Source of the DNA: Candidatus Latescibacterota bacterium
GTDB lineage: Bacteria > Latescibacterota > UBA2968
Direction: 5' to 3'
NCBI GenBank assembly: GCA_965204745.1
Contig: OZ242010.1
Span: forward strand, 2,304,001-2,368,000
DNA: 64,000 nt
The stretch's first letter is position 1, and every line of letters begins with the position of its first letter. The translations under genes were made by a program, and so were the position numbers. This document shows, piece after piece, positions 1-64,000 of this stretch. The notes under the pieces were generated by a model. It saw only the letters and a list, made by a program, of their open reading frames with translations, did not search any database and had not been told where the DNA came from.

Positions 1-1
1 G

Positions 2-463
2 CCCGACCCGGATGGCAACCGCTGGCATTTTGAGTTTCCATTCACGGTCGGCGGCAAGGACGTATTCGGCCTGTCCGTGTTTTTGGTCGATTATTTCGAG
101 TCGCACATGGGCGAATCCATGGGCGCGTTCTACACGGATGGCGCGCGCTTTGGCGCTATCGAAACCCCGACCGGGCCGGGCTATACCATCGACACCGCGA
201 TCTGGTTGGCCCCTTACGATTTGGGCGTGCGCCAGCAAGTGCATTTTGAAGCCGTCTCCACGGGCGAGCACGACATTTACGCCATGACCCTGACCATAGA
301 CCGGCTTTCTGGGGACGCGGCTTCCTGGCGGCGGAGCAATCAGGGCTTTATGAACGCGCTCCGCAAACAATTCTTGATCTGGCGCACGGTCGATCCCACC
401 TATCGCGTCAAGTACACGCAAAAGGGCAGGGAACTGCTCGCGGCCCAACCCGTCACCGCATAG
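2..463 (+). CDS. 5'-truncated CDS, probable C-terminus of a large FtsX-like permease/peptidase fusion of the kind found beside OPT-like transporters
   Basis: Frame is open from base 2 (PDPDGNRWHFEFPFT...) through ORF 77..463. The motifs WLAPYDLGV and F-x-x-x-LRKQFLIWR are recalled from this uncharacterised family. It ends 8 bp before the next gene. Confidence 0.55.
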   Translation, partial: PDPDGNRWHFEFPFTVGGKDVFGLSVFLVDYFESHMGESMGAFYTDGARFGAIETPTGPGYTIDTAIWLAPYDLGVRQQVHFEAVSTGEHDIYAMTLTIDRLSGDAASWRRSNQGFMNALRKQFLIWRTVDPTYRVKYTQKGRELLAAQPVTA

Positions 464-471
464 GAAAATCA

Positions 472-2913
472 ATGGCCTTAAGCAACCTGTTGAGACGCAA
501 CAAAGATCCGGAAAAGAAAAACACCCAGTTTGAGGAAATCGAGGAGTACCGCGATCTGCTCGACGACCCGGATGAATTTGTCGATGGCTTCAACATGAAG
601 ACCATCGTGGGCGCGTTGTTCGTGTCGATAGTGATGGTGCCGGGCAACATCTACCTCGACCTGATGATCGGCGGGTCTATCGGCGCGGCAGCGCAATGGG
701 TGACGATCATCTTGTTCATCGAATTGGCAAAGCGGTCGTTCACCACCCTCAAGCGGCAAGAAGTCTATTTGCTGTTCTACGTGACGAGTTCGCTGGTCAA
801 CCGGGAGTCCAATGCGTTTGAAGGTCTGTTGTGGCACCAGTACTTCGTGCAATCGCCCGCAGCCGTGCAATTCGGCATCCAAAAGGCATTGGGCGAACTG
901 TGGTGGTGGGCGCCGCCGGCCGATTCAGAGGCCCTGGTCGAGCGCACGTTTTTACACGCCGATTGGTTTTGGCCCATTGCGTTTTTGGTCTTGGGTACGA
1001 TCATGGGGCGAACCGCGTGGTTTTCCGCGAGCTACGTGTTGTTCCGCATCACCTCCGACTACGAAAAGTTGCCCTTTCCCTTTGCCCCGATCAACGCGCA
1101 CGGGGCCATGGCCCTGGCCGAGGAGAGCAGCGGGGATATCACGTGGCGCTGGCGCATGTTTTCTATCGGCGCGGTCATCGGCGTGGTTTGGGGGATGGTC
1201 TATGTCGCCGTGCCCGCGATTTCGGGCGCGTTCATGGAACAACCCGTGCAACTCATCCCCATTCCCTGGGTGGATTTCACGCAGTACACGGGCTACTTTT
1301 TGCCGGCCACGCCATTGGGCTTTACCCTGCACTTGGGGCCTATTTTCACCGGCTTTCTCGCGCCGTTTTGGGCCGTGATCGGCACGTTTATCGGCGTGGT
1401 CATCCACACCGTCTTAAGCCCCATTTTGTACAACTACGGCTATATGCCCCACTGGTTTATGGGCATGGACACCATCCAGACGCACTTCGTGACCGGCATC
1501 GATTTTTGGATGAGCTTTGGCATTGGCATCACGTTTGCCATAACGGTCATCGGGTTCTATCAGGTGTGGCGGGGCGTGCGAACCGCGCGCATCGAAAAGA
1601 CCGAAAAGGGATCGTGGGAGACCCCGCCCGGCCGCGGCGATTTCAAAATTTGGATCTGCGTGGTGTTGTTCTGTCTGGCGAGTTTGTACACCATCGTGGT
1701 GTCCAAAATTCTGTTCCCGCAGTTGGTCACCGTCACCCTGCTGATCTTTTTCTTCGTGTTTTCCTTTGTGTACACGCCCCTCATTTCCTTTGTCAATGCC
1801 CGCTTGGACGGCATGGTGGGGCAAAACGTGAGCATCCCCTACATCAAAGAAGCCACCATTTTCCTCAGTGGCTTTCGGGGCATTCAGATTTGGTTTGTCG
1901 ATTTTGGCTTGGACAACTACGGCGCGGCAGCGCAACGCTTCAGGGAGATCGAGTTGACCGGCACTAGCTTTCGCAGCATTTTGCGGGCCGAGGTTTTTAT
2001 GGTGCCCTTGGTGTTCCTCACCAGTTTTATGTACTGGTCCTACATCTGGAAACTCGCGCCCATTCCCTCTGACGCGTACCCCTACGTGCAACTGTTCTGG
2101 CCCTTGCGCGCCCTTCAGCGATGCGTGTGGATCACGAGCACCATGCGCGGGGAAGTGACTTACGGTCGGGAAAACACCGTGACGTGGACCCCGGCAAACT
2201 TGTCGAACAATGCGTGGTGGTACTGGCGCGTGCGCGCAACAGCGGACGATCCAGAAACCGTGCCCCCCGAACAGCGCAAGTACGGCCCGTGGTCAAAGAC
2301 CGCCTATTTCTACACCAATTTTGAAGACACGCAACCCCCGCCATATCCGGCCACCGTCTTGAGCCGCGCCCCGCCCGATATTTCCGACGCCCTGGCGCAA
2401 GGACTGCCTTCGGCCCCGGAAATCCGCAGCGCGGACACTGGCGCGCACATGAACACGCCCAACCCGGAAATGGGCATTTCCCAAGCCGTCGATCCCCAAG
2501 GGCGGGACTTGTTCTACCAATTCGAGGTCGATCAAGTGCCCTCTTTTGATGGCGCGTTCTTGCAGTCCTCAGACGATAAGCCCATTTTGTTCGAGGCCCT
2601 CAAGCCCTGGGTGATCGGCTCTGGCTTTGCCGTTGGGATCGTGTTTTTCTGCGTTCTGTCCGTGTTCGGGTTGCCCATCTTGCTCATCTTTGGCTACGTG
2701 CAGAGTTTGACCAATATCCCGCATGTGGTGATCACGCAGATCATCGGCGCGCTGATCGCCCGGTTCTACTTTTGGAAGCGGTTCGGCAAGAAGCAATGGC
2801 GCCTGTACGCGACCGTGCTGGCCGTGGGCTTTTCCGTGGGCATGGCCCTCGTGGGCATGGCGTCTGTGTCTATCGCGATGATCCAAAAGTCCGTATCGGT
2901 CTTGTTGTTCTGA
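472..2913 (+). CDS. OPT-superfamily-like polytopic membrane transporter with an inserted soluble beta domain
   Basis: 813 aa with many hydrophobic helices, motifs YEKLPFPFAP and IPIPWVDFT, and a hydrophilic insert at about 2150-2580. Confidence 0.7.
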   Translation: MALSNLLRRNKDPEKKNTQFEEIEEYRDLLDDPDEFVDGFNMKTIVGALFVSIVMVPGNIYLDLMIGGSIGAAAQWVTIILFIELAKRSFTTLKRQEVYLLFYVTSSLVNRESNAFEGLLWHQYFVQSPAAVQFGIQKALGELWWWAPPADSEALVERTFLHADWFWPIAFLVLGTIMGRTAWFSASYVLFRITSDYEKLPFPFAPINAHGAMALAEESSGDITWRWRMFSIGAVIGVVWGMVYVAVPAISGAFMEQPVQLIPIPWVDFTQYTGYFLPATPLGFTLHLGPIFTGFLAPFWAVIGTFIGVVIHTVLSPILYNYGYMPHWFMGMDTIQTHFVTGIDFWMSFGIGITFAITVIGFYQVWRGVRTARIEKTEKGSWETPPGRGDFKIWICVVLFCLASLYTIVVSKILFPQLVTVTLLIFFFVFSFVYTPLISFVNARLDGMVGQNVSIPYIKEATIFLSGFRGIQIWFVDFGLDNYGAAAQRFREIELTGTSFRSILRAEVFMVPLVFLTSFMYWSYIWKLAPIPSDAYPYVQLFWPLRALQRCVWITSTMRGEVTYGRENTVTWTPANLSNNAWWYWRVRATADDPETVPPEQRKYGPWSKTAYFYTNFEDTQPPPYPATVLSRAPPDISDALAQGLPSAPEIRSADTGAHMNTPNPEMGISQAVDPQGRDLFYQFEVDQVPSFDGAFLQSSDDKPILFEALKPWVIGSGFAVGIVFFCVLSVFGLPILLIFGYVQSLTNIPHVVITQIIGALIARFYFWKRFGKKQWRLYATVLAVGFSVGMALVGMASVSIAMIQKSVSVLLF

Positions 2914-2990
2914 CCCGCGAAAGTCGGTATTCATGACGAAATTCCGTTGGTGATCGTTTGCGCCAACGGAATTTTTTTAGAGAGAAAATC

Positions 2991-3989
2991 ATGGCTGACG
3001 AACGTTTTTTGGTCACGGGCGCGTTGGGGTGTATCGGCGCGTGGACCGTGCGGAATCTCATCCGCGAAGCCGTGCCGGTCACGGTCTTTGATCTGGCGAC
3101 AGAGCCGCGCCGATTGCAACTGCTGCTGTCGGATGCCGAACTCGCGCAGGTGAATTTTGTCGCGGGCGACATTGCGGATTTGCGCGCTTTTGAACGGGCA
3201 TTGGACGAGAACGCGATCACGCACGTCATTCATCTGGCCGGATTGCAAGTCCCGTTTTGCCAAGCGGACCCGCCCCTGGGCGCGCGCGTCAATGTGGTGG
3301 GGACGGTCAATGTGTTTGAAGCGGTGAAGCGCAGGAAAGACCGCATGGACAAAGTGGTCTATGCCAGTTCGGTCGCCGTGTTTGGCGCGCCCGAAGATTA
3401 CGCCCCCGGCGAGGTCATGCGCGATGATTCCGCGCTGATGCCCCACACGCATTACGGCGTGTACAAGCAGGCCAATGAGGGCACTGCCCACGTATATTGG
3501 CTGGACGCGGGCATCTCCTCTATCGGCTTTCGGCCCTACGTGGTCTATGGCGTGGGCCGCGATCAGGGCATGACCTCCACGCCCACGACCGCGATGCTGG
3601 CCGCAGCCGCCAACCTGCCCTATCGCATTTCCTACGGCGGGCGCACCGTGGTTCAATACGCAGACGACACAGCGCGCGCGTTCATTCAGGCAGCGCGGGC
3701 AAATTACGCGGGCGCGGGCGCGTTTAACTTGGGCGGATTCACGCCGACGATGCAACAGGTGAAAGACGCGATTGACCGCGCGGCCCCGGAAGCAGCGGAT
3801 AAGATCGCGTTTGAAGACCTCCAGTTGCCCTTTCCGCAAGCGGTCGATGGCAGTGGCTTAGAGGCCGCGATTGGCGCGCTGCATCACACGCCCCTAACCC
3901 GAGGCGTGGTCGAGACCGTGGCCCTGTTCCGCGAATTGATCGACGCGGGTAAAATCGATCCCAAAACCTATATCGCAACGCGGTCGTGA
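2991..3989 (+). CDS. NAD-dependent epimerase/dehydratase (extended SDR)
   Basis: TGALGCIG Rossmann motif, HLAG, YASS, YGVYK catalytic motif; ATG at 2991. Confidence 0.9.
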   Translation: MADERFLVTGALGCIGAWTVRNLIREAVPVTVFDLATEPRRLQLLLSDAELAQVNFVAGDIADLRAFERALDENAITHVIHLAGLQVPFCQADPPLGARVNVVGTVNVFEAVKRRKDRMDKVVYASSVAVFGAPEDYAPGEVMRDDSALMPHTHYGVYKQANEGTAHVYWLDAGISSIGFRPYVVYGVGRDQGMTSTPTTAMLAAAANLPYRISYGGRTVVQYADDTARAFIQAARANYAGAGAFNLGGFTPTMQQVKDAIDRAAPEAADKIAFEDLQLPFPQAVDGSGLEAAIGALHHTPLTRGVVETVALFRELIDAGKIDPKTYIATRS

Positions 3990-4020
3990 GAAATTTTAAC
4001 CTACCCTCAAAGGAGCAGAT

Positions 4021-5154
4021 ATGTCCAACCCATGCGATGTGCTGATAACAAATGGCCGGGTGATCGACCCGGCAAATGGCGTGGATGCCGTTCGAGATGT
4101 CGCGCTGAACGAGGGCAAAGTGTCCGCCGTGGGGCACAATTTGGGCGAGGCCGATGCGGTGATCGACGCAACCGGGTGTCTCGTGGTGCCTGGCCTGATC
4201 GACTTGCACACCCATGTGTACAAGGATGTGTCGATCTTCGGCATTGAGGCCGACGCGTTGTGCCCGCGTACCGGCGTGACCACGAGTGTGGATACGGGCA
4301 CCGCCGGGTGGATCAATTACCGCGGGTTGGAACGCTACGTGATCGAACCGTCCGAAACGCGCATTTTGGCCTATGTCAATCTTTCCGGCGTCGGCTTGCC
4401 CTGGCGGAGCGGGGAAATGGTGTACGAAGGCTATGTGTCCGCCAGCGAATGCGCCCGCGCGGTTTTGAACCATCCGCAATCCGCCTTGGGCGTCAAGGTG
4501 CGTCTGTACAGAGGCGTGGGCGGAGACGCGGATTTGCGCGATCTGTTGCAAATCGCACTCGAAGCGGCCCATCGCTGTGAAAGACCCCTGATGGTCCACG
4601 TCAGCAATGCGGACGTGCCCCTGCGCGATTTGATCCGACACCTGCGCCCGGGGGATATCGTCACGCATTGTTTTCACGGCACGCAACCTGCGTCCATCAT
4701 CGACAGCCGGGGCAAGGTGATTGCCGAGGCGTGGGAGGCGCGTGACCGCGGTGTGATTTTTGACATTGGGCACGGCTTGGGCAGTTTTAGTTACGACGTG
4801 GGCCGCGCAGCAATGGAAGACGGCTTTCCGCCCGATACCATCAGCAGCGATATTCACTCCTACAATATCGACGGCCCGGTTTACGATTTGCCCACGACGA
4901 TGTCCAAGTTTTTGAATTTGGGCATGCCCCTCGACGAGGTGATCCGCCGTTCCACCCTAGAACCGGCGCAGGTGATCGCCCGAGGCGATGATCTCGGGCA
5001 TATAGGCGTTGGCGCGGCAGGCGATGTCGCGGTGTTCGCATTGGAAACCGGCGCGTTTGAACTGACCGATTCCATGCAACAGGTGTTGATGGGCGAGCAA
5101 CGCTTGGTGTGCCGCGCGTCTGTTCGAGCGGGAAAAATCTGGTGGCAAGCGTGA
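4021..5154 (+). CDS. Amidohydrolase-superfamily metallohydrolase (dihydroorotase-like/deacetylase subgroup)
   Basis: PGLIDLHTH, GVKVR, MVH, THCFH and SSDIH metal-ligand motifs; AAGGAG RBS. Confidence 0.88.
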   Translation: MSNPCDVLITNGRVIDPANGVDAVRDVALNEGKVSAVGHNLGEADAVIDATGCLVVPGLIDLHTHVYKDVSIFGIEADALCPRTGVTTSVDTGTAGWINYRGLERYVIEPSETRILAYVNLSGVGLPWRSGEMVYEGYVSASECARAVLNHPQSALGVKVRLYRGVGGDADLRDLLQIALEAAHRCERPLMVHVSNADVPLRDLIRHLRPGDIVTHCFHGTQPASIIDSRGKVIAEAWEARDRGVIFDIGHGLGSFSYDVGRAAMEDGFPPDTISSDIHSYNIDGPVYDLPTTMSKFLNLGMPLDEVIRRSTLEPAQVIARGDDLGHIGVGAAGDVAVFALETGAFELTDSMQQVLMGEQRLVCRASVRAGKIWWQA

Positions 5155-5157
5155 GTT

Positions 5158-5430
5158 GAGCGGGGTACAAGGCGAGCTACCCTTTGTGCCTTTTGTGCCT
5201 TTTGTGGCTCTTTGTGGCTCTTTGTACAACTGGCGACAGGCCGTTCAAAGGCGAGCGTGTAGGGGCGTGGCCAGAGGTGAGACGCAAGAGGCAAGAGGCA
5301 AGAGGCAAGAGGTGAGTACAACTGGAGCGTGTAGGGGCGTGACCAGAGGTGAGACGCAAGAGGCAAGAGGCAAGAGGCAAGAGGTGAGTACAACTAGCGA
5401 GCGTGTAGGGGCGTGGCCCCCGTGCCCGCT
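5158..5430. repeat. Mosaic intergenic repeat cluster
   Basis: 9/10-bp (CTTTGTGCC)-like tandem, two ~70-bp copies each containing GAGGCAA heptamers, and three GTAGGGGCGTG REP-like starts. Confidence 0.85.
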
Positions 5431-5456
5431 TGAAGGCAAGATGGAGGGATTGATCG

Positions 5457-6197
5457 ATGACACCGACTCAAGTCGCGCAGTACGAGCGCGATGGTTTTCT
5501 CATGGTCCGCGATTTGTTGACCGCTGATGAGATCGCCGCGTTTCTCGCCGCAGAACGCGAACCCAAACCCCAAGCGTGGCGCGAATTGGGACTCAGGCGG
5601 CATACCGCCGATCCGCACTGGCGATATCTGGCGATGCACCCCAAAATTTCGCGTGTGGTCGCGCAACTGCTCAACGGGCACCCGCGCATCGTGCAGACGA
5701 TGTTCATGAACAAACAGCCCGACGGCGGCACGGGCGTGGCCCTGCATCAGGACGTGCATTATATTCGGAACGAACCCGAGACCCTGATGGCGTGTTGGCT
5801 GGCATTGAGCGATACGGACCGCGACAACGGGGGCCTGTGCGTGGTGCCGCGCAGCCACAAGCGACCCGTGTACAAAACCGCACCGCCCAAGGATGACCGC
5901 GAACACGCGCGTTGGGAAAAGGTCTATCGCATGCGCGGGGCAGATGGGCAGGCGTGGGATGAACCCATGCATTCGCACGAGGTGCAGGGCTTGGATGTGG
6001 ACGAGGTGGTGTATTTGCGCGTGCCAAAGGGCGGCGGGGTGTTTTTCACGAGCCGCACGATCCACGGCTCGTTTGCCAATCGGTCAGGGGATCGCCCGCG
6101 CCTCGCATTCGCCACGCACTACGTCAAAGACGGCACCTGGGTTTATCGGGCGGATATTCAAGAGACGGTGTCGGTGGGGAAAGGCGAAAGGCAGTAG
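5457..6197 (+). CDS. Phytanoyl-CoA dioxygenase (PhyH) family 2OG-Fe(II) oxygenase
   Basis: YERDGFL N-terminus, LHQD (HxD), NGGLCVVPRSH, IHGS...NRS...R. Confidence 0.9.
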   Translation: MTPTQVAQYERDGFLMVRDLLTADEIAAFLAAEREPKPQAWRELGLRRHTADPHWRYLAMHPKISRVVAQLLNGHPRIVQTMFMNKQPDGGTGVALHQDVHYIRNEPETLMACWLALSDTDRDNGGLCVVPRSHKRPVYKTAPPKDDREHARWEKVYRMRGADGQAWDEPMHSHEVQGLDVDEVVYLRVPKGGGVFFTSRTIHGSFANRSGDRPRLAFATHYVKDGTWVYRADIQETVSVGKGERQ

Positions 6198-6453
6198 GCA
6201 GTAGTCAGTGGTCAGTCCCCGCACCGCCCTTCCGCAAGTGAGACGTGAGAGGGAAGACGGGAGAGGGCCGCCCATCCGCTCAAGCGGATCGGGTATAGAT
6301 GATGAATCGAATGTCGAAGTAAATGTGTTGCTAAATAAAGACCGTATATTTTCAATTACAGCGATACTTAATATATCCCCTTTCTGAGTTCTCACTCGAT
6401 CTACCGATAGGTGCAACGGTTTTAGTTAACGGTGAAAGCGTAGGGAAAACGCC

Positions 6454-9400
6454 ATGACAGGACAACTTTTTACCCAGAACTTCCTCACCATCGGCATACG
6501 AGACACGGATGAATGGCGGGGGTTGGACGCGCCATTTGCCGAGTTTCAACGCGATGTCGCGCAAGCCTATCAGAGCTTCGAGACGCGCCAAGCACCCAAC
6601 GAAGCCGTCACCGAGGAAGACCTCATCCGCCCGATTTTGAGACTGCTCAATTGGACCGACTACTCGCCGCAACAGGACAGTGGCGACGACATTCCCGATC
6701 ACCTGCTGTTCGCCGATGCGGAATCCAAAGCGCGTGCCGATGCCCGCAGCAATGCGCGCCACCGGTTCAAAGACGCCCTGGCGATTGAAGAAAGCAAGCG
6801 GTTTGGCCGTTCGCTCGACGCACGGGATGGCAACCGCACGCCCCACGGGCAGATATCCGAGGCCCTGTCAACTGCGGTTGCCCTCTCGGATGGGCAAATC
6901 CGCTGGGGCATCTTGACCAATGGCCAGAGGTGGCGTCTGTACGACTACCGCACCCGGCCGCGCACGAGCAGTTACTTTGAGGCCGACTTGGACGACTTGC
7001 TCCAGCCCGGCAATGAAGACGACCTCCGCGTCTTTTATCTCTTGTTTCGGCGCGAGGCGTTCATCTATCGGGATGGCGCGACAACCACCTTTTTGGAATA
7101 CGCCCTGGCCGAGGGGCAGCGATACGAAGACGAGGTCGCAGAAGACCTTTCGAGCGTGGTCTTTGAGCGCGTCTTTCCAAATCTCGTTGCAGCACTTGCA
7201 GATGCCACCTCGGAAAACCTGTCAAAAATCCGGGAAGCCGCCCTGATTTTTCTGTACCGCGTGCTCTTTGTGCTCTACGCCGAGGACAGGGGCTTGTTGC
7301 CGGTCAACGAATCGCGTTACGACGACTATGGCCTGCGAAAGCGCGTGCGGGACGACATCGCGCGCCGGATGGATCAGCAAGATGCCTTTTCCAGCATCGT
7401 GACCAATTATTTCGATCACCTTTCCAACCTGTTCCTGATTATCAACACAGGCGACCCGTCCATTGGCCTGCCGCCCTACAACGGTGGCTTGTTCGCGCCA
7501 GAGGTCGCACCCCTTCTAGAAACCGTCCGCCTGCCCGACGCCACTATCGCGCCGATCATCTACGACTTGAGCCACACCGAGTCCAAAGGCAACCGCAACT
7601 TTGTCAATTACCGCGACCTGTCCGTGCAACAACTCGGCTCCATTTGGGAGCGTCTCCTCGAACGCGAACTCGTGCGTGAAGGCGACGAGATCGCCATTCG
7701 CCTCAATGCGTACGCCCGCAAAGACAGCGGCAGTTTTTACACGTCCCAAGACCTCGTCGATCTCATTGTGGCTAGGACCCTGAAACCCTTAGCCGAAGAG
7801 CGTCTCAAGGCATTTGAAGACAAAGCCGCCGCGCTCGCCCATGACCCCCGGCCCAAAGCTGAGCGGAAAGCCGAGTTGTGCAAATGCGACCCGGCCGAGG
7901 CGGTCTTGAATCTCAAAGTTATGGACCCGGCCATGGGTAGTGGGCACTTCCTCGTCACTGCGGTCGATTTCCTCGCGGACATCATCTCCGAGTTGGTCGA
8001 GCGCGTTCCCACCCCCAAGTGGCTGAACGGGGAATACGTCTCGCCACTCATGGCGCGGGTGACGGCGATTAAAGAGGACATCGTCCAACGGGCAAAGGCA
8101 TCCAACTGGATTTTGAACGAATCCCAACTGACCGACCAAGCCATCATCCGGCGCATGGTGCTCAAGCGGTGCATCTACGGCATAGACAAGAACCCGCTCA
8201 CCGTGGAACTGGCAAAGGTCTCCCTGTGGTTGCACAGCCTCACGATGGGCGCCCCCCTGTCCTTTCTCGACCACCACTTGCGCTGCGGGGACTCGCTCAT
8301 GGGCATGCGCGTCAAAGACGCCATTGACGAAATGAACCGACTCGGCGGCCTGTTCGTCCACAATGCCATTGCCGGGGCCGAAGCCGCCACCGCGGGCATG
8401 CAACGCATTGAAGAAATGTCTGACGCGGATATGACCGAAGTGCAAGAATCCGCGTTCCTATTCGGGCAAGTGGAAGATACAACCGCTGCCCTGCGCGGCC
8501 TGCTCGACTTCCTCTGCGGCCTGCGCTATCTGACCGCGGGGATGAACCCGCGAGAACTCGCCGCTTATGAAGCCCCGCTGATGACAACCCTCGGCCGGCA
8601 ACCGGAAAATGCTTATGGGCTTTTGTCCCGAGGCCCTGACGAGAGGGGCGATGGCGCGGATTGGTCGGGCTTCTCCGAACTGTGGCGAGACGCCCATGCC
8701 ATTGTCCAGCGCGAGCGTTTTTTGCACTGGGAGGTCGCGTTCCCGGGCGTGTGGCAGAACTGGCAACACAATCAGCCAGAAGGCGGCTTTGACGCGGTGA
8801 TCGGCAACCCGCCGTGGGATCGCATCAAGTTGCAAGAGGTCGAGTGGTTCGCAAGCCGCGCGCCCGAGTTGGCACGCGCCCCAACCGCAACAGCGCGGCG
8901 CACCGCCATCCAAAAGCTCCGCAAACAGGCCGATCCGCTGGCCGCCGACTTCGACGCGGCCAAGGCGCAATCGGACAAACTCGCGCACTGGGTCCGCACC
9001 TCTGGCGACTATCCCCTGCTCGGTGGCGGCGACATCAACCTCTACGCCTTGTTCGTGGAGCGGGTGATGAGCCTCGTAAAGCCGGATGGCATCATCGGCT
9101 TGATTACGCCCTCGGGCATCTATGCGGACAAGACCGCGGCACCCTTCTTCAAATCCGTCTCCACTGCCGGGCGCGTCGCCTGCGTGTTCGATTTTGAGAA
9201 CAAGAAAATTTTCTTCCCGGACGTTCACGCCTCATTCAAATTCTGCGCCTTCGTATTCGGCGGCGAAAACCGAACATTCGCCGAGACGCACTGCGCCTTC
9301 TTTCTCCACGACATCGCAACGATTGACGATCCACAACGCTGTTTCCCGCTGACGCCGGACGACTTCGCCCGCGTCAACCCCAACACCGGCACTGCCCCTG

Positions 9401-10569
9401 TCTTTCGCAACCTCAGAGATGCCGAGATCACCCGCTACATCTACGAGCTCCACCCTGTATTGGTCGATCACGCAGGGGACAAAGAACGCCGCGCTTGGCC
9501 GGTGCGCTACAACAGAATGTTCGATATGACCAACGACTCTGAACTCTTTCGCACGCGGGAAGAATTGGAAGAGCGGGAAAGCGCGTATCCCACAGGGGAC
9601 AAAGAACGCCGCGCTTGGCCTGTCAAGTACGCCACGATGTTTCACATGACCAACGACTCTGGACTCTTTCACACGCGGGAAGAATTGGAAGAGCGGGAAG
9701 GCGCGTATCCCATCGGCGGCAATCGCTTCAATAGTCCAAGCGGGGAATGGCTACCGCTGTACCAAGGCCGAATGATTTGGCAATTTGATCACCGCGCTAA
9801 CTCGGTTCGCATCAACCCTCAGAGTACGCACAATCCCTATTTGAGCGAGGAAGTCAGCGCGGGGCAACACGCGGATCCGGACTTTCTCCCGCAACCGCAA
9901 TACTATGTTCCTGCGGAAAATGTGGAGATGGCCTTTCCGCAGAGCAGCGGCTGGGCATTGGGTTTCCGCGACATTACCAACCCGACTAATATGCGAACGA
10001 TGGTCGCATCTATTGTCCCATGGGCGGGCTATGGCAACACCCTTCCCCTGCTCATCGGCGATGACAGCGTCGCCGCGATGTGTCTGGTTGCGAATTTGAA
10101 TGCTCTTGTATTCGATTTTGTTACGCGCCAGAAAGTGCAAGGTCAGCATTTGAACTGGTTCATCATCGAGCAACTCCCGGTCATCGCCCCGGACGCTTAC
10201 GATAGGAAATTCGGCCCCAAAACCGCCCGCGATCTCGTCCGCGAAGCCGTGTTGGAACTCACCTATACAGCGCACGACATGGCCCCTTTCGCCCGCGACT
10301 TGGGCTATGTCGATAAATCGGGCGAGGTGCTGCCGCCCTTTGTTTGGGACGAGGACCGCCGCCTGCGTTTGCGCGCCAAACTCGACGCGGTATTCTTCCA
10401 TCTCTACGGCATTACTGACCGCGATGATGCGCGCTATGTCTATTCGACATTTCCCATTGTCGAGCAGCAAGAAACCGCCGACTATGGCCGGTATTTGTCC
10501 CGCGATCTGTGCCTCGCGTACATGAACGCACTGGCGGCCGGTGACGCGGATGCGGAGCCGGTGGTGTGA
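6454..10569 (+). CDS. Type IIG restriction-modification enzyme (Eco57I-like fused nuclease/N6-adenine methyltransferase/TRD)
   Basis: N-terminal PD...EESK nuclease with WGILTNG, then GSFYT, DPAMGSGHFL (motif I), GNPPW (motif IV), and a C-terminal specificity region. Confidence 0.92.
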   Translation: MTGQLFTQNFLTIGIRDTDEWRGLDAPFAEFQRDVAQAYQSFETRQAPNEAVTEEDLIRPILRLLNWTDYSPQQDSGDDIPDHLLFADAESKARADARSNARHRFKDALAIEESKRFGRSLDARDGNRTPHGQISEALSTAVALSDGQIRWGILTNGQRWRLYDYRTRPRTSSYFEADLDDLLQPGNEDDLRVFYLLFRREAFIYRDGATTTFLEYALAEGQRYEDEVAEDLSSVVFERVFPNLVAALADATSENLSKIREAALIFLYRVLFVLYAEDRGLLPVNESRYDDYGLRKRVRDDIARRMDQQDAFSSIVTNYFDHLSNLFLIINTGDPSIGLPPYNGGLFAPEVAPLLETVRLPDATIAPIIYDLSHTESKGNRNFVNYRDLSVQQLGSIWERLLERELVREGDEIAIRLNAYARKDSGSFYTSQDLVDLIVARTLKPLAEERLKAFEDKAAALAHDPRPKAERKAELCKCDPAEAVLNLKVMDPAMGSGHFLVTAVDFLADIISELVERVPTPKWLNGEYVSPLMARVTAIKEDIVQRAKASNWILNESQLTDQAIIRRMVLKRCIYGIDKNPLTVELAKVSLWLHSLTMGAPLSFLDHHLRCGDSLMGMRVKDAIDEMNRLGGLFVHNAIAGAEAATAGMQRIEEMSDADMTEVQESAFLFGQVEDTTAALRGLLDFLCGLRYLTAGMNPRELAAYEAPLMTTLGRQPENAYGLLSRGPDERGDGADWSGFSELWRDAHAIVQRERFLHWEVAFPGVWQNWQHNQPEGGFDAVIGNPPWDRIKLQEVEWFASRAPELARAPTATARRTAIQKLRKQADPLAADFDAAKAQSDKLAHWVRTSGDYPLLGGGDINLYALFVERVMSLVKPDGIIGLITPSGIYADKTAAPFFKSVSTAGRVACVFDFENKKIFFPDVHASFKFCAFVFGGENRTFAETHCAFFLHDIATIDDPQRCFPLTPDDFARVNPNTGTAPVFRNLRDAEITRYIYELHPVLVDHAGDKERRAWPVRYNRMFDMTNDSELFRTREELEERESAYPTGDKERRAWPVKYATMFHMTNDSGLFHTREELEEREGAYPIGGNRFNSPSGEWLPLYQGRMIWQFDHRANSVRINPQSTHNPYLSEEVSAGQHADPDFLPQPQYYVPAENVEMAFPQSSGWALGFRDITNPTNMRTMVASIVPWAGYGNTLPLLIGDDSVAAMCLVANLNALVFDFVTRQKVQGQHLNWFIIEQLPVIAPDAYDRKFGPKTARDLVREAVLELTYTAHDMAPFARDLGYVDKSGEVLPPFVWDEDRRLRLRAKLDAVFFHLYGITDRDDARYVYSTFPIVEQQETADYGRYLSRDLCLAYMNALAAGDADAEPVV
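9471..9710 (+). repeat. In-frame 120-bp tandem duplication inside the type IIG gene
   Basis: 9471-9590 vs 9591-9710: 16 mismatches by hand alignment, 12 of them within 25 bp. Confidence 0.95.
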
Positions 10570-10921
10570 CCTATCCCCCCGGCCCCCGTTATTCGATTCG
10601 CTCATTGTAAGGCTACGCCTGCGCGCCTGCGAGGGGGACCTACCCCCTGGCCCCCTTCCTACGAGGAAGGGGGAATGGCGAAAGGTTTTGCGAGGGGAAG
10701 GGGTGAGGGATTTTTAATCGCTTTGTCCCCTCGGTCAATGCCATCAGAGCAACCAGAACGAGAAGCCACCAAAGGCACTTTACTCCCCTTTCCTCGTAGG
10801 AAAGGGGCCGGGGGATAGGTCCCCTCGGTCAATGCCATCAGAGCAACCAGAGCCAGAAGCCACCAAAGGAACTTTACTCCCCTTTCCTCGTAGGAAAGGG
10901 GCCGGGGGATAGGTCCCCTCG
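10568..10921. repeat. Cluster of palindromic GACCTACCCCCTGGCCCCCTTCCT-N-AGGAAGGGGG elements including a 94-bp tandem duplication
   Basis: Forward copies at about 10568 and 10637 and inverted copies ending at 10820 and 10914; period 94 (10725/10819/10913). The same family occurs at 48173-48240 and 60128-60425. Confidence 0.85.
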
Positions 10922-11012
10922 CAGAACTTACTAAATTGATTTTTTGTTGTCCTAATCTGTTTGAATGTCTCGTCGTATCACTCCCGTCGTCCTATCACAG
11001 AAAGGAATGGAG

Positions 11013-11972
11013 ATGAAAATCGTTTTGCACCCCCCGGTCGATGACGCCCTTTGCCAGCAGGTTCGAGACACCGCGCCCGACGCCGAAGTCGTGATGGTCG
11101 ATCAGGGCGATGCGGTCGCTGCCGTTGCCGATGCCGAAATCATCTTTGGCGTTTTTACGTCTGAATTGGTGTGCGCGGCGCCCAACCTCAAGTGGATTCA
11201 ATCCACGAGCGCGGGCATGGACAAGGCCCTGATCCCAGAAGTGGCGGACAGCGACATCGTCCTTTGCAATGCCAGCGGCGTGCATGCGGTGCAGGTTGCC
11301 GAACACGCCTGGGCACTCACCACGGCCCTCACGCGCGGGCTTCACGTTTCCCTGCGCCACCAGCGCGACCACGCCTGGAAGCGACCGCCCCTCGCGGATT
11401 TGTTGGGGGCGACCGTTCTCATCATCGGGTTTGGAGGCATCGGCCAGTACTATGCCCAACTCGCGCAGGGCTATGCGGCGCGGCTGATCGCGTTGGATAT
11501 TCAGGGCGGCGACAAACCCGATTACGTGGAAGCGATCTGGAGCATGGATCGCTTGGACGAGGGCCTGCAACTCGCCGATGTCGTGTTCATCGCCGTGCCG
11601 TACACGCCCGAGACCGCAAAACTCATCGATGCCCGCACCTTGGGGCTGATGAAAAACACCGCGTTCTTGGTCAACACCGCGCGCGGGCCTATCGTGGATG
11701 AAGCCGCTTTGGCCGAAGCACTCCAATCCGGCGAAATCGCAGGTGCGGGCCTGGACGTGTTTGAACGAGAACCGCTGTCCCCGGACAGTCCACTATGGGA
11801 CTTGGAAAACGCCATCATCACTCCACACGCGGCCGGGGGATCGCCCAATCGGCACAACCGAACCGTGGCGTTTTTCTGTCAAAACCTCAAACGCTACTTG
11901 GCCGGCGAGCCGCTCTTCAACGAAGTGGATAAATCCCTCGGCTATCCCAAACGGGAACGCCGCGTCAATTAA
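11013..11972 (+). CDS. D-isomer-specific 2-hydroxyacid dehydrogenase
   Basis: GFGGIG, VNTARG, LDVFERE, TPHAAG; AAAGGA RBS before ATG 11013. Confidence 0.92.
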   Translation: MKIVLHPPVDDALCQQVRDTAPDAEVVMVDQGDAVAAVADAEIIFGVFTSELVCAAPNLKWIQSTSAGMDKALIPEVADSDIVLCNASGVHAVQVAEHAWALTTALTRGLHVSLRHQRDHAWKRPPLADLLGATVLIIGFGGIGQYYAQLAQGYAARLIALDIQGGDKPDYVEAIWSMDRLDEGLQLADVVFIAVPYTPETAKLIDARTLGLMKNTAFLVNTARGPIVDEAALAEALQSGEIAGAGLDVFEREPLSPDSPLWDLENAIITPHAAGGSPNRHNRTVAFFCQNLKRYLAGEPLFNEVDKSLGYPKRERRVN

Positions 11973-12030
11973 AAGCGGGAATGTGCGAATAGACGCCCCC
12001 CGGTCAATTCCATTCACATGAGAGGGAAAA

Positions 12031-13635
12031 ATGAAAAAACCCAACATCATCGTCATTCTCGTAGATGACATGGGCTATTCCGATCTGGGGGCTTATGGCG
12101 GTGAAATCCGAACCCCCAACCTGGATCGCTTGGCGGCTCGTGGCCTGCGATTCACGCAGAGTTACAACTCGGCCCGCTGTTGTCCTTCGCGGGCTTCTCT
12201 GCTTACGGGCTTGTATTCCCATCAGGCGGGCATTGCCAATTTCACGGGCAAGGACCAAACCGCCGAGTTGGGCCCCGCGTACTTGGGGCGGCTGAACGAC
12301 AACTGCGTCACAGTGGCCGAAGTCCTCAAAACCGCGGGCTACAACACCTACGGCGTGGGCAAGTGGCACGTCGGGGACCAGCTCAATCCCATCGACCGGG
12401 GATTTGACGAGTACTACGGGTTCATCAAAGGGCACAGCGCGTCGCAGTGGGAACCGGAACACTACTATCGCCATCCCGAGTCCTGCACCCCGGAACACGA
12501 GTACGCGCCCGACGCGTTTTATGCCACAGACGCATTTGGCGATTACGCCATTGAATTTATCGACCAAGCGCGACGCAAAAACGCGCCGTGGTTCCTCTAT
12601 CTCGCCCACTCGGCACCGCATTGCCCCCTGCACGCGCCGGTGGAAACCCGGGATTCCTATCTCGACATCTACCGCCGCGGCTGGGATGTGTTGCGTCGCG
12701 AACGCTATGAACGCCAGCGCGCATCTAACTTGGCAACCGAGAACTGGCAATTCACCCCGCGTTCTCTCGTACCTATCGAGGAAAACGAAGCGATAGCCCA
12801 TGGGTACAGCGGCGAGCAGAATCCCGCGTGGGTCGATCTGCCCGAAGATCGCCGCGAGGATCTCGCCTATCGCATGGCGGTCTTTGCCGCGATGATCGAA
12901 CACATCGACCGCGGCGTCGGCAGAATCATCGACCTGTTGGAAACCACCGGCGACTTGGACAATACGCTCATCTTGTTCACGAGCGACAACGGCGCGAGTT
13001 ACGAATGGGGCCCTTTTGGGTTTGACGTGCGAAGCAGGGCGGGCATCACGCATCTCCACACCGGCGACGACCTGCAAAAGATCGGCGGGCCGGGGACTTA
13101 CCATGCTGTCGGCAGCGCGTGGGCATGCCTGAGCAACACGCCCTTGCGAATGTACAAACACTACAACCACGAAGGCGGGAATTGCAGCCCATTCATCGCG
13201 CATTGGCCCGAAGGGATCGCGCAACCCGACCGCTGGGTTCGCACGCCCATGCACCTGTTTGACATCATGCCGACCCTGTGCGAAATCGCCGCCGCCAACT
13301 ATCCGCAAACGCACAACGGCAACCGCATTCACCCGCAAGAGGGGATGAGCCTCATCCCTCTGTTCAACGCCCGCGACCTGCCCGAGCGCGCCCTGTGCTT
13401 CGACCACTTCGACGCCAGTGCCATCCGCAAGGGCCGCTGGAAATTGCTACGCGGAAATACGCGCTATCCCACCCGCGACTGGGCACTCTACGACATGGAC
13501 GCGGACCGCTGTGAAACCACCGATCTCTCGGCCCAGCATCCCGAATTGGCACGAGAACTCGAGCGCGAATGGCACGCCTGGGCCATCCGCGTCAAAGTCC
13601 ATCCCTACCACTTGGCGGCGGGCACCGCGGACTGA
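12031..13635 (+). CDS. Arylsulfatase (S1 formylglycine-dependent)
   Basis: DDMG, CCPSRASLLTG (CxPxR), GKWH, SDNG; no signal peptide evident. Confidence 0.93.
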   Translation: MKKPNIIVILVDDMGYSDLGAYGGEIRTPNLDRLAARGLRFTQSYNSARCCPSRASLLTGLYSHQAGIANFTGKDQTAELGPAYLGRLNDNCVTVAEVLKTAGYNTYGVGKWHVGDQLNPIDRGFDEYYGFIKGHSASQWEPEHYYRHPESCTPEHEYAPDAFYATDAFGDYAIEFIDQARRKNAPWFLYLAHSAPHCPLHAPVETRDSYLDIYRRGWDVLRRERYERQRASNLATENWQFTPRSLVPIEENEAIAHGYSGEQNPAWVDLPEDRREDLAYRMAVFAAMIEHIDRGVGRIIDLLETTGDLDNTLILFTSDNGASYEWGPFGFDVRSRAGITHLHTGDDLQKIGGPGTYHAVGSAWACLSNTPLRMYKHYNHEGGNCSPFIAHWPEGIAQPDRWVRTPMHLFDIMPTLCEIAAANYPQTHNGNRIHPQEGMSLIPLFNARDLPERALCFDHFDASAIRKGRWKLLRGNTRYPTRDWALYDMDADRCETTDLSAQHPELARELEREWHAWAIRVKVHPYHLAAGTAD

Positions 13636-13725
13636 CCCCTTCCTGCCAACCGCTTGGGCGGTGGCGGGGTTGCCTCACCTCTTGTATCTTTGGGCGAGCA
13701 CAGCGATTGCGCCTTTATGTTTCTC

Positions 13726-13824
13726 TCACCTCTTACGTCTTGCCTCTTGCGTCTCACCTCTCCCGTCTCCCGTCTTACCTCTCACCGCAGGGGGTTGGGC
13801 GGGGTGGGAACTGACAACTGACCA
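13726..13824. repeat. Heptamer tract (TCACCTC/TTGCCTC variants) plus a G-rich/CTGACAA module
   Basis: Reverse complement of the GAGGCAA/GAGGTGA family, followed by GGCGGGGTGGGAACTGACAACTGAC just before the RBS of the next gene. Confidence 0.75.
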
Positions 13825-13841
13825 TTATCCCCGAGGACGCC

Positions 13842-15134
13842 ATGAAAATCACCCAATTTACAATGGAAGAGGTGCGCTGTTTTGCCGAACGCCAGCAATT
13901 CGACATCCGCCCCCTGACGTTTTTGGTGGGCGAAAACAGCACGGGCAAGACGACCATGCTGGCGTGTTTTCAAGCGTTGGCAAATTATTTGAAGCGCGGG
14001 GAGATGGATTTCAATTCGCAACCCTACGCCCTGGGCATTTTTCGGGACATCGTCAGAAACAGCAAAAAAAGGGAAAAAGCCTTTCGGCTCGGATTTGTGG
14101 TTGAAGGCGATTCTGAAAATGTCGAATACACCGTCGAGTTCGTGCAAAAAAGGGATGGAGTTGAACCCGCCATCGCGTCCATAAAAATAAAATTCACTGA
14201 CGGGGAGATCGTTTTCAAATACGAAGATACGGGGAAAGGAGAGGCGCGTCTCACAGACTTTGATGCAACGAAGAATCAATACCACGTAGAAGCACCTGAT
14301 GGCTTTCCACCTTTCTTTTACTTTTCACCCTTCTTTAATTTGACGCTTTGGATTAGCGTGCTCAATGGCAAAGGCAAACACGCCTTAGAGAAATATGTAA
14401 AGCAGAAGTATCAGGGCACTAGATACTCGGGCATGATGCGCGCCATATCCGTAGTCAGCCTCTCGCCGATTCGCGCCCGCCCAAAGCGGACTTATGATCC
14501 GACGCGGGAATTTAACGACCCCGAGGGAAGCGATGTGCCGATGCGGTTGATGCGGACGCAAGCGACGAAAAAAGAGCGATGGGAGGGCTTAAAACAAAAA
14601 TTGGTCGAATTTGGCAAGCACTCGGAACTGTTTCAAAACATAGAAATTAAAAACCTGGGCGGGTCTCTGGGCGACCCATTTCAACTGAAAGTCAAGGTGC
14701 GAGGCCCCAGTGCCAATCTCATTGACGTGGGTTATGGCGTCAGTCAAATCCTGCCGATCTTGGTGCAGATTTTAGACGCCGATATTTATAGCAACGCGAG
14801 AACGACCTTCTTATTGCAACAACCCGAAGTCCATCTCCATCCCAAAGCGCAAGCGCAACTGTCTTCATTGCTCGTCGAATTGGCGAATCACGGGCACCAT
14901 GCATTCATCGTTGAAACGCATAGCGACTACATGATTGACCGCGCGCGCATTGAAATCCGAAGAGGCAATATCAGCCCCAAAGACGTGTCGCTGATCTATC
15001 TGGAACCCAAGGGCCGCGTCGTCCATGTCCACAATATCCGCTTCGACAAAATGGCAAACATGCTCGACGTCCCCCCGCATTATGGCAAATTTTTCCTGCA
15101 AGAAACCGACCGTCTTATGGGATTTGAGGATTGA
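13842..15134 (+). CDS. ABC-type (AAA_21/OLD-like) ATPase, probable C-terminal DUF3696-like tail
   Basis: Walker A GENSTGKT, signature VGYGVSQ, Walker B/D-loop LLQQPEVHLHP, H-switch VETHS; visibly lower GC. Confidence 0.85.
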   Translation: MKITQFTMEEVRCFAERQQFDIRPLTFLVGENSTGKTTMLACFQALANYLKRGEMDFNSQPYALGIFRDIVRNSKKREKAFRLGFVVEGDSENVEYTVEFVQKRDGVEPAIASIKIKFTDGEIVFKYEDTGKGEARLTDFDATKNQYHVEAPDGFPPFFYFSPFFNLTLWISVLNGKGKHALEKYVKQKYQGTRYSGMMRAISVVSLSPIRARPKRTYDPTREFNDPEGSDVPMRLMRTQATKKERWEGLKQKLVEFGKHSELFQNIEIKNLGGSLGDPFQLKVKVRGPSANLIDVGYGVSQILPILVQILDADIYSNARTTFLLQQPEVHLHPKAQAQLSSLLVELANHGHHAFIVETHSDYMIDRARIEIRRGNISPKDVSLIYLEPKGRVVHVHNIRFDKMANMLDVPPHYGKFFLQETDRLMGFED

Positions 15135-15136
15135 TT

Positions 15137-15556
15137 ATGTGCGTTATTTTGGATGCCAACGGTCTTGGTCAATACAAGGATCCGAACAATGCGGAGATGC
15201 AACCCGTGCGGGATTGGCTCAGAAGATCCGGGAAAATCGTTTATTCCGACACCGATAAAGTTAGAAAAGAATGGGCAAAAGGGGGCGGACACAATTTGAT
15301 GCGGGAACTACAAAGGCGGAACAGCCTCAAGTTGGTGTCGATTCGAGATGTGCGACAAAAAGAGAATGAACTCAAAGGGAACATAGAATCAGATGACGAA
15401 CACATTATTGCACTCGCTATGGTCGCAAACGTAAAGGTCTTGGTTTCCAAGGACAAGAAATTGCACCGAGATTTCAAGAACCGCGATCTGGTCGGCGGCA
15501 AAGTGTATCAAACAGCGCGACACAAACACCTACTGACCAGAGATACTTGTCCTTAA
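15137..15556 (+). CDS. PIN-domain ribonuclease-like protein
   Basis: VILDAN at the N-terminus, DDEHIIALA and VSKD acidic motifs; ATG 2 bp after the ATPase stop. Confidence 0.75.
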   Translation: MCVILDANGLGQYKDPNNAEMQPVRDWLRRSGKIVYSDTDKVRKEWAKGGGHNLMRELQRRNSLKLVSIRDVRQKENELKGNIESDDEHIIALAMVANVKVLVSKDKKLHRDFKNRDLVGGKVYQTARHKHLLTRDTCP

Positions 15557-15606
15557 TCGGCTTTCAGCCATCAGCCCCGCCGCTTCGCATATCCCCGAGG
15601 TCTTCC

Positions 15607-16419
15607 ATGAAAATCATCATCCTCTCCACTATCGGCGCGCTCATTTTGCTCGGCGTGGGTGTGTACATTGTGTTTCAAGTTTCCGAGCGCGTCCAAACCG
15701 AAGACAAATCCTTTTTCCGCATCGAAGCCCGATGGCTCTACGGGTTCTTGGTATATGCCTCGGTCACGGTCACCATCTTTCTGATCTTGGTCTTGCAAAC
15801 CTCCCTCACGCGCCAGACGCGAACGCTTGAAAACACGCAAGCGCGCTTCCAGCAAGAACTCACGGCTTTTCGCACGCGCCTCGGCGACCAAACCGACCGC
15901 CTCATGTCGCAGATCGATGAAAAGGCCGAACTGACCGGCTCAGAAATCGAGATGCGCGGCAAGTTGTCCAATGAGATCGCCCATCACCAACGCACGCGGC
16001 AAGAGCGAGACGCAACACGCGCTGACTTGCAAACCACCCAAGGCGAACTCAAGCGGGAAACGCGGGCGCACTATGCCTATCGGGATAGCCTCAACACGGA
16101 GCGATCCCTACACGCAACCGTGCGAAAACAACTCGCGGACGAACAAAAACAGCATGCCAAAAACCGCGACATCTTGCGAAATACCCGACAAAATCTCGAC
16201 CACGCCAACGAGCGGCTGGATACGCAAAATCGGCAACTCGCAGCACTGCGAAACGATTTCAAACGCGCCCAGGACACCGCCGACAACGCGCTCCAAATCG
16301 CCGAAACAGCCAAACGCCTCCTGCGTCAATCCAACGCCCAGCAACGCGCATTGACGACCCTTCAAGCCACTGCGGATTCGCTCTTCCTCAAAGAATTTAA
16401 GCGACCGCGAGAGCCGTAA
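15607..16419 (+). CDS. Hypothetical membrane protein with two N-terminal TM helices and a long coiled coil
   Basis: Two hydrophobic stretches followed by about 200 aa of Q/E/R/L-rich heptad-like sequence. Confidence 0.7.
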   Translation: MKIIILSTIGALILLGVGVYIVFQVSERVQTEDKSFFRIEARWLYGFLVYASVTVTIFLILVLQTSLTRQTRTLENTQARFQQELTAFRTRLGDQTDRLMSQIDEKAELTGSEIEMRGKLSNEIAHHQRTRQERDATRADLQTTQGELKRETRAHYAYRDSLNTERSLHATVRKQLADEQKQHAKNRDILRNTRQNLDHANERLDTQNRQLAALRNDFKRAQDTADNALQIAETAKRLLRQSNAQQRALTTLQATADSLFLKEFKRPREP

Positions 16420-16494
16420 AAAAATATGACCCCATCCTCGTCTCGATCCTCGGCGGAGCGAGTAATGGGAATTCCCAACCCATTGGAGAAACAC

Positions 16495-17691
16495 ATGAAT
16501 CGAAAAAAAATCCTCCTTCCCATCCTCGTCCTGTTCCTCGGCGCGTTGAGTACTTATGTCGTGATGTTGATGGGCGGCAAAAAAATCGTGGTCACAATTA
16601 AAAACCGGGAAATCGCACAGGTTCGGCCCGAAGTGCCGCCGCCGCTCGTGCGCGTGCAAACCGTTGAACTCGAGGACCTGCAACTCGTGGTGCCAGCGCA
16701 GGGCACGGTCGCGCCGCGCACCGAAAGCACGCTCGTCGCGCAAGTGGCCGGGCAAATCACCCGCGTATCGCCCGCATTTGCCAACGGGGGTTTTTTTGAA
16801 AAAGGCGCTGTGTTGCTCACCATTGACCCGCGCGATTACGAAGTCGCGGTTGCCCAAGCCAACGTGCAAGTCGCGCAGGCGAAGTTGCGCTTGGCACGCG
16901 AAGAGGAAGAAGGCGCGATAGCCCGAGACGAGTGGCAACGCCTAGGCGATGGCGAACCGACCGCATTGGTGTTGCGCGAACCGCAAATCGCCGAGGCGCG
17001 GGCCACCCTCGCCGCTGCCGAAGGCGCGCTCGCCCGGGCGCGTCTCAACCTCGAGCGCACGCAAATCCGCGCGCCGTATCCCGGGCGCGTGCGCGCCAAA
17101 AGCGCGGATGTGGGGCAATACGTCAACCCCGGTTCCCCGGTGGGGCGCATCTACGCGGTCGATTATGCCGAGGTGCGCTTGCCCGTGCCCGATGACCAAC
17201 TCGCGTACCTAACCGTGCCCCTGTCCTTTCGCAACCGCGCCGATGCCAAAGGCCCGAACGCGCGCTTCTATGCCACCTTTGCCGGGCGAGAACACGCGTA
17301 CCTGGGCCGCATCGTGCGCGTGGAAGGCGAAATCGACCCGCGCTCGCGCATGGTCACGCTGGTCGGCCGCGTGGACAACCCCTACCGGCAACGCGACTCC
17401 AATCGCCCGCCCTTGGCCGTGGGCATGTTCGTCACCGCGGAAATTCTGGGCCATCGCGCCGAGGGGGTCGCGGCCATTCCGCGCGTTGCTCTGCGCGGCA
17501 AAGATCGCGTGCTCGTAGTGATAGAGAACCGCCTCTATTATCGCGCCATCGACATCTTGCGCGCAGACGCGGCAACAGTCGTCGTCAAAGCCGGTCTCAA
17601 CTCGGGCGATCAACTCTGCGTATCGCCACTCGACACGGTGGTGGATGGCATGCGCGTCCGCATCACGACGCAAACCGGAGGTACGCCGTGA
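16495..17691 (+). CDS. RND efflux periplasmic adaptor (membrane fusion protein)
   Basis: N-terminal TM helix, lipoyl halves AQVAGQI / IRAPYPGRV, alpha hairpin, LAVGMFV; GGAG RBS. Confidence 0.9.
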   Translation: MNRKKILLPILVLFLGALSTYVVMLMGGKKIVVTIKNREIAQVRPEVPPPLVRVQTVELEDLQLVVPAQGTVAPRTESTLVAQVAGQITRVSPAFANGGFFEKGAVLLTIDPRDYEVAVAQANVQVAQAKLRLAREEEEGAIARDEWQRLGDGEPTALVLREPQIAEARATLAAAEGALARARLNLERTQIRAPYPGRVRAKSADVGQYVNPGSPVGRIYAVDYAEVRLPVPDDQLAYLTVPLSFRNRADAKGPNARFYATFAGREHAYLGRIVRVEGEIDPRSRMVTLVGRVDNPYRQRDSNRPPLAVGMFVTAEILGHRAEGVAAIPRVALRGKDRVLVVIENRLYYRAIDILRADAATVVVKAGLNSGDQLCVSPLDTVVDGMRVRITTQTGGTP

Positions 17692-20600
17692 AAAATGCCA
17701 TTGAATGGTTTGCCCGAAACAGCGTGGCGGCCAATTTGCTGATGGTGCTGATCCTGGGCGGTGGGCTTTTTCTCATTTCCAGCATTCGCATGGAAATCTT
17801 CCCAGAGTTCTCGTCGGACATCATCTCGGTCTCTATGGTCTATCGAGGGGCCGCGCCCGAGGAAGTTGAAGAGGCGATCTGCGTGCGTATTGAAGAAGCC
17901 GTACAGGGCCTCGACGGCATCAAACGCCTCACCTCCACGGCATCGGAGAACATGGGCACGGTCAGAATCGAAGTCGATCCCAGCGCGGATTTGCGAAAAT
18001 TGCTCGACGATGTCAAATCCCGCGTGGATGCGATCACCACATTTCCGGCGGAAACGGAAAAACCCATCACTCGGGAAATCATCAACCGCCGCCAAGTCAT
18101 TAACATCGCAATTTCGGGGCCGGCGGATGAGAAAACCCTCAAAATAATTGGCGAGCGCGTCCGAGACGATATCGCCGCCATTCCCGGCATCACGCAGGTC
18201 GATCTCGCCAACACGCGCCCCTACGAAATCGCCATCGAAGTCTCGGAAAGCGATTTGAGACGCTACGGCCTCAGCTTTGGCGAAATCGCCATGGCGGTCA
18301 GGCGTTTTTCGATAGACCTGCCCGGCGGCGGCATTCGCACGCAAAGCGGCGAAATTTTGTTGCGAACCAAAGGCCAAGCCCATCGCGGCGACGAGTTTGA
18401 ATCCATCGTTTTGCGAACGCGCCCGGATGGCACGCACCTCCGGCTCGGCGATGTCGCCACGGTGAACGACGGGTTCGCAGAAACCGATCAATCCGCGCAA
18501 TTCGACGCAGAACCCACCGCGATTGTTCAGGTGTATCGCGTGGGGGATCAAAATGCCCTCGACATCACGGAAAAAGTCAAAGCCTATATCGAAGAAGCCC
18601 AAGCGCGCATGCCCGACGGGATCAAACTCACGGTGTGGTCGGATTTTTCTCGCGTTTTGAGAGGCCGCCTAGATCTCATGCTCCACAATGGGCGCCTGGG
18701 CTTTATCCTCGTCTTTATCGCGCTGACGATGTTTCTGCGGTTGCGGCTCGCCTTTTGGGTCTCGCTGGGCATTCCCATTTCCTTCCTCGGCGCGATCAGC
18801 CTGATGCCCTCGCTCGATATTTCCATCAACCTCATCTCGCTCTTCGCATTTATCATGGTGCTCGGCATCGTGGTTGACGATGCCGTCATCGTGGGCGAAA
18901 ACATCTATCGCCACCATCAGATGGGGAAACGCGGCTTGCGCGCCGCCATCGACGGCACGCGCGAGGTCTATGTGCCCGTGGTTTTTGCCATCCTCACGTC
19001 TATCGTGGCCTTCTCGCCCTTGCTCTTGGTCGAAGGTAGCCTGGGCAAAATCATAAGACTCATTCCGCAAATCGTCATTCTCACCCTCATCTTTTCCCTC
19101 ATCGAATCCCTTTTCATTTTGCCCGCGCACCTCGCGCATTCCAAAATGGATCGCACCTCCGCTTCAAAACGCACCTTGCCCCGCCTGTGGCAGCGGTTTC
19201 AAGATCGGGTCTCCACTGGCTTGCTCGCCTTTGTCGAGCGCTATTATCGCCCCTTTCTCGAATGGACACTCCAATGGCGGTATTTGACCCTGGCCTCGGG
19301 CATTGCCGTGTTCGCGCTCGCCGTGAGCCTCGTCGGAGGCGGATGGATCAAATTCATCTTTTTGCCCAAGATCGATTCCGACAATGTCGTGGCATTGCTC
19401 ACCATGCCCCAAGGCACGCCCGCAGAGGTCACGGAAAGCGCGGTGCGTCGCCTCGAACGATCTGCCCTGCACCTCAAACGCGAAATTGAGGGCGATAACC
19501 CCGGCGCGGTCTTTCGGCACATCCTCGCCTCGGTGGGCGAACAGCCCTTTCGCGCAACGCAAAGCCAGAACGTCGGGGGCAATGCCGAATTTTCATCGGC
19601 GCATTTGGGCGAAGTCAACATCGAACTCGTGCCGTCTGAAAACCGCACCGTCGGCAGCGAGGAAATCGTCCAACGCTGGCGCGAACTCAGCGGCGCGATT
19701 CCCGATGCGGTGGAACTGACTTATACGGCCTCCCTGTTTTCAACGGGCGAGGCGATCAACATCCAGTTCTCGGGGCCGGATTACGGCGAACTGCGCGAAG
19801 TCGCCGAGAAATTCAAAAGCACCTTGGGGGAATACCCCGGGGTATTTGACATCGCGGATACCTTTCGCCCGGGCAAACGGGAAGCGAAACTCTCCCTCAC
19901 GCGACAAGCCGAAATCATGGGCATCACGCTATCGGACCTCGCGCGCCAAGTCAGACAGGCGTTTTACGGGGAAGAAGCGCAGCGCATTCAGCGCGGCCGC
20001 GACGACATCCGCGTGATGGTGCGCTATCCCGCATCCGAACGCCGCTCCCTCGGCAACCTCGAGGACATGCGCGTTCGCACGCCCGACGGGGGCGAAGTGC
20101 CTTTCTCCATCGCCGCCGAGGCCGAGTTGAGCCGGGGCTATGCGTCCATTCGCCGCGCAGACCGCCAAAAGGCCATCAACGTCACCGCGGATGTCGATCA
20201 AAACGTCGCCAATGCAAACGAGATACTCGCCGATGTCACGGGCGCTGTCTTACCCAAAATCCTGGCCGACCACCCCCGCGTGCGCTACGGGTTTGAAGGC
20301 GAACAACGGCAACAAGCCGAAACCCTGGCCGGGATGGCCGACAGTTTTGTCCTCGCCTTGCTCATCATCTATATTTTGCTCGCCATACCCTTCAAGTCCT
20401 ACACCCAACCCCTCATCGTGATGACCGCGATCCCATTTGGAATTGTGGGCGCGATCTGCGGGCATGTCATTCTCGGATTTGACCTCACCATTTTCTCCTT
20501 GTATGGCATTGTCGCCCTCATCGGCGTCGTGGTCAACGACAGTTTGGTGATGGTCGATTTTATCAACAAACAGCGCGGCGAGGGCCACGCGCTTTCCATT

Positions 20601-20885
20601 GCCCTCCGCGAAGCCGGGTCCGTGCGGTTCCGCCCCATTCTCCTGACATCCCTCACGACCTTTCTCGGTCTCACGCCCATGCTGTTTGAAAAAAGCATTC
20701 AGGCGCAGTTCCTGATCCCCATGGCGATCTCGTTGGGGTTTGGCATCCTCTTTGCCACGGTCATCACCTTGTTGCTCGTGCCCATCAGCTACAACATTCT
20801 CGAAGACCTCATCGGCGTTTTCTACCGCATCATCGGCCGCGAACGCCGCGCTTTCCGCGCAGACCTGCATCGCGCAGTGGATTAG
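17688..20885 (+). CDS. RND efflux permease (AcrB/AcrD/AcrF family)
   Basis: 1065 aa, GIVVDDAVIVGEN proton-relay motif, RFRPILLTSLTT; GTGA overlap with the adaptor gene. Confidence 0.93.
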   Translation: MKNAIEWFARNSVAANLLMVLILGGGLFLISSIRMEIFPEFSSDIISVSMVYRGAAPEEVEEAICVRIEEAVQGLDGIKRLTSTASENMGTVRIEVDPSADLRKLLDDVKSRVDAITTFPAETEKPITREIINRRQVINIAISGPADEKTLKIIGERVRDDIAAIPGITQVDLANTRPYEIAIEVSESDLRRYGLSFGEIAMAVRRFSIDLPGGGIRTQSGEILLRTKGQAHRGDEFESIVLRTRPDGTHLRLGDVATVNDGFAETDQSAQFDAEPTAIVQVYRVGDQNALDITEKVKAYIEEAQARMPDGIKLTVWSDFSRVLRGRLDLMLHNGRLGFILVFIALTMFLRLRLAFWVSLGIPISFLGAISLMPSLDISINLISLFAFIMVLGIVVDDAVIVGENIYRHHQMGKRGLRAAIDGTREVYVPVVFAILTSIVAFSPLLLVEGSLGKIIRLIPQIVILTLIFSLIESLFILPAHLAHSKMDRTSASKRTLPRLWQRFQDRVSTGLLAFVERYYRPFLEWTLQWRYLTLASGIAVFALAVSLVGGGWIKFIFLPKIDSDNVVALLTMPQGTPAEVTESAVRRLERSALHLKREIEGDNPGAVFRHILASVGEQPFRATQSQNVGGNAEFSSAHLGEVNIELVPSENRTVGSEEIVQRWRELSGAIPDAVELTYTASLFSTGEAINIQFSGPDYGELREVAEKFKSTLGEYPGVFDIADTFRPGKREAKLSLTRQAEIMGITLSDLARQVRQAFYGEEAQRIQRGRDDIRVMVRYPASERRSLGNLEDMRVRTPDGGEVPFSIAAEAELSRGYASIRRADRQKAINVTADVDQNVANANEILADVTGAVLPKILADHPRVRYGFEGEQRQQAETLAGMADSFVLALLIIYILLAIPFKSYTQPLIVMTAIPFGIVGAICGHVILGFDLTIFSLYGIVALIGVVVNDSLVMVDFINKQRGEGHALSIALREAGSVRFRPILLTSLTTFLGLTPMLFEKSIQAQFLIPMAISLGFGILFATVITLLLVPISYNILEDLIGVFYRIIGRERRAFRADLHRAVD

Positions 20886-20890
20886 CGCGC

Positions 20891-20930
20891 AAAAAAGGGC
20901 CGGTTGCAAAAGCAATCGGCCCTTTCTCTT
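20891..20930 (+). terminator. Intrinsic terminator after the RND operon
   Basis: AAAGGGCCGGTTGC-AAAA-GCAATCGGCCCTTT hairpin followed by a pyrimidine run. Confidence 0.75.
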
Positions 20931-20970
20931 CCCTCTGCGGTGCGCGATCACCGCGTACCTGCCTATTGAA

Positions 20971-20999
20971 TTGACAAGCTATGCCAATACCCGTACATT
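20971..20999 (+). promoter_or_regulatory. Putative sigma70 promoter for the sulfatase at 21350
   Basis: TTGACA, 17-bp spacer, TACATT. Confidence 0.6.
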
Positions 21000-21136
21000 G
21001 GGTTTAACCGCTGATCGCTTCGGGCGGTTGGGCGGACTGACAGTTGTCAGTGGTCAGCCCCCGCCTAACCCTACCACCCAAGTAGTCAGTGGTCAGTCCC
21101 CACCCACTCCCCACCGCTATGTTCGTTAGAATTAGT

Positions 21137-21335
21137 CAACTGACAACTGACAACTGACAACTGACAACTGACAACTGACAACTGACAACTGACAACTGAC
21201 AACTGACAACTGACAACTGACAACTGACAACTGACAACTGACAACTGACAACTGACAACTGACAACTGACAACTGACAACTGACAACTGACAACTGACAA
21301 CTGACAACTGACAACTGACAACTGACAACTGACAA
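21137..21335 (+). repeat. Perfect (CAACTGA)x28 tandem repeat
   Basis: 196 bp = 28 exact copies plus CAA, running into the AAGGAAAGGA RBS. Confidence 0.98.
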
Positions 21336-21349
21336 GGAAAGGACACCCC

Positions 21350-22726
21350 ATGACCGCTCCCAACATCATCTTCATCCTCACCGACGACCAAGGGCCGTGG
21401 GCCGCTGGCTGTTATGGCAACTCGGAAATCCGCACGCCCAATATCGACCGCATTGCCGCCACCGGGATGCGATTTGACAATTTCTTTGTCACCATCCCCG
21501 TGTGTTCCCCGAGCCGCGCTTCTTTTTTGACGGGGCGCATCCCGTCTCAGCACGGGGTCCACGACTGGATTCGAGAGGGCAATACCGGGCCTGATGCGGC
21601 ATCGTATCTTCAGGATGAAATTTGCTATACCGATATTTTGGCCGCGCACGGCTATACGTGTGGCCTGTCCGGGAAGTGGCATTTGGGCAACAGCACCTTG
21701 GCACAGCACGGGTTCTCGCATTGGTTTGCCCACGAAAAGGGCGGGGGGCCGTACAACGGCGCCAAACTGGTTCGCAATGGCGAACTCGTCACCGTGCCGA
21801 GGTACGTCACCACTGCGATCACGGATGACGCCTTGGCATTCATCGACGCGCACGCCAAAGACGACAATCCCTTTTACCTCAGCGTTCACTACACCGCGCC
21901 GCACAGCCCATGGACCGGGCATCCCCAAGACATCGTGGATTCGTACGACGACTGCCCGTTTGAATCCTGCCCGCAAGAAGACCCGCACCCGTGGGCCGGT
22001 GGCTTGAGCAAGAATTTGGGCAACCGCGAAAGCCTCAAGGGTTATTTTGCCGCTGTCACGGCGATGGACGCCGACGTGGGGCGCGTCCTCGACAAAATCG
22101 AGGCCGAGGGGATTCGCGACAACACCCTCGTCGTCTTCACGTCTGACAATGGCTTTTCCTGTGGGCATCACGGGTTTTGGGGCAAGGGCAATGGCACGCG
22201 GCCCTTGAACATGTACGAAAACTCCATCAAAGTGCCTTTTTTGGCGAGCCATCCCGGGGTGATTCCCGAAGGCGTCGCGCAACCCGCTATGGCATCGGGA
22301 TACGATTTTATGCCCACCCTGCTCGACTACCTCGGCCTGCCCCTGCCCGAAGGCCGCCCCTATCCCGGTCAATCCTTTCTCGCCGCGCTCAAAGGCGAAG
22401 AAGATACCGCCCGCGACAATGTCGTCATCTACGACGAATACGGCACCACGCGCATGATTCGCACGGTCGATTGGAAATACGTCCACCGCTATCCCGACGG
22501 CCCCAACGAACTCTACGACCTGCGAAACGATCCGGACGAACGCGACAATCTCGTGGATCACCCCGCGCGGACCAACCGCGTCAAAGCGATGAAAGCGCAG
22601 ATGGAAACGTGGTTCGCAACGTACGTCGTTCCAGACAAAGACGGTCGCGATTACACGGTCAGCGGCGGCGGTCAACTCCGTCCCGTGGGCAGAAACTGGG
22701 AAGACGAGCGCGAGCCGTTTGCGTGA
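21350..22726 (+). CDS. Sulfatase (S1 family)
   Basis: TDDQG, CSPSRASFLTG, GKWH, SDNG...HHG. Confidence 0.93.
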   Translation: MTAPNIIFILTDDQGPWAAGCYGNSEIRTPNIDRIAATGMRFDNFFVTIPVCSPSRASFLTGRIPSQHGVHDWIREGNTGPDAASYLQDEICYTDILAAHGYTCGLSGKWHLGNSTLAQHGFSHWFAHEKGGGPYNGAKLVRNGELVTVPRYVTTAITDDALAFIDAHAKDDNPFYLSVHYTAPHSPWTGHPQDIVDSYDDCPFESCPQEDPHPWAGGLSKNLGNRESLKGYFAAVTAMDADVGRVLDKIEAEGIRDNTLVVFTSDNGFSCGHHGFWGKGNGTRPLNMYENSIKVPFLASHPGVIPEGVAQPAMASGYDFMPTLLDYLGLPLPEGRPYPGQSFLAALKGEEDTARDNVVIYDEYGTTRMIRTVDWKYVHRYPDGPNELYDLRNDPDERDNLVDHPARTNRVKAMKAQMETWFATYVVPDKDGRDYTVSGGGQLRPVGRNWEDEREPFA

Positions 22727-22731
22727 AGGGG

Positions 22732-22900
22732 CAGTTGTCAGTCGTCAGTTGTCAGTTGTCAGTCCACCCAACCGCCCAACCCCAAGCGGTCAGCCCCCGC
22801 ATCCATCAACCCGTAGGGACAGTCCCCCGTTCCCACACCGCCGGACGGATGCGCGAGGAACGCACACGGCGGGGTTGGGCGAGGCAGGGCACGCTACGGG
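22732..22900. repeat. Mosaic repeat cluster (CAGTTGT heptamers, GTAGGG REP-like unit, GGGCACGCAC module)
   Basis: 22860-22894 matches 24993-25027 at 33/35 positions. Confidence 0.8.
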
Positions 22901-23024
22901 AGTCAATTTTCTGGGAAGGGCGAGGATGGCGGCGTTTCACAGCATGACAGCACCTTGTGTGCTTACTCACAACATGAAAAACTACCGATGCTCTCGTCCG
23001 ATTTTTTTCATTTGGAGGCAAGAA

Positions 23025-23135
23025 ATGACCACATTTGAAGTTCAGGTCGATAACGAGTTGGAATTTGCCGAGGCATTCCAAAATTTTTACAACCTGATCG
23101 GAATCAAAAAAGAAATGGTGGAGGGGCGAGAATGA
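23025..23135 (+). CDS. Possible 36-aa small protein
   Basis: GGAGG RBS, MTTFEVQVDNELEFAEAFQNFYNLIGIKKEMVEGRE, ATGA overlap with the next ORF. Confidence 0.4.
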   Translation: MTTFEVQVDNELEFAEAFQNFYNLIGIKKEMVEGRE

Positions 23136-23446
23136 AGATCAAACACATCATCGCTGGCGTCCTCATCGCCATCGCCATCGTCATTTTGGCAACACTTGCT
23201 CGGGATAGGCTCGCAAACAAAAGAGTCGCAGAGGGGTTGGCACATGCCGAGTTCGTTTGGAACATGCAGACGGTGCGAAGTATTGCACGCACCGAGATGC
23301 GCGATGCTGAGGGGAAGGTGTACTATGGCATCCTCTTGCGCCACAATGTGAAATTCGCAGAACGTAAGGTGCTTCTGTACAACACGCGCAAAGAGCGCGA
23401 CGATGTCTTTGGACACATGGAAGCACAGATCTACGAAAAACGCTAA
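23132..23446 (+). CDS. Hypothetical protein with an N-terminal membrane anchor
   Basis: MKIKH plus a hydrophobic helix; 104 aa. Confidence 0.55.
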   Translation: MKIKHIIAGVLIAIAIVILATLARDRLANKRVAEGLAHAEFVWNMQTVRSIARTEMRDAEGKVYYGILLRHNVKFAERKVLLYNTRKERDDVFGHMEAQIYEKR

Positions 23447-23587
23447 GGTATCGACCTGTCCCAGGTTCTCAAACCCAGAGCATATCCTGCGATATGGCTT
23501 GATTTTCCCGATAAACTGCTCAATTCGGTTGCATGGTTCGTAAATGTCAACACAACCTAGTATCGGTTGGAGTACCTTGAGATAACC

Positions 23588-24910
23588 ATGAACACCAGCG
23601 ACCTCAAACCCTACCCCCACTACAAGCCCTCCGGCGTGGAATGGCTCGGCGACGTGCCCTCGCATTGGGAGGTGTTGCCAAACCGTGCGATTTTTGCCGA
23701 GGTGAACGAGCGAGGGCATCCACAAGCAGAGATGCTTTCGGTTACGATAGCAGAGGGCGTTATTCGCCAGCGGACATTGTTGGAAGACAGGTCAAAGAAA
23801 GATACTTCGCGGCTCGACAGGTCGGCCTACAAACTCGTTCAACCTGGGGACATCGCATACAACAAGATGCGAGCATGGCAGGGTGCAATCGGAATGTCTG
23901 AGTACCGCGGTATCGTCAGCCCTGCGTATATCGTGCAACGGCCACGGAATGGGGCAAACGCACGCTACTTGCACTATTTGTTGAGAACGCCGGCATTTGC
24001 AACAGAAGCCGAGCGATGGTCTTATGGCATCGCTTCGGATATGTGGAGTTTGCGACCAGAGCACTTCAAGATGATCTATGCGTGCGTTCCACCCCTCGCC
24101 GAGCAAGCCGCTATCGTCCGCTATCTCGATCACACCGACGGGCGCATCCGCCGCTACCTCCGCAGTAGGGAACGGCTCCTCGAGTTGCTCAAAGAGTATC
24201 GGCAGGCCGTCATCCACGAGGCGGTCACGCAAGGGCTTGACCCGGATGTGCCCCTCAAGCCCTCGGGCGTGGAATGGATCGGCGACATACCCGCGCATTG
24301 GGAGGTGCGGCGGTTGAAGCATTGGGTCGAAATAAATGAGGCGATGCTACCCGAAACAACTGATCCCGACTTTGAATTTCGTTATTTGGAAATCGGCGCA
24401 GTAGGCACAGGTGTACTCGTCGAGGAACCTGCCACCATTCGTTTCGCTCATGCGCCATCGAGGGCTAGGCGCATCGTCAAAAGCGGAGATACCATCATCT
24501 CCACAGTGAGGACGTACTTGAAAGCGGTTTGGTTTGCCGAAGAAGTGAACGACGCCTTGATCTGCTCGACGGGCTTTGCGGTTCTTACTCCGCGCCGTGC
24601 GACTGTGCCCAAATTCGTGAGTTACGTGGTCCAAGACAACGCATTTACCGACCGCGTAACAGCGGAATCGGTTGGCATTGCGTATCCGGCCATTGCTGAA
24701 AGTCGATTTCGTTCATTTCACGTCTGCGTTCCGCCCCTCGCCGAGCAAACCGCTATCGCCGCGTATTTGGACAAACAGACCGCCGCTATCGCCGCCGCTA
24801 TGGCGCGTGCCCAGCGGGAGATCGACTTGTTGAGCGAATACCGCCTGCGCCTGATCGCCGACGTGGTCACCGGGCAAGTGGATGTGCGGGATGAACGCCC
24901 TGCCCGTTGA
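23588..24910 (+). CDS. hsdS: Type I restriction-modification specificity subunit
   Basis: Two conserved KPSGVEW(L/I)GD(V/I)PxHWEV repeats and two PPLAEQ helices bracketing two TRDs. Confidence 0.92.
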   Translation: MNTSDLKPYPHYKPSGVEWLGDVPSHWEVLPNRAIFAEVNERGHPQAEMLSVTIAEGVIRQRTLLEDRSKKDTSRLDRSAYKLVQPGDIAYNKMRAWQGAIGMSEYRGIVSPAYIVQRPRNGANARYLHYLLRTPAFATEAERWSYGIASDMWSLRPEHFKMIYACVPPLAEQAAIVRYLDHTDGRIRRYLRSRERLLELLKEYRQAVIHEAVTQGLDPDVPLKPSGVEWIGDIPAHWEVRRLKHWVEINEAMLPETTDPDFEFRYLEIGAVGTGVLVEEPATIRFAHAPSRARRIVKSGDTIISTVRTYLKAVWFAEEVNDALICSTGFAVLTPRRATVPKFVSYVVQDNAFTDRVTAESVGIAYPAIAESRFRSFHVCVPPLAEQTAIAAYLDKQTAAIAAAMARAQREIDLLSEYRLRLIADVVTGQVDVRDERPAR

Positions 24911-25138
24911 TGGCATTGCCAACCGATGGGAGCCAACGCCGGTTTGGTTTGTGATTTGGGCTGAAAGCAGTACTGAAACAGCTATGCCCTGCACGCACAC
25001 GGCGGGGTTGGGTGAAGCAGGGCACGCACGGGCAGACGGGTGGATGAGCGGGGAACGCACACGGGGCGGCGGTAGTGAGATGGGCACGCACGGGCGGATG
25101 GCCGGACGGGCGGATAATCGGAACAGGAGACTTAAACC

Positions 25139-26713
25139 ATGCGCTTCTTCAACACTGCCGGCCCCACCAAGCCCGAAAAGCATTATTGCATCCCACCGCT
25201 GGAACGCTTGGACATAGACGATGTACTCGCCCTGATCCGAGATGAAAAGTACTTCGTTCTGCACGCGCCCCGGCAGACGGGCAAGACCTCGTCTCTGCTG
25301 GCTCTGCGCGACTTGCTCAACGCCGAGGGCCTCTACCGTTGCGTGTACGTCAATGTCGAAGGTGGGCAAGCCGCACGCGAAGATGTGGAACAGGTCATGC
25401 GTACCATTCTGGGCGAGTTGGCTCTCCGAGCACTCTCGGCGCTGGACGACGGGTTTCTCGACGCGAGTTGGCCCGACATCTTAACCAAGTACGGTCCTCA
25501 CGGTGCCTTGCGTGCAGCATTGACGCGCTGGGTAGCGTCGGATGCGAAACCTTTGGTATTGCTCATCGACGAAATCGACGCGCTGATCGGGGACTCGCTT
25601 CTGTCCGTGTTGCGGCAGTTGCGGGCCGGCTACGATTTGCGTCCCGAGGAGTTTCCGCAAAGCGTGGTACTGTGCGGGATGCGCGATGTGCGCGATTACC
25701 GCATCCATTCCAGTTCTGCAAACGCGACCATCACCGGGGGCAGTCCGTTTAACATCAAAGCACAATCGTTGCGCTTGGGCGATTTTGCACAGGACGAGGT
25801 ACAAGCCTTGCTTGACCAACACACCGAGGAAACGGGTCAGGTGTTCACGCCAGACGCGCAGGAGATGATCTGGACGCAAACCCAAGGGCAACCGTGGCTG
25901 GTCAATGCTTTGGCGGATCAAGCCTGCTTCCGAGATGGCGCCGTGGATCGGCGCGATCCGGTCACCGCCGCCGCCATCATCGAAGCGAAAGAGCACCTCA
26001 TCCTGCGCCGCGAAACGCATTTGGAGCAGTTGACCGACAAACTCAAAGAGGAGCGCGTGCAGCGCGTCGTGGAACCGCTGTTGAGCGGGGCTGAGACACG
26101 CCACTTCACGGATCGGGATTTGGAGTATGTGCGCGATCTCGGGCTCGTGGCTCAAGATCGCCCCTTGCGTATCGCCAATCCGATCTACGCCGAGGTCGTC
26201 CCGCGCGAATTGACATGGGTGATCCAAGAGGAGTTCGATCAGGACACCGCTTGGTACGTCCATGCCGATGGCAGTTTGGATGTGGTCAAATTGCTGGTCA
26301 CGTTCCAGACCTTCTTCCGCGAACACTCCGAGCATTGGGTCAAGCGATTCGCGTATCGAGAGGCCGGCCCGCAACTGTTGCTTCAAGCGTTTTTGCAACG
26401 GATCATGAACAGCGGCGGGCGCATCGAGCGCGAGTATGGCTTGGGTCGCATGCGAACCGATCTGCTCATCATCTGGCCGCAAGGCGAGCGGACGCGCAAG
26501 TTCGTGATCGAGTGCAAAATTCTCCACAAGGGCTTGGATCAGACCATCGCCGCGGGGTTGTCACAGACCGCCGAGTATATGGATCGTTGCGATGCAGAAG
26601 CGGGTCATCTGGTGATTTTTGACCGGCGCGAGGGCAGACGTTGGGAGGACAAGGTATTTCGGGATCGCCGAATGTCGGACAGCGGGGTAGAGATCGATAT
26701 CTGGGGCATGTGA
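25139..26713 (+). CDS. AAA-like ATPase with C-terminal PD-(D/E)XK nuclease domain, copy 1
   Basis: HAPRQTGKT Walker A, LLIDEID Walker B, REY...RTDLLI...VIECK nuclease motif. Confidence 0.88.
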   Translation: MRFFNTAGPTKPEKHYCIPPLERLDIDDVLALIRDEKYFVLHAPRQTGKTSSLLALRDLLNAEGLYRCVYVNVEGGQAAREDVEQVMRTILGELALRALSALDDGFLDASWPDILTKYGPHGALRAALTRWVASDAKPLVLLIDEIDALIGDSLLSVLRQLRAGYDLRPEEFPQSVVLCGMRDVRDYRIHSSSANATITGGSPFNIKAQSLRLGDFAQDEVQALLDQHTEETGQVFTPDAQEMIWTQTQGQPWLVNALADQACFRDGAVDRRDPVTAAAIIEAKEHLILRRETHLEQLTDKLKEERVQRVVEPLLSGAETRHFTDRDLEYVRDLGLVAQDRPLRIANPIYAEVVPRELTWVIQEEFDQDTAWYVHADGSLDVVKLLVTFQTFFREHSEHWVKRFAYREAGPQLLLQAFLQRIMNSGGRIEREYGLGRMRTDLLIIWPQGERTRKFVIECKILHKGLDQTIAAGLSQTAEYMDRCDAEAGHLVIFDRREGRRWEDKVFRDRRMSDSGVEIDIWGM

Positions 26714-26849
26714 GGCAAGCGGCGGTGGCGAGGCAGGGCACGCACGGGTGGCGGGCGGATGAGTGGGGCACGCACGGGTGGCCGGGCAGATGAGTGGGGC
26801 ACGGGCGGACGGGCGGATGGGCGGATAATTGGAACAGGAGACTTAAACC

Positions 26850-28424
26850 ATGCGCTTCTTCAACACTGCCGGCCCCACCAAGCCCGAAAAGCATTATTGC
26901 ATCCCACCGCTGGAACGCTTGGACATAGACGATGTACTCGCCCTGATCCGAGATGAAAAGTACTTCGTCCTGCACGCGCCCCGGCAGACGGGCAAGACCT
27001 CGGCTCTGCTGGCTCTGCGCGACTTGCTCAACGCCGAGGGCCTCTACCGTTGCGTGTACGTCAATGTCGAAGGTGGGCAAGCCATGCGCGAAGACGTGGA
27101 ACAAGTCATGCGTACCATTCTGGCAACATTGGCGTCTCGGGCGCGCTTGACCTTGGGCGACGAATTTTTGGGTAAAGTCTGGCCCGGCATTCTCGCTGAA
27201 GTCGGGCCGGGTGCCGCACTCCAAGAAACGTTGACGCGCTGGGCCGCGGCAGATGCGAAACCTTTGGTGCTACTCATCGACGAAATCGACGCGCTGATCG
27301 GAGACTCGCTCCTGTCCGTGTTGCGGCAGTTGCGGGCCGGCTACGATTTGCGTCCCGAGGAGTTTCCGCAAAGCGTGGTACTGTGCGGGATGCGCGATGT
27401 GCGCGATTATCGCATCCATTCCAGTTCTGCAAACGCGACCATCGCCGGGGGCAGTCCGTTTAACATCAAGGCGCGATCATTGCGCTTGGGCGACTTCTCG
27501 CAGGACGAGGTACAGACCCTGCTCGCACAACACACCGAGGAAACGGGTCAGGTGTTCACGCCAGACGCGCAGGAGATGATCTGGACGCAGACCCAAGGGC
27601 AACCGTGGCTGGTCAATGCCTTGGCGGATCAAGTCTGCTTCCGCGATGGCGCCGCCAATCGGCGCGATCCGGTCACTGCCGCCGCTATCATCGAGGCGAA
27701 AGAGCACCTCATCCTGCGCCGCGAGACGCATTTGGAACAGTTGACCGACAAGCTCAAAGAGGAGCGCGTGCAACGCGTCGTGGAACCGCTGTTGAGCGGG
27801 GCCGAGACACGCCACTTCACGGATCGAGATTTGGAGTATGTGCGCGATCTCGGTCTCGTGGCTCAGGATCGCCCCTTGCGTATCGCCAATCCGATCTACG
27901 CCGAGGTCGTCCCGCGCGAACTGACATGGGTGATCCAAGAGGAGTTCGATCAGGACACCGCTTGGTACGTCCATGCCGATGGCAGCTTGGATGTGGTCAA
28001 ATTGCTGACCGCGTTCCAGACCTTCTTCCGCGAACACGCCGAGCATTGGGTCGAGCGATTCGCGTATCGAGAGGCCGGCCCGCAACTGTTGCTTCAAGCG
28101 TTTTTGCAACGGATCATGAACAGCGGCGGGCGCATCGAGCGCGAGTATGGCTTGGGTCGCATGCGAACCGATCTGCTCATCATCTGGCCGCAGGGCGAGC
28201 GGACGCGCAAGTTCGTGATCGAGTGCAAAATCCTCCACAAGGGCTTGGATCAGACCATCGCCGCGGGGTTGTCACAGACCGCCGAGTATATGGATCGTTG
28301 CGATGCAGAAGCGGGTCATCTGGTAGTTTTCGACCGGCGCGATGGCAGGCGTTGGGAGGACAAGGTATTTCGAGATCGCCGGGCATCGGACAGCGGGGTA
28401 GAGATCGACATCTGGGGCATGTGA
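26850..28424 (+). CDS. AAA-like ATPase with PD-(D/E)XK domain, copy 2
   Basis: Near-identical to copy 1; offset 1711 bp. Confidence 0.88.
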   Translation: MRFFNTAGPTKPEKHYCIPPLERLDIDDVLALIRDEKYFVLHAPRQTGKTSALLALRDLLNAEGLYRCVYVNVEGGQAMREDVEQVMRTILATLASRARLTLGDEFLGKVWPGILAEVGPGAALQETLTRWAAADAKPLVLLIDEIDALIGDSLLSVLRQLRAGYDLRPEEFPQSVVLCGMRDVRDYRIHSSSANATIAGGSPFNIKARSLRLGDFSQDEVQTLLAQHTEETGQVFTPDAQEMIWTQTQGQPWLVNALADQVCFRDGAANRRDPVTAAAIIEAKEHLILRRETHLEQLTDKLKEERVQRVVEPLLSGAETRHFTDRDLEYVRDLGLVAQDRPLRIANPIYAEVVPRELTWVIQEEFDQDTAWYVHADGSLDVVKLLTAFQTFFREHAEHWVERFAYREAGPQLLLQAFLQRIMNSGGRIEREYGLGRMRTDLLIIWPQGERTRKFVIECKILHKGLDQTIAAGLSQTAEYMDRCDAEAGHLVVFDRRDGRRWEDKVFRDRRASDSGVEIDIWGM

Positions 28425-28554
28425 GGCAAGCGGCGGCGGGGCAGGGCACGCACATGGCGGGGTTGGGTGAAGCAGGGGACGCACACGGGGCGGTGGTGGT
28501 GAGATGGGCACGCACGGGCAGACGGGCGGATAATCGGAACAGGAGACTTAAACC

Positions 28555-30126
28555 ATGCGCTTCTTCAACACAAGTGGGCCTGTCGTGGCCGCGGATCACT
28601 ACTGTATCCCACCCTTGGAACGGGTTGACCTCGCCGAGATTCGCAGACTCATCCGCGACAAACGCTACTTCGTCCTGCACGCGCCCCGGCAGACGGGCAA
28701 GACCTCGGCTCTGCTGGCTCTGCGCGACTTGCTCAACGCCGAGGGCCTCTACCGTTGCGTGTACGTCAATGTCGAAGGTGGGCAAGCCGCACGCGAAGAC
28801 GTGGAACAGGTCATGCGTACCATTTTGGCAGGTTTGGCGTCTCGGGCACGTTCAATCGGCGACGAATTTCTGGACGGGGTTTGGCTCGACATCTTGACCA
28901 AGTACGGGCCTCATGCTGCACTACAGGAGGCATTGACGCGCTGGGCAGCGTCAGATGCGAAACCTTTGGTGCTACTCATCGACGAAATCGACGCGCTGAT
29001 CGGGGACTCGCTTCTGTCCGTGTTGCGGCAGTTGCGATCTGGCTACGATTTGCGTCCCGAGGAGTTTCCGCAAAGCGTGGTACTGTGCGGGATGCGCGAT
29101 GTGCGCGATTACCGCATCCATTCCAGTTCTGCAAATGCCACCATCGCCGGGGGCAGTCCGTTTAACATCAAGGCGCGATCATTGCGCTTGGGCGACTTCT
29201 CGCAGGACGAGGTACAAGCCTTGCTCGACCAACACACCGAGGAAACGGGTCAGGTGTTCACGCCAGACGCGCAGAAGATGATCTGGACGCAAACCCAAGG
29301 GCAACCGTGGCTGGTCAATGCCTTGGCGGATCAAGCCTGCTTCCGCGATGGCGCCGCCAATCGGCGCGATCCGGTCACTGCCGCCGCCATCATCGAGGCG
29401 AAAGAGCACCTCATCCTGCGCCGCGAAACGCATTTGGAACAGTTGACCGACAAGCTCAAAGAGGAGCGCGTGCAGCGCGTCGTTGAACCGCTGTTGAGCG
29501 GGGCCGAGACACGCCACTTCACGGATCGGGATTTGGAGTATGTGCGCGATCTCGGGCTCGTGGCTCAGGATCGCCCCTTGCGTATCGCCAATCCGATCTA
29601 CGCCGAGGTCGTCCCGCGCGAACTGACATGGGTGATCCAAGAGGAGTTCGATCAGGACACCGCTTGGTACGTCCATGCCGATGGCAGCTTGGACGTGGTC
29701 AAATTGTTGACCGCGTTCCAGACCTTCTTCCGCGAACACGCCGAGCATTGGGTCGAGCGATTCGCATATCGAGAGGCCGGCCCGCAACTGTTGCTTCAAG
29801 CGTTTTTGCAACGGATCATGAACAGCGGCGGGCGCATCGAGCGCGAGTATGGCTTGGGTCGCATGCGAACCGATCTGCTCATCATCTGGCCGCAGGACGA
29901 GCGGACGCGCAAGTTCGTGATCGAGTGCAAAATCCTCCACAAGGGCTTGGATCAGACCATCGCCGCGGGGTTGTCACAGACCGCCGAGTATATGGATCGT
30001 TGCGATGCAGAAGCGGGTCATCTGGTGATTTTCGACCAGCGCGAGGGCAGACGTTGGGAGGACAAGGTATTTCGAGATCGCCGGGCATCGGACAGCGGGG
30101 TAGAGATCGACATCTGGGGGATGTAA
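28555..30126 (+). CDS. AAA-like ATPase with PD-(D/E)XK domain, copy 3
   Basis: Near-identical to copies 1 and 2 but with a different N-terminal segment; offset 1705 bp. Confidence 0.88.
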   Translation: MRFFNTSGPVVAADHYCIPPLERVDLAEIRRLIRDKRYFVLHAPRQTGKTSALLALRDLLNAEGLYRCVYVNVEGGQAAREDVEQVMRTILAGLASRARSIGDEFLDGVWLDILTKYGPHAALQEALTRWAASDAKPLVLLIDEIDALIGDSLLSVLRQLRSGYDLRPEEFPQSVVLCGMRDVRDYRIHSSSANATIAGGSPFNIKARSLRLGDFSQDEVQALLDQHTEETGQVFTPDAQKMIWTQTQGQPWLVNALADQACFRDGAANRRDPVTAAAIIEAKEHLILRRETHLEQLTDKLKEERVQRVVEPLLSGAETRHFTDRDLEYVRDLGLVAQDRPLRIANPIYAEVVPRELTWVIQEEFDQDTAWYVHADGSLDVVKLLTAFQTFFREHAEHWVERFAYREAGPQLLLQAFLQRIMNSGGRIEREYGLGRMRTDLLIIWPQDERTRKFVIECKILHKGLDQTIAAGLSQTAEYMDRCDAEAGHLVIFDQREGRRWEDKVFRDRRASDSGVEIDIWGM

Positions 30127-30192
30127 GTAAAGTCGGTGGTGGAGAGGCAGGGCACACATCAAAGGGCTTCGCGCAATGACGAGGAGGATATC

Positions 30193-31131
30193 ATGCCCAT
30201 GAAATCCGTTTATACGATAGCTGATTACAAAGAAAAAAGTCCCGTCGCCGTGGAGAAAAATGACGCCATCAAATCCGTGTATATGATGACCGATTTGGAA
30301 GGCGTGGCCGGGGTCGACGATTGGGACCCGAGGCACCGCGAGGATGCGACAACCGCAAAAGGCGTGTACGACCGCGCCGAAATGCAACGGTTGTTGACCG
30401 GCGAAGTGAACGCGGCGATCAGAGGGTTGTATCTCGCAGGCGTAGAAGAAGTGATCGTCAATGACGCCCATGGCGCGGGGCGCACGATTTTGTCAGAAGA
30501 TTTGGTTTCGATTGCGGGCGCGCATCCGTTTTCCGTGAAGTTGGTGCAAGGGGTCAATCGGCCGTGCTGGTTGCCGGGCTTGTCGCCGCGATGTGACGCG
30601 CTGCTCCAAGTGGGCATGCACGCCATGACCGGCACGCCCAATGGCTGCCTCGCGCATTCGATGAGCCGCGACGCGGTCTATCGCGTAAATGGCTCGGAAG
30701 TGGGCGAAATGGAAATGGCCGCGTACTTGTGTGGCCAACTCGGCGTTCCTTGGATCTTTACGTCGGGCGATCTGCACGCCTGCACCGAGTCCGAGCACTG
30801 GGTCGATGGCATCGTCACGGCGCCCGTGAAAGAGGGCTTGGGCGAATTGTGCGCCATCCACCTCTCGCCCATAGATGCGCGTACGCTCATTCACGACCGC
30901 GTCATCGACGCCATCGCAGCAACCCAAAATATCGCACCGCTCGTCGCCCAAGGCGATGTGGTGATGGAAGTCACACATCCCACCCCCGGTCGCCTCGCCG
31001 CACGCGAAGGCGTCGAGCGCGTGGATGACCACACCATCCGATGCACGGGCACCTCCTTCTGGGAGGTGTTCCACCGCGTCGTTTATGGCAAAGCTGATTT
31101 TCCAATACCCCAACAGGAGATTTCACCATGA
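30193..31131 (+). CDS. M55 family metallopeptidase (DppA-like D-aminopeptidase)
   Basis: TDLEGVAGV, VNDAHG, GMHA, LAHS, SGD; GAGGAGG RBS. Confidence 0.88.
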   Translation: MPMKSVYTIADYKEKSPVAVEKNDAIKSVYMMTDLEGVAGVDDWDPRHREDATTAKGVYDRAEMQRLLTGEVNAAIRGLYLAGVEEVIVNDAHGAGRTILSEDLVSIAGAHPFSVKLVQGVNRPCWLPGLSPRCDALLQVGMHAMTGTPNGCLAHSMSRDAVYRVNGSEVGEMEMAAYLCGQLGVPWIFTSGDLHACTESEHWVDGIVTAPVKEGLGELCAIHLSPIDARTLIHDRVIDAIAATQNIAPLVAQGDVVMEVTHPTPGRLAAREGVERVDDHTIRCTGTSFWEVFHRVVYGKADFPIPQQEISP

Positions 31132-31835
31132 ACGCGAAAATTGAGAAGCAATTTCGAGCGCCTTATGGCGCGCCCAACGGGTTGCAACTGACAGCCGAGG
31201 GCTTGTGGATCGTCGATCAAGCGACCGACCGCGTGGCATTGATGAGCATGGACGAAGCCGCGGACGATGATTACGGCACTCGGCGATTGTTGCGGGACAT
31301 TCCGTCCGAATCCTCGAATACCAGTGGCATGGCCGCAGGCGATGGCTCCTTGTGGCTGGCGGCCAATGGGCCGGGCAAACGCTGGCGCCTGCCGCGTGCA
31401 ACAGACGCGCTTCAAGGCGATGTTTTGCGCGTGGACCCCCAAACCGGAGCCACGCAAGGCCGTTGGGCATTGCCCACCGGCGGCGGCACGCACGGTATCG
31501 AATACGACGCGATTGAACCGGGCACGCTTTGGCTGACGACCTTGAAAGAACAGACCTTGACGCAGGTGCGGATTGACGATTGGGCCGTGTTGCACACAGT
31601 CAAACTCCCCTTGCCGCGCGCGCATGGGGTGGTGCGTCTGGACGAGGATGCGATTTGGGTGGTTCACACCGGGCATCGGGTCATCGTCAAATTGGATTTG
31701 GCGAGCAGTGCAGAACGCGACCGCATCGACGTGCCCGAACCGCATCCCGAACCCCATGGGCTGTCCGCGTGTGCGGATGGGTTCTTGTATTGCGACGCCA
31801 CCTCCGGCTGGGTGTCGAAAATCTCGTGTCGATAA
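31128..31835 (+). CDS. Beta-propeller protein (Vgb/glutaminyl-cyclase-like repeats)
   Basis: Repeating PNGL/THGI/AHGV/PHGL...LW blades; ATGA overlap with the peptidase. Confidence 0.65.
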   Translation: MNAKIEKQFRAPYGAPNGLQLTAEGLWIVDQATDRVALMSMDEAADDDYGTRRLLRDIPSESSNTSGMAAGDGSLWLAANGPGKRWRLPRATDALQGDVLRVDPQTGATQGRWALPTGGGTHGIEYDAIEPGTLWLTTLKEQTLTQVRIDDWAVLHTVKLPLPRAHGVVRLDEDAIWVVHTGHRVIVKLDLASSAERDRIDVPEPHPEPHGLSACADGFLYCDATSGWVSKISCR

Positions 31836-31860
31836 TCGCCGCCGGCGCGACAAACTCATT

Positions 31861-31884
31861 CCCCGGCCCGCCGGGGTTTTTTTC
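31861..31884 (+). terminator. Intrinsic terminator
   Basis: CCCCGG-CCCG-CCGGGG followed by T7. Confidence 0.7.
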
Positions 31885-31917
31885 TGTTGTCGCCAGCGGT
31901 TCAAGGGGACAGGCACT

Positions 31918-34900
31918 ATGTCTCGTTCACACGTCCAGCGAGCGATTCTCATTTTGTCAATCGCGCTGCTGATCTACCCGTTTGCCAATGCGCTGTTCGG
32001 CGAGGATGCGAGGGCCGCAGGCGCGGTGCACAATCCGGATTTCGACGGCAATGGCGTCGTGGATTTTGACGACTTTTCGTTGCTGGCGAGGATGTTCGGG
32101 ATGCGCCGAGGCGACGCCGGGTATGAAGATCGGTTCGATCTCAACCGCGACGGTGTGATTGGGTTTCGGGATTTTTTGATCTTCATCCAGCATTTTGGGC
32201 AAGTCGCGCCCGTGCCGGTGGAGGCGATCCCCGCGCGTCAAGTGCATGTGGGCAGCGATCCCCTGCGCGTGGATGTGGCGGAGTATTTCTACGATGCCAA
32301 TGGCGATGCGTTGCGCTATGCGGCCTCGTCCGATGATGAGGCCATCGCGAGCGTGCGCGTGTCAGAGGCCGTGGTGGCAATAGCGCCGGTGGGCGTGGGC
32401 AACGCGACGATCACCGTGACCGCGATAGATGGAGCGGCCTTGTGCGCGACGCAGACCATCGCCGTAACCGTGACCCTGTTTGCACGCACGCCCCTCACGC
32501 GCGAGTTGGACGAAAACGCGCCGGCCGGTGAACCCGTGGGGGATCCGGTTTCCGTGCCGGGTCTCTCTGGCCTCGCGTACAGCCTGACCGGGGCAGATGC
32601 GGATAGTTTTGACATCGACGCACGCACCGGGCAAATTCGCACGCGGAAAGGCATAACGTATGACCACGAGCGCGACGAGACCTTTTCCCTCAACGTGGTC
32701 GCAACCACTGGGGACGACGCAGACAGCATCGCCGTGACCATCTCCGTCATGGATGTGAACGAACCGCCCTCATTGCCGCCATCCAATTTTCACGTCATTC
32801 CCGGGAATCAGTCTTTGAGTGTCCACTTCCACGCAGCGCGAGACGAACCCGGCAAACCGCCCGTGCTCGGGTATCACGCAGAGATCCGCACGGGCGAGGA
32901 AGGCGACTGGGTCAACCGCAAGACCATCTACGGGCGCACCAACAACACGGCGTTCTATGCGGACTTGGGCCAAGTGCCTCGGTATCGAGACCCAAGCCTG
33001 CAAAACGGTCAACGCTACCAAATTCGCATTCGCACCTGGAACGCAGAGGGCGAGAGCGATTGGGCAGAACCCGTGTCCGGCGTGCCGGTCTATATCCCAC
33101 CCCCGCCCATTGCCCACGTCACCGCGCCTGCGCCGTTTGAGCAGGACGACCAGGCGCGAGTCGATCTTTCGGACGTCACCGGCCAAGGCGGCAGAATCAC
33201 CATAGCAAAAAACGCCCTTGCAGACGACGCCATCCAATCGGCCTTCGCGACAATTTTGGCGGTTTCCAATTTCCCGGCGATCCCCTCGCAGACGGGATTT
33301 GCCGTTTCTGAGGGAGGGGCAATTTTCGACATAACCCTGAAGGCGCGCCTCGCAAATGGCGAGGAGGTGGATATTGGCGGCGATTTGCGCGTGCCTGTCG
33401 AGATTTGTCTGCCAGTGCCCGAGGGCATTTCCAATCCGGTGATTATCCACTACGCAAATGCGTGGGAAATGCTCGAAACCCAGCGCGTGGATGGCAATGC
33501 GATCTGCGCCCACGCCGCCACCTTTTCGTATTATGGCGTTGGGGTGGCGTTCAACGATGTGCCTGAATTTGATATTTTTACGCAACCTCTGACCATTCCC
33601 GAAAACACCGCGGCAGGCCAGAATGTTGGAAATCCAGTAACGGCGACCGATAGCGATGGGGGCACGCTGGTCTATAGTCTTGAAGGCGCGGATGCGGCCA
33701 GTTTCGACATAGATGCAGCCACGGGTCAGATCGAGACCAAGGCGGGTGTCACCTACAACTACGAGGCGAAGAACAGCTACGCTGTGAAGGTGAAAGTGAT
33801 CGATGGTCAAGGCGGCAGTGCGACGATTCCCGTGACCATCACCCTGACCGATGTGGATGGCGAGGCACCGGGCAAGGCCGCTGTGCCAAGTGTATCTATG
33901 GCTTCATCGACGAGTCTGACCGCGACTTGGACAACCCCTGCGAACACAGGCCCGCCGATCACCGATTACGATGTGCAGTATCGCGTGGGCAACAGCGGCG
34001 CGTTCACCGATTGGCCTCATAGTGGTACAGGGTTGACCACGACAATTACGGGCTTAACCGCGAATATGAGCTATGAGGTTCAAGTGCGGGCGAAAAATGC
34101 CGAGGGGACAGGTGCATGGTCTAATTCGGGCGGCGGGACGACCTCCAACCTGCCTTCCCTGTCGATCAACTCGCCGAGCGTGACAGAGGGGAACAGCAGT
34201 TCGGTGACATTGCAATTCACAGTGACGCTCAGTCCTGCGAGTGGTCAGCAGGTGACCGTGGCGTATGCGGATACCTTGACGGGCACGGCGACTTCAGGAA
34301 CGGATTACACAGCCCTCACCGCTGGCACATTGACCTTTGCGGCGAGTGAGACGAGCAAGACCTTTGACCTATCCATAACCGGCGATACGATAGATGAGCC
34401 AAACGAGACGGTGATCGTCAAGTTGAGCAGTCCGACCAATGCGACTATCGCAACGCGCATAGGCACCGGAACGATTACCGATGACGATGACACGCCAAAA
34501 GTAACGCTAGTTCTGAATCCTACGGCGATAAATGAGAACAGCGGTGTAACGACCGTGACCGCGACATTGAACCGGGCATCGAGCCAAGCGACCACGATCA
34601 CGGTATCGGCGGCCCCTGGCACGAATGCGGTGGCGGCGGACTTCACGGTGAGCGCGAACAAAAAGTTGACCATAGCGACCGGTCAGACGACGAGTACGGG
34701 AGCCGTGACGATCACGGCCAACGACAACAATCGGGACGATCCGAACAAGGAAGTGACCGTCTCGGCAACCGCAAACAACGGGCAGGGCATCACCGCGCCG
34801 GACAATGTGACGCTGACGATCAATGATGACGATGGCGCCCCTGCTTTGTCGATCAATTCCCCGAGCGTGACAGAGGGTAACAGCGGTTCGGTGACATTGC

Positions 34901-37900
34901 AATTCACAGTGACGCTCAGTCCTGCGAGTGGTCAACAAGTCACCGTGGCGTATGCGGATACCTTGACGGGTACAGCGACTTCAGGGACGGATTACACAGC
35001 CCTCACCGCTGGCACCCTGACCTTTGCGGCGAGTGAGACGAGCAAGACGTTCGACCTATCCGTAACCGGCGATACAATAGATGAGCCAAACGAGACGGTG
35101 ATCGTCAAGTTGAGCAGTCCGACCAATGCGACTATCGCAACGCGCACAGGCACGGGCACGATTACCGATGACGATGACACGCCAAAGGTGACGCTGGTTC
35201 TGAATCCTACTGCGATAGATGAGAACAGCGGTGTAACGACCGTGACCGCGACGCTGAACCGAGCATCGAGCCAAGCGACCACGATTACGGTATCGGCGGC
35301 CCCTGGCACGAATGCGGTGGCGGCGGACTTCACGGTGAGCGCGAACAAAAAGTTGACTATCGCCACCGGTCAGACGACGAGCACGGGAGCCGTGACGATC
35401 ACCGCCAACGACAACAATCGGGACGATCCAAACAAGGAAGTGACTGTCTCTGCGACCGCAACCAACGGGCAGGGCATCACCGCACCGGACAATGTGACGC
35501 TGACGATCAATGATGACGATGGCGCGCCTGCTTTGTCGATCAACTCGCCGAGCGTGACAGAGGGCAACAGCAGTTCGGTGACATTGCAATTCACAGTGAC
35601 GCTCAGTCCTGCGAGTGGTCAGCAAGTCACTGTGGCGTATGCGGATACCTTGACGGGCACAGCGACTTCAGGGACAGATTACACAGCCCTCACCGCTGGC
35701 ACCCTGACCTTTGCGGCGAGTGAGACGAGCAAGACGTTCGACCTATCCGTAACCGGCGATACAATAGATGAGCCAAACGAGACGGTGATCGTCAAGTTGA
35801 GCAGTCCGACCAATGCGACTATCACAACGCGCATAGGCACGGGCACGATTACCGATGACGATGACACGCCAAAGGTAACGCTGGTTCTGAATCCTACGGC
35901 GATCAATGAGAACAGCGGTGTGACTACTGTGGCCGCGACATTAAACCGAGCATCGAGCCAAGCGACGACGATTACGGTATCGGCGGCCCCTGGCACGAAT
36001 GCGGTGGCGGCGGACTTCACGGTGAGCGCGAACAAAAAGTTGACTATCGCCACTGGTCAGACGACGAGTACGGGAGCAGTAACGATCACAGCTAACGACA
36101 ACAATCGGGACGATCCAAACAAGGAAGTGACCGTCTCGGCGACTGCAAACAACGGACAGGGCATCACCGCGCCGGACAATGTGACGCTGACGATCAATGA
36201 TGACGATGGCGCGCCTGCTTTGTCGATCAACTCGCCGAGCGTGACAGAGGGGAACAGCGGGCCGGTGACATTGCAATTCACAGTGATGCTCAGTCCTGCG
36301 AGTGGTCAGCAGGTGACCGTGGCGTATGCGGATACCTTGACGGGCACGGCGACTTCAGGGACGGATTACACAGTGCTCACCGCTGGCACATTGACCTTTG
36401 CGGCGAGTGAGACGAGCAAGACATTTGACCTATCCGTAACCGGCGATACAATAGATGAGCCAAATGAGACGGTGATCGTCAAGTTGAGCAGTCCGACCAA
36501 TGCGACTATTGCAACGCGCATAGGCACGGGCACGATTACCGATGACGATGACACGCCAAAAGTGACGCTGGTTCTGAATCCTACGGCGATCAATGAGAAC
36601 AGCGGTGTGACGACCGTGACCGCGACGCTGAACCGAGCATCGAGCCAAGCGACGACGATTACGGTATCGGCGGCCCCTGGCACGAACGCGGTGGCGGCGG
36701 ACTTCACGGTGAGCGCGAACAAAAAGTTGACCATCGCCACCGGTCAGACGGCGAGCACGGGAGCCGTGACGATCACAGCCAACGACAACAATCGGGACGA
36801 TCCAAACAAGGAAGTGACCGTCTCGGCGACTGCAAACAACGGGCAGGGCATCACCGCGCCGGACAATGTGACGCTGACGATCAATGATGACGATGGCACG
36901 CCTGCTTTGTCGATCAACTCGCCGAGCGTGACAGAGGGGAACAGCGGGCCGGTGACATTGCAATTCACAGTGACGCTCAGTCCTGCGAGTGGTCAACAGG
37001 TGACCGTGGCGTATGCGGATACCTTGACGGGCACGGCGACTTCAGGAACGGATTACACAGCCCTCACCGCTGGCACATTGACCTTTGCGGCGAGTGAGAC
37101 GAGCAAGACCTTTGACCTATCCATAACCGGCGATACCATAGATGAGCCAAACGAGACGGTGATCGTCAAGTTGAGCAGTCCGACCAATGCGACTATCGCA
37201 ACGCGCACAGGCACCGGGACGATTACCGATGACGATGACACGCCAAAGGTGACGCTGGTTCTAAATCCTACGGCGATAAATGAGAACAGCGGTGTGACGA
37301 CCGTGACCGCGACATTGAACCGAGCATCGAGCCAAGCGACGACGATCACGGTATCGACGGCCCCTGGCACGAATGCGGTGGCGTCGGACTTCACGGTGAG
37401 CGCGAACAAAAAGTTGACCATCGCGACCGGTCAGACGACGAGCACGGGGGCCGTGACGATCACAGCCAACGACAACAATCGGGACGATCCAAACAAGGAA
37501 GTGACCGTCTCGGCGACCGCAACCAACGGGCAGGGCATCACCGCGCCGGACAATGTGACGCTGACGATCAATGATGACGATGCCACGCCAAAGGTAACGC
37601 TGGTTCTGAATCCTACGGCGATCAATGAGAACAGCGGTGTAACGACCGTGACCGCGACGCTAAACCGAGCATCGAGTCAAGCGACGACGATTACGGTATC
37701 GGCGGCCCCTGGCACGAATGCGGTGGCGGCGGACTTCACGGTGAGCGCGAACAAAAAGTTGACCATCGCGACTGGTCAGACGACGAGCACGGGAGCAGTA
37801 ACGATCACAGCCAACGACAACAATCGGGACGATCCAAACAAGGAAGTGACCGTCTCGGCGACCGCAAACAACGGACAGGGCATCACCGCGCCGGACAATG

Positions 37901-40900
37901 TGACGCTGACGATCAATGATGACGATGGCGCGCCTGCTTTGTCGATCAACTCGCCGAGCGTGACAGAGGGGAACATCGGTTCGGTGACATTGCAATTCAC
38001 AGTGACGCTCAGTCCTGCAAGTGGTCAACAGGTGACCGTGGCGTATGCGGATACCTTGACGGGCACAGCGACTTCAGGGACGGATTACACAGCACTCACC
38101 GCTGGCACCTTGACCTTTGCGGCGAGTGAGACGAGCAAGACCTTTGACGTATCCATAACCGGCGATACGATAGATGAGCCAAACGAGACGGTGATCGTCA
38201 AGTTGAGCAGTCCGACCAATGCGACTATCACAACGCGCATAGGCACGGGCACGATTACCGATGACGATGACACGCCAAAGGTAACGCTGGTTCTGACTCC
38301 TACGGCGATAAATGAGAACAGCGGTGTAACGACCGTGACCGCAACGCTGAACCGAGCATCGAGCCAAGCGACGACGATTACGGTATCGGCGGCCCCTGGC
38401 ACGAACGCGGTGGCGGCGGACTTCACGGTGAGCGCGAACAAAAAGTTGACCATCGCCACTGGTCAGACGGCGAGCACGGGAGCCGTGACGATCACGGCCA
38501 ACGACAACAATCGGGACGATCCGAACAAGGAAGTGACCGTCTCGGCGACTGCAAACAACGGGCAGGGCATCACCGCGCCGGACAATGTGACGCTGACGAT
38601 CAATGATGACGATGGCGCACCTGCTTTGTCGATCAACTCGCCGAGCGTGACAGAGGGCAACAGCGGGCCGGTGACATTGCAATTCACAGTGACGCTCAGT
38701 CCTGCGAGTGGTCAACAGGTGACCGTGGCGTATGCGGATACCTTGACGGGCACAGCGACTTCAGGGACGGATTACACAGCCCTCACCGCTGGCACCCTGA
38801 CCTTTGCGGTGAGTGAGACGAGCAAGACGTTCGACGTATCCATAACCGGCGATACAATAGATGAGCCAAACGAGACGGTGATCGTCAAGTTGAGCAGTCC
38901 GACCAATGCGACTATCGCAACGCGCATAGGCACGGGCACGATTACCGATGACGATGACGCGCCAAAGGTAACGCTGGTTCTGAATCCTACGGCGATCAAT
39001 GAGAACAGCGGTATAACGACCGTGACCGCGACGCTGAACCGGGCATCGAGCCAAGCGACCACGATTACGGTATCGGCGGCCCCTGGCACGAATGCGGTGG
39101 CGACGGACTTCACGGTGAGCGCGAACAAAAAGTTGACCATCGCCACCGGTCAAACGACGAGCACGGGGGCCGTGACGATTACAGCCAACGACAACAATCG
39201 GGACGATCCGAACAAGGAAGTGACCGTCTCGGCGACCGCAAACAACGGACAGGGCATCACCGCACCGGACAATGTGACGCTGACGATCAATGATGACGAT
39301 GGCGCGCCTGCTTTGTCGATCAACTCGCCGAGCGTGACAGAGGGGAACAGCGGGCCGGTGACATTGCAATTCACAGTGACGCTCAGTCCTGCGAGTGGTC
39401 AACAGGTGACCGTGGCGTATGCGGATACCTTGACGGGCACGGCGACTTCAGGAACGGATTACACAGCCCTCACCGCTGGCACATTGACCTTTGCGGCGAG
39501 TGAGACGAGCAAGACCTTTGACCTATCCATAACCGGCGATACGATAGATGAGCCAAACGAGACGGTGATCGTCAAGTTGAGCAGTCCGACCAATGCGACT
39601 ATCGCAACGCGCACAGGCACCGGGACGATTACCGATGACGATGACACGCCAAAGGTAACGCTGGTTCTGACTCCTACGGCGATAAATGAGAACAGCGGTG
39701 TAACGACCGTGACCGCAACGCTGAACCGAGCATCGAGCCAAGCGACAACGATCACGGTATCGGCGGCCCCTGGCACGAATGCGGTGGCGTCGGACTTCAC
39801 GGTGAGCGCGAACAAAAAGTTGACCATCGCCACTGGTCAGACGGCGAGCACGGGAGCCGTGACGATTGCGGCGGTGGACAACTATGTAAACGCGCCGAAC
39901 AAGTCGGTGACTGTCTCGGCAACCGCAACCAACGGGCACGGCATCACCGCGCCGGATAATGTGACGCTGACGATCCGCAATGACGATGTGATGACCGCGG
40001 GAATATGTAACCGCACCCAGGCGGTTCAAAGCGCGATCCTCGCCAGCCTGGTCAACCGCACGCTTTGTAATGAGGTCACAACTTCGGACCTGTCCGGGAT
40101 CACGGGATCCTTGGACTTCCGTAATCAATCCATCACCACCTTGAAGGCAAATGACTTCTCGGGATTGTCCAGCCTGGTAACCCTGCGGATTGACAGAAAC
40201 AGTTTGACCACCCTGCCCGCGACCCTATTTTCTGGCTTGACCAGCCTGCGAACCCTGCGCCTCAATCACAATCAGTTGAGCACGCTTCCCAGCACGATAT
40301 TCTCCAACTTGTCCACTGTGAATAGGCTGACGCTGAACAACAACAGTTTGACCACCCTGCCCGCGACCCTATTTTCTGGCTTGACCGGCTTGACCCGGTT
40401 GGAGTTGCGGAATAACACCGGCGCGCCCTTCACCTTCACGCTGGCACTAGAACGCACAGACAATACGGACTTGACTGCCGCCGGACCTGCGACGATTGTG
40501 GTCAAAGTTGCCGAGGGCGCGCCGTTTGATATGAGCGTCACCCTGTCGGTAACAAGTGGCATGCTGTCGAGTACGACGGCGACCATTTCCAAAGGCAATC
40601 TCCAAAGCGGATCGATCACGCTGACGCAAAGTGGGGGAAATTCAGCCAGAATTTCGATGGCTTCCGCACCCGCAGTGCCGATGGACTACGATGGCATCGC
40701 AACCGCCGTGGGCAACCCGCTCGTGCTGTGGGCCGCGGGAATATGCGGGCGCACGACAGTTGTGAGCGATGCCATCGTAGCTGCGGTGGATGGCATAACA
40801 GATTGCGCCTCGATCACAGACTCGCATGTGCAAGCCGTGACGGGGACGATGGATCTCGGCAATCAGCGCATCAACGCCTTGCGGGCGGGCGATTTTTCGG

Positions 40901-43653
40901 GGTTGTCCAGTTTGGAAACCCTGTGGCTTTACGACAATGCGTTGAGCACCCTGCCCGATGCCGTGTTTGCGAGTTTGTCCAATTTGAGATTTTTGAGTCT
41001 TTACCGAAACCGGTTGACCACACTTCCGGACGCGCTGTTTGCGAGTCTGGACAGTTTGAAAACCCTGCACCTGAACGACAACATGTTGGCCTCCTTGCCC
41101 GACACGGCGTTTGCCGGGATGGACAGTCTGCAAACCCTGCTGATGGACAACAACCTGTTGACCGCCCTGCCGGATACGGCGTTTTACGACTTGCCGAATT
41201 TGCAAACCCTGCACTTGAACAACAACCGGTTGAGCGCGTTGCCCGACAGCGCGTTCAAGGGGCTGGACAGTTTGCAAACCCTGCGCCTGAATGACAACTC
41301 GTTGACCGCATTGCCCGACAGCGCGTTCAAGGGCTTGCCCCACCTCAAAATCCTATACCTGAACAGCAACTCGTTGACCGCGTTGCCCGATAGCGCGTTT
41401 AAGGGCTTGGACAGTTTGCAAACCCTGCACTTGAACGACAACCGGTTGAGCGCGTTGCCCGATAGCGCGTTCAAGGGGCTGGACAACTTGAAAACCCTGC
41501 GCCTCGACGACAACATGGTGAACGCGCTGCGCGACAGTGCGTTTGCGCGCCTGACCGACCTCCAATCCCTCGACCTCGCGCGCAATGCGTTGAGCACCCT
41601 GCCCCAACGTGCGTTCAATGGCCTGTCCAACCTCCAATCCCTCGACCTCGCGGGCAACTCGTTGAGCACATTGCCCGATAGCGCGTTTGCGGGCCTGACC
41701 AGTCTGAATCGCCTCGATTTGTCCGGCAATACCGAGGCGTTTATCCTAACGCTCAGCGTAGAACGCACGGATAACGCGAGTTTGACCGCCTCGGGACCTG
41801 CCACGCTCAAGGTCAAAGTCGCCCAAGGCGCGCCCTTTGATATGGCCGTTGGTTTGTCGATCACGGGCGGCACCCTGTCGGACGAAAAGGCGACCATAGC
41901 AAAAGGCAGCACGGAAAGCGCGGCGATCACGGTGACGCAGATGGGGGGGAATTTGGCGAGGGTCCGGTTGGGCGTGCCCCCGGGCGTGCCGTCCGGCTAC
42001 GATGGGATTCAAACCGCTGTGGGCGATTCGCTCGTCCTGTTTGGGACGTTGGCAAATCGCGCGCCCGTGGCCACAGGGGCGCTAGGCGATGTGACCGTGG
42101 CCATGGGCAGTTCTGCCGTGACCGTGAATGTGGGGCGCAATTTCAGCGATCCCGACGGCGACGCATTGACCTTTGGCGCGACCGCGAGCGTTCAGGGTTT
42201 GGCAAGCCTGAGCGCGATGGATTCCGTGGTGACGATAACGCCCGTGGCCGCGGGGATTGCCACAGTGACCGTGACGGCCACGGACCCCGATGGCCTGACC
42301 GCGACGCAGACCTTTTCACTGACCATCACGAACGACGCGCCCACCGTGCAGGCGAGCATTGCGGACACGACCGCTTTGGTGAATACGCCATTCACTTATG
42401 CGTTTCCCCAAAACACATTTAACGATGCCAATGGCGATGCGTTGACCTATACGAGCAGCGGGTTGCCGGCATGGCTGACGTTCACCCCCGCGACTCGCAC
42501 CTTCAGCGGCACCCCGAGCGATGCCACGGGTTCGCCCTTTGCCATCGCTGTGGAGGCGAATGACGGCAAGGGCGGGCGCGTGCAAACGACCTTTACCCTA
42601 GCCGTCGCCGCCGGGATTTGTACGCGAACCACCGCGGTCAGAACCGCGTTGCTATCTGTGATCGCTGACGCGGATACCTGCACAGTGGTCACGGCCGCGC
42701 ACTTGGCCGGGGTTGTGGATTCCCTGAACCTGCGCGCGCAGCGCATCGCCACCTTGCAAGCCACGGACTTCGCCGGCCTGTCCAGCCTGACGACCCTCAA
42801 CCTGTACGACAACGACTTGACCAGCTTGCCCGCGGGCGTATTCGACGACCTGTCCAGGTTGCGATTCTTGAGCCTGTACAACAACGGCTTGACCGCGCTT
42901 TCTGCGAGTGTGTTCGACAGCCTGTCCGCCTTGCGATTTTTGAGCTTGGACAGCAACCGCGTGACGTCGCTCCCGGCAAACGCATTTTCAAATCTACCGC
43001 AGTTGCAAACCCTCAGCTTCAGCGGCAACGGCCTGACCGCGCTCTCTGCGGGCGCGCTCGACAGCTTGTCCAATTTGCGCGAACTCTTGCTCGACAACAA
43101 CGCGCTGACATCCCTGCCCGCGGGCGCGCTCGACAGCTTGTCGCAGTTGCAAATCCTCGGCCTGAACGACAATGCCCTGTCCGCCCTTCGCACCGACGCG
43201 TTCGCCAATTTGTCGCACCTGCGCGTCCTGAACCTGAAAAACAACTCGTTGACCGCGCTCCCGAACAGCGTGTTCGCCGGCCTTGACAGCCTGATGCTCT
43301 TGGATTTGTCCGGCAACACGGGCGCGAATTTTACCCTTACGCTCACGCTGGAACGCACGGACAATTCAAACTTGAACGCCGCAGGGCCTGCCACCATCGC
43401 GGTCAAAATCGCCCAAGGCGCGCCGTTCGATATGACCGTTGGCCTAGCCATAACAAATGGCACGCTGACGGACGCGAATGCGATGACCGTTTCACAAGTG
43501 GCGATCCCACGGGGAAGCACGGAAAGCGCGTCCATGACCGCGACGCAAACCGGGATGAATCAAACCGCGATCAGCCTGGGCACCGCGCCCACCGTGCCCG
43601 CGGGCTATCGCGGCATCGCAATCGCAGTGGGCGGTCCACTCGTTCTGTTTTAA
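31918..43653 (+). CDS. Giant secreted/surface protein (~3911 aa): paired EF-hand/dockerin-like, Ig-like, cadherin, Fn3, Calx-beta repeats, three LRR modules
   Basis: Signal-like N-terminus at ATG 31918, DFDGNGVVDFDDF / DLNRDGVIGFRDF, DHE/NYE cadherin motifs, TATSGTDY Calx-beta motif, 24-aa LRRs. Confidence 0.9.
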   Translation: MSRSHVQRAILILSIALLIYPFANALFGEDARAAGAVHNPDFDGNGVVDFDDFSLLARMFGMRRGDAGYEDRFDLNRDGVIGFRDFLIFIQHFGQVAPVPVEAIPARQVHVGSDPLRVDVAEYFYDANGDALRYAASSDDEAIASVRVSEAVVAIAPVGVGNATITVTAIDGAALCATQTIAVTVTLFARTPLTRELDENAPAGEPVGDPVSVPGLSGLAYSLTGADADSFDIDARTGQIRTRKGITYDHERDETFSLNVVATTGDDADSIAVTISVMDVNEPPSLPPSNFHVIPGNQSLSVHFHAARDEPGKPPVLGYHAEIRTGEEGDWVNRKTIYGRTNNTAFYADLGQVPRYRDPSLQNGQRYQIRIRTWNAEGESDWAEPVSGVPVYIPPPPIAHVTAPAPFEQDDQARVDLSDVTGQGGRITIAKNALADDAIQSAFATILAVSNFPAIPSQTGFAVSEGGAIFDITLKARLANGEEVDIGGDLRVPVEICLPVPEGISNPVIIHYANAWEMLETQRVDGNAICAHAATFSYYGVGVAFNDVPEFDIFTQPLTIPENTAAGQNVGNPVTATDSDGGTLVYSLEGADAASFDIDAATGQIETKAGVTYNYEAKNSYAVKVKVIDGQGGSATIPVTITLTDVDGEAPGKAAVPSVSMASSTSLTATWTTPANTGPPITDYDVQYRVGNSGAFTDWPHSGTGLTTTITGLTANMSYEVQVRAKNAEGTGAWSNSGGGTTSNLPSLSINSPSVTEGNSSSVTLQFTVTLSPASGQQVTVAYADTLTGTATSGTDYTALTAGTLTFAASETSKTFDLSITGDTIDEPNETVIVKLSSPTNATIATRIGTGTITDDDDTPKVTLVLNPTAINENSGVTTVTATLNRASSQATTITVSAAPGTNAVAADFTVSANKKLTIATGQTTSTGAVTITANDNNRDDPNKEVTVSATANNGQGITAPDNVTLTINDDDGAPALSINSPSVTEGNSGSVTLQFTVTLSPASGQQVTVAYADTLTGTATSGTDYTALTAGTLTFAASETSKTFDLSVTGDTIDEPNETVIVKLSSPTNATIATRTGTGTITDDDDTPKVTLVLNPTAIDENSGVTTVTATLNRASSQATTITVSAAPGTNAVAADFTVSANKKLTIATGQTTSTGAVTITANDNNRDDPNKEVTVSATATNGQGITAPDNVTLTINDDDGAPALSINSPSVTEGNSSSVTLQFTVTLSPASGQQVTVAYADTLTGTATSGTDYTALTAGTLTFAASETSKTFDLSVTGDTIDEPNETVIVKLSSPTNATITTRIGTGTITDDDDTPKVTLVLNPTAINENSGVTTVAATLNRASSQATTITVSAAPGTNAVAADFTVSANKKLTIATGQTTSTGAVTITANDNNRDDPNKEVTVSATANNGQGITAPDNVTLTINDDDGAPALSINSPSVTEGNSGPVTLQFTVMLSPASGQQVTVAYADTLTGTATSGTDYTVLTAGTLTFAASETSKTFDLSVTGDTIDEPNETVIVKLSSPTNATIATRIGTGTITDDDDTPKVTLVLNPTAINENSGVTTVTATLNRASSQATTITVSAAPGTNAVAADFTVSANKKLTIATGQTASTGAVTITANDNNRDDPNKEVTVSATANNGQGITAPDNVTLTINDDDGTPALSINSPSVTEGNSGPVTLQFTVTLSPASGQQVTVAYADTLTGTATSGTDYTALTAGTLTFAASETSKTFDLSITGDTIDEPNETVIVKLSSPTNATIATRTGTGTITDDDDTPKVTLVLNPTAINENSGVTTVTATLNRASSQATTITVSTAPGTNAVASDFTVSANKKLTIATGQTTSTGAVTITANDNNRDDPNKEVTVSATATNGQGITAPDNVTLTINDDDATPKVTLVLNPTAINENSGVTTVTATLNRASSQATTITVSAAPGTNAVAADFTVSANKKLTIATGQTTSTGAVTITANDNNRDDPNKEVTVSATANNGQGITAPDNVTLTINDDDGAPALSINSPSVTEGNIGSVTLQFTVTLSPASGQQVTVAYADTLTGTATSGTDYTALTAGTLTFAASETSKTFDVSITGDTIDEPNETVIVKLSSPTNATITTRIGTGTITDDDDTPKVTLVLTPTAINENSGVTTVTATLNRASSQATTITVSAAPGTNAVAADFTVSANKKLTIATGQTASTGAVTITANDNNRDDPNKEVTVSATANNGQGITAPDNVTLTINDDDGAPALSINSPSVTEGNSGPVTLQFTVTLSPASGQQVTVAYADTLTGTATSGTDYTALTAGTLTFAVSETSKTFDVSITGDTIDEPNETVIVKLSSPTNATIATRIGTGTITDDDDAPKVTLVLNPTAINENSGITTVTATLNRASSQATTITVSAAPGTNAVATDFTVSANKKLTIATGQTTSTGAVTITANDNNRDDPNKEVTVSATANNGQGITAPDNVTLTINDDDGAPALSINSPSVTEGNSGPVTLQFTVTLSPASGQQVTVAYADTLTGTATSGTDYTALTAGTLTFAASETSKTFDLSITGDTIDEPNETVIVKLSSPTNATIATRTGTGTITDDDDTPKVTLVLTPTAINENSGVTTVTATLNRASSQATTITVSAAPGTNAVASDFTVSANKKLTIATGQTASTGAVTIAAVDNYVNAPNKSVTVSATATNGHGITAPDNVTLTIRNDDVMTAGICNRTQAVQSAILASLVNRTLCNEVTTSDLSGITGSLDFRNQSITTLKANDFSGLSSLVTLRIDRNSLTTLPATLFSGLTSLRTLRLNHNQLSTLPSTIFSNLSTVNRLTLNNNSLTTLPATLFSGLTGLTRLELRNNTGAPFTFTLALERTDNTDLTAAGPATIVVKVAEGAPFDMSVTLSVTSGMLSSTTATISKGNLQSGSITLTQSGGNSARISMASAPAVPMDYDGIATAVGNPLVLWAAGICGRTTVVSDAIVAAVDGITDCASITDSHVQAVTGTMDLGNQRINALRAGDFSGLSSLETLWLYDNALSTLPDAVFASLSNLRFLSLYRNRLTTLPDALFASLDSLKTLHLNDNMLASLPDTAFAGMDSLQTLLMDNNLLTALPDTAFYDLPNLQTLHLNNNRLSALPDSAFKGLDSLQTLRLNDNSLTALPDSAFKGLPHLKILYLNSNSLTALPDSAFKGLDSLQTLHLNDNRLSALPDSAFKGLDNLKTLRLDDNMVNALRDSAFARLTDLQSLDLARNALSTLPQRAFNGLSNLQSLDLAGNSLSTLPDSAFAGLTSLNRLDLSGNTEAFILTLSVERTDNASLTASGPATLKVKVAQGAPFDMAVGLSITGGTLSDEKATIAKGSTESAAITVTQMGGNLARVRLGVPPGVPSGYDGIQTAVGDSLVLFGTLANRAPVATGALGDVTVAMGSSAVTVNVGRNFSDPDGDALTFGATASVQGLASLSAMDSVVTITPVAAGIATVTVTATDPDGLTATQTFSLTITNDAPTVQASIADTTALVNTPFTYAFPQNTFNDANGDALTYTSSGLPAWLTFTPATRTFSGTPSDATGSPFAIAVEANDGKGGRVQTTFTLAVAAGICTRTTAVRTALLSVIADADTCTVVTAAHLAGVVDSLNLRAQRIATLQATDFAGLSSLTTLNLYDNDLTSLPAGVFDDLSRLRFLSLYNNGLTALSASVFDSLSALRFLSLDSNRVTSLPANAFSNLPQLQTLSFSGNGLTALSAGALDSLSNLRELLLDNNALTSLPAGALDSLSQLQILGLNDNALSALRTDAFANLSHLRVLNLKNNSLTALPNSVFAGLDSLMLLDLSGNTGANFTLTLTLERTDNSNLNAAGPATIAVKIAQGAPFDMTVGLAITNGTLTDANAMTVSQVAIPRGSTESASMTATQTGMNQTAISLGTAPTVPAGYRGIAIAVGGPLVLF
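34150..39990 (+). repeat. Intragenic 687-bp tandem array: 8 Calx-beta (A) and 9 partner (B) domains
   Basis: Unit anchors at 34154, 34841, 35528, 36215, 36902, 37934, 38621 and 39308; one interval is 687+345, i.e. an extra B domain. Confidence 0.95.
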
Positions 43654-43739
43654 GTGAATCAGTTGTCAGTTGTCAGTCCCCGCCCCGCCCTACCGCCATT
43701 CGCCATGTTTTGGAAAAGGGGCCTAACCCAAGGAGCACC

Positions 43740-46700
43740 ATGCACACCTACAAATGGATACTTGTCGCAATCGGCGTGCTCGCGCATTCTGCCATGGCGC
43801 AGGATGTGCCGTGGCACTACGATTTTGAAGAGGCGAGTCTGTCGCCCGCGTATCGGGCAGATGCGGGTAGCCGAATCGCGGTTTCCACGCGCCATTACAA
43901 GACGGGCCGCCAATCTTTGGCGTGGACGTGGCAGAATAGTGATCGCCTTTTGTTCACCGATCCCGCGCCCGGGCGCAACACGGCCTTGACCGCATTTCGG
44001 GCATGGGTGTACCTCGAACAGGCAAGCGCGGATTCAACGCTGACGTTTCGGTTTGGAACGGAATCCGAATTGGCGACGAATAATCCGCGCTACCAATTTG
44101 AGTTTGGCATGAATTTTACGGGGTGGCGGGCGATGTGGATCGATCTGCCGCGCGACGCGACCCGTGCGGCTTATACGGGGCCGAATGCCGGGCGGGTGAC
44201 GGCGTTTGATATCGTCGCGCCAAACCAGACGGGTTCTGCGTATCTGGATCTGATGGAACTGGTCGATAGCCGAAGTGTTCGGCGCGCCATCGCCGATGTG
44301 CAGGTACCATTTGTCAATGGCGGCGCCGTGAACAATCGCGAACTCCGCTGGAGTTTGAACGCGTTGCCGAGCGCGTCCGTGCCCGCGGCGATCACGCAGG
44401 CGCAACGGAACGCCTTTGCGACGATTGCCAATCGGTACGAGACGTGGATTTTGGGCAATAATGTGAAAGCGGATATGCGAGAGCCCGTACAGATTCGGCT
44501 CGACTCGCTGACGTCTTTTATCGCACTCGGGCATCGCAATTTCGAGCGGTTCGAGGTAACGCGCACGAGCGACGGCCGGGTTTTGGGCAGGCCCCTGTTT
44601 TCGAGCCGGTCCCCGTACCGCCCGTATTTCAACGAGATTTTTCAGGGGATGTTGTTGTACTTGGCGCTGGATTTTCGCTTGAACAACAACCAACGGGCAA
44701 AAGACCGCGCGTTGGATGTTTTCGACTATCTCAACGATCAAGGCTGGGCCGCGGGCAGCAGCATTGGCACGATGTACCACGAATTTTTGCGCGTGTCCGG
44801 CTATGCCAATTCCGTGTATTTGATGCGCGATACCCTGCGCGCAAGGGGAACGTTGGCGCGGGAACTCCAGACGATTGAGTGGCACAGCATGTTTGGCGAG
44901 ATCTACGATGCGTCTTGGGATCCGGGCACGAACGCGGATTTTTTGCGGTCGGTCGGCCTGTTTCGCCTGCTGCTCATTTTGATGATGGATGATACCCCTG
45001 AAAAAGTGGCAAAGATGCAGCACTACCTCAGGTGGCTCAACAACGCGATAGACATCGCTCCTGGGTGGCTGGACACCATCAAGCCGGATTACACCAGCTT
45101 TCACCACCGAGGCATCTACACCAATGCGTACGGGCAAAACGCGATTCACATGAGCGCGCTGCTGGTGTATTTGTTGCACGACACCCCGTTTGCCGTTGAC
45201 GATGACGGGCGCGACAACGTGAAGAACGCCCTGTTGACTTCGCGGACGATGGCGAATGCGTACGATATTTCCACGGCGATTGGGGGCCGCTTTCCGTTTA
45301 GCACGACCATTGCCAACAGGCTGTTGCCCGCGCAGATGTATATGGCGATGAGCTATACGCCTGTGGATGCCGAATTGGCCGGCGCGTTTATGCACCTTTG
45401 GCGACCGGAATCGCCATTTCTCAAAGTGGAGTTGTTCCCGCGCGTCTCTGTGCGGATCATGTACTTGGATTCGCCTGGCGCGATTCAGATGATGGCGGAT
45501 TTTGCCGCGCGGGGTTACGCTGCTAATCCCGTTTCTGGGCATTGGACCATGCCTTATGGCGCGCTGTCCATCCACCGGCGCGACGAGTGGATGGTGAGCA
45601 TGAAGGGGTGGAGCAAGTACGTCTGGGATTTTGAATCGGACGGCAATTTGAATCGATTCGGGCGCTATTTGAGCTATGGGTCGATGTTGATCTACGCCAC
45701 TGGCGATCCCGCGGGGCGCGTGGCGAGTGGCATTGTGGAAGCGGGGTGGGATTGGAGCATGTGGCCCGGCACGACGGTGATTCGCCTGAACGAGACCGAA
45801 CTCGCAGCCTGGAATAGGGATCGCAATTTTTCGGATGAGACGTTTGTGGGGGGCGTAAATTTGGAGGGCGAAAACGGCGTGTTCGCGCTGAAGTTGCACG
45901 ATACGGAGCACGACGCGAGTTTCAGGGGTATCAAGACCGCGTTTTGTTTTGACGAGGTGTTGGTCTGCCTGGGATCGGGCATCACGAATAGCGACAGCGG
46001 GCACGAGACCGTGACGACGCTGTTTCAAACCGCGATATCGGCAAACCGCGCCACCGTAATAGACGGAGAAGGGATGTTTTCCCTGCCCTACAGTTTTTCG
46101 GGCACGGCCGGGCAAGGCGTTTGGTTGATGGATTCCTCGGGCAATGGGTACGTGCTTCCCGATGGCAATGGCCTCCAAGTGCGGCGCACGCAGAATGAGG
46201 CGGGTGCGTTTGAACTGGCGTGGATCAACCACGGTAGCATGCCGGCAGACAGTACCTATCAATACGCCGTGCTGGTGCAACAACCGCAGGGGCGGGTACG
46301 CCAATTTGCCGCCGCGCCCGAATACGTCGTTTTGCAACGCGATAATCGGGCGCATATCGTACATTATCCAAAAATGAACACGACGGGCTATGCGATGATC
46401 GACGCGGCGGCAAGGCCAATGCAGGGCGAGATCGTCCAAGTGGATATACCGGTTTTGGCAATGACACGCGAAACAGAAGAAGGGCTGTTGCTATCGGTCG
46501 CCGATCCAAATTTTGGCTGGGATTGGATCATTCAAACGCCGCACCGGCAAAGCGGTACGCTGGTCGTCAACCAATCGAGCACCCCGCGCACGGTGACGCT
46601 GACGATGCGCGGGCAGTGGCGGTTGGATGGCACCCAGGCTTTGGCGCGCGTTACCGGCGTGCAAGCCAACCCGGACCGCACGACTGTGGCGTTGACATGT

Positions 46701-46985
46701 CAGGATGGCAAGACCGTGCAGGTGAAACTCATCCGCACGAGTGTCGGGGTCGCGCAGTTGGATTTTAATGGCGACAACGCGATTGACATCAATGATTTTT
46801 TGTTGTTCATCAGCAAGTTTGGCCTCGCCACGGGCGATCCGGGTTTCGAGTCAAAATACGATCTCGATGGCAATGACATCGTGGGGTTCAGCGATTTTGT
46901 GCTCTTTGCCGAGGGCTTTGGCAAACGAGTGCCTTCATCCAAGCCCGTGGCCCTCCGCCCCCTGCCCGGTTGGAGCGATTCATGA
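43740..46985 (+). CDS. Chondroitin ABC lyase-like polysaccharide lyase (PL8) with C-terminal paired EF-hand/dockerin-like domain
   Basis: Signal peptide, NFTGWRAMW, DQGWAAGS, IKPDYTSFHH...AY, FGRYLSYGS, GWDWSMWPGTT; DFNGDNAIDINDF / DLDGNDIVGFSDF. Confidence 0.88.
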   Translation: MHTYKWILVAIGVLAHSAMAQDVPWHYDFEEASLSPAYRADAGSRIAVSTRHYKTGRQSLAWTWQNSDRLLFTDPAPGRNTALTAFRAWVYLEQASADSTLTFRFGTESELATNNPRYQFEFGMNFTGWRAMWIDLPRDATRAAYTGPNAGRVTAFDIVAPNQTGSAYLDLMELVDSRSVRRAIADVQVPFVNGGAVNNRELRWSLNALPSASVPAAITQAQRNAFATIANRYETWILGNNVKADMREPVQIRLDSLTSFIALGHRNFERFEVTRTSDGRVLGRPLFSSRSPYRPYFNEIFQGMLLYLALDFRLNNNQRAKDRALDVFDYLNDQGWAAGSSIGTMYHEFLRVSGYANSVYLMRDTLRARGTLARELQTIEWHSMFGEIYDASWDPGTNADFLRSVGLFRLLLILMMDDTPEKVAKMQHYLRWLNNAIDIAPGWLDTIKPDYTSFHHRGIYTNAYGQNAIHMSALLVYLLHDTPFAVDDDGRDNVKNALLTSRTMANAYDISTAIGGRFPFSTTIANRLLPAQMYMAMSYTPVDAELAGAFMHLWRPESPFLKVELFPRVSVRIMYLDSPGAIQMMADFAARGYAANPVSGHWTMPYGALSIHRRDEWMVSMKGWSKYVWDFESDGNLNRFGRYLSYGSMLIYATGDPAGRVASGIVEAGWDWSMWPGTTVIRLNETELAAWNRDRNFSDETFVGGVNLEGENGVFALKLHDTEHDASFRGIKTAFCFDEVLVCLGSGITNSDSGHETVTTLFQTAISANRATVIDGEGMFSLPYSFSGTAGQGVWLMDSSGNGYVLPDGNGLQVRRTQNEAGAFELAWINHGSMPADSTYQYAVLVQQPQGRVRQFAAAPEYVVLQRDNRAHIVHYPKMNTTGYAMIDAAARPMQGEIVQVDIPVLAMTRETEEGLLLSVADPNFGWDWIIQTPHRQSGTLVVNQSSTPRTVTLTMRGQWRLDGTQALARVTGVQANPDRTTVALTCQDGKTVQVKLIRTSVGVAQLDFNGDNAIDINDFLLFISKFGLATGDPGFESKYDLDGNDIVGFSDFVLFAEGFGKRVPSSKPVALRPLPGWSDS

Positions 46986-47605
46986 TCCGATTTCTCATTG
47001 TTATGTTGCTCTGCGCGTCCGCCTCTGTGCGCGCCGAAGACGCGAACGAGGCGATCCTGTTTTTGGGCGACAGCTTGACCGCCGGGTACGGCTTGGACGA
47101 AGCGCGGGCTTTTCCCGCATTGGTGCAGGCGAAGATCGATTCTCTGGGCTGGGCCTTTGAGGTGATCAACGGCGGGTTAAGTGGCGAGACATCCGCAGGC
47201 GGGTTGCGGCGGGTCACCTGGTTGTTGCGCCGCAAGATCGACATTCTGGTGCTGGCACTGGGCGGCAATGACGGCTTGCGCGGCATCCCCACATCCGAAA
47301 TGCAGCAGAACTTGCAGGGTATCATAGACCGCGCCCGCACAACCTATCCCGACGTACAAATCATCCTCGCGGGCATGGAAGCCCCTCCCAATTTGGGCGA
47401 TGCGTACACGGCGGCCTTCCGCACGGTGTTTCCAACCCTCGCAGAGAAAAATCGCATCCCGCTCATCCCCTTTCTGCTCGAAGGCGTGGGCGGCATTGCA
47501 ACCCTGAACCTCCCCGACCGCATCCACCCCAATGCCCAGGGCCATCGCATCATCGCCGAAACCGTGTGGCACGCGCTCAAACCCATTCTCGAAGGCGAGA
47601 GGTGA
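46982..47605 (+). CDS. Arylesterase / TesA-like SGNH hydrolase
   Basis: GDSLTAGYG, GLSGETSAGG, LGGNDGLRG, DRIHPN. Confidence 0.92.
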   Translation: MIRFLIVMLLCASASVRAEDANEAILFLGDSLTAGYGLDEARAFPALVQAKIDSLGWAFEVINGGLSGETSAGGLRRVTWLLRRKIDILVLALGGNDGLRGIPTSEMQQNLQGIIDRARTTYPDVQIILAGMEAPPNLGDAYTAAFRTVFPTLAEKNRIPLIPFLLEGVGGIATLNLPDRIHPNAQGHRIIAETVWHALKPILEGER

Positions 47606-48001
47606 GAGGCGAGAGGCAAGAGGTGAGAGGCAAGAGGTGAGAGGCAAGAGGTGAGATAGTAGTTTAGCCACAAAAGGCACGAGCGGGGTACAACTGGCGA
47701 TAGCCCGTTCAAAGCACAAAAGGTGAGCAAGATATGTAGGGGCGTCGCCCCCGTGCTCAAAAAAAAATACAAGATGCGAGAGACGAGTTGCGTAGGGACA
47801 CCGTGCCTGTCCGAATAGACGGACAAGGTAGCAGGTCATCAACGAATACGGGATAAACCAACGCACGGGCGGTTGGGCACTTGAGTAGGGCACGCACGCG
47901 GGGCGGTTGGTGGCGGGTGAGGAACGCACACGGCGGGGCAGGGTGAGGTAGGGAACGCACGGGTGGCGGGGTGGCGGGGTGGACTGACAACTGACAACTG
48001 A
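47599..48001. repeat. Mosaic intergenic repeat cluster
   Basis: GAGGTGA/GAGGCAA heptamers, several GTAGGG REP-like starts, GGGCACGCAC modules and a CTGACAA tract. Confidence 0.8.
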
Positions 48002-48009
48002 CAATGCGA

Positions 48010-48100
48010 ATTAAGAGTAGAAAGCGAGTAAGAAGCAAGCCGCAACCCATCATCCAAAGACATGAACGAGTCATCCATTGATAGAATCGCCCTTGAATTT
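48010..48100 (-). pseudogene. Degenerate 3' end of an IS982-like transposase
   Basis: Minus strand reads SING*LVHVFG*WVAACFLLAFYS* with the stop inside the TIR; resembles the RSxNGLxVHVFGRL C-terminus recalled for this family (not database-checked). Confidence 0.55.
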
Positions 48101-48246
48101 GTCTTAAAACGAACGATGGATGCCCCTCCTCCGGCTCTTCCCCGCAACGGAGAGATGTTATTCCCCTTGTATCTTCCTCGTAGGCACAGGCGTAGCCTAC
48201 AACGAAGCGTAGCGAGTAACAGGGCCAGGGGGTAGGTCCCAATTCC

Positions 48247-48293
48247 AAAAAGTAAAGCCCGAGTTCGCTGTGAACCCGGGCTTTACTTTTTTT
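48247..48293 (-). terminator. Bidirectional intrinsic terminator downstream of the minus-strand genes
   Basis: AAAAAGTAAAGCCCG...CGGGCTTTACTTTTT hairpin. Confidence 0.8.
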
Positions 48294-48305
48294 GTTTTTC
48301 GTCGT

Positions 48306-48512
48306 TCAGCCTGTCGAGCCAAAGTCGGCGGCGAAGATGAGGAAATCGGCAGAATCAATTTGACCATCGCCATCGCCATTGAGATCACACCGAGGGTCAT
48401 ATCGCTCCTGGCCGGGTCGCGAGCCGAACTTGCCGGCAAAGGTCAAGAAGTCGGCGAAATTCACATCGCCATCGCCATCTTCATCTGTGGCGGTCAGGGA
48501 ACAGGCTTTCAT
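48306..48512 (-). CDS. Stand-alone paired EF-hand/dockerin-like ORF (or displaced domain remnant)
   Basis: DEDGDGDVNFADFLTFAGKFG...DLNGDGDGQIDSADFLIFAADFG; ATGA overlap with the stop of the giant gene. Confidence 0.6.
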   Translation of the reverse strand: MKACSLTATDEDGDGDVNFADFLTFAGKFGSRPGQERYDPRCDLNGDGDGQIDSADFLIFAADFGSTG

Positions 48513-51500
48513 TGGAAGTGGGAGTCGGGATAGAGGCTTCGGATGTAGGGTTCAATGGCTTGAGCGGTCGTGCGCGTAGCATTTTGCTCGATGACGTTCC
48601 CTCTGACGAGGGCCTCGTTCCGGAAGAAGAGGACGTATCGAATGATCAGGATTATATCCGAGAACAGCCTCACATCGCCATCGCCATCCACATCGAGAAT
48701 GTTCTGATTGACCAACGTGTCGAGGTAGGGTTCAATTTCTTGAGCGGTCGTGCGCGTGGCAGTTTGCTCGATGACATTCCCTCTGAGGAGGGCCTCGTTC
48801 CGGAAGAAGAGGACATATCGAATGACCAGGATTATATCCGAGAACAATCTCACCCGGCCATCGCCATCCACATCCAAGTTGGCACTCGGTGCGTCGTCAT
48901 CGGTCAAGGTCAGGGTCACGGGTGAGGGTGCGGTGATGCCTTGGGCGTTGTTTGCGGTTGCAGACACCGTGACCGTCTTATCGTCTGCCCGGTCAGCGTT
49001 TTCCACGGCGGTGATCGTCACGGTGCCCGTGCTCGTTGTGGCCGTCGCCGCGATGATCAGGGTGTCTGCATTCGATAGCGTGAAGTCGCTCGCAGTTGCA
49101 GGGGACACAGGCGTAGCAGAGACCGTGATCGTCGTGATCGCGCTCGATGGATGCGAGAGGGTCGCCGTGATCGTGGAAACCTCGGCGTTTTCCGAGATGG
49201 ACGAGGGGGTGAGCACCAACGTCACGGTCGGTGTGGCCTCATCGTCTGTGATCGTCAGGGTCACGGCAGACGATAGCGACGCCCCATTGCCACCCGCAAC
49301 CGTTGCAGCCACGGTCACGCGCTTGTCCGGTGCATCGGTCGTATTATTCTCCGCTGTGATCGTCACGGTGCCCGTGCTCGTCGTCACACTCGCCGCGACG
49401 GTCAGCGTGGTCGTGGTCGATAGCGTGAAATCGCCCGCAACCGCAGGCGACACAGCCATCGCTGAAACCGTGATCGTCGTCGCCGCGGTCACGGTGCGAT
49501 TTAGCGTCGCCGTTACTGTTGAAACCGCGCCAGCCTCAGAAATCGACGCCGGAGACAAAACCAACGTCACCTGTGCCACTTCGTCATCGATAATCGTCAG
49601 CGTCGCATCAGTGACCGATCCCGTGCCTATGCTGTTGCCCACCGTGCTCGCCGACACGGTCACCGTCTTGTTCCCCGAAGACATGCTGTTGTCCACCGTC
49701 GTGATCGTCACGGTGCCCGTGCTCGTCGTCGCGCCCGCCGCGACGGTCAGCGTGGCCGTGCCCGATAGCGTGAAGTCGCCCGGAACCGCAGGCGACACAG
49801 CCGACGCGGAAACCGTGATCGTCGTCGCCGCGCTCGATGGGTGCGAGAGGGTCGCTGTCACGGTCGAAACCGCGCCAGCTTCAGAAATCAACGCCGGTGC
49901 CACCATCATCGTCACGTCCGGTGCCGCGTCATCGTCTGTGATCGTCAAAGCCGCGCCGGTCACACTGCCCGCGCCTTGGTCGTTGTTCGCTACACCGGCC
50001 ACGGTCACATTGCGATTAGGCGCGTCTTGGGTGTTGTCCACCGCTGTAATGATCACCGTGTCCGACGCGTTCGCCGTGCTCCCGGCCGCGATGGTGATCG
50101 TCGAATCCGACCCCACTGTGTAGGCATTCGCCACCGGGCGCACCGTGATCGTTGTCGCCGCGCTCGATGGGTGTGTCAGCGTCGCGCTCACCGTGCTCAC
50201 GCCGCCGGCCTCCGAGATGGACGCGGGCATCAGCACCAGCGTCACGTCCGGCGCGGCGTCATCGTCTGTGATCGTCAAATCCGTGCCGGTCACACTGCCC
50301 ACGCCTTGGTCATTGCTCACCGCAACAGACACGGTCACATCGTTGTTCGGCGCATCGGTCGCGTTGTCCACGGCCGTGATCTCTACTGTGTCCGTCGCGT
50401 TCGCCGTGCTCCCGGCCGCGATGGTGATCGTCGAATCCATCCCCACCGTGTAAGCATCCGCCACTGGGCGCACCGTGATCGTCGTGATCGCGCTCGACGC
50501 ATGAGACAGCGTCGCCGTGATCGTCGAAACACCGCCGGTCTCTGCAATCGACGCGGGCGACAGCGTCAGTGCCACATCCGGCGCGGCCTCATCGTCTGTG
50601 ATCGTCAGGGTCACGGCAGACGATAGCGACGCCCCATTGCCACCTGCCACCGTTGCAGACACGGTCACGCCCTTGTCCGGCGCATCGGTCGTGTCGTTCA
50701 CCGATGTGATCGTCACGGTGCCCGTGCTCGTCGTCACACCCGCCGCGATAGTCAGCGTGGTCGTGTTCGATAGCGTGAAGTCATTCGCAACCGCAGGGGA
50801 CACAGCCTCCGCTGAAACCGTGATCGTCGTCGCCGCGGTCGCGGTGCGATTTAGCGTCGCCGTTACTGTTGAAACCGCGCCAGTCTCCGCAATCGACGCC
50901 GGAGACAAAATCAACATCACCTGCGCCACTTCGTCATCGATAATCGTCAGCGGCGCATCAGTGACCGATCCCGTGCCCACGCTGTTGGATGGCGTGCTCG
51001 ACACGGTCACCGTCTTGTTCCCCGAAGACTGGCTGTTGTCCACCGTCGTGATCGTCACGGTGCCCGTGCTCATCGTTTGCCCCGCCGCGACGGTCAGCGT
51101 CTTGTCCGTGCTCAATGTGTAGTCGGATGATGTAGGCACGGAAACCGTGATCGTTGTCGCCGCGCTCGACGTGTGAGACAGGGTCGCCGTCACGGTCGAA
51201 ATCGCGCCGTTCTCTGAAATCAACGCAGGCGTCACAACCATCGTCACGTCCGGCGCAGCGTCATCGTCCGTCAGCGTCAAAGTCACCCCGGTCACACTGC
51301 CCGCGCCATGGGCGTTGCGTGACACACCGGACACGGTCGCGCTGCGATCAAGCGCGTCTTGGGCGTTATCCACGGCCGTGATCGCCACCGTGTCCGACGC
51401 GTTCGCGGTTTGCCCGGCCGCGATGGTGATCGTCGAATCCGTCCCCACGGTATAAGCATCAGCCACCGGGCGCACTGTGATCGTCGTTGCCGAGATCGAT

Positions 51501-54500
51501 AGACGCGATAGCGTCGCCGTGATCGTCGAAACACCGAGGTTCTCCGAAATCGACAACGGTGATGCCGCCAACGTCGCTGTCGGCGCAGCGTCGTCGTCCC
51601 TCAGCGTCAATGTCACGGCAGACGATAAGCGACCTCCATTGCCACCCTGCACCGTTGCAGACACGGTTACGCGCTTGTCCGGCGCATCGGTCATATCGTT
51701 CACCGCTGTGATCGTCACGGTGCCCGTGCTCGTCGTTTGCCTCGCCGCGATGGTCAGCGTTTTCGCGTTCGATAGCGTGAAGGCACTCGCAACCACAGGC
51801 GACACAGGCGCCGCGGAGACCGTGATCGTTGTCGCTGCGCTCGATGGGTGTGCCAGCGTCGCGCTCACCGTTGAAACCTCGCCGTTTTCCGAGATGGACG
51901 AGGGCATCAGTGTCAACGTCACTATCGCGGGTTGGCGTTGAAATTGCACGGTGGTATCCATGCCGGCATATTTCAACACCGGATACTGATCCGCCGCGCC
52001 AAAGGTCCAAGGATCGTCATTGCCAGGCCTGCCATCGACATCCACATTCCAAGTGGCGTAGATGCCGTTGTAATCCGTTTCCGACTGCAACGCGCTGGTG
52101 GTATAGCCCGTGCCGCCAGCACTGGATGAGAGATCGCTACTTTCCGTATCCCAATAGCTATCGGTTCCTGTGCCAGAACCGGTAGCGAACAGACCGCCTG
52201 TCTGGTGGTTGTTCGAATTCCTAGTCGCCGTCCCCGTGGCGTAGCTTGCCGTAATTGTACCGGCATTCTGACCCACGAGACCGCCAATCGCTGAGCTCGC
52301 ATCAGTTCTCCCCCATCCCGACACCGGCCCGGTAGCATAGGACGCTGTCACAGAAGCACCGTTACCCAGGTAACCGACCAACCCGCCGACTTCATAGAGG
52401 ACGCTACCGTACCAATTTGGCCACTTTTGCACGGTGGCATGGGAATAGCAGGCCGCGATGTGACCACTGCTCACCAGCCGGCCGGCCAAACCGCCCACGC
52501 CGTAACGGGCACCCTCAACAAAACCGGTGACATAACAACCCGTTATGCGCCCGCCGTTCTGAGCACCAACTAACCCACCAACGGTGTCTGTCGCGTGTAC
52601 ATTGACATTGAGCAATCCAACCCCAGAAATATCGCCACTCACGATTGAAAACAGCCCAACATTGCTCCTTTGGTTTGTGTGTGGGTAGGACATATACAGA
52701 TAGGAGATGGTCTTGTTATTACCCTTGAACGTACCGGTGTAAGTCCCAATAGGTATCCAACCCGTGCCGCCGTTCCAGTAGGTAGTGTCTGCTTGGGTGA
52801 TTGCGCCGTCGTTGTTCTCGTCAAAGTTGAGGTTGTTGAGCAGTTCGTAGCCTGTGCAGGTTCCGGAAGGGCAACCCATCCGGCCATTGCTGGTGGTGAC
52901 GCGGTTGGGAAAGGCGGCGTTGTAGGTCATAGTGTCACTATCGGCGACGACCCCATCGCCGTTGAGATCCCAGCGGATGGCATGCAGTTGTGCCAGCGTC
53001 TTAATGTCGATGAGGCCATCGCCATCCCTGTCGTAATTGATCGCTTGGGGCGTGCCCATGACCTCGTCCGAGGGCGTGCTATCGGTCCCACCTGCCAGGG
53101 TAGCAGTGACGCGCACCGTGTAGGTCGCGCCAAAAGTCAGGTTCTCTATCGTGTAGGTCGTGGTGCTCATCCCAGAGACCGTCGTCTGGCGATCAGATGT
53201 GTTGTAGCTTTGTCCACCGGACTTCCACTGTATCTTGTAGCCCGTCGCGCCGGTTGCCTCGGTCCAAGCCACAATGAGTTGGGCCGGCCCCGGCGTCACG
53301 CGCACATTGGTGGGCCTGGTGGTCGCCAAGGTCACCATGACTTCCTCCGAGGGGACACTGTCGGCTACATTGATATTGGTACTCGTGGCGATGACGCGAA
53401 TCGTGTAGGTCATCCCTGTAGTCAGCCCAGAAATTTTGTGGATCGTGGTGCTCCCACCAGCGATAGTAGCTTGCCCGTGCGTGGCGGCCTGAGAATCGGC
53501 GTTGGGATAAGTCTCTGACCCGGATTTCCACTGCACCTTATACCCGGTTGCGTTGGTCACCGCATTCCAGGTCACGGTCAGCGTGTCCACCGTCGCACTC
53601 ACATCCACACCCGTTGGGCTACCCAGCGTGAGAATGCTGATCACTTCCTCCGAAGGGGCACTGTCGGCTACATTGGTACGCGTGGCGATGACGCGAATCG
53701 TGTAGGCCATCCCTACGGTCAGCCCAGAAATATCGTAGGTCGTGGTACTCCCGTCAGTGATGGTGGCTTGCCCGTGCGTGGCGGACGCCACATCGGCGTT
53801 GGGATAAGTCTCTGCCCCGGTTTTCCACTGCACCTTATACCCGGTCGCCCCGTTCACCGCATTCCAAGTCACGGTCAATGTGTCCCCCTTCGCCGCCACC
53901 ATCACAGTCGGACTGCCCAGCAGAGGAACGCCGGTCACTTCCTCCGAAGGGGCACTGTCGGCTACATTGGTACGCGTGGCGATGACGCGAATCGTGTAAG
54001 TCGTCCCTGCGGTCAGCCCAGAAATATCGTAGGTCGTGGCACTCCCGCTTGCGATGGTGGCTTGCCCGCGCAAGGCGGCCGCCACATCGGCGTTGGGATA
54101 AGTCTCTGACCCGGTTTTCCACTGCACCTTATACCCGGTGGCATCGTCCACCGCGTTCCAAGTCACGGTCAGCGTGTCCACCTTCGCCGCCACCATCACA
54201 GTCGGACTGCCCAGCACGGGAACGCCGGTCATTTCCTCCGAGGGGGCACTGTCGGCTACATTGGTACGCGTGGCGATGACGCGAATCGTGTAAGTCGTCC
54301 CTACGGTCAGCCCAGAAATATCGTAGGTCGTGGCACTCCCGCCTGCGATGGTGGCTTGCCCACGCAAGGCGGCCGCCACATCGGCGTTAGGATAAGTCTC
54401 TGACCCGGTTTTCCACTGCACCTTATACCCGGTGGCATCGTCCACCGCGTTCCAAGTCACGGTCAGCGTGTCCACCTTCGCCGCCACCATCACAGTCGGA

Positions 54501-57500
54501 CTGCCCAGCACGGGAACGCCGGTCACTTCCTCCGAGGGGGCACTGTCGGCTACATTGGTACGCGTGGCGATGACGCGAATCGTGTAAGTCGTCCCTACGG
54601 TCAGCCCAGAAATATCGTAGGTCGTGGCACTCCCGCCTGCGATGGTGGCTTGCCCGCGCAAGGCGGACGCCACATCGGCGTTAGGATAAGTCTCTGACCC
54701 GGTTTTCCACTGCACCTCATACCCGGTGGCATCGTCCACCGCGTTCCAAGTCACGGTCAATGTGTCCACCGTCGCACTCACCTCCACACCCGTCGGGCGT
54801 TCCAGCATGGGAACGCCGGTCACTTCCTCCGAGGGGGCACTGTCGGCTACATTGGTACTCGTGGCGATGACGCGAATCGTGTAGGTCGTCCCTCTGGTCA
54901 GCCCAGAAATTTTGTAGGTCGTGGCACTCCCGTCAGTGATGGTGGCTTGCCCGCGCAAGGCGGACGCCTGATCGGCGGTGGGATACATCTCATTCCCTGA
55001 TTTCCACTGCACCTTATACCCGGTGGCACTGGTCACCACATTCCAAGTCACGGTCAACGTGTCCAACTTCGCCGCCACCATTACAGTCGGAATGCCCAGC
55101 CTGGAGATAACGCCGGTCTGCTCTGCTGAGGGCATGCCATCGCGGGCACCGGTTTTGGTGGCAATGACACGCACTGTGTAGGTCGTCCCGATGATCAAGT
55201 TGGGGATCTTGTGGAGCGTATCCGTGACGGTCGTCTGACGCGAGGCGGCGTAGCTCTGCATGCCGGATTTCCACTGCACCTTGTACCCCGTCGCATAACT
55301 CGCCGTGCGCCAACGCACGTCCAAGGTGCCCGCTTGTGGCGTCACGGTCACACTTGTCGGAATGCCCGGCGGTTGCATTGCAAATTGTGCGGCGGTGTCC
55401 AGGCCGGCATATTTCAACACCGGATACTGATCCGCCGCGCCAAAGGTCCACGGGTCGTCATTGCCAGACCTGCCATCGACATCCACATCCCAACTGGCGT
55501 AGATGTCGTCGTATGACGTTTGCGACTGCAACGCGCTGGTGGTCTGGCCCGTGCCGCCAGAACTGGATGGGCGACCACTACTTTCCGTATCCCAGTAGCT
55601 ATGGGACACATTGAAAGCTCCAACCCCTGTCAATCCGCCTACATTTATGCTCCCAGTGACTCTCCCCGTGGCATAGCTAGCCGAAAGATTACCACCATTA
55701 AAGTGCCCAACCAGACCGCCCACATTGTCATGTCCAGCCACCGGCCCGATGGCGTAGGACGCTATCACCTGTCCCTCTCCAATCACGTGGCCCACCAAAC
55801 CGCCGGGAGTAAGACCGCCGGTATTATTCCGATTCCGACTACTTCTGACCTCAGCATTGGTATAGCTGGCCGCGATAATGCCTTGTGATTGACCCACTAA
55901 ACCGCCCGCAGTGTGAACGGCACTCTCAACGCGACCCGTGACAAAACAGCCCAGGATGCGACCACCCGTCTGAGCACCGGCCAACCCACTCACGTAGTAT
56001 TGGCCTCTTACATTGACATTTTTCAGCCCCAGACCGGAAATGTTGCCGCTGACACGGCTGAACAGCCCAACATACCAACCAGTAGTAGTGTCGCCGGGAG
56101 GAAGATTAACAAAGATACGGGCGATGTACAGGTTGGAGATGGTCTTGTTATTGCCCTTGAATGTGCCAGTGTAAGTCTCCCGCGAAGCAATCCTCCACGT
56201 TCCAATAGGGAGCCAACCCACGCCGCTGGTCCATGAGGATGGGCCTTCTGAAAAGTCGAGGTTGTTGAGCAATTCGTAGCCTGTGCAGGTCCCGGAAGGG
56301 CAACCCATCCGGACATTGCTGGTGGTATCGCGGTTGGGAAAAGCGGCGGCATAAACGGCGTGGGTAGCGTCGCCGTTGCCATCCATGTCGTAGCGGATGG
56401 CATTGAGTTGCGCCAGCGTCGTAATGTCGATGAGGCCATCGCCATCCCTGTCGTAATCGATCCCCGGGGGCGTGCCCATGACCTCGTCCGAGGGCGTGCT
56501 ATCGACCCCACCTGACAGGATAGCAAGGACGCGCACCGTGTAGGTCGTGCTAACCGTCAGGTTCTCTATCGTGTAGGTCGTGGTGCTCACCCCAGAGACC
56601 TGCGCCTGTCGAGAAGAGGGGTCGTATGCCTGTTGCCCGGACTTCCACTGCACCTTGTATCCCGTCGCGCCGGTTGCCTCGGTCCAACGCACGAGGAGTT
56701 GGGTCGTCCCCGGGGTCACGCGCACATTGGTGGGCCTGTTTGTCGCCGGCATCACCATGACCTCGTCCGAAGGCGTGCTGTCGGCGATATTGATATTGGT
56801 GCTCGTGGCGATGACGCGAACCGCGTAGAGCGTCCCGACGGTCACACCGGAGATTTTGTGGGTCGTGGTGTTCCCGCCTGCGATGGTGGCTTGCCCGCGC
56901 GTGGCGGAATCCAGATCGACGGTGGGATAAGTCAGAGCCCCTGATTTCCACTGCACCTTATACCCGGTTGCATTGGGCACCGCATTCCAAGTCACGGTCA
57001 GCGTGTCCATCTTCGCCGCCACCATCACAGTCGGCTTGCCCAGCAAAGGAACGCCGGGCACCTCGGCTGAGGGAGCACTATCGGCTACATTGGTGTGCGT
57101 GGCGATGACTTGAACCGTGTAGGTCGTCCCTGCGGTCAACCCAGAAATTTTGTGGGTCGTGGTGTTCCCGCCAGCGATGGTGGCTTGCCCGCGCAAGGCG
57201 GACGCCAGATCGGCGGTGGGATACATCTCTGACCCGGATTTCCACTGCACCTTATACCCCGTTGCATTGGGCACCGCATTCCAAGTCACGGTCAGCGTGT
57301 CCATATCCGCCGCCACCATCACCCCCATTGGGCTACGCAACAAGGGAACGCCGGGCACCTCGACAGAGGGAGCACTCCCGGGCAGACCGGCCTTGGTGGC
57401 AATGACACGCACGAGATAGGGCGCCCCGGCGATCAAGTTGGGGATCGCGTAGCGCGTCCCCGTGACGATCGCCTGACGCGAAACATCGTAGGTCCGCCTG

Positions 57501-59779
57501 TAGAGTTTCCACTGCACCTTGTACCCCGTCGCAGTGCTCACCGCAGTCCAGCGCACGTCCAAGGTGTCCACTTTGGGCGTCACGATCACACCCGTCGGCA
57601 TGTCCAGCCCTTTAAGGGGCGTGCCCACGACCTCGTCCGAGGGATCACTATCGGTCCCACCTGCCAGGGTAGCAGTGACGCGCACAGTGTAGGTCGTGCC
57701 AAAAGTCAGGCCCTCTATCGTGTAGGTCGTGGTGCTCCCGTCAGAGACCGTCGCCTGGCGAGAAGAGGTGTTGTAGGTCTGTTGCCCAGACTTCCACTGC
57801 ACCTTGTAGCCCGTCGCGCCGGTTGCCTTGGTCCAATCCACAATGAGTTGGAGCGGCACCGGTGTCATGTGCACATTGGTGGGCTTGGTGGTCGCCGGCG
57901 TCAACATGACTGCGTCCGAAGGGTCACTGTCGGCGGCATTGAGGCGGGTGGCGATGACTTGAACCGTGTAGGTCGTCCCTGCGGTCAGACCAGAAATATC
58001 GTAGGTCGTGGTGAGCACGCTACCGATAGTGGCTTGCCCGCGCGTGGCGGACGCCAGATCGGAGGTGGGATAAGTCAGAGCCCCTGATTTCCACCGCACC
58101 TTATACCCGGTCGCATTGCGTACTAACCCCCAAGTCACGGTCAGCGTGTCTGTCTTCGCCGCCACCATCCCACCCGTCGGCTTGCCCACCCGTTGCGCGT
58201 TAAATTGCGCGGCGGTGTCCATGCCGGCATACTTCAAGACCGGATACTGACTCGTCGTGCCAAAGCTCCACGGATTGTCGTTGCCCGTTTGCCCGTCCAG
58301 GTTTAGGTTCCAGTTGGCGTAGATGCCGGTATAATCCGTGGGGTTTTGGAGCCCGGCGGTGGACTGAGGGCCGCCGCGTCCGGTGTCTTTTTGTCCGGTG
58401 GTGGTACTATCGTAGTAGCTGTAGCTAATTGATGTAGAACTGTTGAAGCCCACCAGACCGCCGATATAAGAGACGGCGCCGGTGCCCCTGACTGCGCCGG
58501 TGGCATAGCTAGCGGTTATCGCGCCCTCGAAAGCAGTACCGACCAGGCCGCCGAAGAAGGTTTGGCCTCTAACGGCGCCGGTGGCATAGCTAGCGCGTAT
58601 GACAGCACTTGAGCCGCTGTGAATGCCCACCAGACCGCCGACGTAAACATTGTCGTTGCTGACTGCGCCGGTGGCATAGCTAGCGGTTATCGTGCCGGAG
58701 TTGCCACCTACCAGACCGCCGAAGCGTACATCAACGTAGGGTCTGCTACCGCGCCCAGTGACGTCCACCTCGGCACCGCAGGCGGTAATGGTCGAGCTAC
58801 CGTGCGTCAGATTGCCCACCAAGCCACCGCCATCGCTGAGCCCGCTGACCTGTCCGGTAACGCGGATGTGCATGAGCTGGAGCCTGTTGCCTTGGCCAAC
58901 AAGGACTGCGGTATAAGCAGAGCCGGTCATATCGGCGTTCACCAGACTCAAATTGCGGATCGTACCGCCCTCGGCATAGCCGAACAGCCCGATATGGTTG
59001 GTGGCAGAGCGGTCGATAAACAGGGTGGAGATGGTATAGTCGTTGCCGTGGAAGTTGCCGGTGTATTTCGTCTCGCTGTTGCCGATGGGCGCCCAACCCT
59101 CGCCGATGTTCCAGTAGGTGGCGTCTGCTGAGGTGATTTCGTTGTCGCTGTTCTCGTCAAAGTTTAGGTTCGCCGTCAGTTCGTAGCCGATACAGGTGGT
59201 ATCGCAACCCATCCCAGGCGGCAGGTTGGGGAAGGCGGCATTGTAGGCGGTCGTATCGCTGGTCGTGGCACTTGTGTCTATGGCACCATCGGCATTGAGG
59301 TCCCAGCGCATGGCATGCAGTTGCGCCAGCCCGGTTTGCCCAGCACCGAGTTCAATGAGGTTGTCGCCATCGGTGTCGTAGTCGGTAAAGTTGCCGGCAG
59401 AGACCGTATAGGTCAGCGTGGTCGTTCCCACAGCGGGGGAAACCACGATGCGGATGCTGACCGGCAGGGTAGATACGGCGACTTGGTGGCCGCTGGTCGC
59501 GCTGGCATCGGCCGGCGTGATGGCGACAGTTGCCCCAGAATTGGTTGGGGTCGCGGTCACGGTGATCTCTGTCGCGCCGGATTGAACGGCAAATGCGTAG
59601 GTGGTTTTGTCGGATGCGAATGTGGAAAGCAGGGTGCCTTGCGTGAGGGTCAGCGCGCTGAGGGTCGTATCGGTATTCGAGGGCGTCGTCTGCGCTGTCG
59701 CGGGGGCGACCAGCAAGGGCATGACCAACATGGCGATCCAGGTTGGAAGGGACAGAAAAGGAAAAATAAAGCGCACCAT
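48509..59779 (-). CDS. Giant secreted adhesin-like protein (3756 aa): cadherin-like beta sandwich, three GLUG-type domains, Fn3 arrays, Calx-beta-like repeats, two C-terminal dockerin-like repeats
   Basis: Signal peptide, GGLVG/ASYATG repeats, ATGYKVQWKSG Fn3 repeats (294-bp period around 53887-54475), 180-bp C-terminal duplication LDVDGDG; AAGGAG RBS. Confidence 0.9.
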   Translation of the reverse strand: MVRFIFPFLSLPTWIAMLVMPLLVAPATAQTTPSNTDTTLSALTLTQGTLLSTFASDKTTYAFAVQSGATEITVTATPTNSGATVAITPADASATSGHQVAVSTLPVSIRIVVSPAVGTTTLTYTVSAGNFTDYDTDGDNLIELGAGQTGLAQLHAMRWDLNADGAIDTSATTSDTTAYNAAFPNLPPGMGCDTTCIGYELTANLNFDENSDNEITSADATYWNIGEGWAPIGNSETKYTGNFHGNDYTISTLFIDRSATNHIGLFGYAEGGTIRNLSLVNADMTGSAYTAVLVGQGNRLQLMHIRVTGQVSGLSDGGGLVGNLTHGSSTITACGAEVDVTGRGSRPYVDVRFGGLVGGNSGTITASYATGAVSNDNVYVGGLVGIHSGSSAVIRASYATGAVRGQTFFGGLVGTAFEGAITASYATGAVRGTGAVSYIGGLVGFNSSTSISYSYYDSTTTGQKDTGRGGPQSTAGLQNPTDYTGIYANWNLNLDGQTGNDNPWSFGTTSQYPVLKYAGMDTAAQFNAQRVGKPTGGMVAAKTDTLTVTWGLVRNATGYKVRWKSGALTYPTSDLASATRGQATIGSVLTTTYDISGLTAGTTYTVQVIATRLNAADSDPSDAVMLTPATTKPTNVHMTPVPLQLIVDWTKATGATGYKVQWKSGQQTYNTSSRQATVSDGSTTTYTIEGLTFGTTYTVRVTATLAGGTDSDPSDEVVGTPLKGLDMPTGVIVTPKVDTLDVRWTAVSTATGYKVQWKLYRRTYDVSRQAIVTGTRYAIPNLIAGAPYLVRVIATKAGLPGSAPSVEVPGVPLLRSPMGVMVAADMDTLTVTWNAVPNATGYKVQWKSGSEMYPTADLASALRGQATIAGGNTTTHKISGLTAGTTYTVQVIATHTNVADSAPSAEVPGVPLLGKPTVMVAAKMDTLTVTWNAVPNATGYKVQWKSGALTYPTVDLDSATRGQATIAGGNTTTHKISGVTVGTLYAVRVIATSTNINIADSTPSDEVMVMPATNRPTNVRVTPGTTQLLVRWTEATGATGYKVQWKSGQQAYDPSSRQAQVSGVSTTTYTIENLTVSTTYTVRVLAILSGGVDSTPSDEVMGTPPGIDYDRDGDGLIDITTLAQLNAIRYDMDGNGDATHAVYAAAFPNRDTTSNVRMGCPSGTCTGYELLNNLDFSEGPSSWTSGVGWLPIGTWRIASRETYTGTFKGNNKTISNLYIARIFVNLPPGDTTTGWYVGLFSRVSGNISGLGLKNVNVRGQYYVSGLAGAQTGGRILGCFVTGRVESAVHTAGGLVGQSQGIIAASYTNAEVRSSRNRNNTGGLTPGGLVGHVIGEGQVIASYAIGPVAGHDNVGGLVGHFNGGNLSASYATGRVTGSINVGGLTGVGAFNVSHSYWDTESSGRPSSSGGTGQTTSALQSQTSYDDIYASWDVDVDGRSGNDDPWTFGAADQYPVLKYAGLDTAAQFAMQPPGIPTSVTVTPQAGTLDVRWRTASYATGYKVQWKSGMQSYAASRQTTVTDTLHKIPNLIIGTTYTVRVIATKTGARDGMPSAEQTGVISRLGIPTVMVAAKLDTLTVTWNVVTSATGYKVQWKSGNEMYPTADQASALRGQATITDGSATTYKISGLTRGTTYTIRVIATSTNVADSAPSEEVTGVPMLERPTGVEVSATVDTLTVTWNAVDDATGYEVQWKTGSETYPNADVASALRGQATIAGGSATTYDISGLTVGTTYTIRVIATRTNVADSAPSEEVTGVPVLGSPTVMVAAKVDTLTVTWNAVDDATGYKVQWKTGSETYPNADVAAALRGQATIAGGSATTYDISGLTVGTTYTIRVIATRTNVADSAPSEEMTGVPVLGSPTVMVAAKVDTLTVTWNAVDDATGYKVQWKTGSETYPNADVAAALRGQATIASGSATTYDISGLTAGTTYTIRVIATRTNVADSAPSEEVTGVPLLGSPTVMVAAKGDTLTVTWNAVNGATGYKVQWKTGAETYPNADVASATHGQATITDGSTTTYDISGLTVGMAYTIRVIATRTNVADSAPSEEVISILTLGSPTGVDVSATVDTLTVTWNAVTNATGYKVQWKSGSETYPNADSQAATHGQATIAGGSTTIHKISGLTTGMTYTIRVIATSTNINVADSVPSEEVMVTLATTRPTNVRVTPGPAQLIVAWTEATGATGYKIQWKSGGQSYNTSDRQTTVSGMSTTTYTIENLTFGATYTVRVTATLAGGTDSTPSDEVMGTPQAINYDRDGDGLIDIKTLAQLHAIRWDLNGDGVVADSDTMTYNAAFPNRVTTSNGRMGCPSGTCTGYELLNNLNFDENNDGAITQADTTYWNGGTGWIPIGTYTGTFKGNNKTISYLYMSYPHTNQRSNVGLFSIVSGDISGVGLLNVNVHATDTVGGLVGAQNGGRITGCYVTGFVEGARYGVGGLAGRLVSSGHIAACYSHATVQKWPNWYGSVLYEVGGLVGYLGNGASVTASYATGPVSGWGRTDASSAIGGLVGQNAGTITASYATGTATRNSNNHQTGGLFATGSGTGTDSYWDTESSDLSSSAGGTGYTTSALQSETDYNGIYATWNVDVDGRPGNDDPWTFGAADQYPVLKYAGMDTTVQFQRQPAIVTLTLMPSSISENGEVSTVSATLAHPSSAATTITVSAAPVSPVVASAFTLSNAKTLTIAARQTTSTGTVTITAVNDMTDAPDKRVTVSATVQGGNGGRLSSAVTLTLRDDDAAPTATLAASPLSISENLGVSTITATLSRLSISATTITVRPVADAYTVGTDSTITIAAGQTANASDTVAITAVDNAQDALDRSATVSGVSRNAHGAGSVTGVTLTLTDDDAAPDVTMVVTPALISENGAISTVTATLSHTSSAATTITVSVPTSSDYTLSTDKTLTVAAGQTMSTGTVTITTVDNSQSSGNKTVTVSSTPSNSVGTGSVTDAPLTIIDDEVAQVMLILSPASIAETGAVSTVTATLNRTATAATTITVSAEAVSPAVANDFTLSNTTTLTIAAGVTTSTGTVTITSVNDTTDAPDKGVTVSATVAGGNGASLSSAVTLTITDDEAAPDVALTLSPASIAETGGVSTITATLSHASSAITTITVRPVADAYTVGMDSTITIAAGSTANATDTVEITAVDNATDAPNNDVTVSVAVSNDQGVGSVTGTDLTITDDDAAPDVTLVLMPASISEAGGVSTVSATLTHPSSAATTITVRPVANAYTVGSDSTITIAAGSTANASDTVIITAVDNTQDAPNRNVTVAGVANNDQGAGSVTGAALTITDDDAAPDVTMMVAPALISEAGAVSTVTATLSHPSSAATTITVSASAVSPAVPGDFTLSGTATLTVAAGATTSTGTVTITTVDNSMSSGNKTVTVSASTVGNSIGTGSVTDATLTIIDDEVAQVTLVLSPASISEAGAVSTVTATLNRTVTAATTITVSAMAVSPAVAGDFTLSTTTTLTVAASVTTSTGTVTITAENNTTDAPDKRVTVAATVAGGNGASLSSAVTLTITDDEATPTVTLVLTPSSISENAEVSTITATLSHPSSAITTITVSATPVSPATASDFTLSNADTLIIAATATTSTGTVTITAVENADRADDKTVTVSATANNAQGITAPSPVTLTLTDDDAPSANLDVDGDGRVRLFSDIILVIRYVLFFRNEALLRGNVIEQTATRTTAQEIEPYLDTLVNQNILDVDGDGDVRLFSDIILIIRYVLFFRNEALVRGNVIEQNATRTTAQAIEPYIRSLYPDSHFQ

Positions 59780-60044
59780 TTTAGTCTCCTTTCGAGGGGG
59801 GACACTGTACTGATCATCCTAACAGGCTGTTTGGCAATAAAATAGAACCGCACTCCAAGACGAGAATGGGCGATATGAACGCCAGTTTTCTCGGTGGGAC
59901 AGGCGGGAAAAACATAGAGCCAAATGAGGTTCAAACAGCGGCTGAAAATGGCGGTGATCATCTGAATCCTCCTTTGCAAAAGCTGTCGCGTAGACCGGGC
60001 GCGGCTTTTTCTCCGCGTTCAAAATCGCCATGGTGAACGAGAAA

Positions 60045-60074
60045 AATATAGGGAATCACGCTATTGTTTGTCAA
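60045..60074 (-). promoter_or_regulatory. Putative sigma70 promoter of the giant minus-strand gene
   Basis: Minus strand TTGACA, 18-bp spacer, TATATT. Confidence 0.55.
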
Positions 60075-60127
60075 GCGGTAAAATGACGGTGGGATCGGTG
60101 GTCAGTCAAGCGAGAAGGCATGCGAGG

Positions 60128-60540
60128 GGGACCTACCCCCTGGCCCCGTTACTCGCTACGCTTCGTTGTAGGCTACGCCTGTGCCTGCGAGGAAGGGGGA
60201 ATGGCGAGAGGTTGTGCGAGGTGGGACCTACCCCCCTGGCCCCCCTTCCTGCGAGGAAGGGGGGAACTGTGAGTGGTTTTGCGAGGGATTGTGCGAGGGG
60301 GGTTTGGGTTTCTATGGCGTGATCCATTCGCCCAAAGCCATCAAAACAGCCCTAGATGCAAACCTTTAAGAAAGCCATGCGCTCCCCCTTTCCTTGTAGG
60401 AAAGGGGGCCGGGGGGATAGGTCTATGGCGACAGGGCGTGCGAAGGACACAGCGGAGGAGAACGATGAAGAGGCGGTGGGGTGGTGGGTGGTAATCCGCG
60501 TAATCCGCGCAATCCCCTAATCCGTTTAATCCGCGATTCA
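60128..60540. repeat. Palindromic GACCTACCCCC-family elements plus 9-bp AATCCGCGT-like tandem
   Basis: 60128-60195 is an inverted copy of 48173-48240 (66/68). Further copies at about 60225 and 60383-60425; nonamers at 60493-60538. Confidence 0.85.
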
Positions 60541-60605
60541 GACACGGGCGGCAGGGTGGCGAGGACGGCCACGCTCATCGCGCTAAAACAAAATGTCAAC
60601 AGAAC

Positions 60606-60674
60606 CTCGTTCATGTCTTTGGATGATGGGTTGCGGCTTGCTTCTTACTCGCTTTCTACTCTTAATTCGCATTG
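60606..60674. repeat. Perfect 69-bp inverted copy of 48002-48070
   Basis: Base-by-base reverse-complement match. Confidence 0.95.
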
Positions 60675-60719
60675 ACAAATATAGACATACAAGTGAATGA
60701 GTTTATCTTGCCAATCCAT
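60675..60719 (-). pseudogene. 5' remnant of an IS982-like transposase
   Basis: AAGGAAGGAG RBS, 6 nt, then ATG 60719 encoding MDWQDKLIHLYVYIC, cut exactly at the internal inverted repeat; family similarity recalled, not database-checked. Confidence 0.6.
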
Positions 60720-60842
60720 CGCGTGCTCCTTCCTTTAAGGGTGAAATGATTGAGCCCTCAAGAAAAGACAAGTACGCGATGGATTCAACTCTTAATTCGC
60801 ATTGACAACTGACAACTGACAACTGATTTTCGGAGATGTATC

Positions 60843-62429
60843 ATGCGAAATCCCGTGGTAATCGGCATTGACGTGGGAACGGGCAGTGTGCGGGCGGGTG
60901 TATTTGCGTTGGATGGCACCATGCTCGGCGCGGCATCGTCGCCGATTTTGGAATTTCATCCCGAGCCGGATTTTTACGAGCAATCGTCCGAGAATATTTG
61001 GACCGAGACCGGGCGCGTGGTGCGCGAAGCCCTCGCCGAATCCAAGTGTTCGCCCAAAGCGGTGATCGGCCTGAGCTTTGACGCGACGTGTTCGCTCGTG
61101 GTCTTAGACGCTGATGGGCAGCCCCTGAGCGCGTCGAAAACCGGGCGGGCCGAGCGCAATGTGATCGTGTGGCGCGATCACCGCGCCATCGATCAAACGA
61201 ATCGGATCAACGCGGGTGCGTACGACGTGTTGCGATATGTCGGGGGTGTGATGTCGCCCGAGCAAGAGCCGCCCAAATTGTTGTGGCTCAAGGAAAACCT
61301 GCCCGACACCTGGCAACGGGCGGGCAAATTTTTCGATCTGGCGGATTTTATGGTCTATCGGGCGACCGGGATTGACCGGCGGAGTCTGTGTACCAATGTG
61401 TGCAAGTGGACCTACTTGGGGCACGAGTCGCGTTGGGATACTGACTTTTTTCACGCCATTGGCCTGGGCGATTTGTTCGACCGCGGCAAAGTGACGGAAG
61501 AGGTCGCACCGATGGGCGAATGTGCGGGGACCTTGTGCGCCGAGGCCGCGGACCTGATGGGCTTGACCACAAAAACAGCCGTGGGCGTGGGCATTATCGA
61601 CGCGCATGCGGGCGGGATCGGCGTTGGGGTTGACGAACCGATTTTGGCATTGATTGGCGGCACGTCCTCCTGTCACATGGCCGTGGCGAACGAGGCGCGA
61701 TTTATTCCCGGGGTGTGGGGGCCGTACTGCGGCGCGCTGTTGCCGGGCATGTGGCTCAGCGAAGGCGGGCAAAGCGCGACCGGGGCCTTGTTGGATCACA
61801 CGATAGCGCGATTTGGCATGGTGCGCGAAGAAGACCACTATTGGCATGTGCTCACCGGCAAAGAGATCAACGCGGTGTACGCGGAACTCAACGCGTACAT
61901 CGCCCAAAAAGGCGTGCGGTCAGATTGGACCGAGCGGTTGCACATCTCGGCCGATCACCACGGCAACCGCTCGCCCATGGCCGATCCCCAGGCGCGCGGG
62001 ATGATGGACGGGTTGACGCTGGACATGTCCTACGATGCGCTGGCGCGCATTTATCACGCGACCATCCAAGCGGTGGCTTATGGCACGCGCCACATTATCG
62101 ACGCGATGGAAGAACAGGGCTATGCCATCGCGCAAATCAATGCGTGCGGGGGCGGCACGAAAAACGCGCTGTGGATTCGAGAACACGCCGACGCCACGCA
62201 ACGCCCCATCCACTTGCCCAAAGAGCCGGAAGCCGTGTTGCTCGGCGCGGCGATTTTAGGCGCGGTTGCCGCGGGCGCGTTTTCCGACATTCAAGCCGCG
62301 ATGCGCGCCATGTGCCACGCGGGCGAAGTCATCGAACCCAACCGCGACACCGCAGACTTTCATGCGTGGAAATCCGCGCAACAACTGGCGATGTACGATC
62401 AGCATGTCGCCCGGCGGGAATCAAAATAA
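60843..62429 (+). CDS. FGGY-family pentulose (D-ribulose-type) kinase
   Basis: IGIDVGTGSVRA, FDATCSL, WRDHRA, MSPEQEPPKLLWLK, GNRSP. Confidence 0.9.
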   Translation: MRNPVVIGIDVGTGSVRAGVFALDGTMLGAASSPILEFHPEPDFYEQSSENIWTETGRVVREALAESKCSPKAVIGLSFDATCSLVVLDADGQPLSASKTGRAERNVIVWRDHRAIDQTNRINAGAYDVLRYVGGVMSPEQEPPKLLWLKENLPDTWQRAGKFFDLADFMVYRATGIDRRSLCTNVCKWTYLGHESRWDTDFFHAIGLGDLFDRGKVTEEVAPMGECAGTLCAEAADLMGLTTKTAVGVGIIDAHAGGIGVGVDEPILALIGGTSSCHMAVANEARFIPGVWGPYCGALLPGMWLSEGGQSATGALLDHTIARFGMVREEDHYWHVLTGKEINAVYAELNAYIAQKGVRSDWTERLHISADHHGNRSPMADPQARGMMDGLTLDMSYDALARIYHATIQAVAYGTRHIIDAMEEQGYAIAQINACGGGTKNALWIREHADATQRPIHLPKEPEAVLLGAAILGAVAAGAFSDIQAAMRAMCHAGEVIEPNRDTADFHAWKSAQQLAMYDQHVARRESK

Positions 62430-62453
62430 CCAGTCTAATCGGGAGGAGTTTCA

Positions 62454-63656
62454 ATGGGCATTCGTCTCGGCATCGTGGGATTGGGAGCATTTGCACAGCA
62501 TTTCATCCCCTTGTTCAAAGCACATCCAGGCGTGGATCAGGTGATCCTGTGCGACCTCAATGCGGAAAAACGCCGCGCCAATGCGGAAAAACACGGCATT
62601 GCACACACGTCACCCGCGCTCGATGACCTGTGCGGCGTGGACATTGACGCCATCGCGCTCTTCACGCAAAACTGGCTCCACGGGCCGCAGGCCGCACAGG
62701 CCCTTCGTGCGGACAAACACGTTTACTCCGCCGTGCCCCCCGGCATTTCCCTCGACGAATTGCGCGCCATTGCCCGTGCGGTCCGCGAAACCGGACGCCT
62801 CTACATGCTCGGGGAAACCAGCTATTACTACCCGGGCGTCATTTATTGTCGGCAACGGTTCCGCGAACGCACGTTTGGCGATATCGTCTATGCCGAAGCC
62901 GAGTATTACCACGACTGGGATCACGGCCTGTACGAGGTCGCCAAATGGCGCGGGGGCGAAAACTGGCGCGAAATCGCCGGCGTGCCGCCCATGTTTTATC
63001 CCACCCATTCAACCAGTCAAATTCTCTCTGTCACTGGCGCGCACATGACCCACGTCTCCTGCTATGGCGTTGCGGATCACCACGAAGACAAAATCTACGC
63101 CGCAAACCAGTGGCGCAATCCCTTCAGCAATGAATCCGCCCTGTTCAAACTCTCGGATGGTAGCATCGCCCGCATCAATGAATTTCGCCGCATCGGGCAT
63201 CCGGGCACGGCGCGGATGACCATGTTCGGCACGCAGGGCAGCTTTGAACACAATGCGGCCGGCGCGGTCTGGCTGACCAAAGACCGGGCAGAACGCGAAT
63301 CCCTCGACGCCCAACTCACCTGCCGCCGACCCGCAACGCAGGTCAAAGGCGATATGGACAAAGTCAGCGCGGACGATGGCACGCATCACAGCGTTGCCCC
63401 GGTGCATCCGGTCCACCGCTTGCCAGCCGCATTCAAAGGCTTGCCCAACGGCCACAGCGGGTCCCACCAATTTCTCGTAGATGATTTTGTGCGCGCCTGC
63501 ACGACGGGCAAAACACCGCCGAACAATATTTACGAGGCCGCGCGGTACATGGCCCCGGGGATCATCGCCCATCAATCCGCGCTCAAAGGCGGGGAATTGC
63601 TCGAAATTCCCGACTTGGGCGATCCGCCCACGCGCAACCGATTGGAGATCGCCTGA
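62454..63656 (+). CDS. Gfo/Idh/MocA family oxidoreductase
   Basis: GIVGLG Rossmann motif, HVYSAVP, YPTHS, HSGSH; GGAGGAG RBS. Confidence 0.9.
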   Translation: MGIRLGIVGLGAFAQHFIPLFKAHPGVDQVILCDLNAEKRRANAEKHGIAHTSPALDDLCGVDIDAIALFTQNWLHGPQAAQALRADKHVYSAVPPGISLDELRAIARAVRETGRLYMLGETSYYYPGVIYCRQRFRERTFGDIVYAEAEYYHDWDHGLYEVAKWRGGENWREIAGVPPMFYPTHSTSQILSVTGAHMTHVSCYGVADHHEDKIYAANQWRNPFSNESALFKLSDGSIARINEFRRIGHPGTARMTMFGTQGSFEHNAAGAVWLTKDRAERESLDAQLTCRRPATQVKGDMDKVSADDGTHHSVAPVHPVHRLPAAFKGLPNGHSGSHQFLVDDFVRACTTGKTPPNNIYEAARYMAPGIIAHQSALKGGELLEIPDLGDPPTRNRLEIA

Positions 63657-63808
63657 TGGGAAATGGGGTTGTGTCTCGCGCAAAATCGCGTTAGGTTGTG
63701 TTGACATTTTATTTTTTTCCGTTACGCATAGATTAGCAAATGTGTTGTTTGCTGATTTAAGGCGTTTGGTCCTACAGCCTCGTTGGTTGCCTTCGATGCC
63801 TTCGGCGA

Positions 63809-63840
63809 CCTACTTTTTTTCAACAAGAAAAAAAAGTAGG
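63809..63840. other. A/T-tract hairpin (repeat element or bidirectional terminator)
   Basis: CCTAC-T-run-CAACAAG-A-run-GTAGG. Confidence 0.45.
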
Positions 63841-64000
63841 CAAAAAATGCCGCTCTCAAACGCCGAGAGGCTTGCACAGCGCAAATCGCTTTTGTAATCG
63901 CACGACATGCGTTGGCCTGCAAAGTGAGTTGCAAGAGGGATGTTGGTTGCGAGACGGCCTTGCGCGCTGTGCGTGATGGCTTGATCGGAGGGGGTTTTGC

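Follow-up and report, generated by a model that had tools for sequence, protein, structure and literature searches.

A giant adhesin-type gene in a probable MIC-like derivative of an IS982-family insertion sequence in a Candidatus Latescibacterota bacterium

Introduction

A classical composite transposon consists of two complete IS copies around a cargo, at least one of them encoding the transposase, while a transporter IS (tIS) carries passenger genes plus its own transposase. Internal repeat recombination and duplication are regarded as the main sources of diversity in giant repeat-rich surface proteins. Another arrangement is found in the TALE-gene mobile insertion cassettes (MICs) of Xanthomonas, bounded by TnXax1 inverted repeats, with MIC231 of Bacillus cereus cited in the same source as a further MIC (PMC4337579). 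As described there, passenger gene(s) lie between IS/Tn-type inverted repeats with no transposase inside and the cognate transposase elsewhere in the genome, the passengers form a repeat-rich paralogous family whose members have both, solo or no repeats, and 5-bp duplications are seen for some members only (PMC4337579). Other non-autonomous elements include a gene-free IS982-derived MITE of ~240 bp in a Cardinium endosymbiont (PMC9769881) and, among MITE-flanked or mosaic non-autonomous transposons, an Acinetobacter integron enclosed by a pair of 439-bp MITEs (PMC3934969) and the Pseudomonas TIMEs (PMC4133298).

The window analysed here (a 64,000-nt stretch of the genome of a Candidatus Latescibacterota bacterium) contains a 12.8-kb segment that resembles these MICs in its inverted IS-derived ends (67 nt identical, at 48004 and 60672), in having a cognate transposase elsewhere in the genome but none of its own, in the existence of six further cassettes, in a repeat-rich paralogous family whose members have both, one or neither of the ends, and in flanking pentamers that match for some cassettes only. 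Unlike those MICs it has an IS982-family parent, both of its ends are right-end remnants (67 and ~86 bp) with a left-end stub fused to one of them, each unit carries just one giant surface-protein gene of 4-11 kb, and the targets are heptamer microsatellites. Like the Cardinium MITE it would be a lineage-specific non-autonomous IS982-family derivative beside intact parental copies (PMC9769881), but one that carries a gene and has a truncated MITE only as one of its borders. The Acinetobacter pair and the TIMEs likewise have two small IS/Tn-derived repeats bracketing unrelated genes as their proposed movers, but have different parent families and carry resistance or accessory cargo, usually in single copy (PMC3934969; PMC4133298). 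Outward-facing inverted IS termini around a cargo are also shared with composite transposons, and such a transposon is a plausible ancestor of the cassette; the flanks here, however, have no transposase gene and consist of IS remnants of 67-86 bp and a 130-bp stub. Two other classes were rejected: a MITE is shorter than about 600 bp and non-coding with terminal inverted repeats (TIRs), whereas this unit is 12.7 kb and coding with only its A border a truncated 276-bp MITE, and the segment has no transposase gene inside it as a transporter IS would. No description of IS982-derived gene-carrying cassettes was found in the literature searched, supplementary tables aside.

The segment and its target site

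The segment splits a heptamer tract.

47988..48003, plus strand: left half of the (CAACTGA)n tract, with the left duplication copy TGACA at 47999-48003
60803..60826, plus strand: right half of the tract with the right TGACA copy, directly before the RBS of an FGGY kinase gene (ATG at 60843)
60128..60195, no strand: inverted copy of a 68-nt repeat, 97% complementary to 48173-48240

The original prediction, made from this sequence alone, held that the segment was bounded by inverted TIRs and flanked at both ends by an 8-mer. The TIRs are in place, CAATGCGAATTAAGAGT lying at 48002-48018 with its inverted copy at 60788-60804, and ACAACTGA does flank both sides (47994-48001 and 60805-60812), but the duplication is shorter, being the pentamer TGACA (47999-48003 and 60803-60807). 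As the parental IS follows a 5-bp rule (see below), the 8-mer represents this pentamer plus the periodicity of the tract. Two heptamer units lie to the left of the element and three to the right, and removing it restores the phase of the tract, as predicted. Two longer inverted repeats had escaped the prediction, one of 72 nt (47999-48070 and 60606-60677) and the 68-nt pair listed above.

The parental IS982-family element

The parental IS belongs to the IS982 family and is 984 bp long. It has 15-bp TIRs and a single ORF for a 297-aa transposase, which scores 147.8 bits against the NCBIfam model NF033520 (IS982; curated cut-off 130 bits) and also matches Pfam DDE_Tnp_1 and DDE_Tnp_1_3. Its size, single ORF, TIRs and direct repeats agree with the family as described, with a length of ~1 kb, one transposase ORF of ~290 aa, TIRs and direct repeats of variable length (PMC7335449). 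Its tips, 5'-ATGCG, differ from the 5'-AC tips of 57 of the 69 IS982 members in ISfinder (PMC7335449), this being a majority and not a universal trait.

The intact partner IS sought by the prediction is present in 15 full-length copies, 13 of them with an uninterrupted match to transposase residues 1-297. All five full copies that lie outside CAACTGA tracts have ends of the form ATGCG...CGCAT and a 5-bp duplication, with a perfect 5-bp duplication at 11 of the 15 when flanks were read by eye. The preferred target is TGWCA, with TGACA or TGTCA adjoining 51 of 81 IS right ends across the genome; CAACTGA tracts are hot spots for the IS because each unit holds one TGACA. About 66 right-end copies lie outside full-length ISs, and IS982-derived MITEs (for example the 276-bp L071) are also present.

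Composition of the two ends

The ends of the segment are composite.

48004..48089, minus strand: right-end remnant A, approximately IS positions 984 to 899, terminus facing outward (leftward), with a degenerate transposase C-terminus
48004..48243, no strand: A module, collinear with the 276-bp IS982-derived MITE L071 (right end, ~100 bp, 68-nt repeat at 48173-48240), the left end of the MITE being lost
60225..60423, no strand: abundant repeat of ~200 nt, the interior of IS982-derived MITEs, from a repeat search of the genome
60567..60605, minus strand: 39-bp fragment of an IS5-family terminus (GTTCTGTTGACATTT...), butting against remnant B
60606..60672, plus strand: right-end remnant B (67 bp), inverted relative to A, terminus facing outward (rightward)
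60673..60802, minus strand: 130-bp stub from the left end of a young IS982-family copy, with TIR, RBS and 15 codons; 128/129 identical to active copies

In inverted orientation, remnant A matches remnant B at 67 of 67 positions, and each matches the active IS at only 61 of 67, with the outermost 40 bp, 15-bp TIR included, the same as in the active IS; the overall identity of remnant A to IS positions 901-988 is 86.5%. The stub ends in TGTCA (IS 126-130; plus-strand TGACA at 60673-60677), the consensus target pentamer, which the terminus of remnant B abuts. This junction is unique in the genome, where only the self match spans 1-211, and an exact-pattern scan of metagenome contigs gave no match to it. 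The stub differs from the active IS at one position of 129; the far right end agrees with it at only 61 of 67 but with remnant B at all 67. The two ends of the segment therefore derive from different IS lineages.

The minus-strand peptides that the prediction had taken for the termini of an IS982-like transposase are confirmed as such by the family profile match of the parental protein. In the stub, MDWQDKLIHLYVYIC behind AGGAG corresponds to the first 15 codons of the 297-aa transposase, and in remnant A, NG*LVHVFG*WVAACFLLAFYS* is a degenerate version of its last 23 codons.

The flanks of the cargo are a mosaic of the truncated 276-bp MITE, the IS5-family TIR fragment and small repeats. For the ~200-nt repeat, a 378-nt query gave 166 matches in the genome, most over its positions 180-378; many of these adjoin right-end remnants that belong to MITE classes C and D. 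The intact IS5-family element is 816 bp long (L070, 58-873) with a 25-nt inverted repeat, CTAG flanks and a two-ORF IS5 transposase. A TTGACA beside remnant B belongs to the TIR of this element and was dropped as a candidate cargo promoter. The junction of remnant B with the IS5-family TIR occurs 14 times in the genome, 12 of them before a family leader, with no match crossing it in 20 other genomes of the genus.

The cargo gene

The following features make up the cargo.

48509..59779, minus strand: giant ORF of 3,756 aa for a secreted-looking repeat protein, in which 14 FN3 stretches, a cadherin-like domain and a GLUG motif are accompanied by two dockerin-like repeats at the C-terminus
48306..48512, minus strand: 68-aa ORF, type I dockerin (Pfam Dockerin_1, E 3.4e-5), its ATG overlapping the stop of the giant ORF (ATGA)
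60045..60074, minus strand: promoter-like site TTGACA-18-TATATT (11/12 matches), inside a leader common to 27 other copies
48247..48291, minus strand: terminator-like hairpin (20-bp stem) between an A run and a U run

The minus-strand genes and the putative promoter and terminator of the original prediction are all represented, and the predicted transcription start of the cargo lies near 60040. The giant ORF has AGGAG 8 nt before its ATG and is the only large minus-strand ORF in the window that does not shadow a plus-strand gene. The hairpin has a folding energy of -31.1 kcal/mol (z -7.0), with none of 200 shuffles folding as well, and the 68-aa dockerin stretch occurs repeated in relatives. 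Between the ends of the segment lie the giant ORF, the dockerin ORF and shadow ORFs only, the transposase being reduced to 15 codons and a degenerate 23-codon tail, in agreement with the predicted loss of the transposase gene. The search for a recent donor copy of the cargo in the genome found none, the best paralogue being 94.4% identical over 3.2 kb, and the unique 5' 3.7 kb of the cargo gave only matches of 170-390 nt at 75-78% identity in the two nearest relatives, with no source locus.

Sister cassettes and the gene family

The search for other TIR-bounded cargos that the prediction called for yielded six further cassettes (5.2-8.0 kb, elsewhere in the genome), so that double-ended cassettes number seven in all and range from 5,249 to 12,673 bp. 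What recurs is a cargo with an IS right end on either side, and the left-end stub belongs to this copy alone. Each cassette carries one giant paralogous ORF (split in c4165 into two overlapping 914-aa ORFs), and in all seven the gene is read in the B-to-A direction, with flanks unrelated between cassettes. The sequence next to the termini is 72-83% identical between cassettes, as against 40-bp termini the same as the active IS. Flanking pentamers match, as TGACA on both sides, in four of the seven against 0.198 expected for each (P = 0.032), a figure whose weight as evidence is weakened by the target bias.

The wider family has about 44 genes with a common 3' module (92-98% identical, 44 hits). 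A B end is present in 14 of them and an A end in 11-13, and ~26 members free of remnants still have a common upstream region of ~780 bp and downstream region of ~330 bp. The small number of family genes with B or A ends indicates that most of the family spread or was homogenised without these ends.

Comparison with relatives

The predicted empty site was borne out in the two nearest relatives (G018 and G016), in both of which the esterase gene adjoins the FGGY kinase gene with no IS, cassette or CAACTGA tract between them. The flanks of the stub-free cassette c1705 are likewise adjacent in both relatives (117 and ~358 bp apart), and the insertion, which lies in a heptamer tract, starts and stops precisely at the two termini. 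The window cassette and c1705 are thus clean insertions in heptamer tracts between genes adjacent in the relatives (two of seven), which supports movement en bloc. In the other five cases the right flank did not turn up in the 1.5 kb next to the relatives' left-flank orthologue: for c1289, c415 and c2995 the relatives' DNA past the left flank maps to distant places in the genome studied here, and for c3194 and c4165 the right flank is absent from the 1.5 kb beyond the left-flank orthologue.

Exact-pattern scans for the empty site (left flank, 0-30 nt, right flank) gave no match in metagenome contigs or in genome contigs. Logan contigs from four runs of four studies, compared with 46900-61400, break at 48002-48004 and 60801-60803 with no listed joint linking the tract halves; short contigs break at repeats and have no bearing either way. 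Neither an empty allele nor a second context was found in these Logan contigs, which break at repeats, or in the exact-pattern contig scans. Unique stretches of the cargo occur at 99-100% identity in runs of the four studies, and the runs containing the DNA are labelled sponge or marine metagenomes. The genome assembly is one 5.48-Mb contig.

A proposed route and its alternatives

The segment is probably a MIC-like non-autonomous derivative of the IS982-family IS, with giant genes probably moving as passengers of a transposon that lacks its own transposase. The core (48004-60672) consists of a single giant adhesin-type gene, complete with leader, promoter-like site and terminator, between inverted right-end remnants, and is joined here at the consensus TGTCA inside an IS to the 130-bp left-end stub of a young copy. 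Transposase from the intact IS copies, supplied in trans, would act on an outward-facing pair of termini (the stub TIR with remnant A, or remnants A and B) and place the unit at TGWCA, duplicating 5 bp, with heptamer tracts serving as hot spots. Indirect evidence for this comes from the two insertions that are clean relative to both relatives and from the joining of remnant B to a target pentamer inside an IS. Either the cassette may have entered an IS and the unit then moved by way of the stub TIR and remnant A, or an IS may have entered the tract and received the cassette, with the rest of the IS subsequently deleted between direct right-end repeats.

The main competing explanation, which we consider rather unlikely, is that the remnants are decayed MITE or IS insertions in repeat-rich flanks, never used as ends and passively copied while homologous recombination and gene conversion, acting between paralogues and small repeats (heptamer tracts, the 68-nt and 200-nt repeats), spread and homogenised the family. 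It draws on the trees, in which right-end bearers are scattered both for the leader (12 of 28 copies; 8 changes, a number as low in 134 of 500 shuffles) and for the downstream region (11 of 31; 9 changes, as low in 275 of 500), and on the remnant-free members with their common flanking regions, the 3' module, whose 92-98% identity suggests concerted evolution, the location of cassettes at synteny breakpoints and flanks that are a graveyard of nested elements. Passive copying fits poorly, however, with inserts, in the window and at c1705, whose limits coincide exactly with IS termini flanked by TGACA and which lie between genes that are neighbours in both relatives, with a remnant B joined to a consensus target pentamer inside another IS, and with 40-bp termini kept as in the active IS beside sequence that has diverged to 72-83% between cassettes. 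Several observations run against the MIC-like reading: the scatter of right ends on the trees, the many family genes without these ends, the lack of collinearity at five of seven cassettes, the lack of a near-identical donor, the small weight of matching pentamers under the target bias, and the failure to find an empty allele or second context in the contigs compared or scanned.

The original prediction had instead seen a single IS copy with its transposase interior replaced by the adhesin unit, both ends coming from that copy. The properly oriented left and right TIRs, the phased tract and the matching duplication agree with it, but this form of the model is very improbable and has been given up, given the unequal similarity of stub (128/129) and right end (61/67) to the active IS, the 67/67 match of that right end to the second, inverted right end abutting the stub, six sister cassettes without any left end and an A end that is a truncated MITE. 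That the cassette was misplaced, or the stub made by a mis-join through IS-end repeats, is scarcely credible: the short-read contigs of all four runs do break at both junctions and so cannot confirm them, but the genome is a single contig, the junctions follow the element's own target rule, unique cargo recurs at 99-100% identity in runs of four studies and common repeats of 72 nt are short for long-read mis-joins.

Significance

The MIC-like reading would extend the MIC concept to the IS982 family, to an uncultured lineage and to cargo made up of one very large gene. A subset of giant surface-protein genes lies in units with transposon ends, two of them as precise insertions, which suggests that a 1-kb IS can move entire genes of 4-11 kb that are not part of it. 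It is possible, though doubtful, that the IS982 element, MITEs and right-end-bounded cassettes form one working system in which heptamer microsatellites upstream of genes are landing pads, with one TGACA per unit, and passengers of 5-13 kb that lack a transposase are the form in which the ~44-member adhesin family is actively shuffled and duplicated, and perhaps also passed from cell to cell; if so, the bacterium would have a transposon-driven way to vary its surface. The microsatellite acts as an IS hot spot, and cassettes and IS copies are likely to drive the synteny breaks relative to the two relatives.

Structure of the Insertion

The 12.8-kb insertion upstream of the FGGY kinase gene is fairly probably an element resembling a mobile insertion cassette (MIC), moved by transposase supplied from intact IS982-family copies acting on two outward-facing termini and inserting at TGWCA. 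The original prediction of 17-bp inverted termini was confirmed, as were the minus-strand peptides (one end giving MDWQDKLIHLYVYIC behind AGGAG, the opposite end NG*LVHVFG*WVAACFLLAFYS*), the promoter-like site, the terminator-like hairpin and the lone minus-strand gene, its neighbours all lying on the plus strand. The predicted flanking 8-mer ACAACTGA is present beside both ends, but the duplication is 5 bp, the 8-mer being this pentamer plus the periodicity of the tract.

Features of the segment and of an IS5-family element with a fragment in it
48002-48018, and inverted at 60788-60804: terminal 17-mer CAATGCGAATTAAGAGT
48247-48291: strong hairpin
48509-59779 (-): giant ORF, 3,756 aa, the sole real minus-strand gene
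60074-60045 (-): promoter-like site
60802-60673: left-end stub, 130 bp, matching the reference active copy at 128/129 positions
Locus L070 58-873 (G000:C1:2060907-2061722 in the window's own genome): IS5-family element, 816 bp, TIR GTTCTGTTGACATTT, CTAG flanks

A 72-nt inverted repeat overlooked in that prediction pairs 47999-48070 with 60606-60677, revealing a second IS right end, inverted, at 60672-60606 and directly abutting the left-end stub, a junction that occurs once in the genome. The stub stops right after TGTCA (IS positions 126-130), a consensus target pentamer. The two right-end remnants, A (48004 side) and B (60606-60672), are identical to each other (67/67) whereas each matches the active IS at only 61/67 positions, so that the ends of the predicted element come from different lineages, which argues against the proposal of one IS emptied in place.

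The borders of the cargo are a mosaic. The A-side stretch 48004-48243 runs collinear with an IS982-derived MITE of 276 bp (right end, ~100 bp, then a 68-nt repeat) and is without the 45-bp left end of that MITE. At the B border a 39-bp terminus fragment (60567-60605) of the IS5-family element directly abuts remnant B. The element's transposase has two ORFs (NF033580), and at least 13 more element termini, flanked by ...TAG, occur in the genome. Inward of the 39-bp fragment come an abundant repeat of 200 nt from MITE interiors, the 68-nt repeat in inverted copy and a leader of 330 nt that contains the promoter-like site. The TTGACA next to remnant B was rejected as promoter evidence because it is part of the IS5-family terminus.

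The Parental Element and Its Target

The genome, a single 5.48-Mb contig, holds 15 full-length copies (96-100% identity) of a ~1-kb element, the intact partner that had been predicted. In keeping with the predicted IS982-like origin of the peptides, its 297-aa transposase ORF begins MDWQDKLIHLYVYICQQYD and ends LLVHVFGRLTAACFLLAFYS, scores 147.8 bits against the NCBIfam IS982 model, above its cut-off of 130, and also matches Pfam DDE_Tnp_1 and DDE_Tnp_1_3, with an uninterrupted match over residues 1-297 in 13 copies. In all five full copies outside CAACTGA tracts the element truly ends in ATGCG...CGCAT, giving 984 bp with a 15-bp TIR, and the target duplication is 5 bp (TGGTG, TGACG, TAACA, TTTCA, CAGTA). 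This tip departs from the 5'-AC found in 57 of 69 ISfinder IS982 members in the account of PMC7335449. Perfect 5-bp repeats flank 11 of the 15 full copies and are absent in two, the other two sharing a damaged left end; these last (G000:C1:3322951-3323938 and 3871589-3872576) have identical flanks in opposite orientation, which suggests a larger inverted duplication.

TGACA or TGTCA adjoins 51 of 81 right-end copies. Each CAACTGA unit supplies one TGACA and 145 tracts of two or more units occur genome-wide, which accounts for the accumulation of ISs, MITEs and cassettes in such tracts.

Recurrence of the Cassette

Classing right-end copies by their inner flanks gave a type B with 14 members and a type A with 11-13, among which seven A/B pairs, including the present one, face each other over 5,249-12,673 bp, bearing out the expectation of further bounded cargos. 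Each encloses one giant ORF running from B to A (1,288-3,756 aa), except c4165, whose cargo (L036 2499-7960) is divided between two overlapping ORFs of 914 aa and probably represents a broken gene. These paralogous genes differ in their mix of FN3, Calx-beta, GLUG and dockerin-like domains and form part of a larger family. Copies of the gene's last 397 bp number 44 in the genome (83-99% identity), those of the downstream region 31 and those of the leader 28, most of them free of any IS remnant. In a search of 21 genomes of the genus, the remnant-B/IS5 junction was found only in this one.

The closest known kind, as far as the cited accounts extend, is the MIC, above all those carrying TALE genes in Xanthomonas, likewise a repeat-rich paralogous family whose members may carry both repeats, only one or none at all, some with 5-bp duplications (PMC4337579). 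IS982-derived MITEs are already described (PMC9769881). New here are the IS982 parent family, the two right-end remnants as ends, a cargo that is a single gene of 4-11 kb, the presence of several copies and the targeting of a microsatellite.

Proposed Movement of the Unit and Alternative Explanations

Both nearest relatives (G018 and G016) lack the insertion; there the GDSL esterase and kinase genes (kinases 93% and 90% identical to that of the window) are adjacent, separated by 130 and 80 bp, without IS, cassette or CAACTGA tract. Cassette c1705, which lacks a stub and has the two right-end remnants as its only bounds, interrupts a heptamer tract precisely and has TGACA at either boundary, its flanking DNA being contiguous in both relatives. 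In four of the seven cassettes the flanking pentamers match, the expectation from target bias alone being 0.198 per cassette (P = 0.032). The termini on which the transposase would act equal those of the active IS over their first 40 bp.

The main rival, with the remnants as bystanders while the family spreads by recombination, we consider unlikely, set against these precise insertions, but it draws on the phylogeny. Remnant-bearing copies are scattered on maximum-likelihood trees, with eight changes in remnant presence on the leader tree (134 of 500 label shuffles gave as few) and nine on the downstream-region tree (275 of 500), implying either much recombination among paralogues or that the remnants are passengers. 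Five of the seven cassettes were not collinear with the relatives and yielded no empty site. For three of these, c415, c1289 and c2995 (L031, L032, L034), the DNA beside the left flanks in G018/G016 maps megabases away in the window's genome (~3.63, ~5.14 / 1.49 and ~5.06 / 4.39 Mb, respectively), so that they sit at synteny breakpoints; the loss of collinearity fits repeat-mediated rearrangement. The right end of a class C MITE lies ~1.2 kb from the 3.63-Mb point. No near-identical donor copy of the cargo was found in the genome, nor an empty allele or second context in public contigs, where short-read assemblies break at IS termini.

If the unit did move as a MIC-like element, the data at the locus fit several routes equally. 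A cassette could have entered an IS at TGTCA, the stub TIR and remnant A then acting as the ends with which the unit moved into the tract, with the donor lost through cut-and-paste (two events). Alternatively, an IS would have entered the tract and a cassette the IS, with the 855-bp remainder deleted between directly repeated right ends (three events), or a TGACA-to-TGACA microhomology deletion may have occurred.

Reading Frames and Heptamer Tracts

A canonical type I dockerin is encoded by a 68-aa ORF at 48306-48512 (-), its ATG overlapping the giant ORF stop (ATGA), and two divergent dockerin-like repeats close the giant ORF. This arrangement lies within the 3' module, of which the genome has ~44 copies, and the dockerin stretch occurs at least 15 times in G018. 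It may reflect a second gene coupled to the first, a programmed frameshift, or a frameshift that gene conversion has spread. A short leader ORF (MITAIFSRCLNLIW...) at 59779-59970 (-) resembles an N-terminal extension in frame with the giant ORF in c2995, c3194 and c4165. The window holds a second giant ORF at 31573-43653 (+; 4,026 aa), within which no genome-wide match to the conserved 3' module falls.

A perfect 28-unit CAACTGA tract (21137-21332) lies directly upstream of the gene starting at 21350, with shorter tracts at 22745, 43659, 47988 and 60806. At 60816-60844 (+), immediately ahead of the FGGY kinase start, the final unit of the tract together with TATCAT makes up a promoter-like CTGACA-17-TATCAT (10/12), and heptamer tracts may thus be a source of -35-like hexamers.
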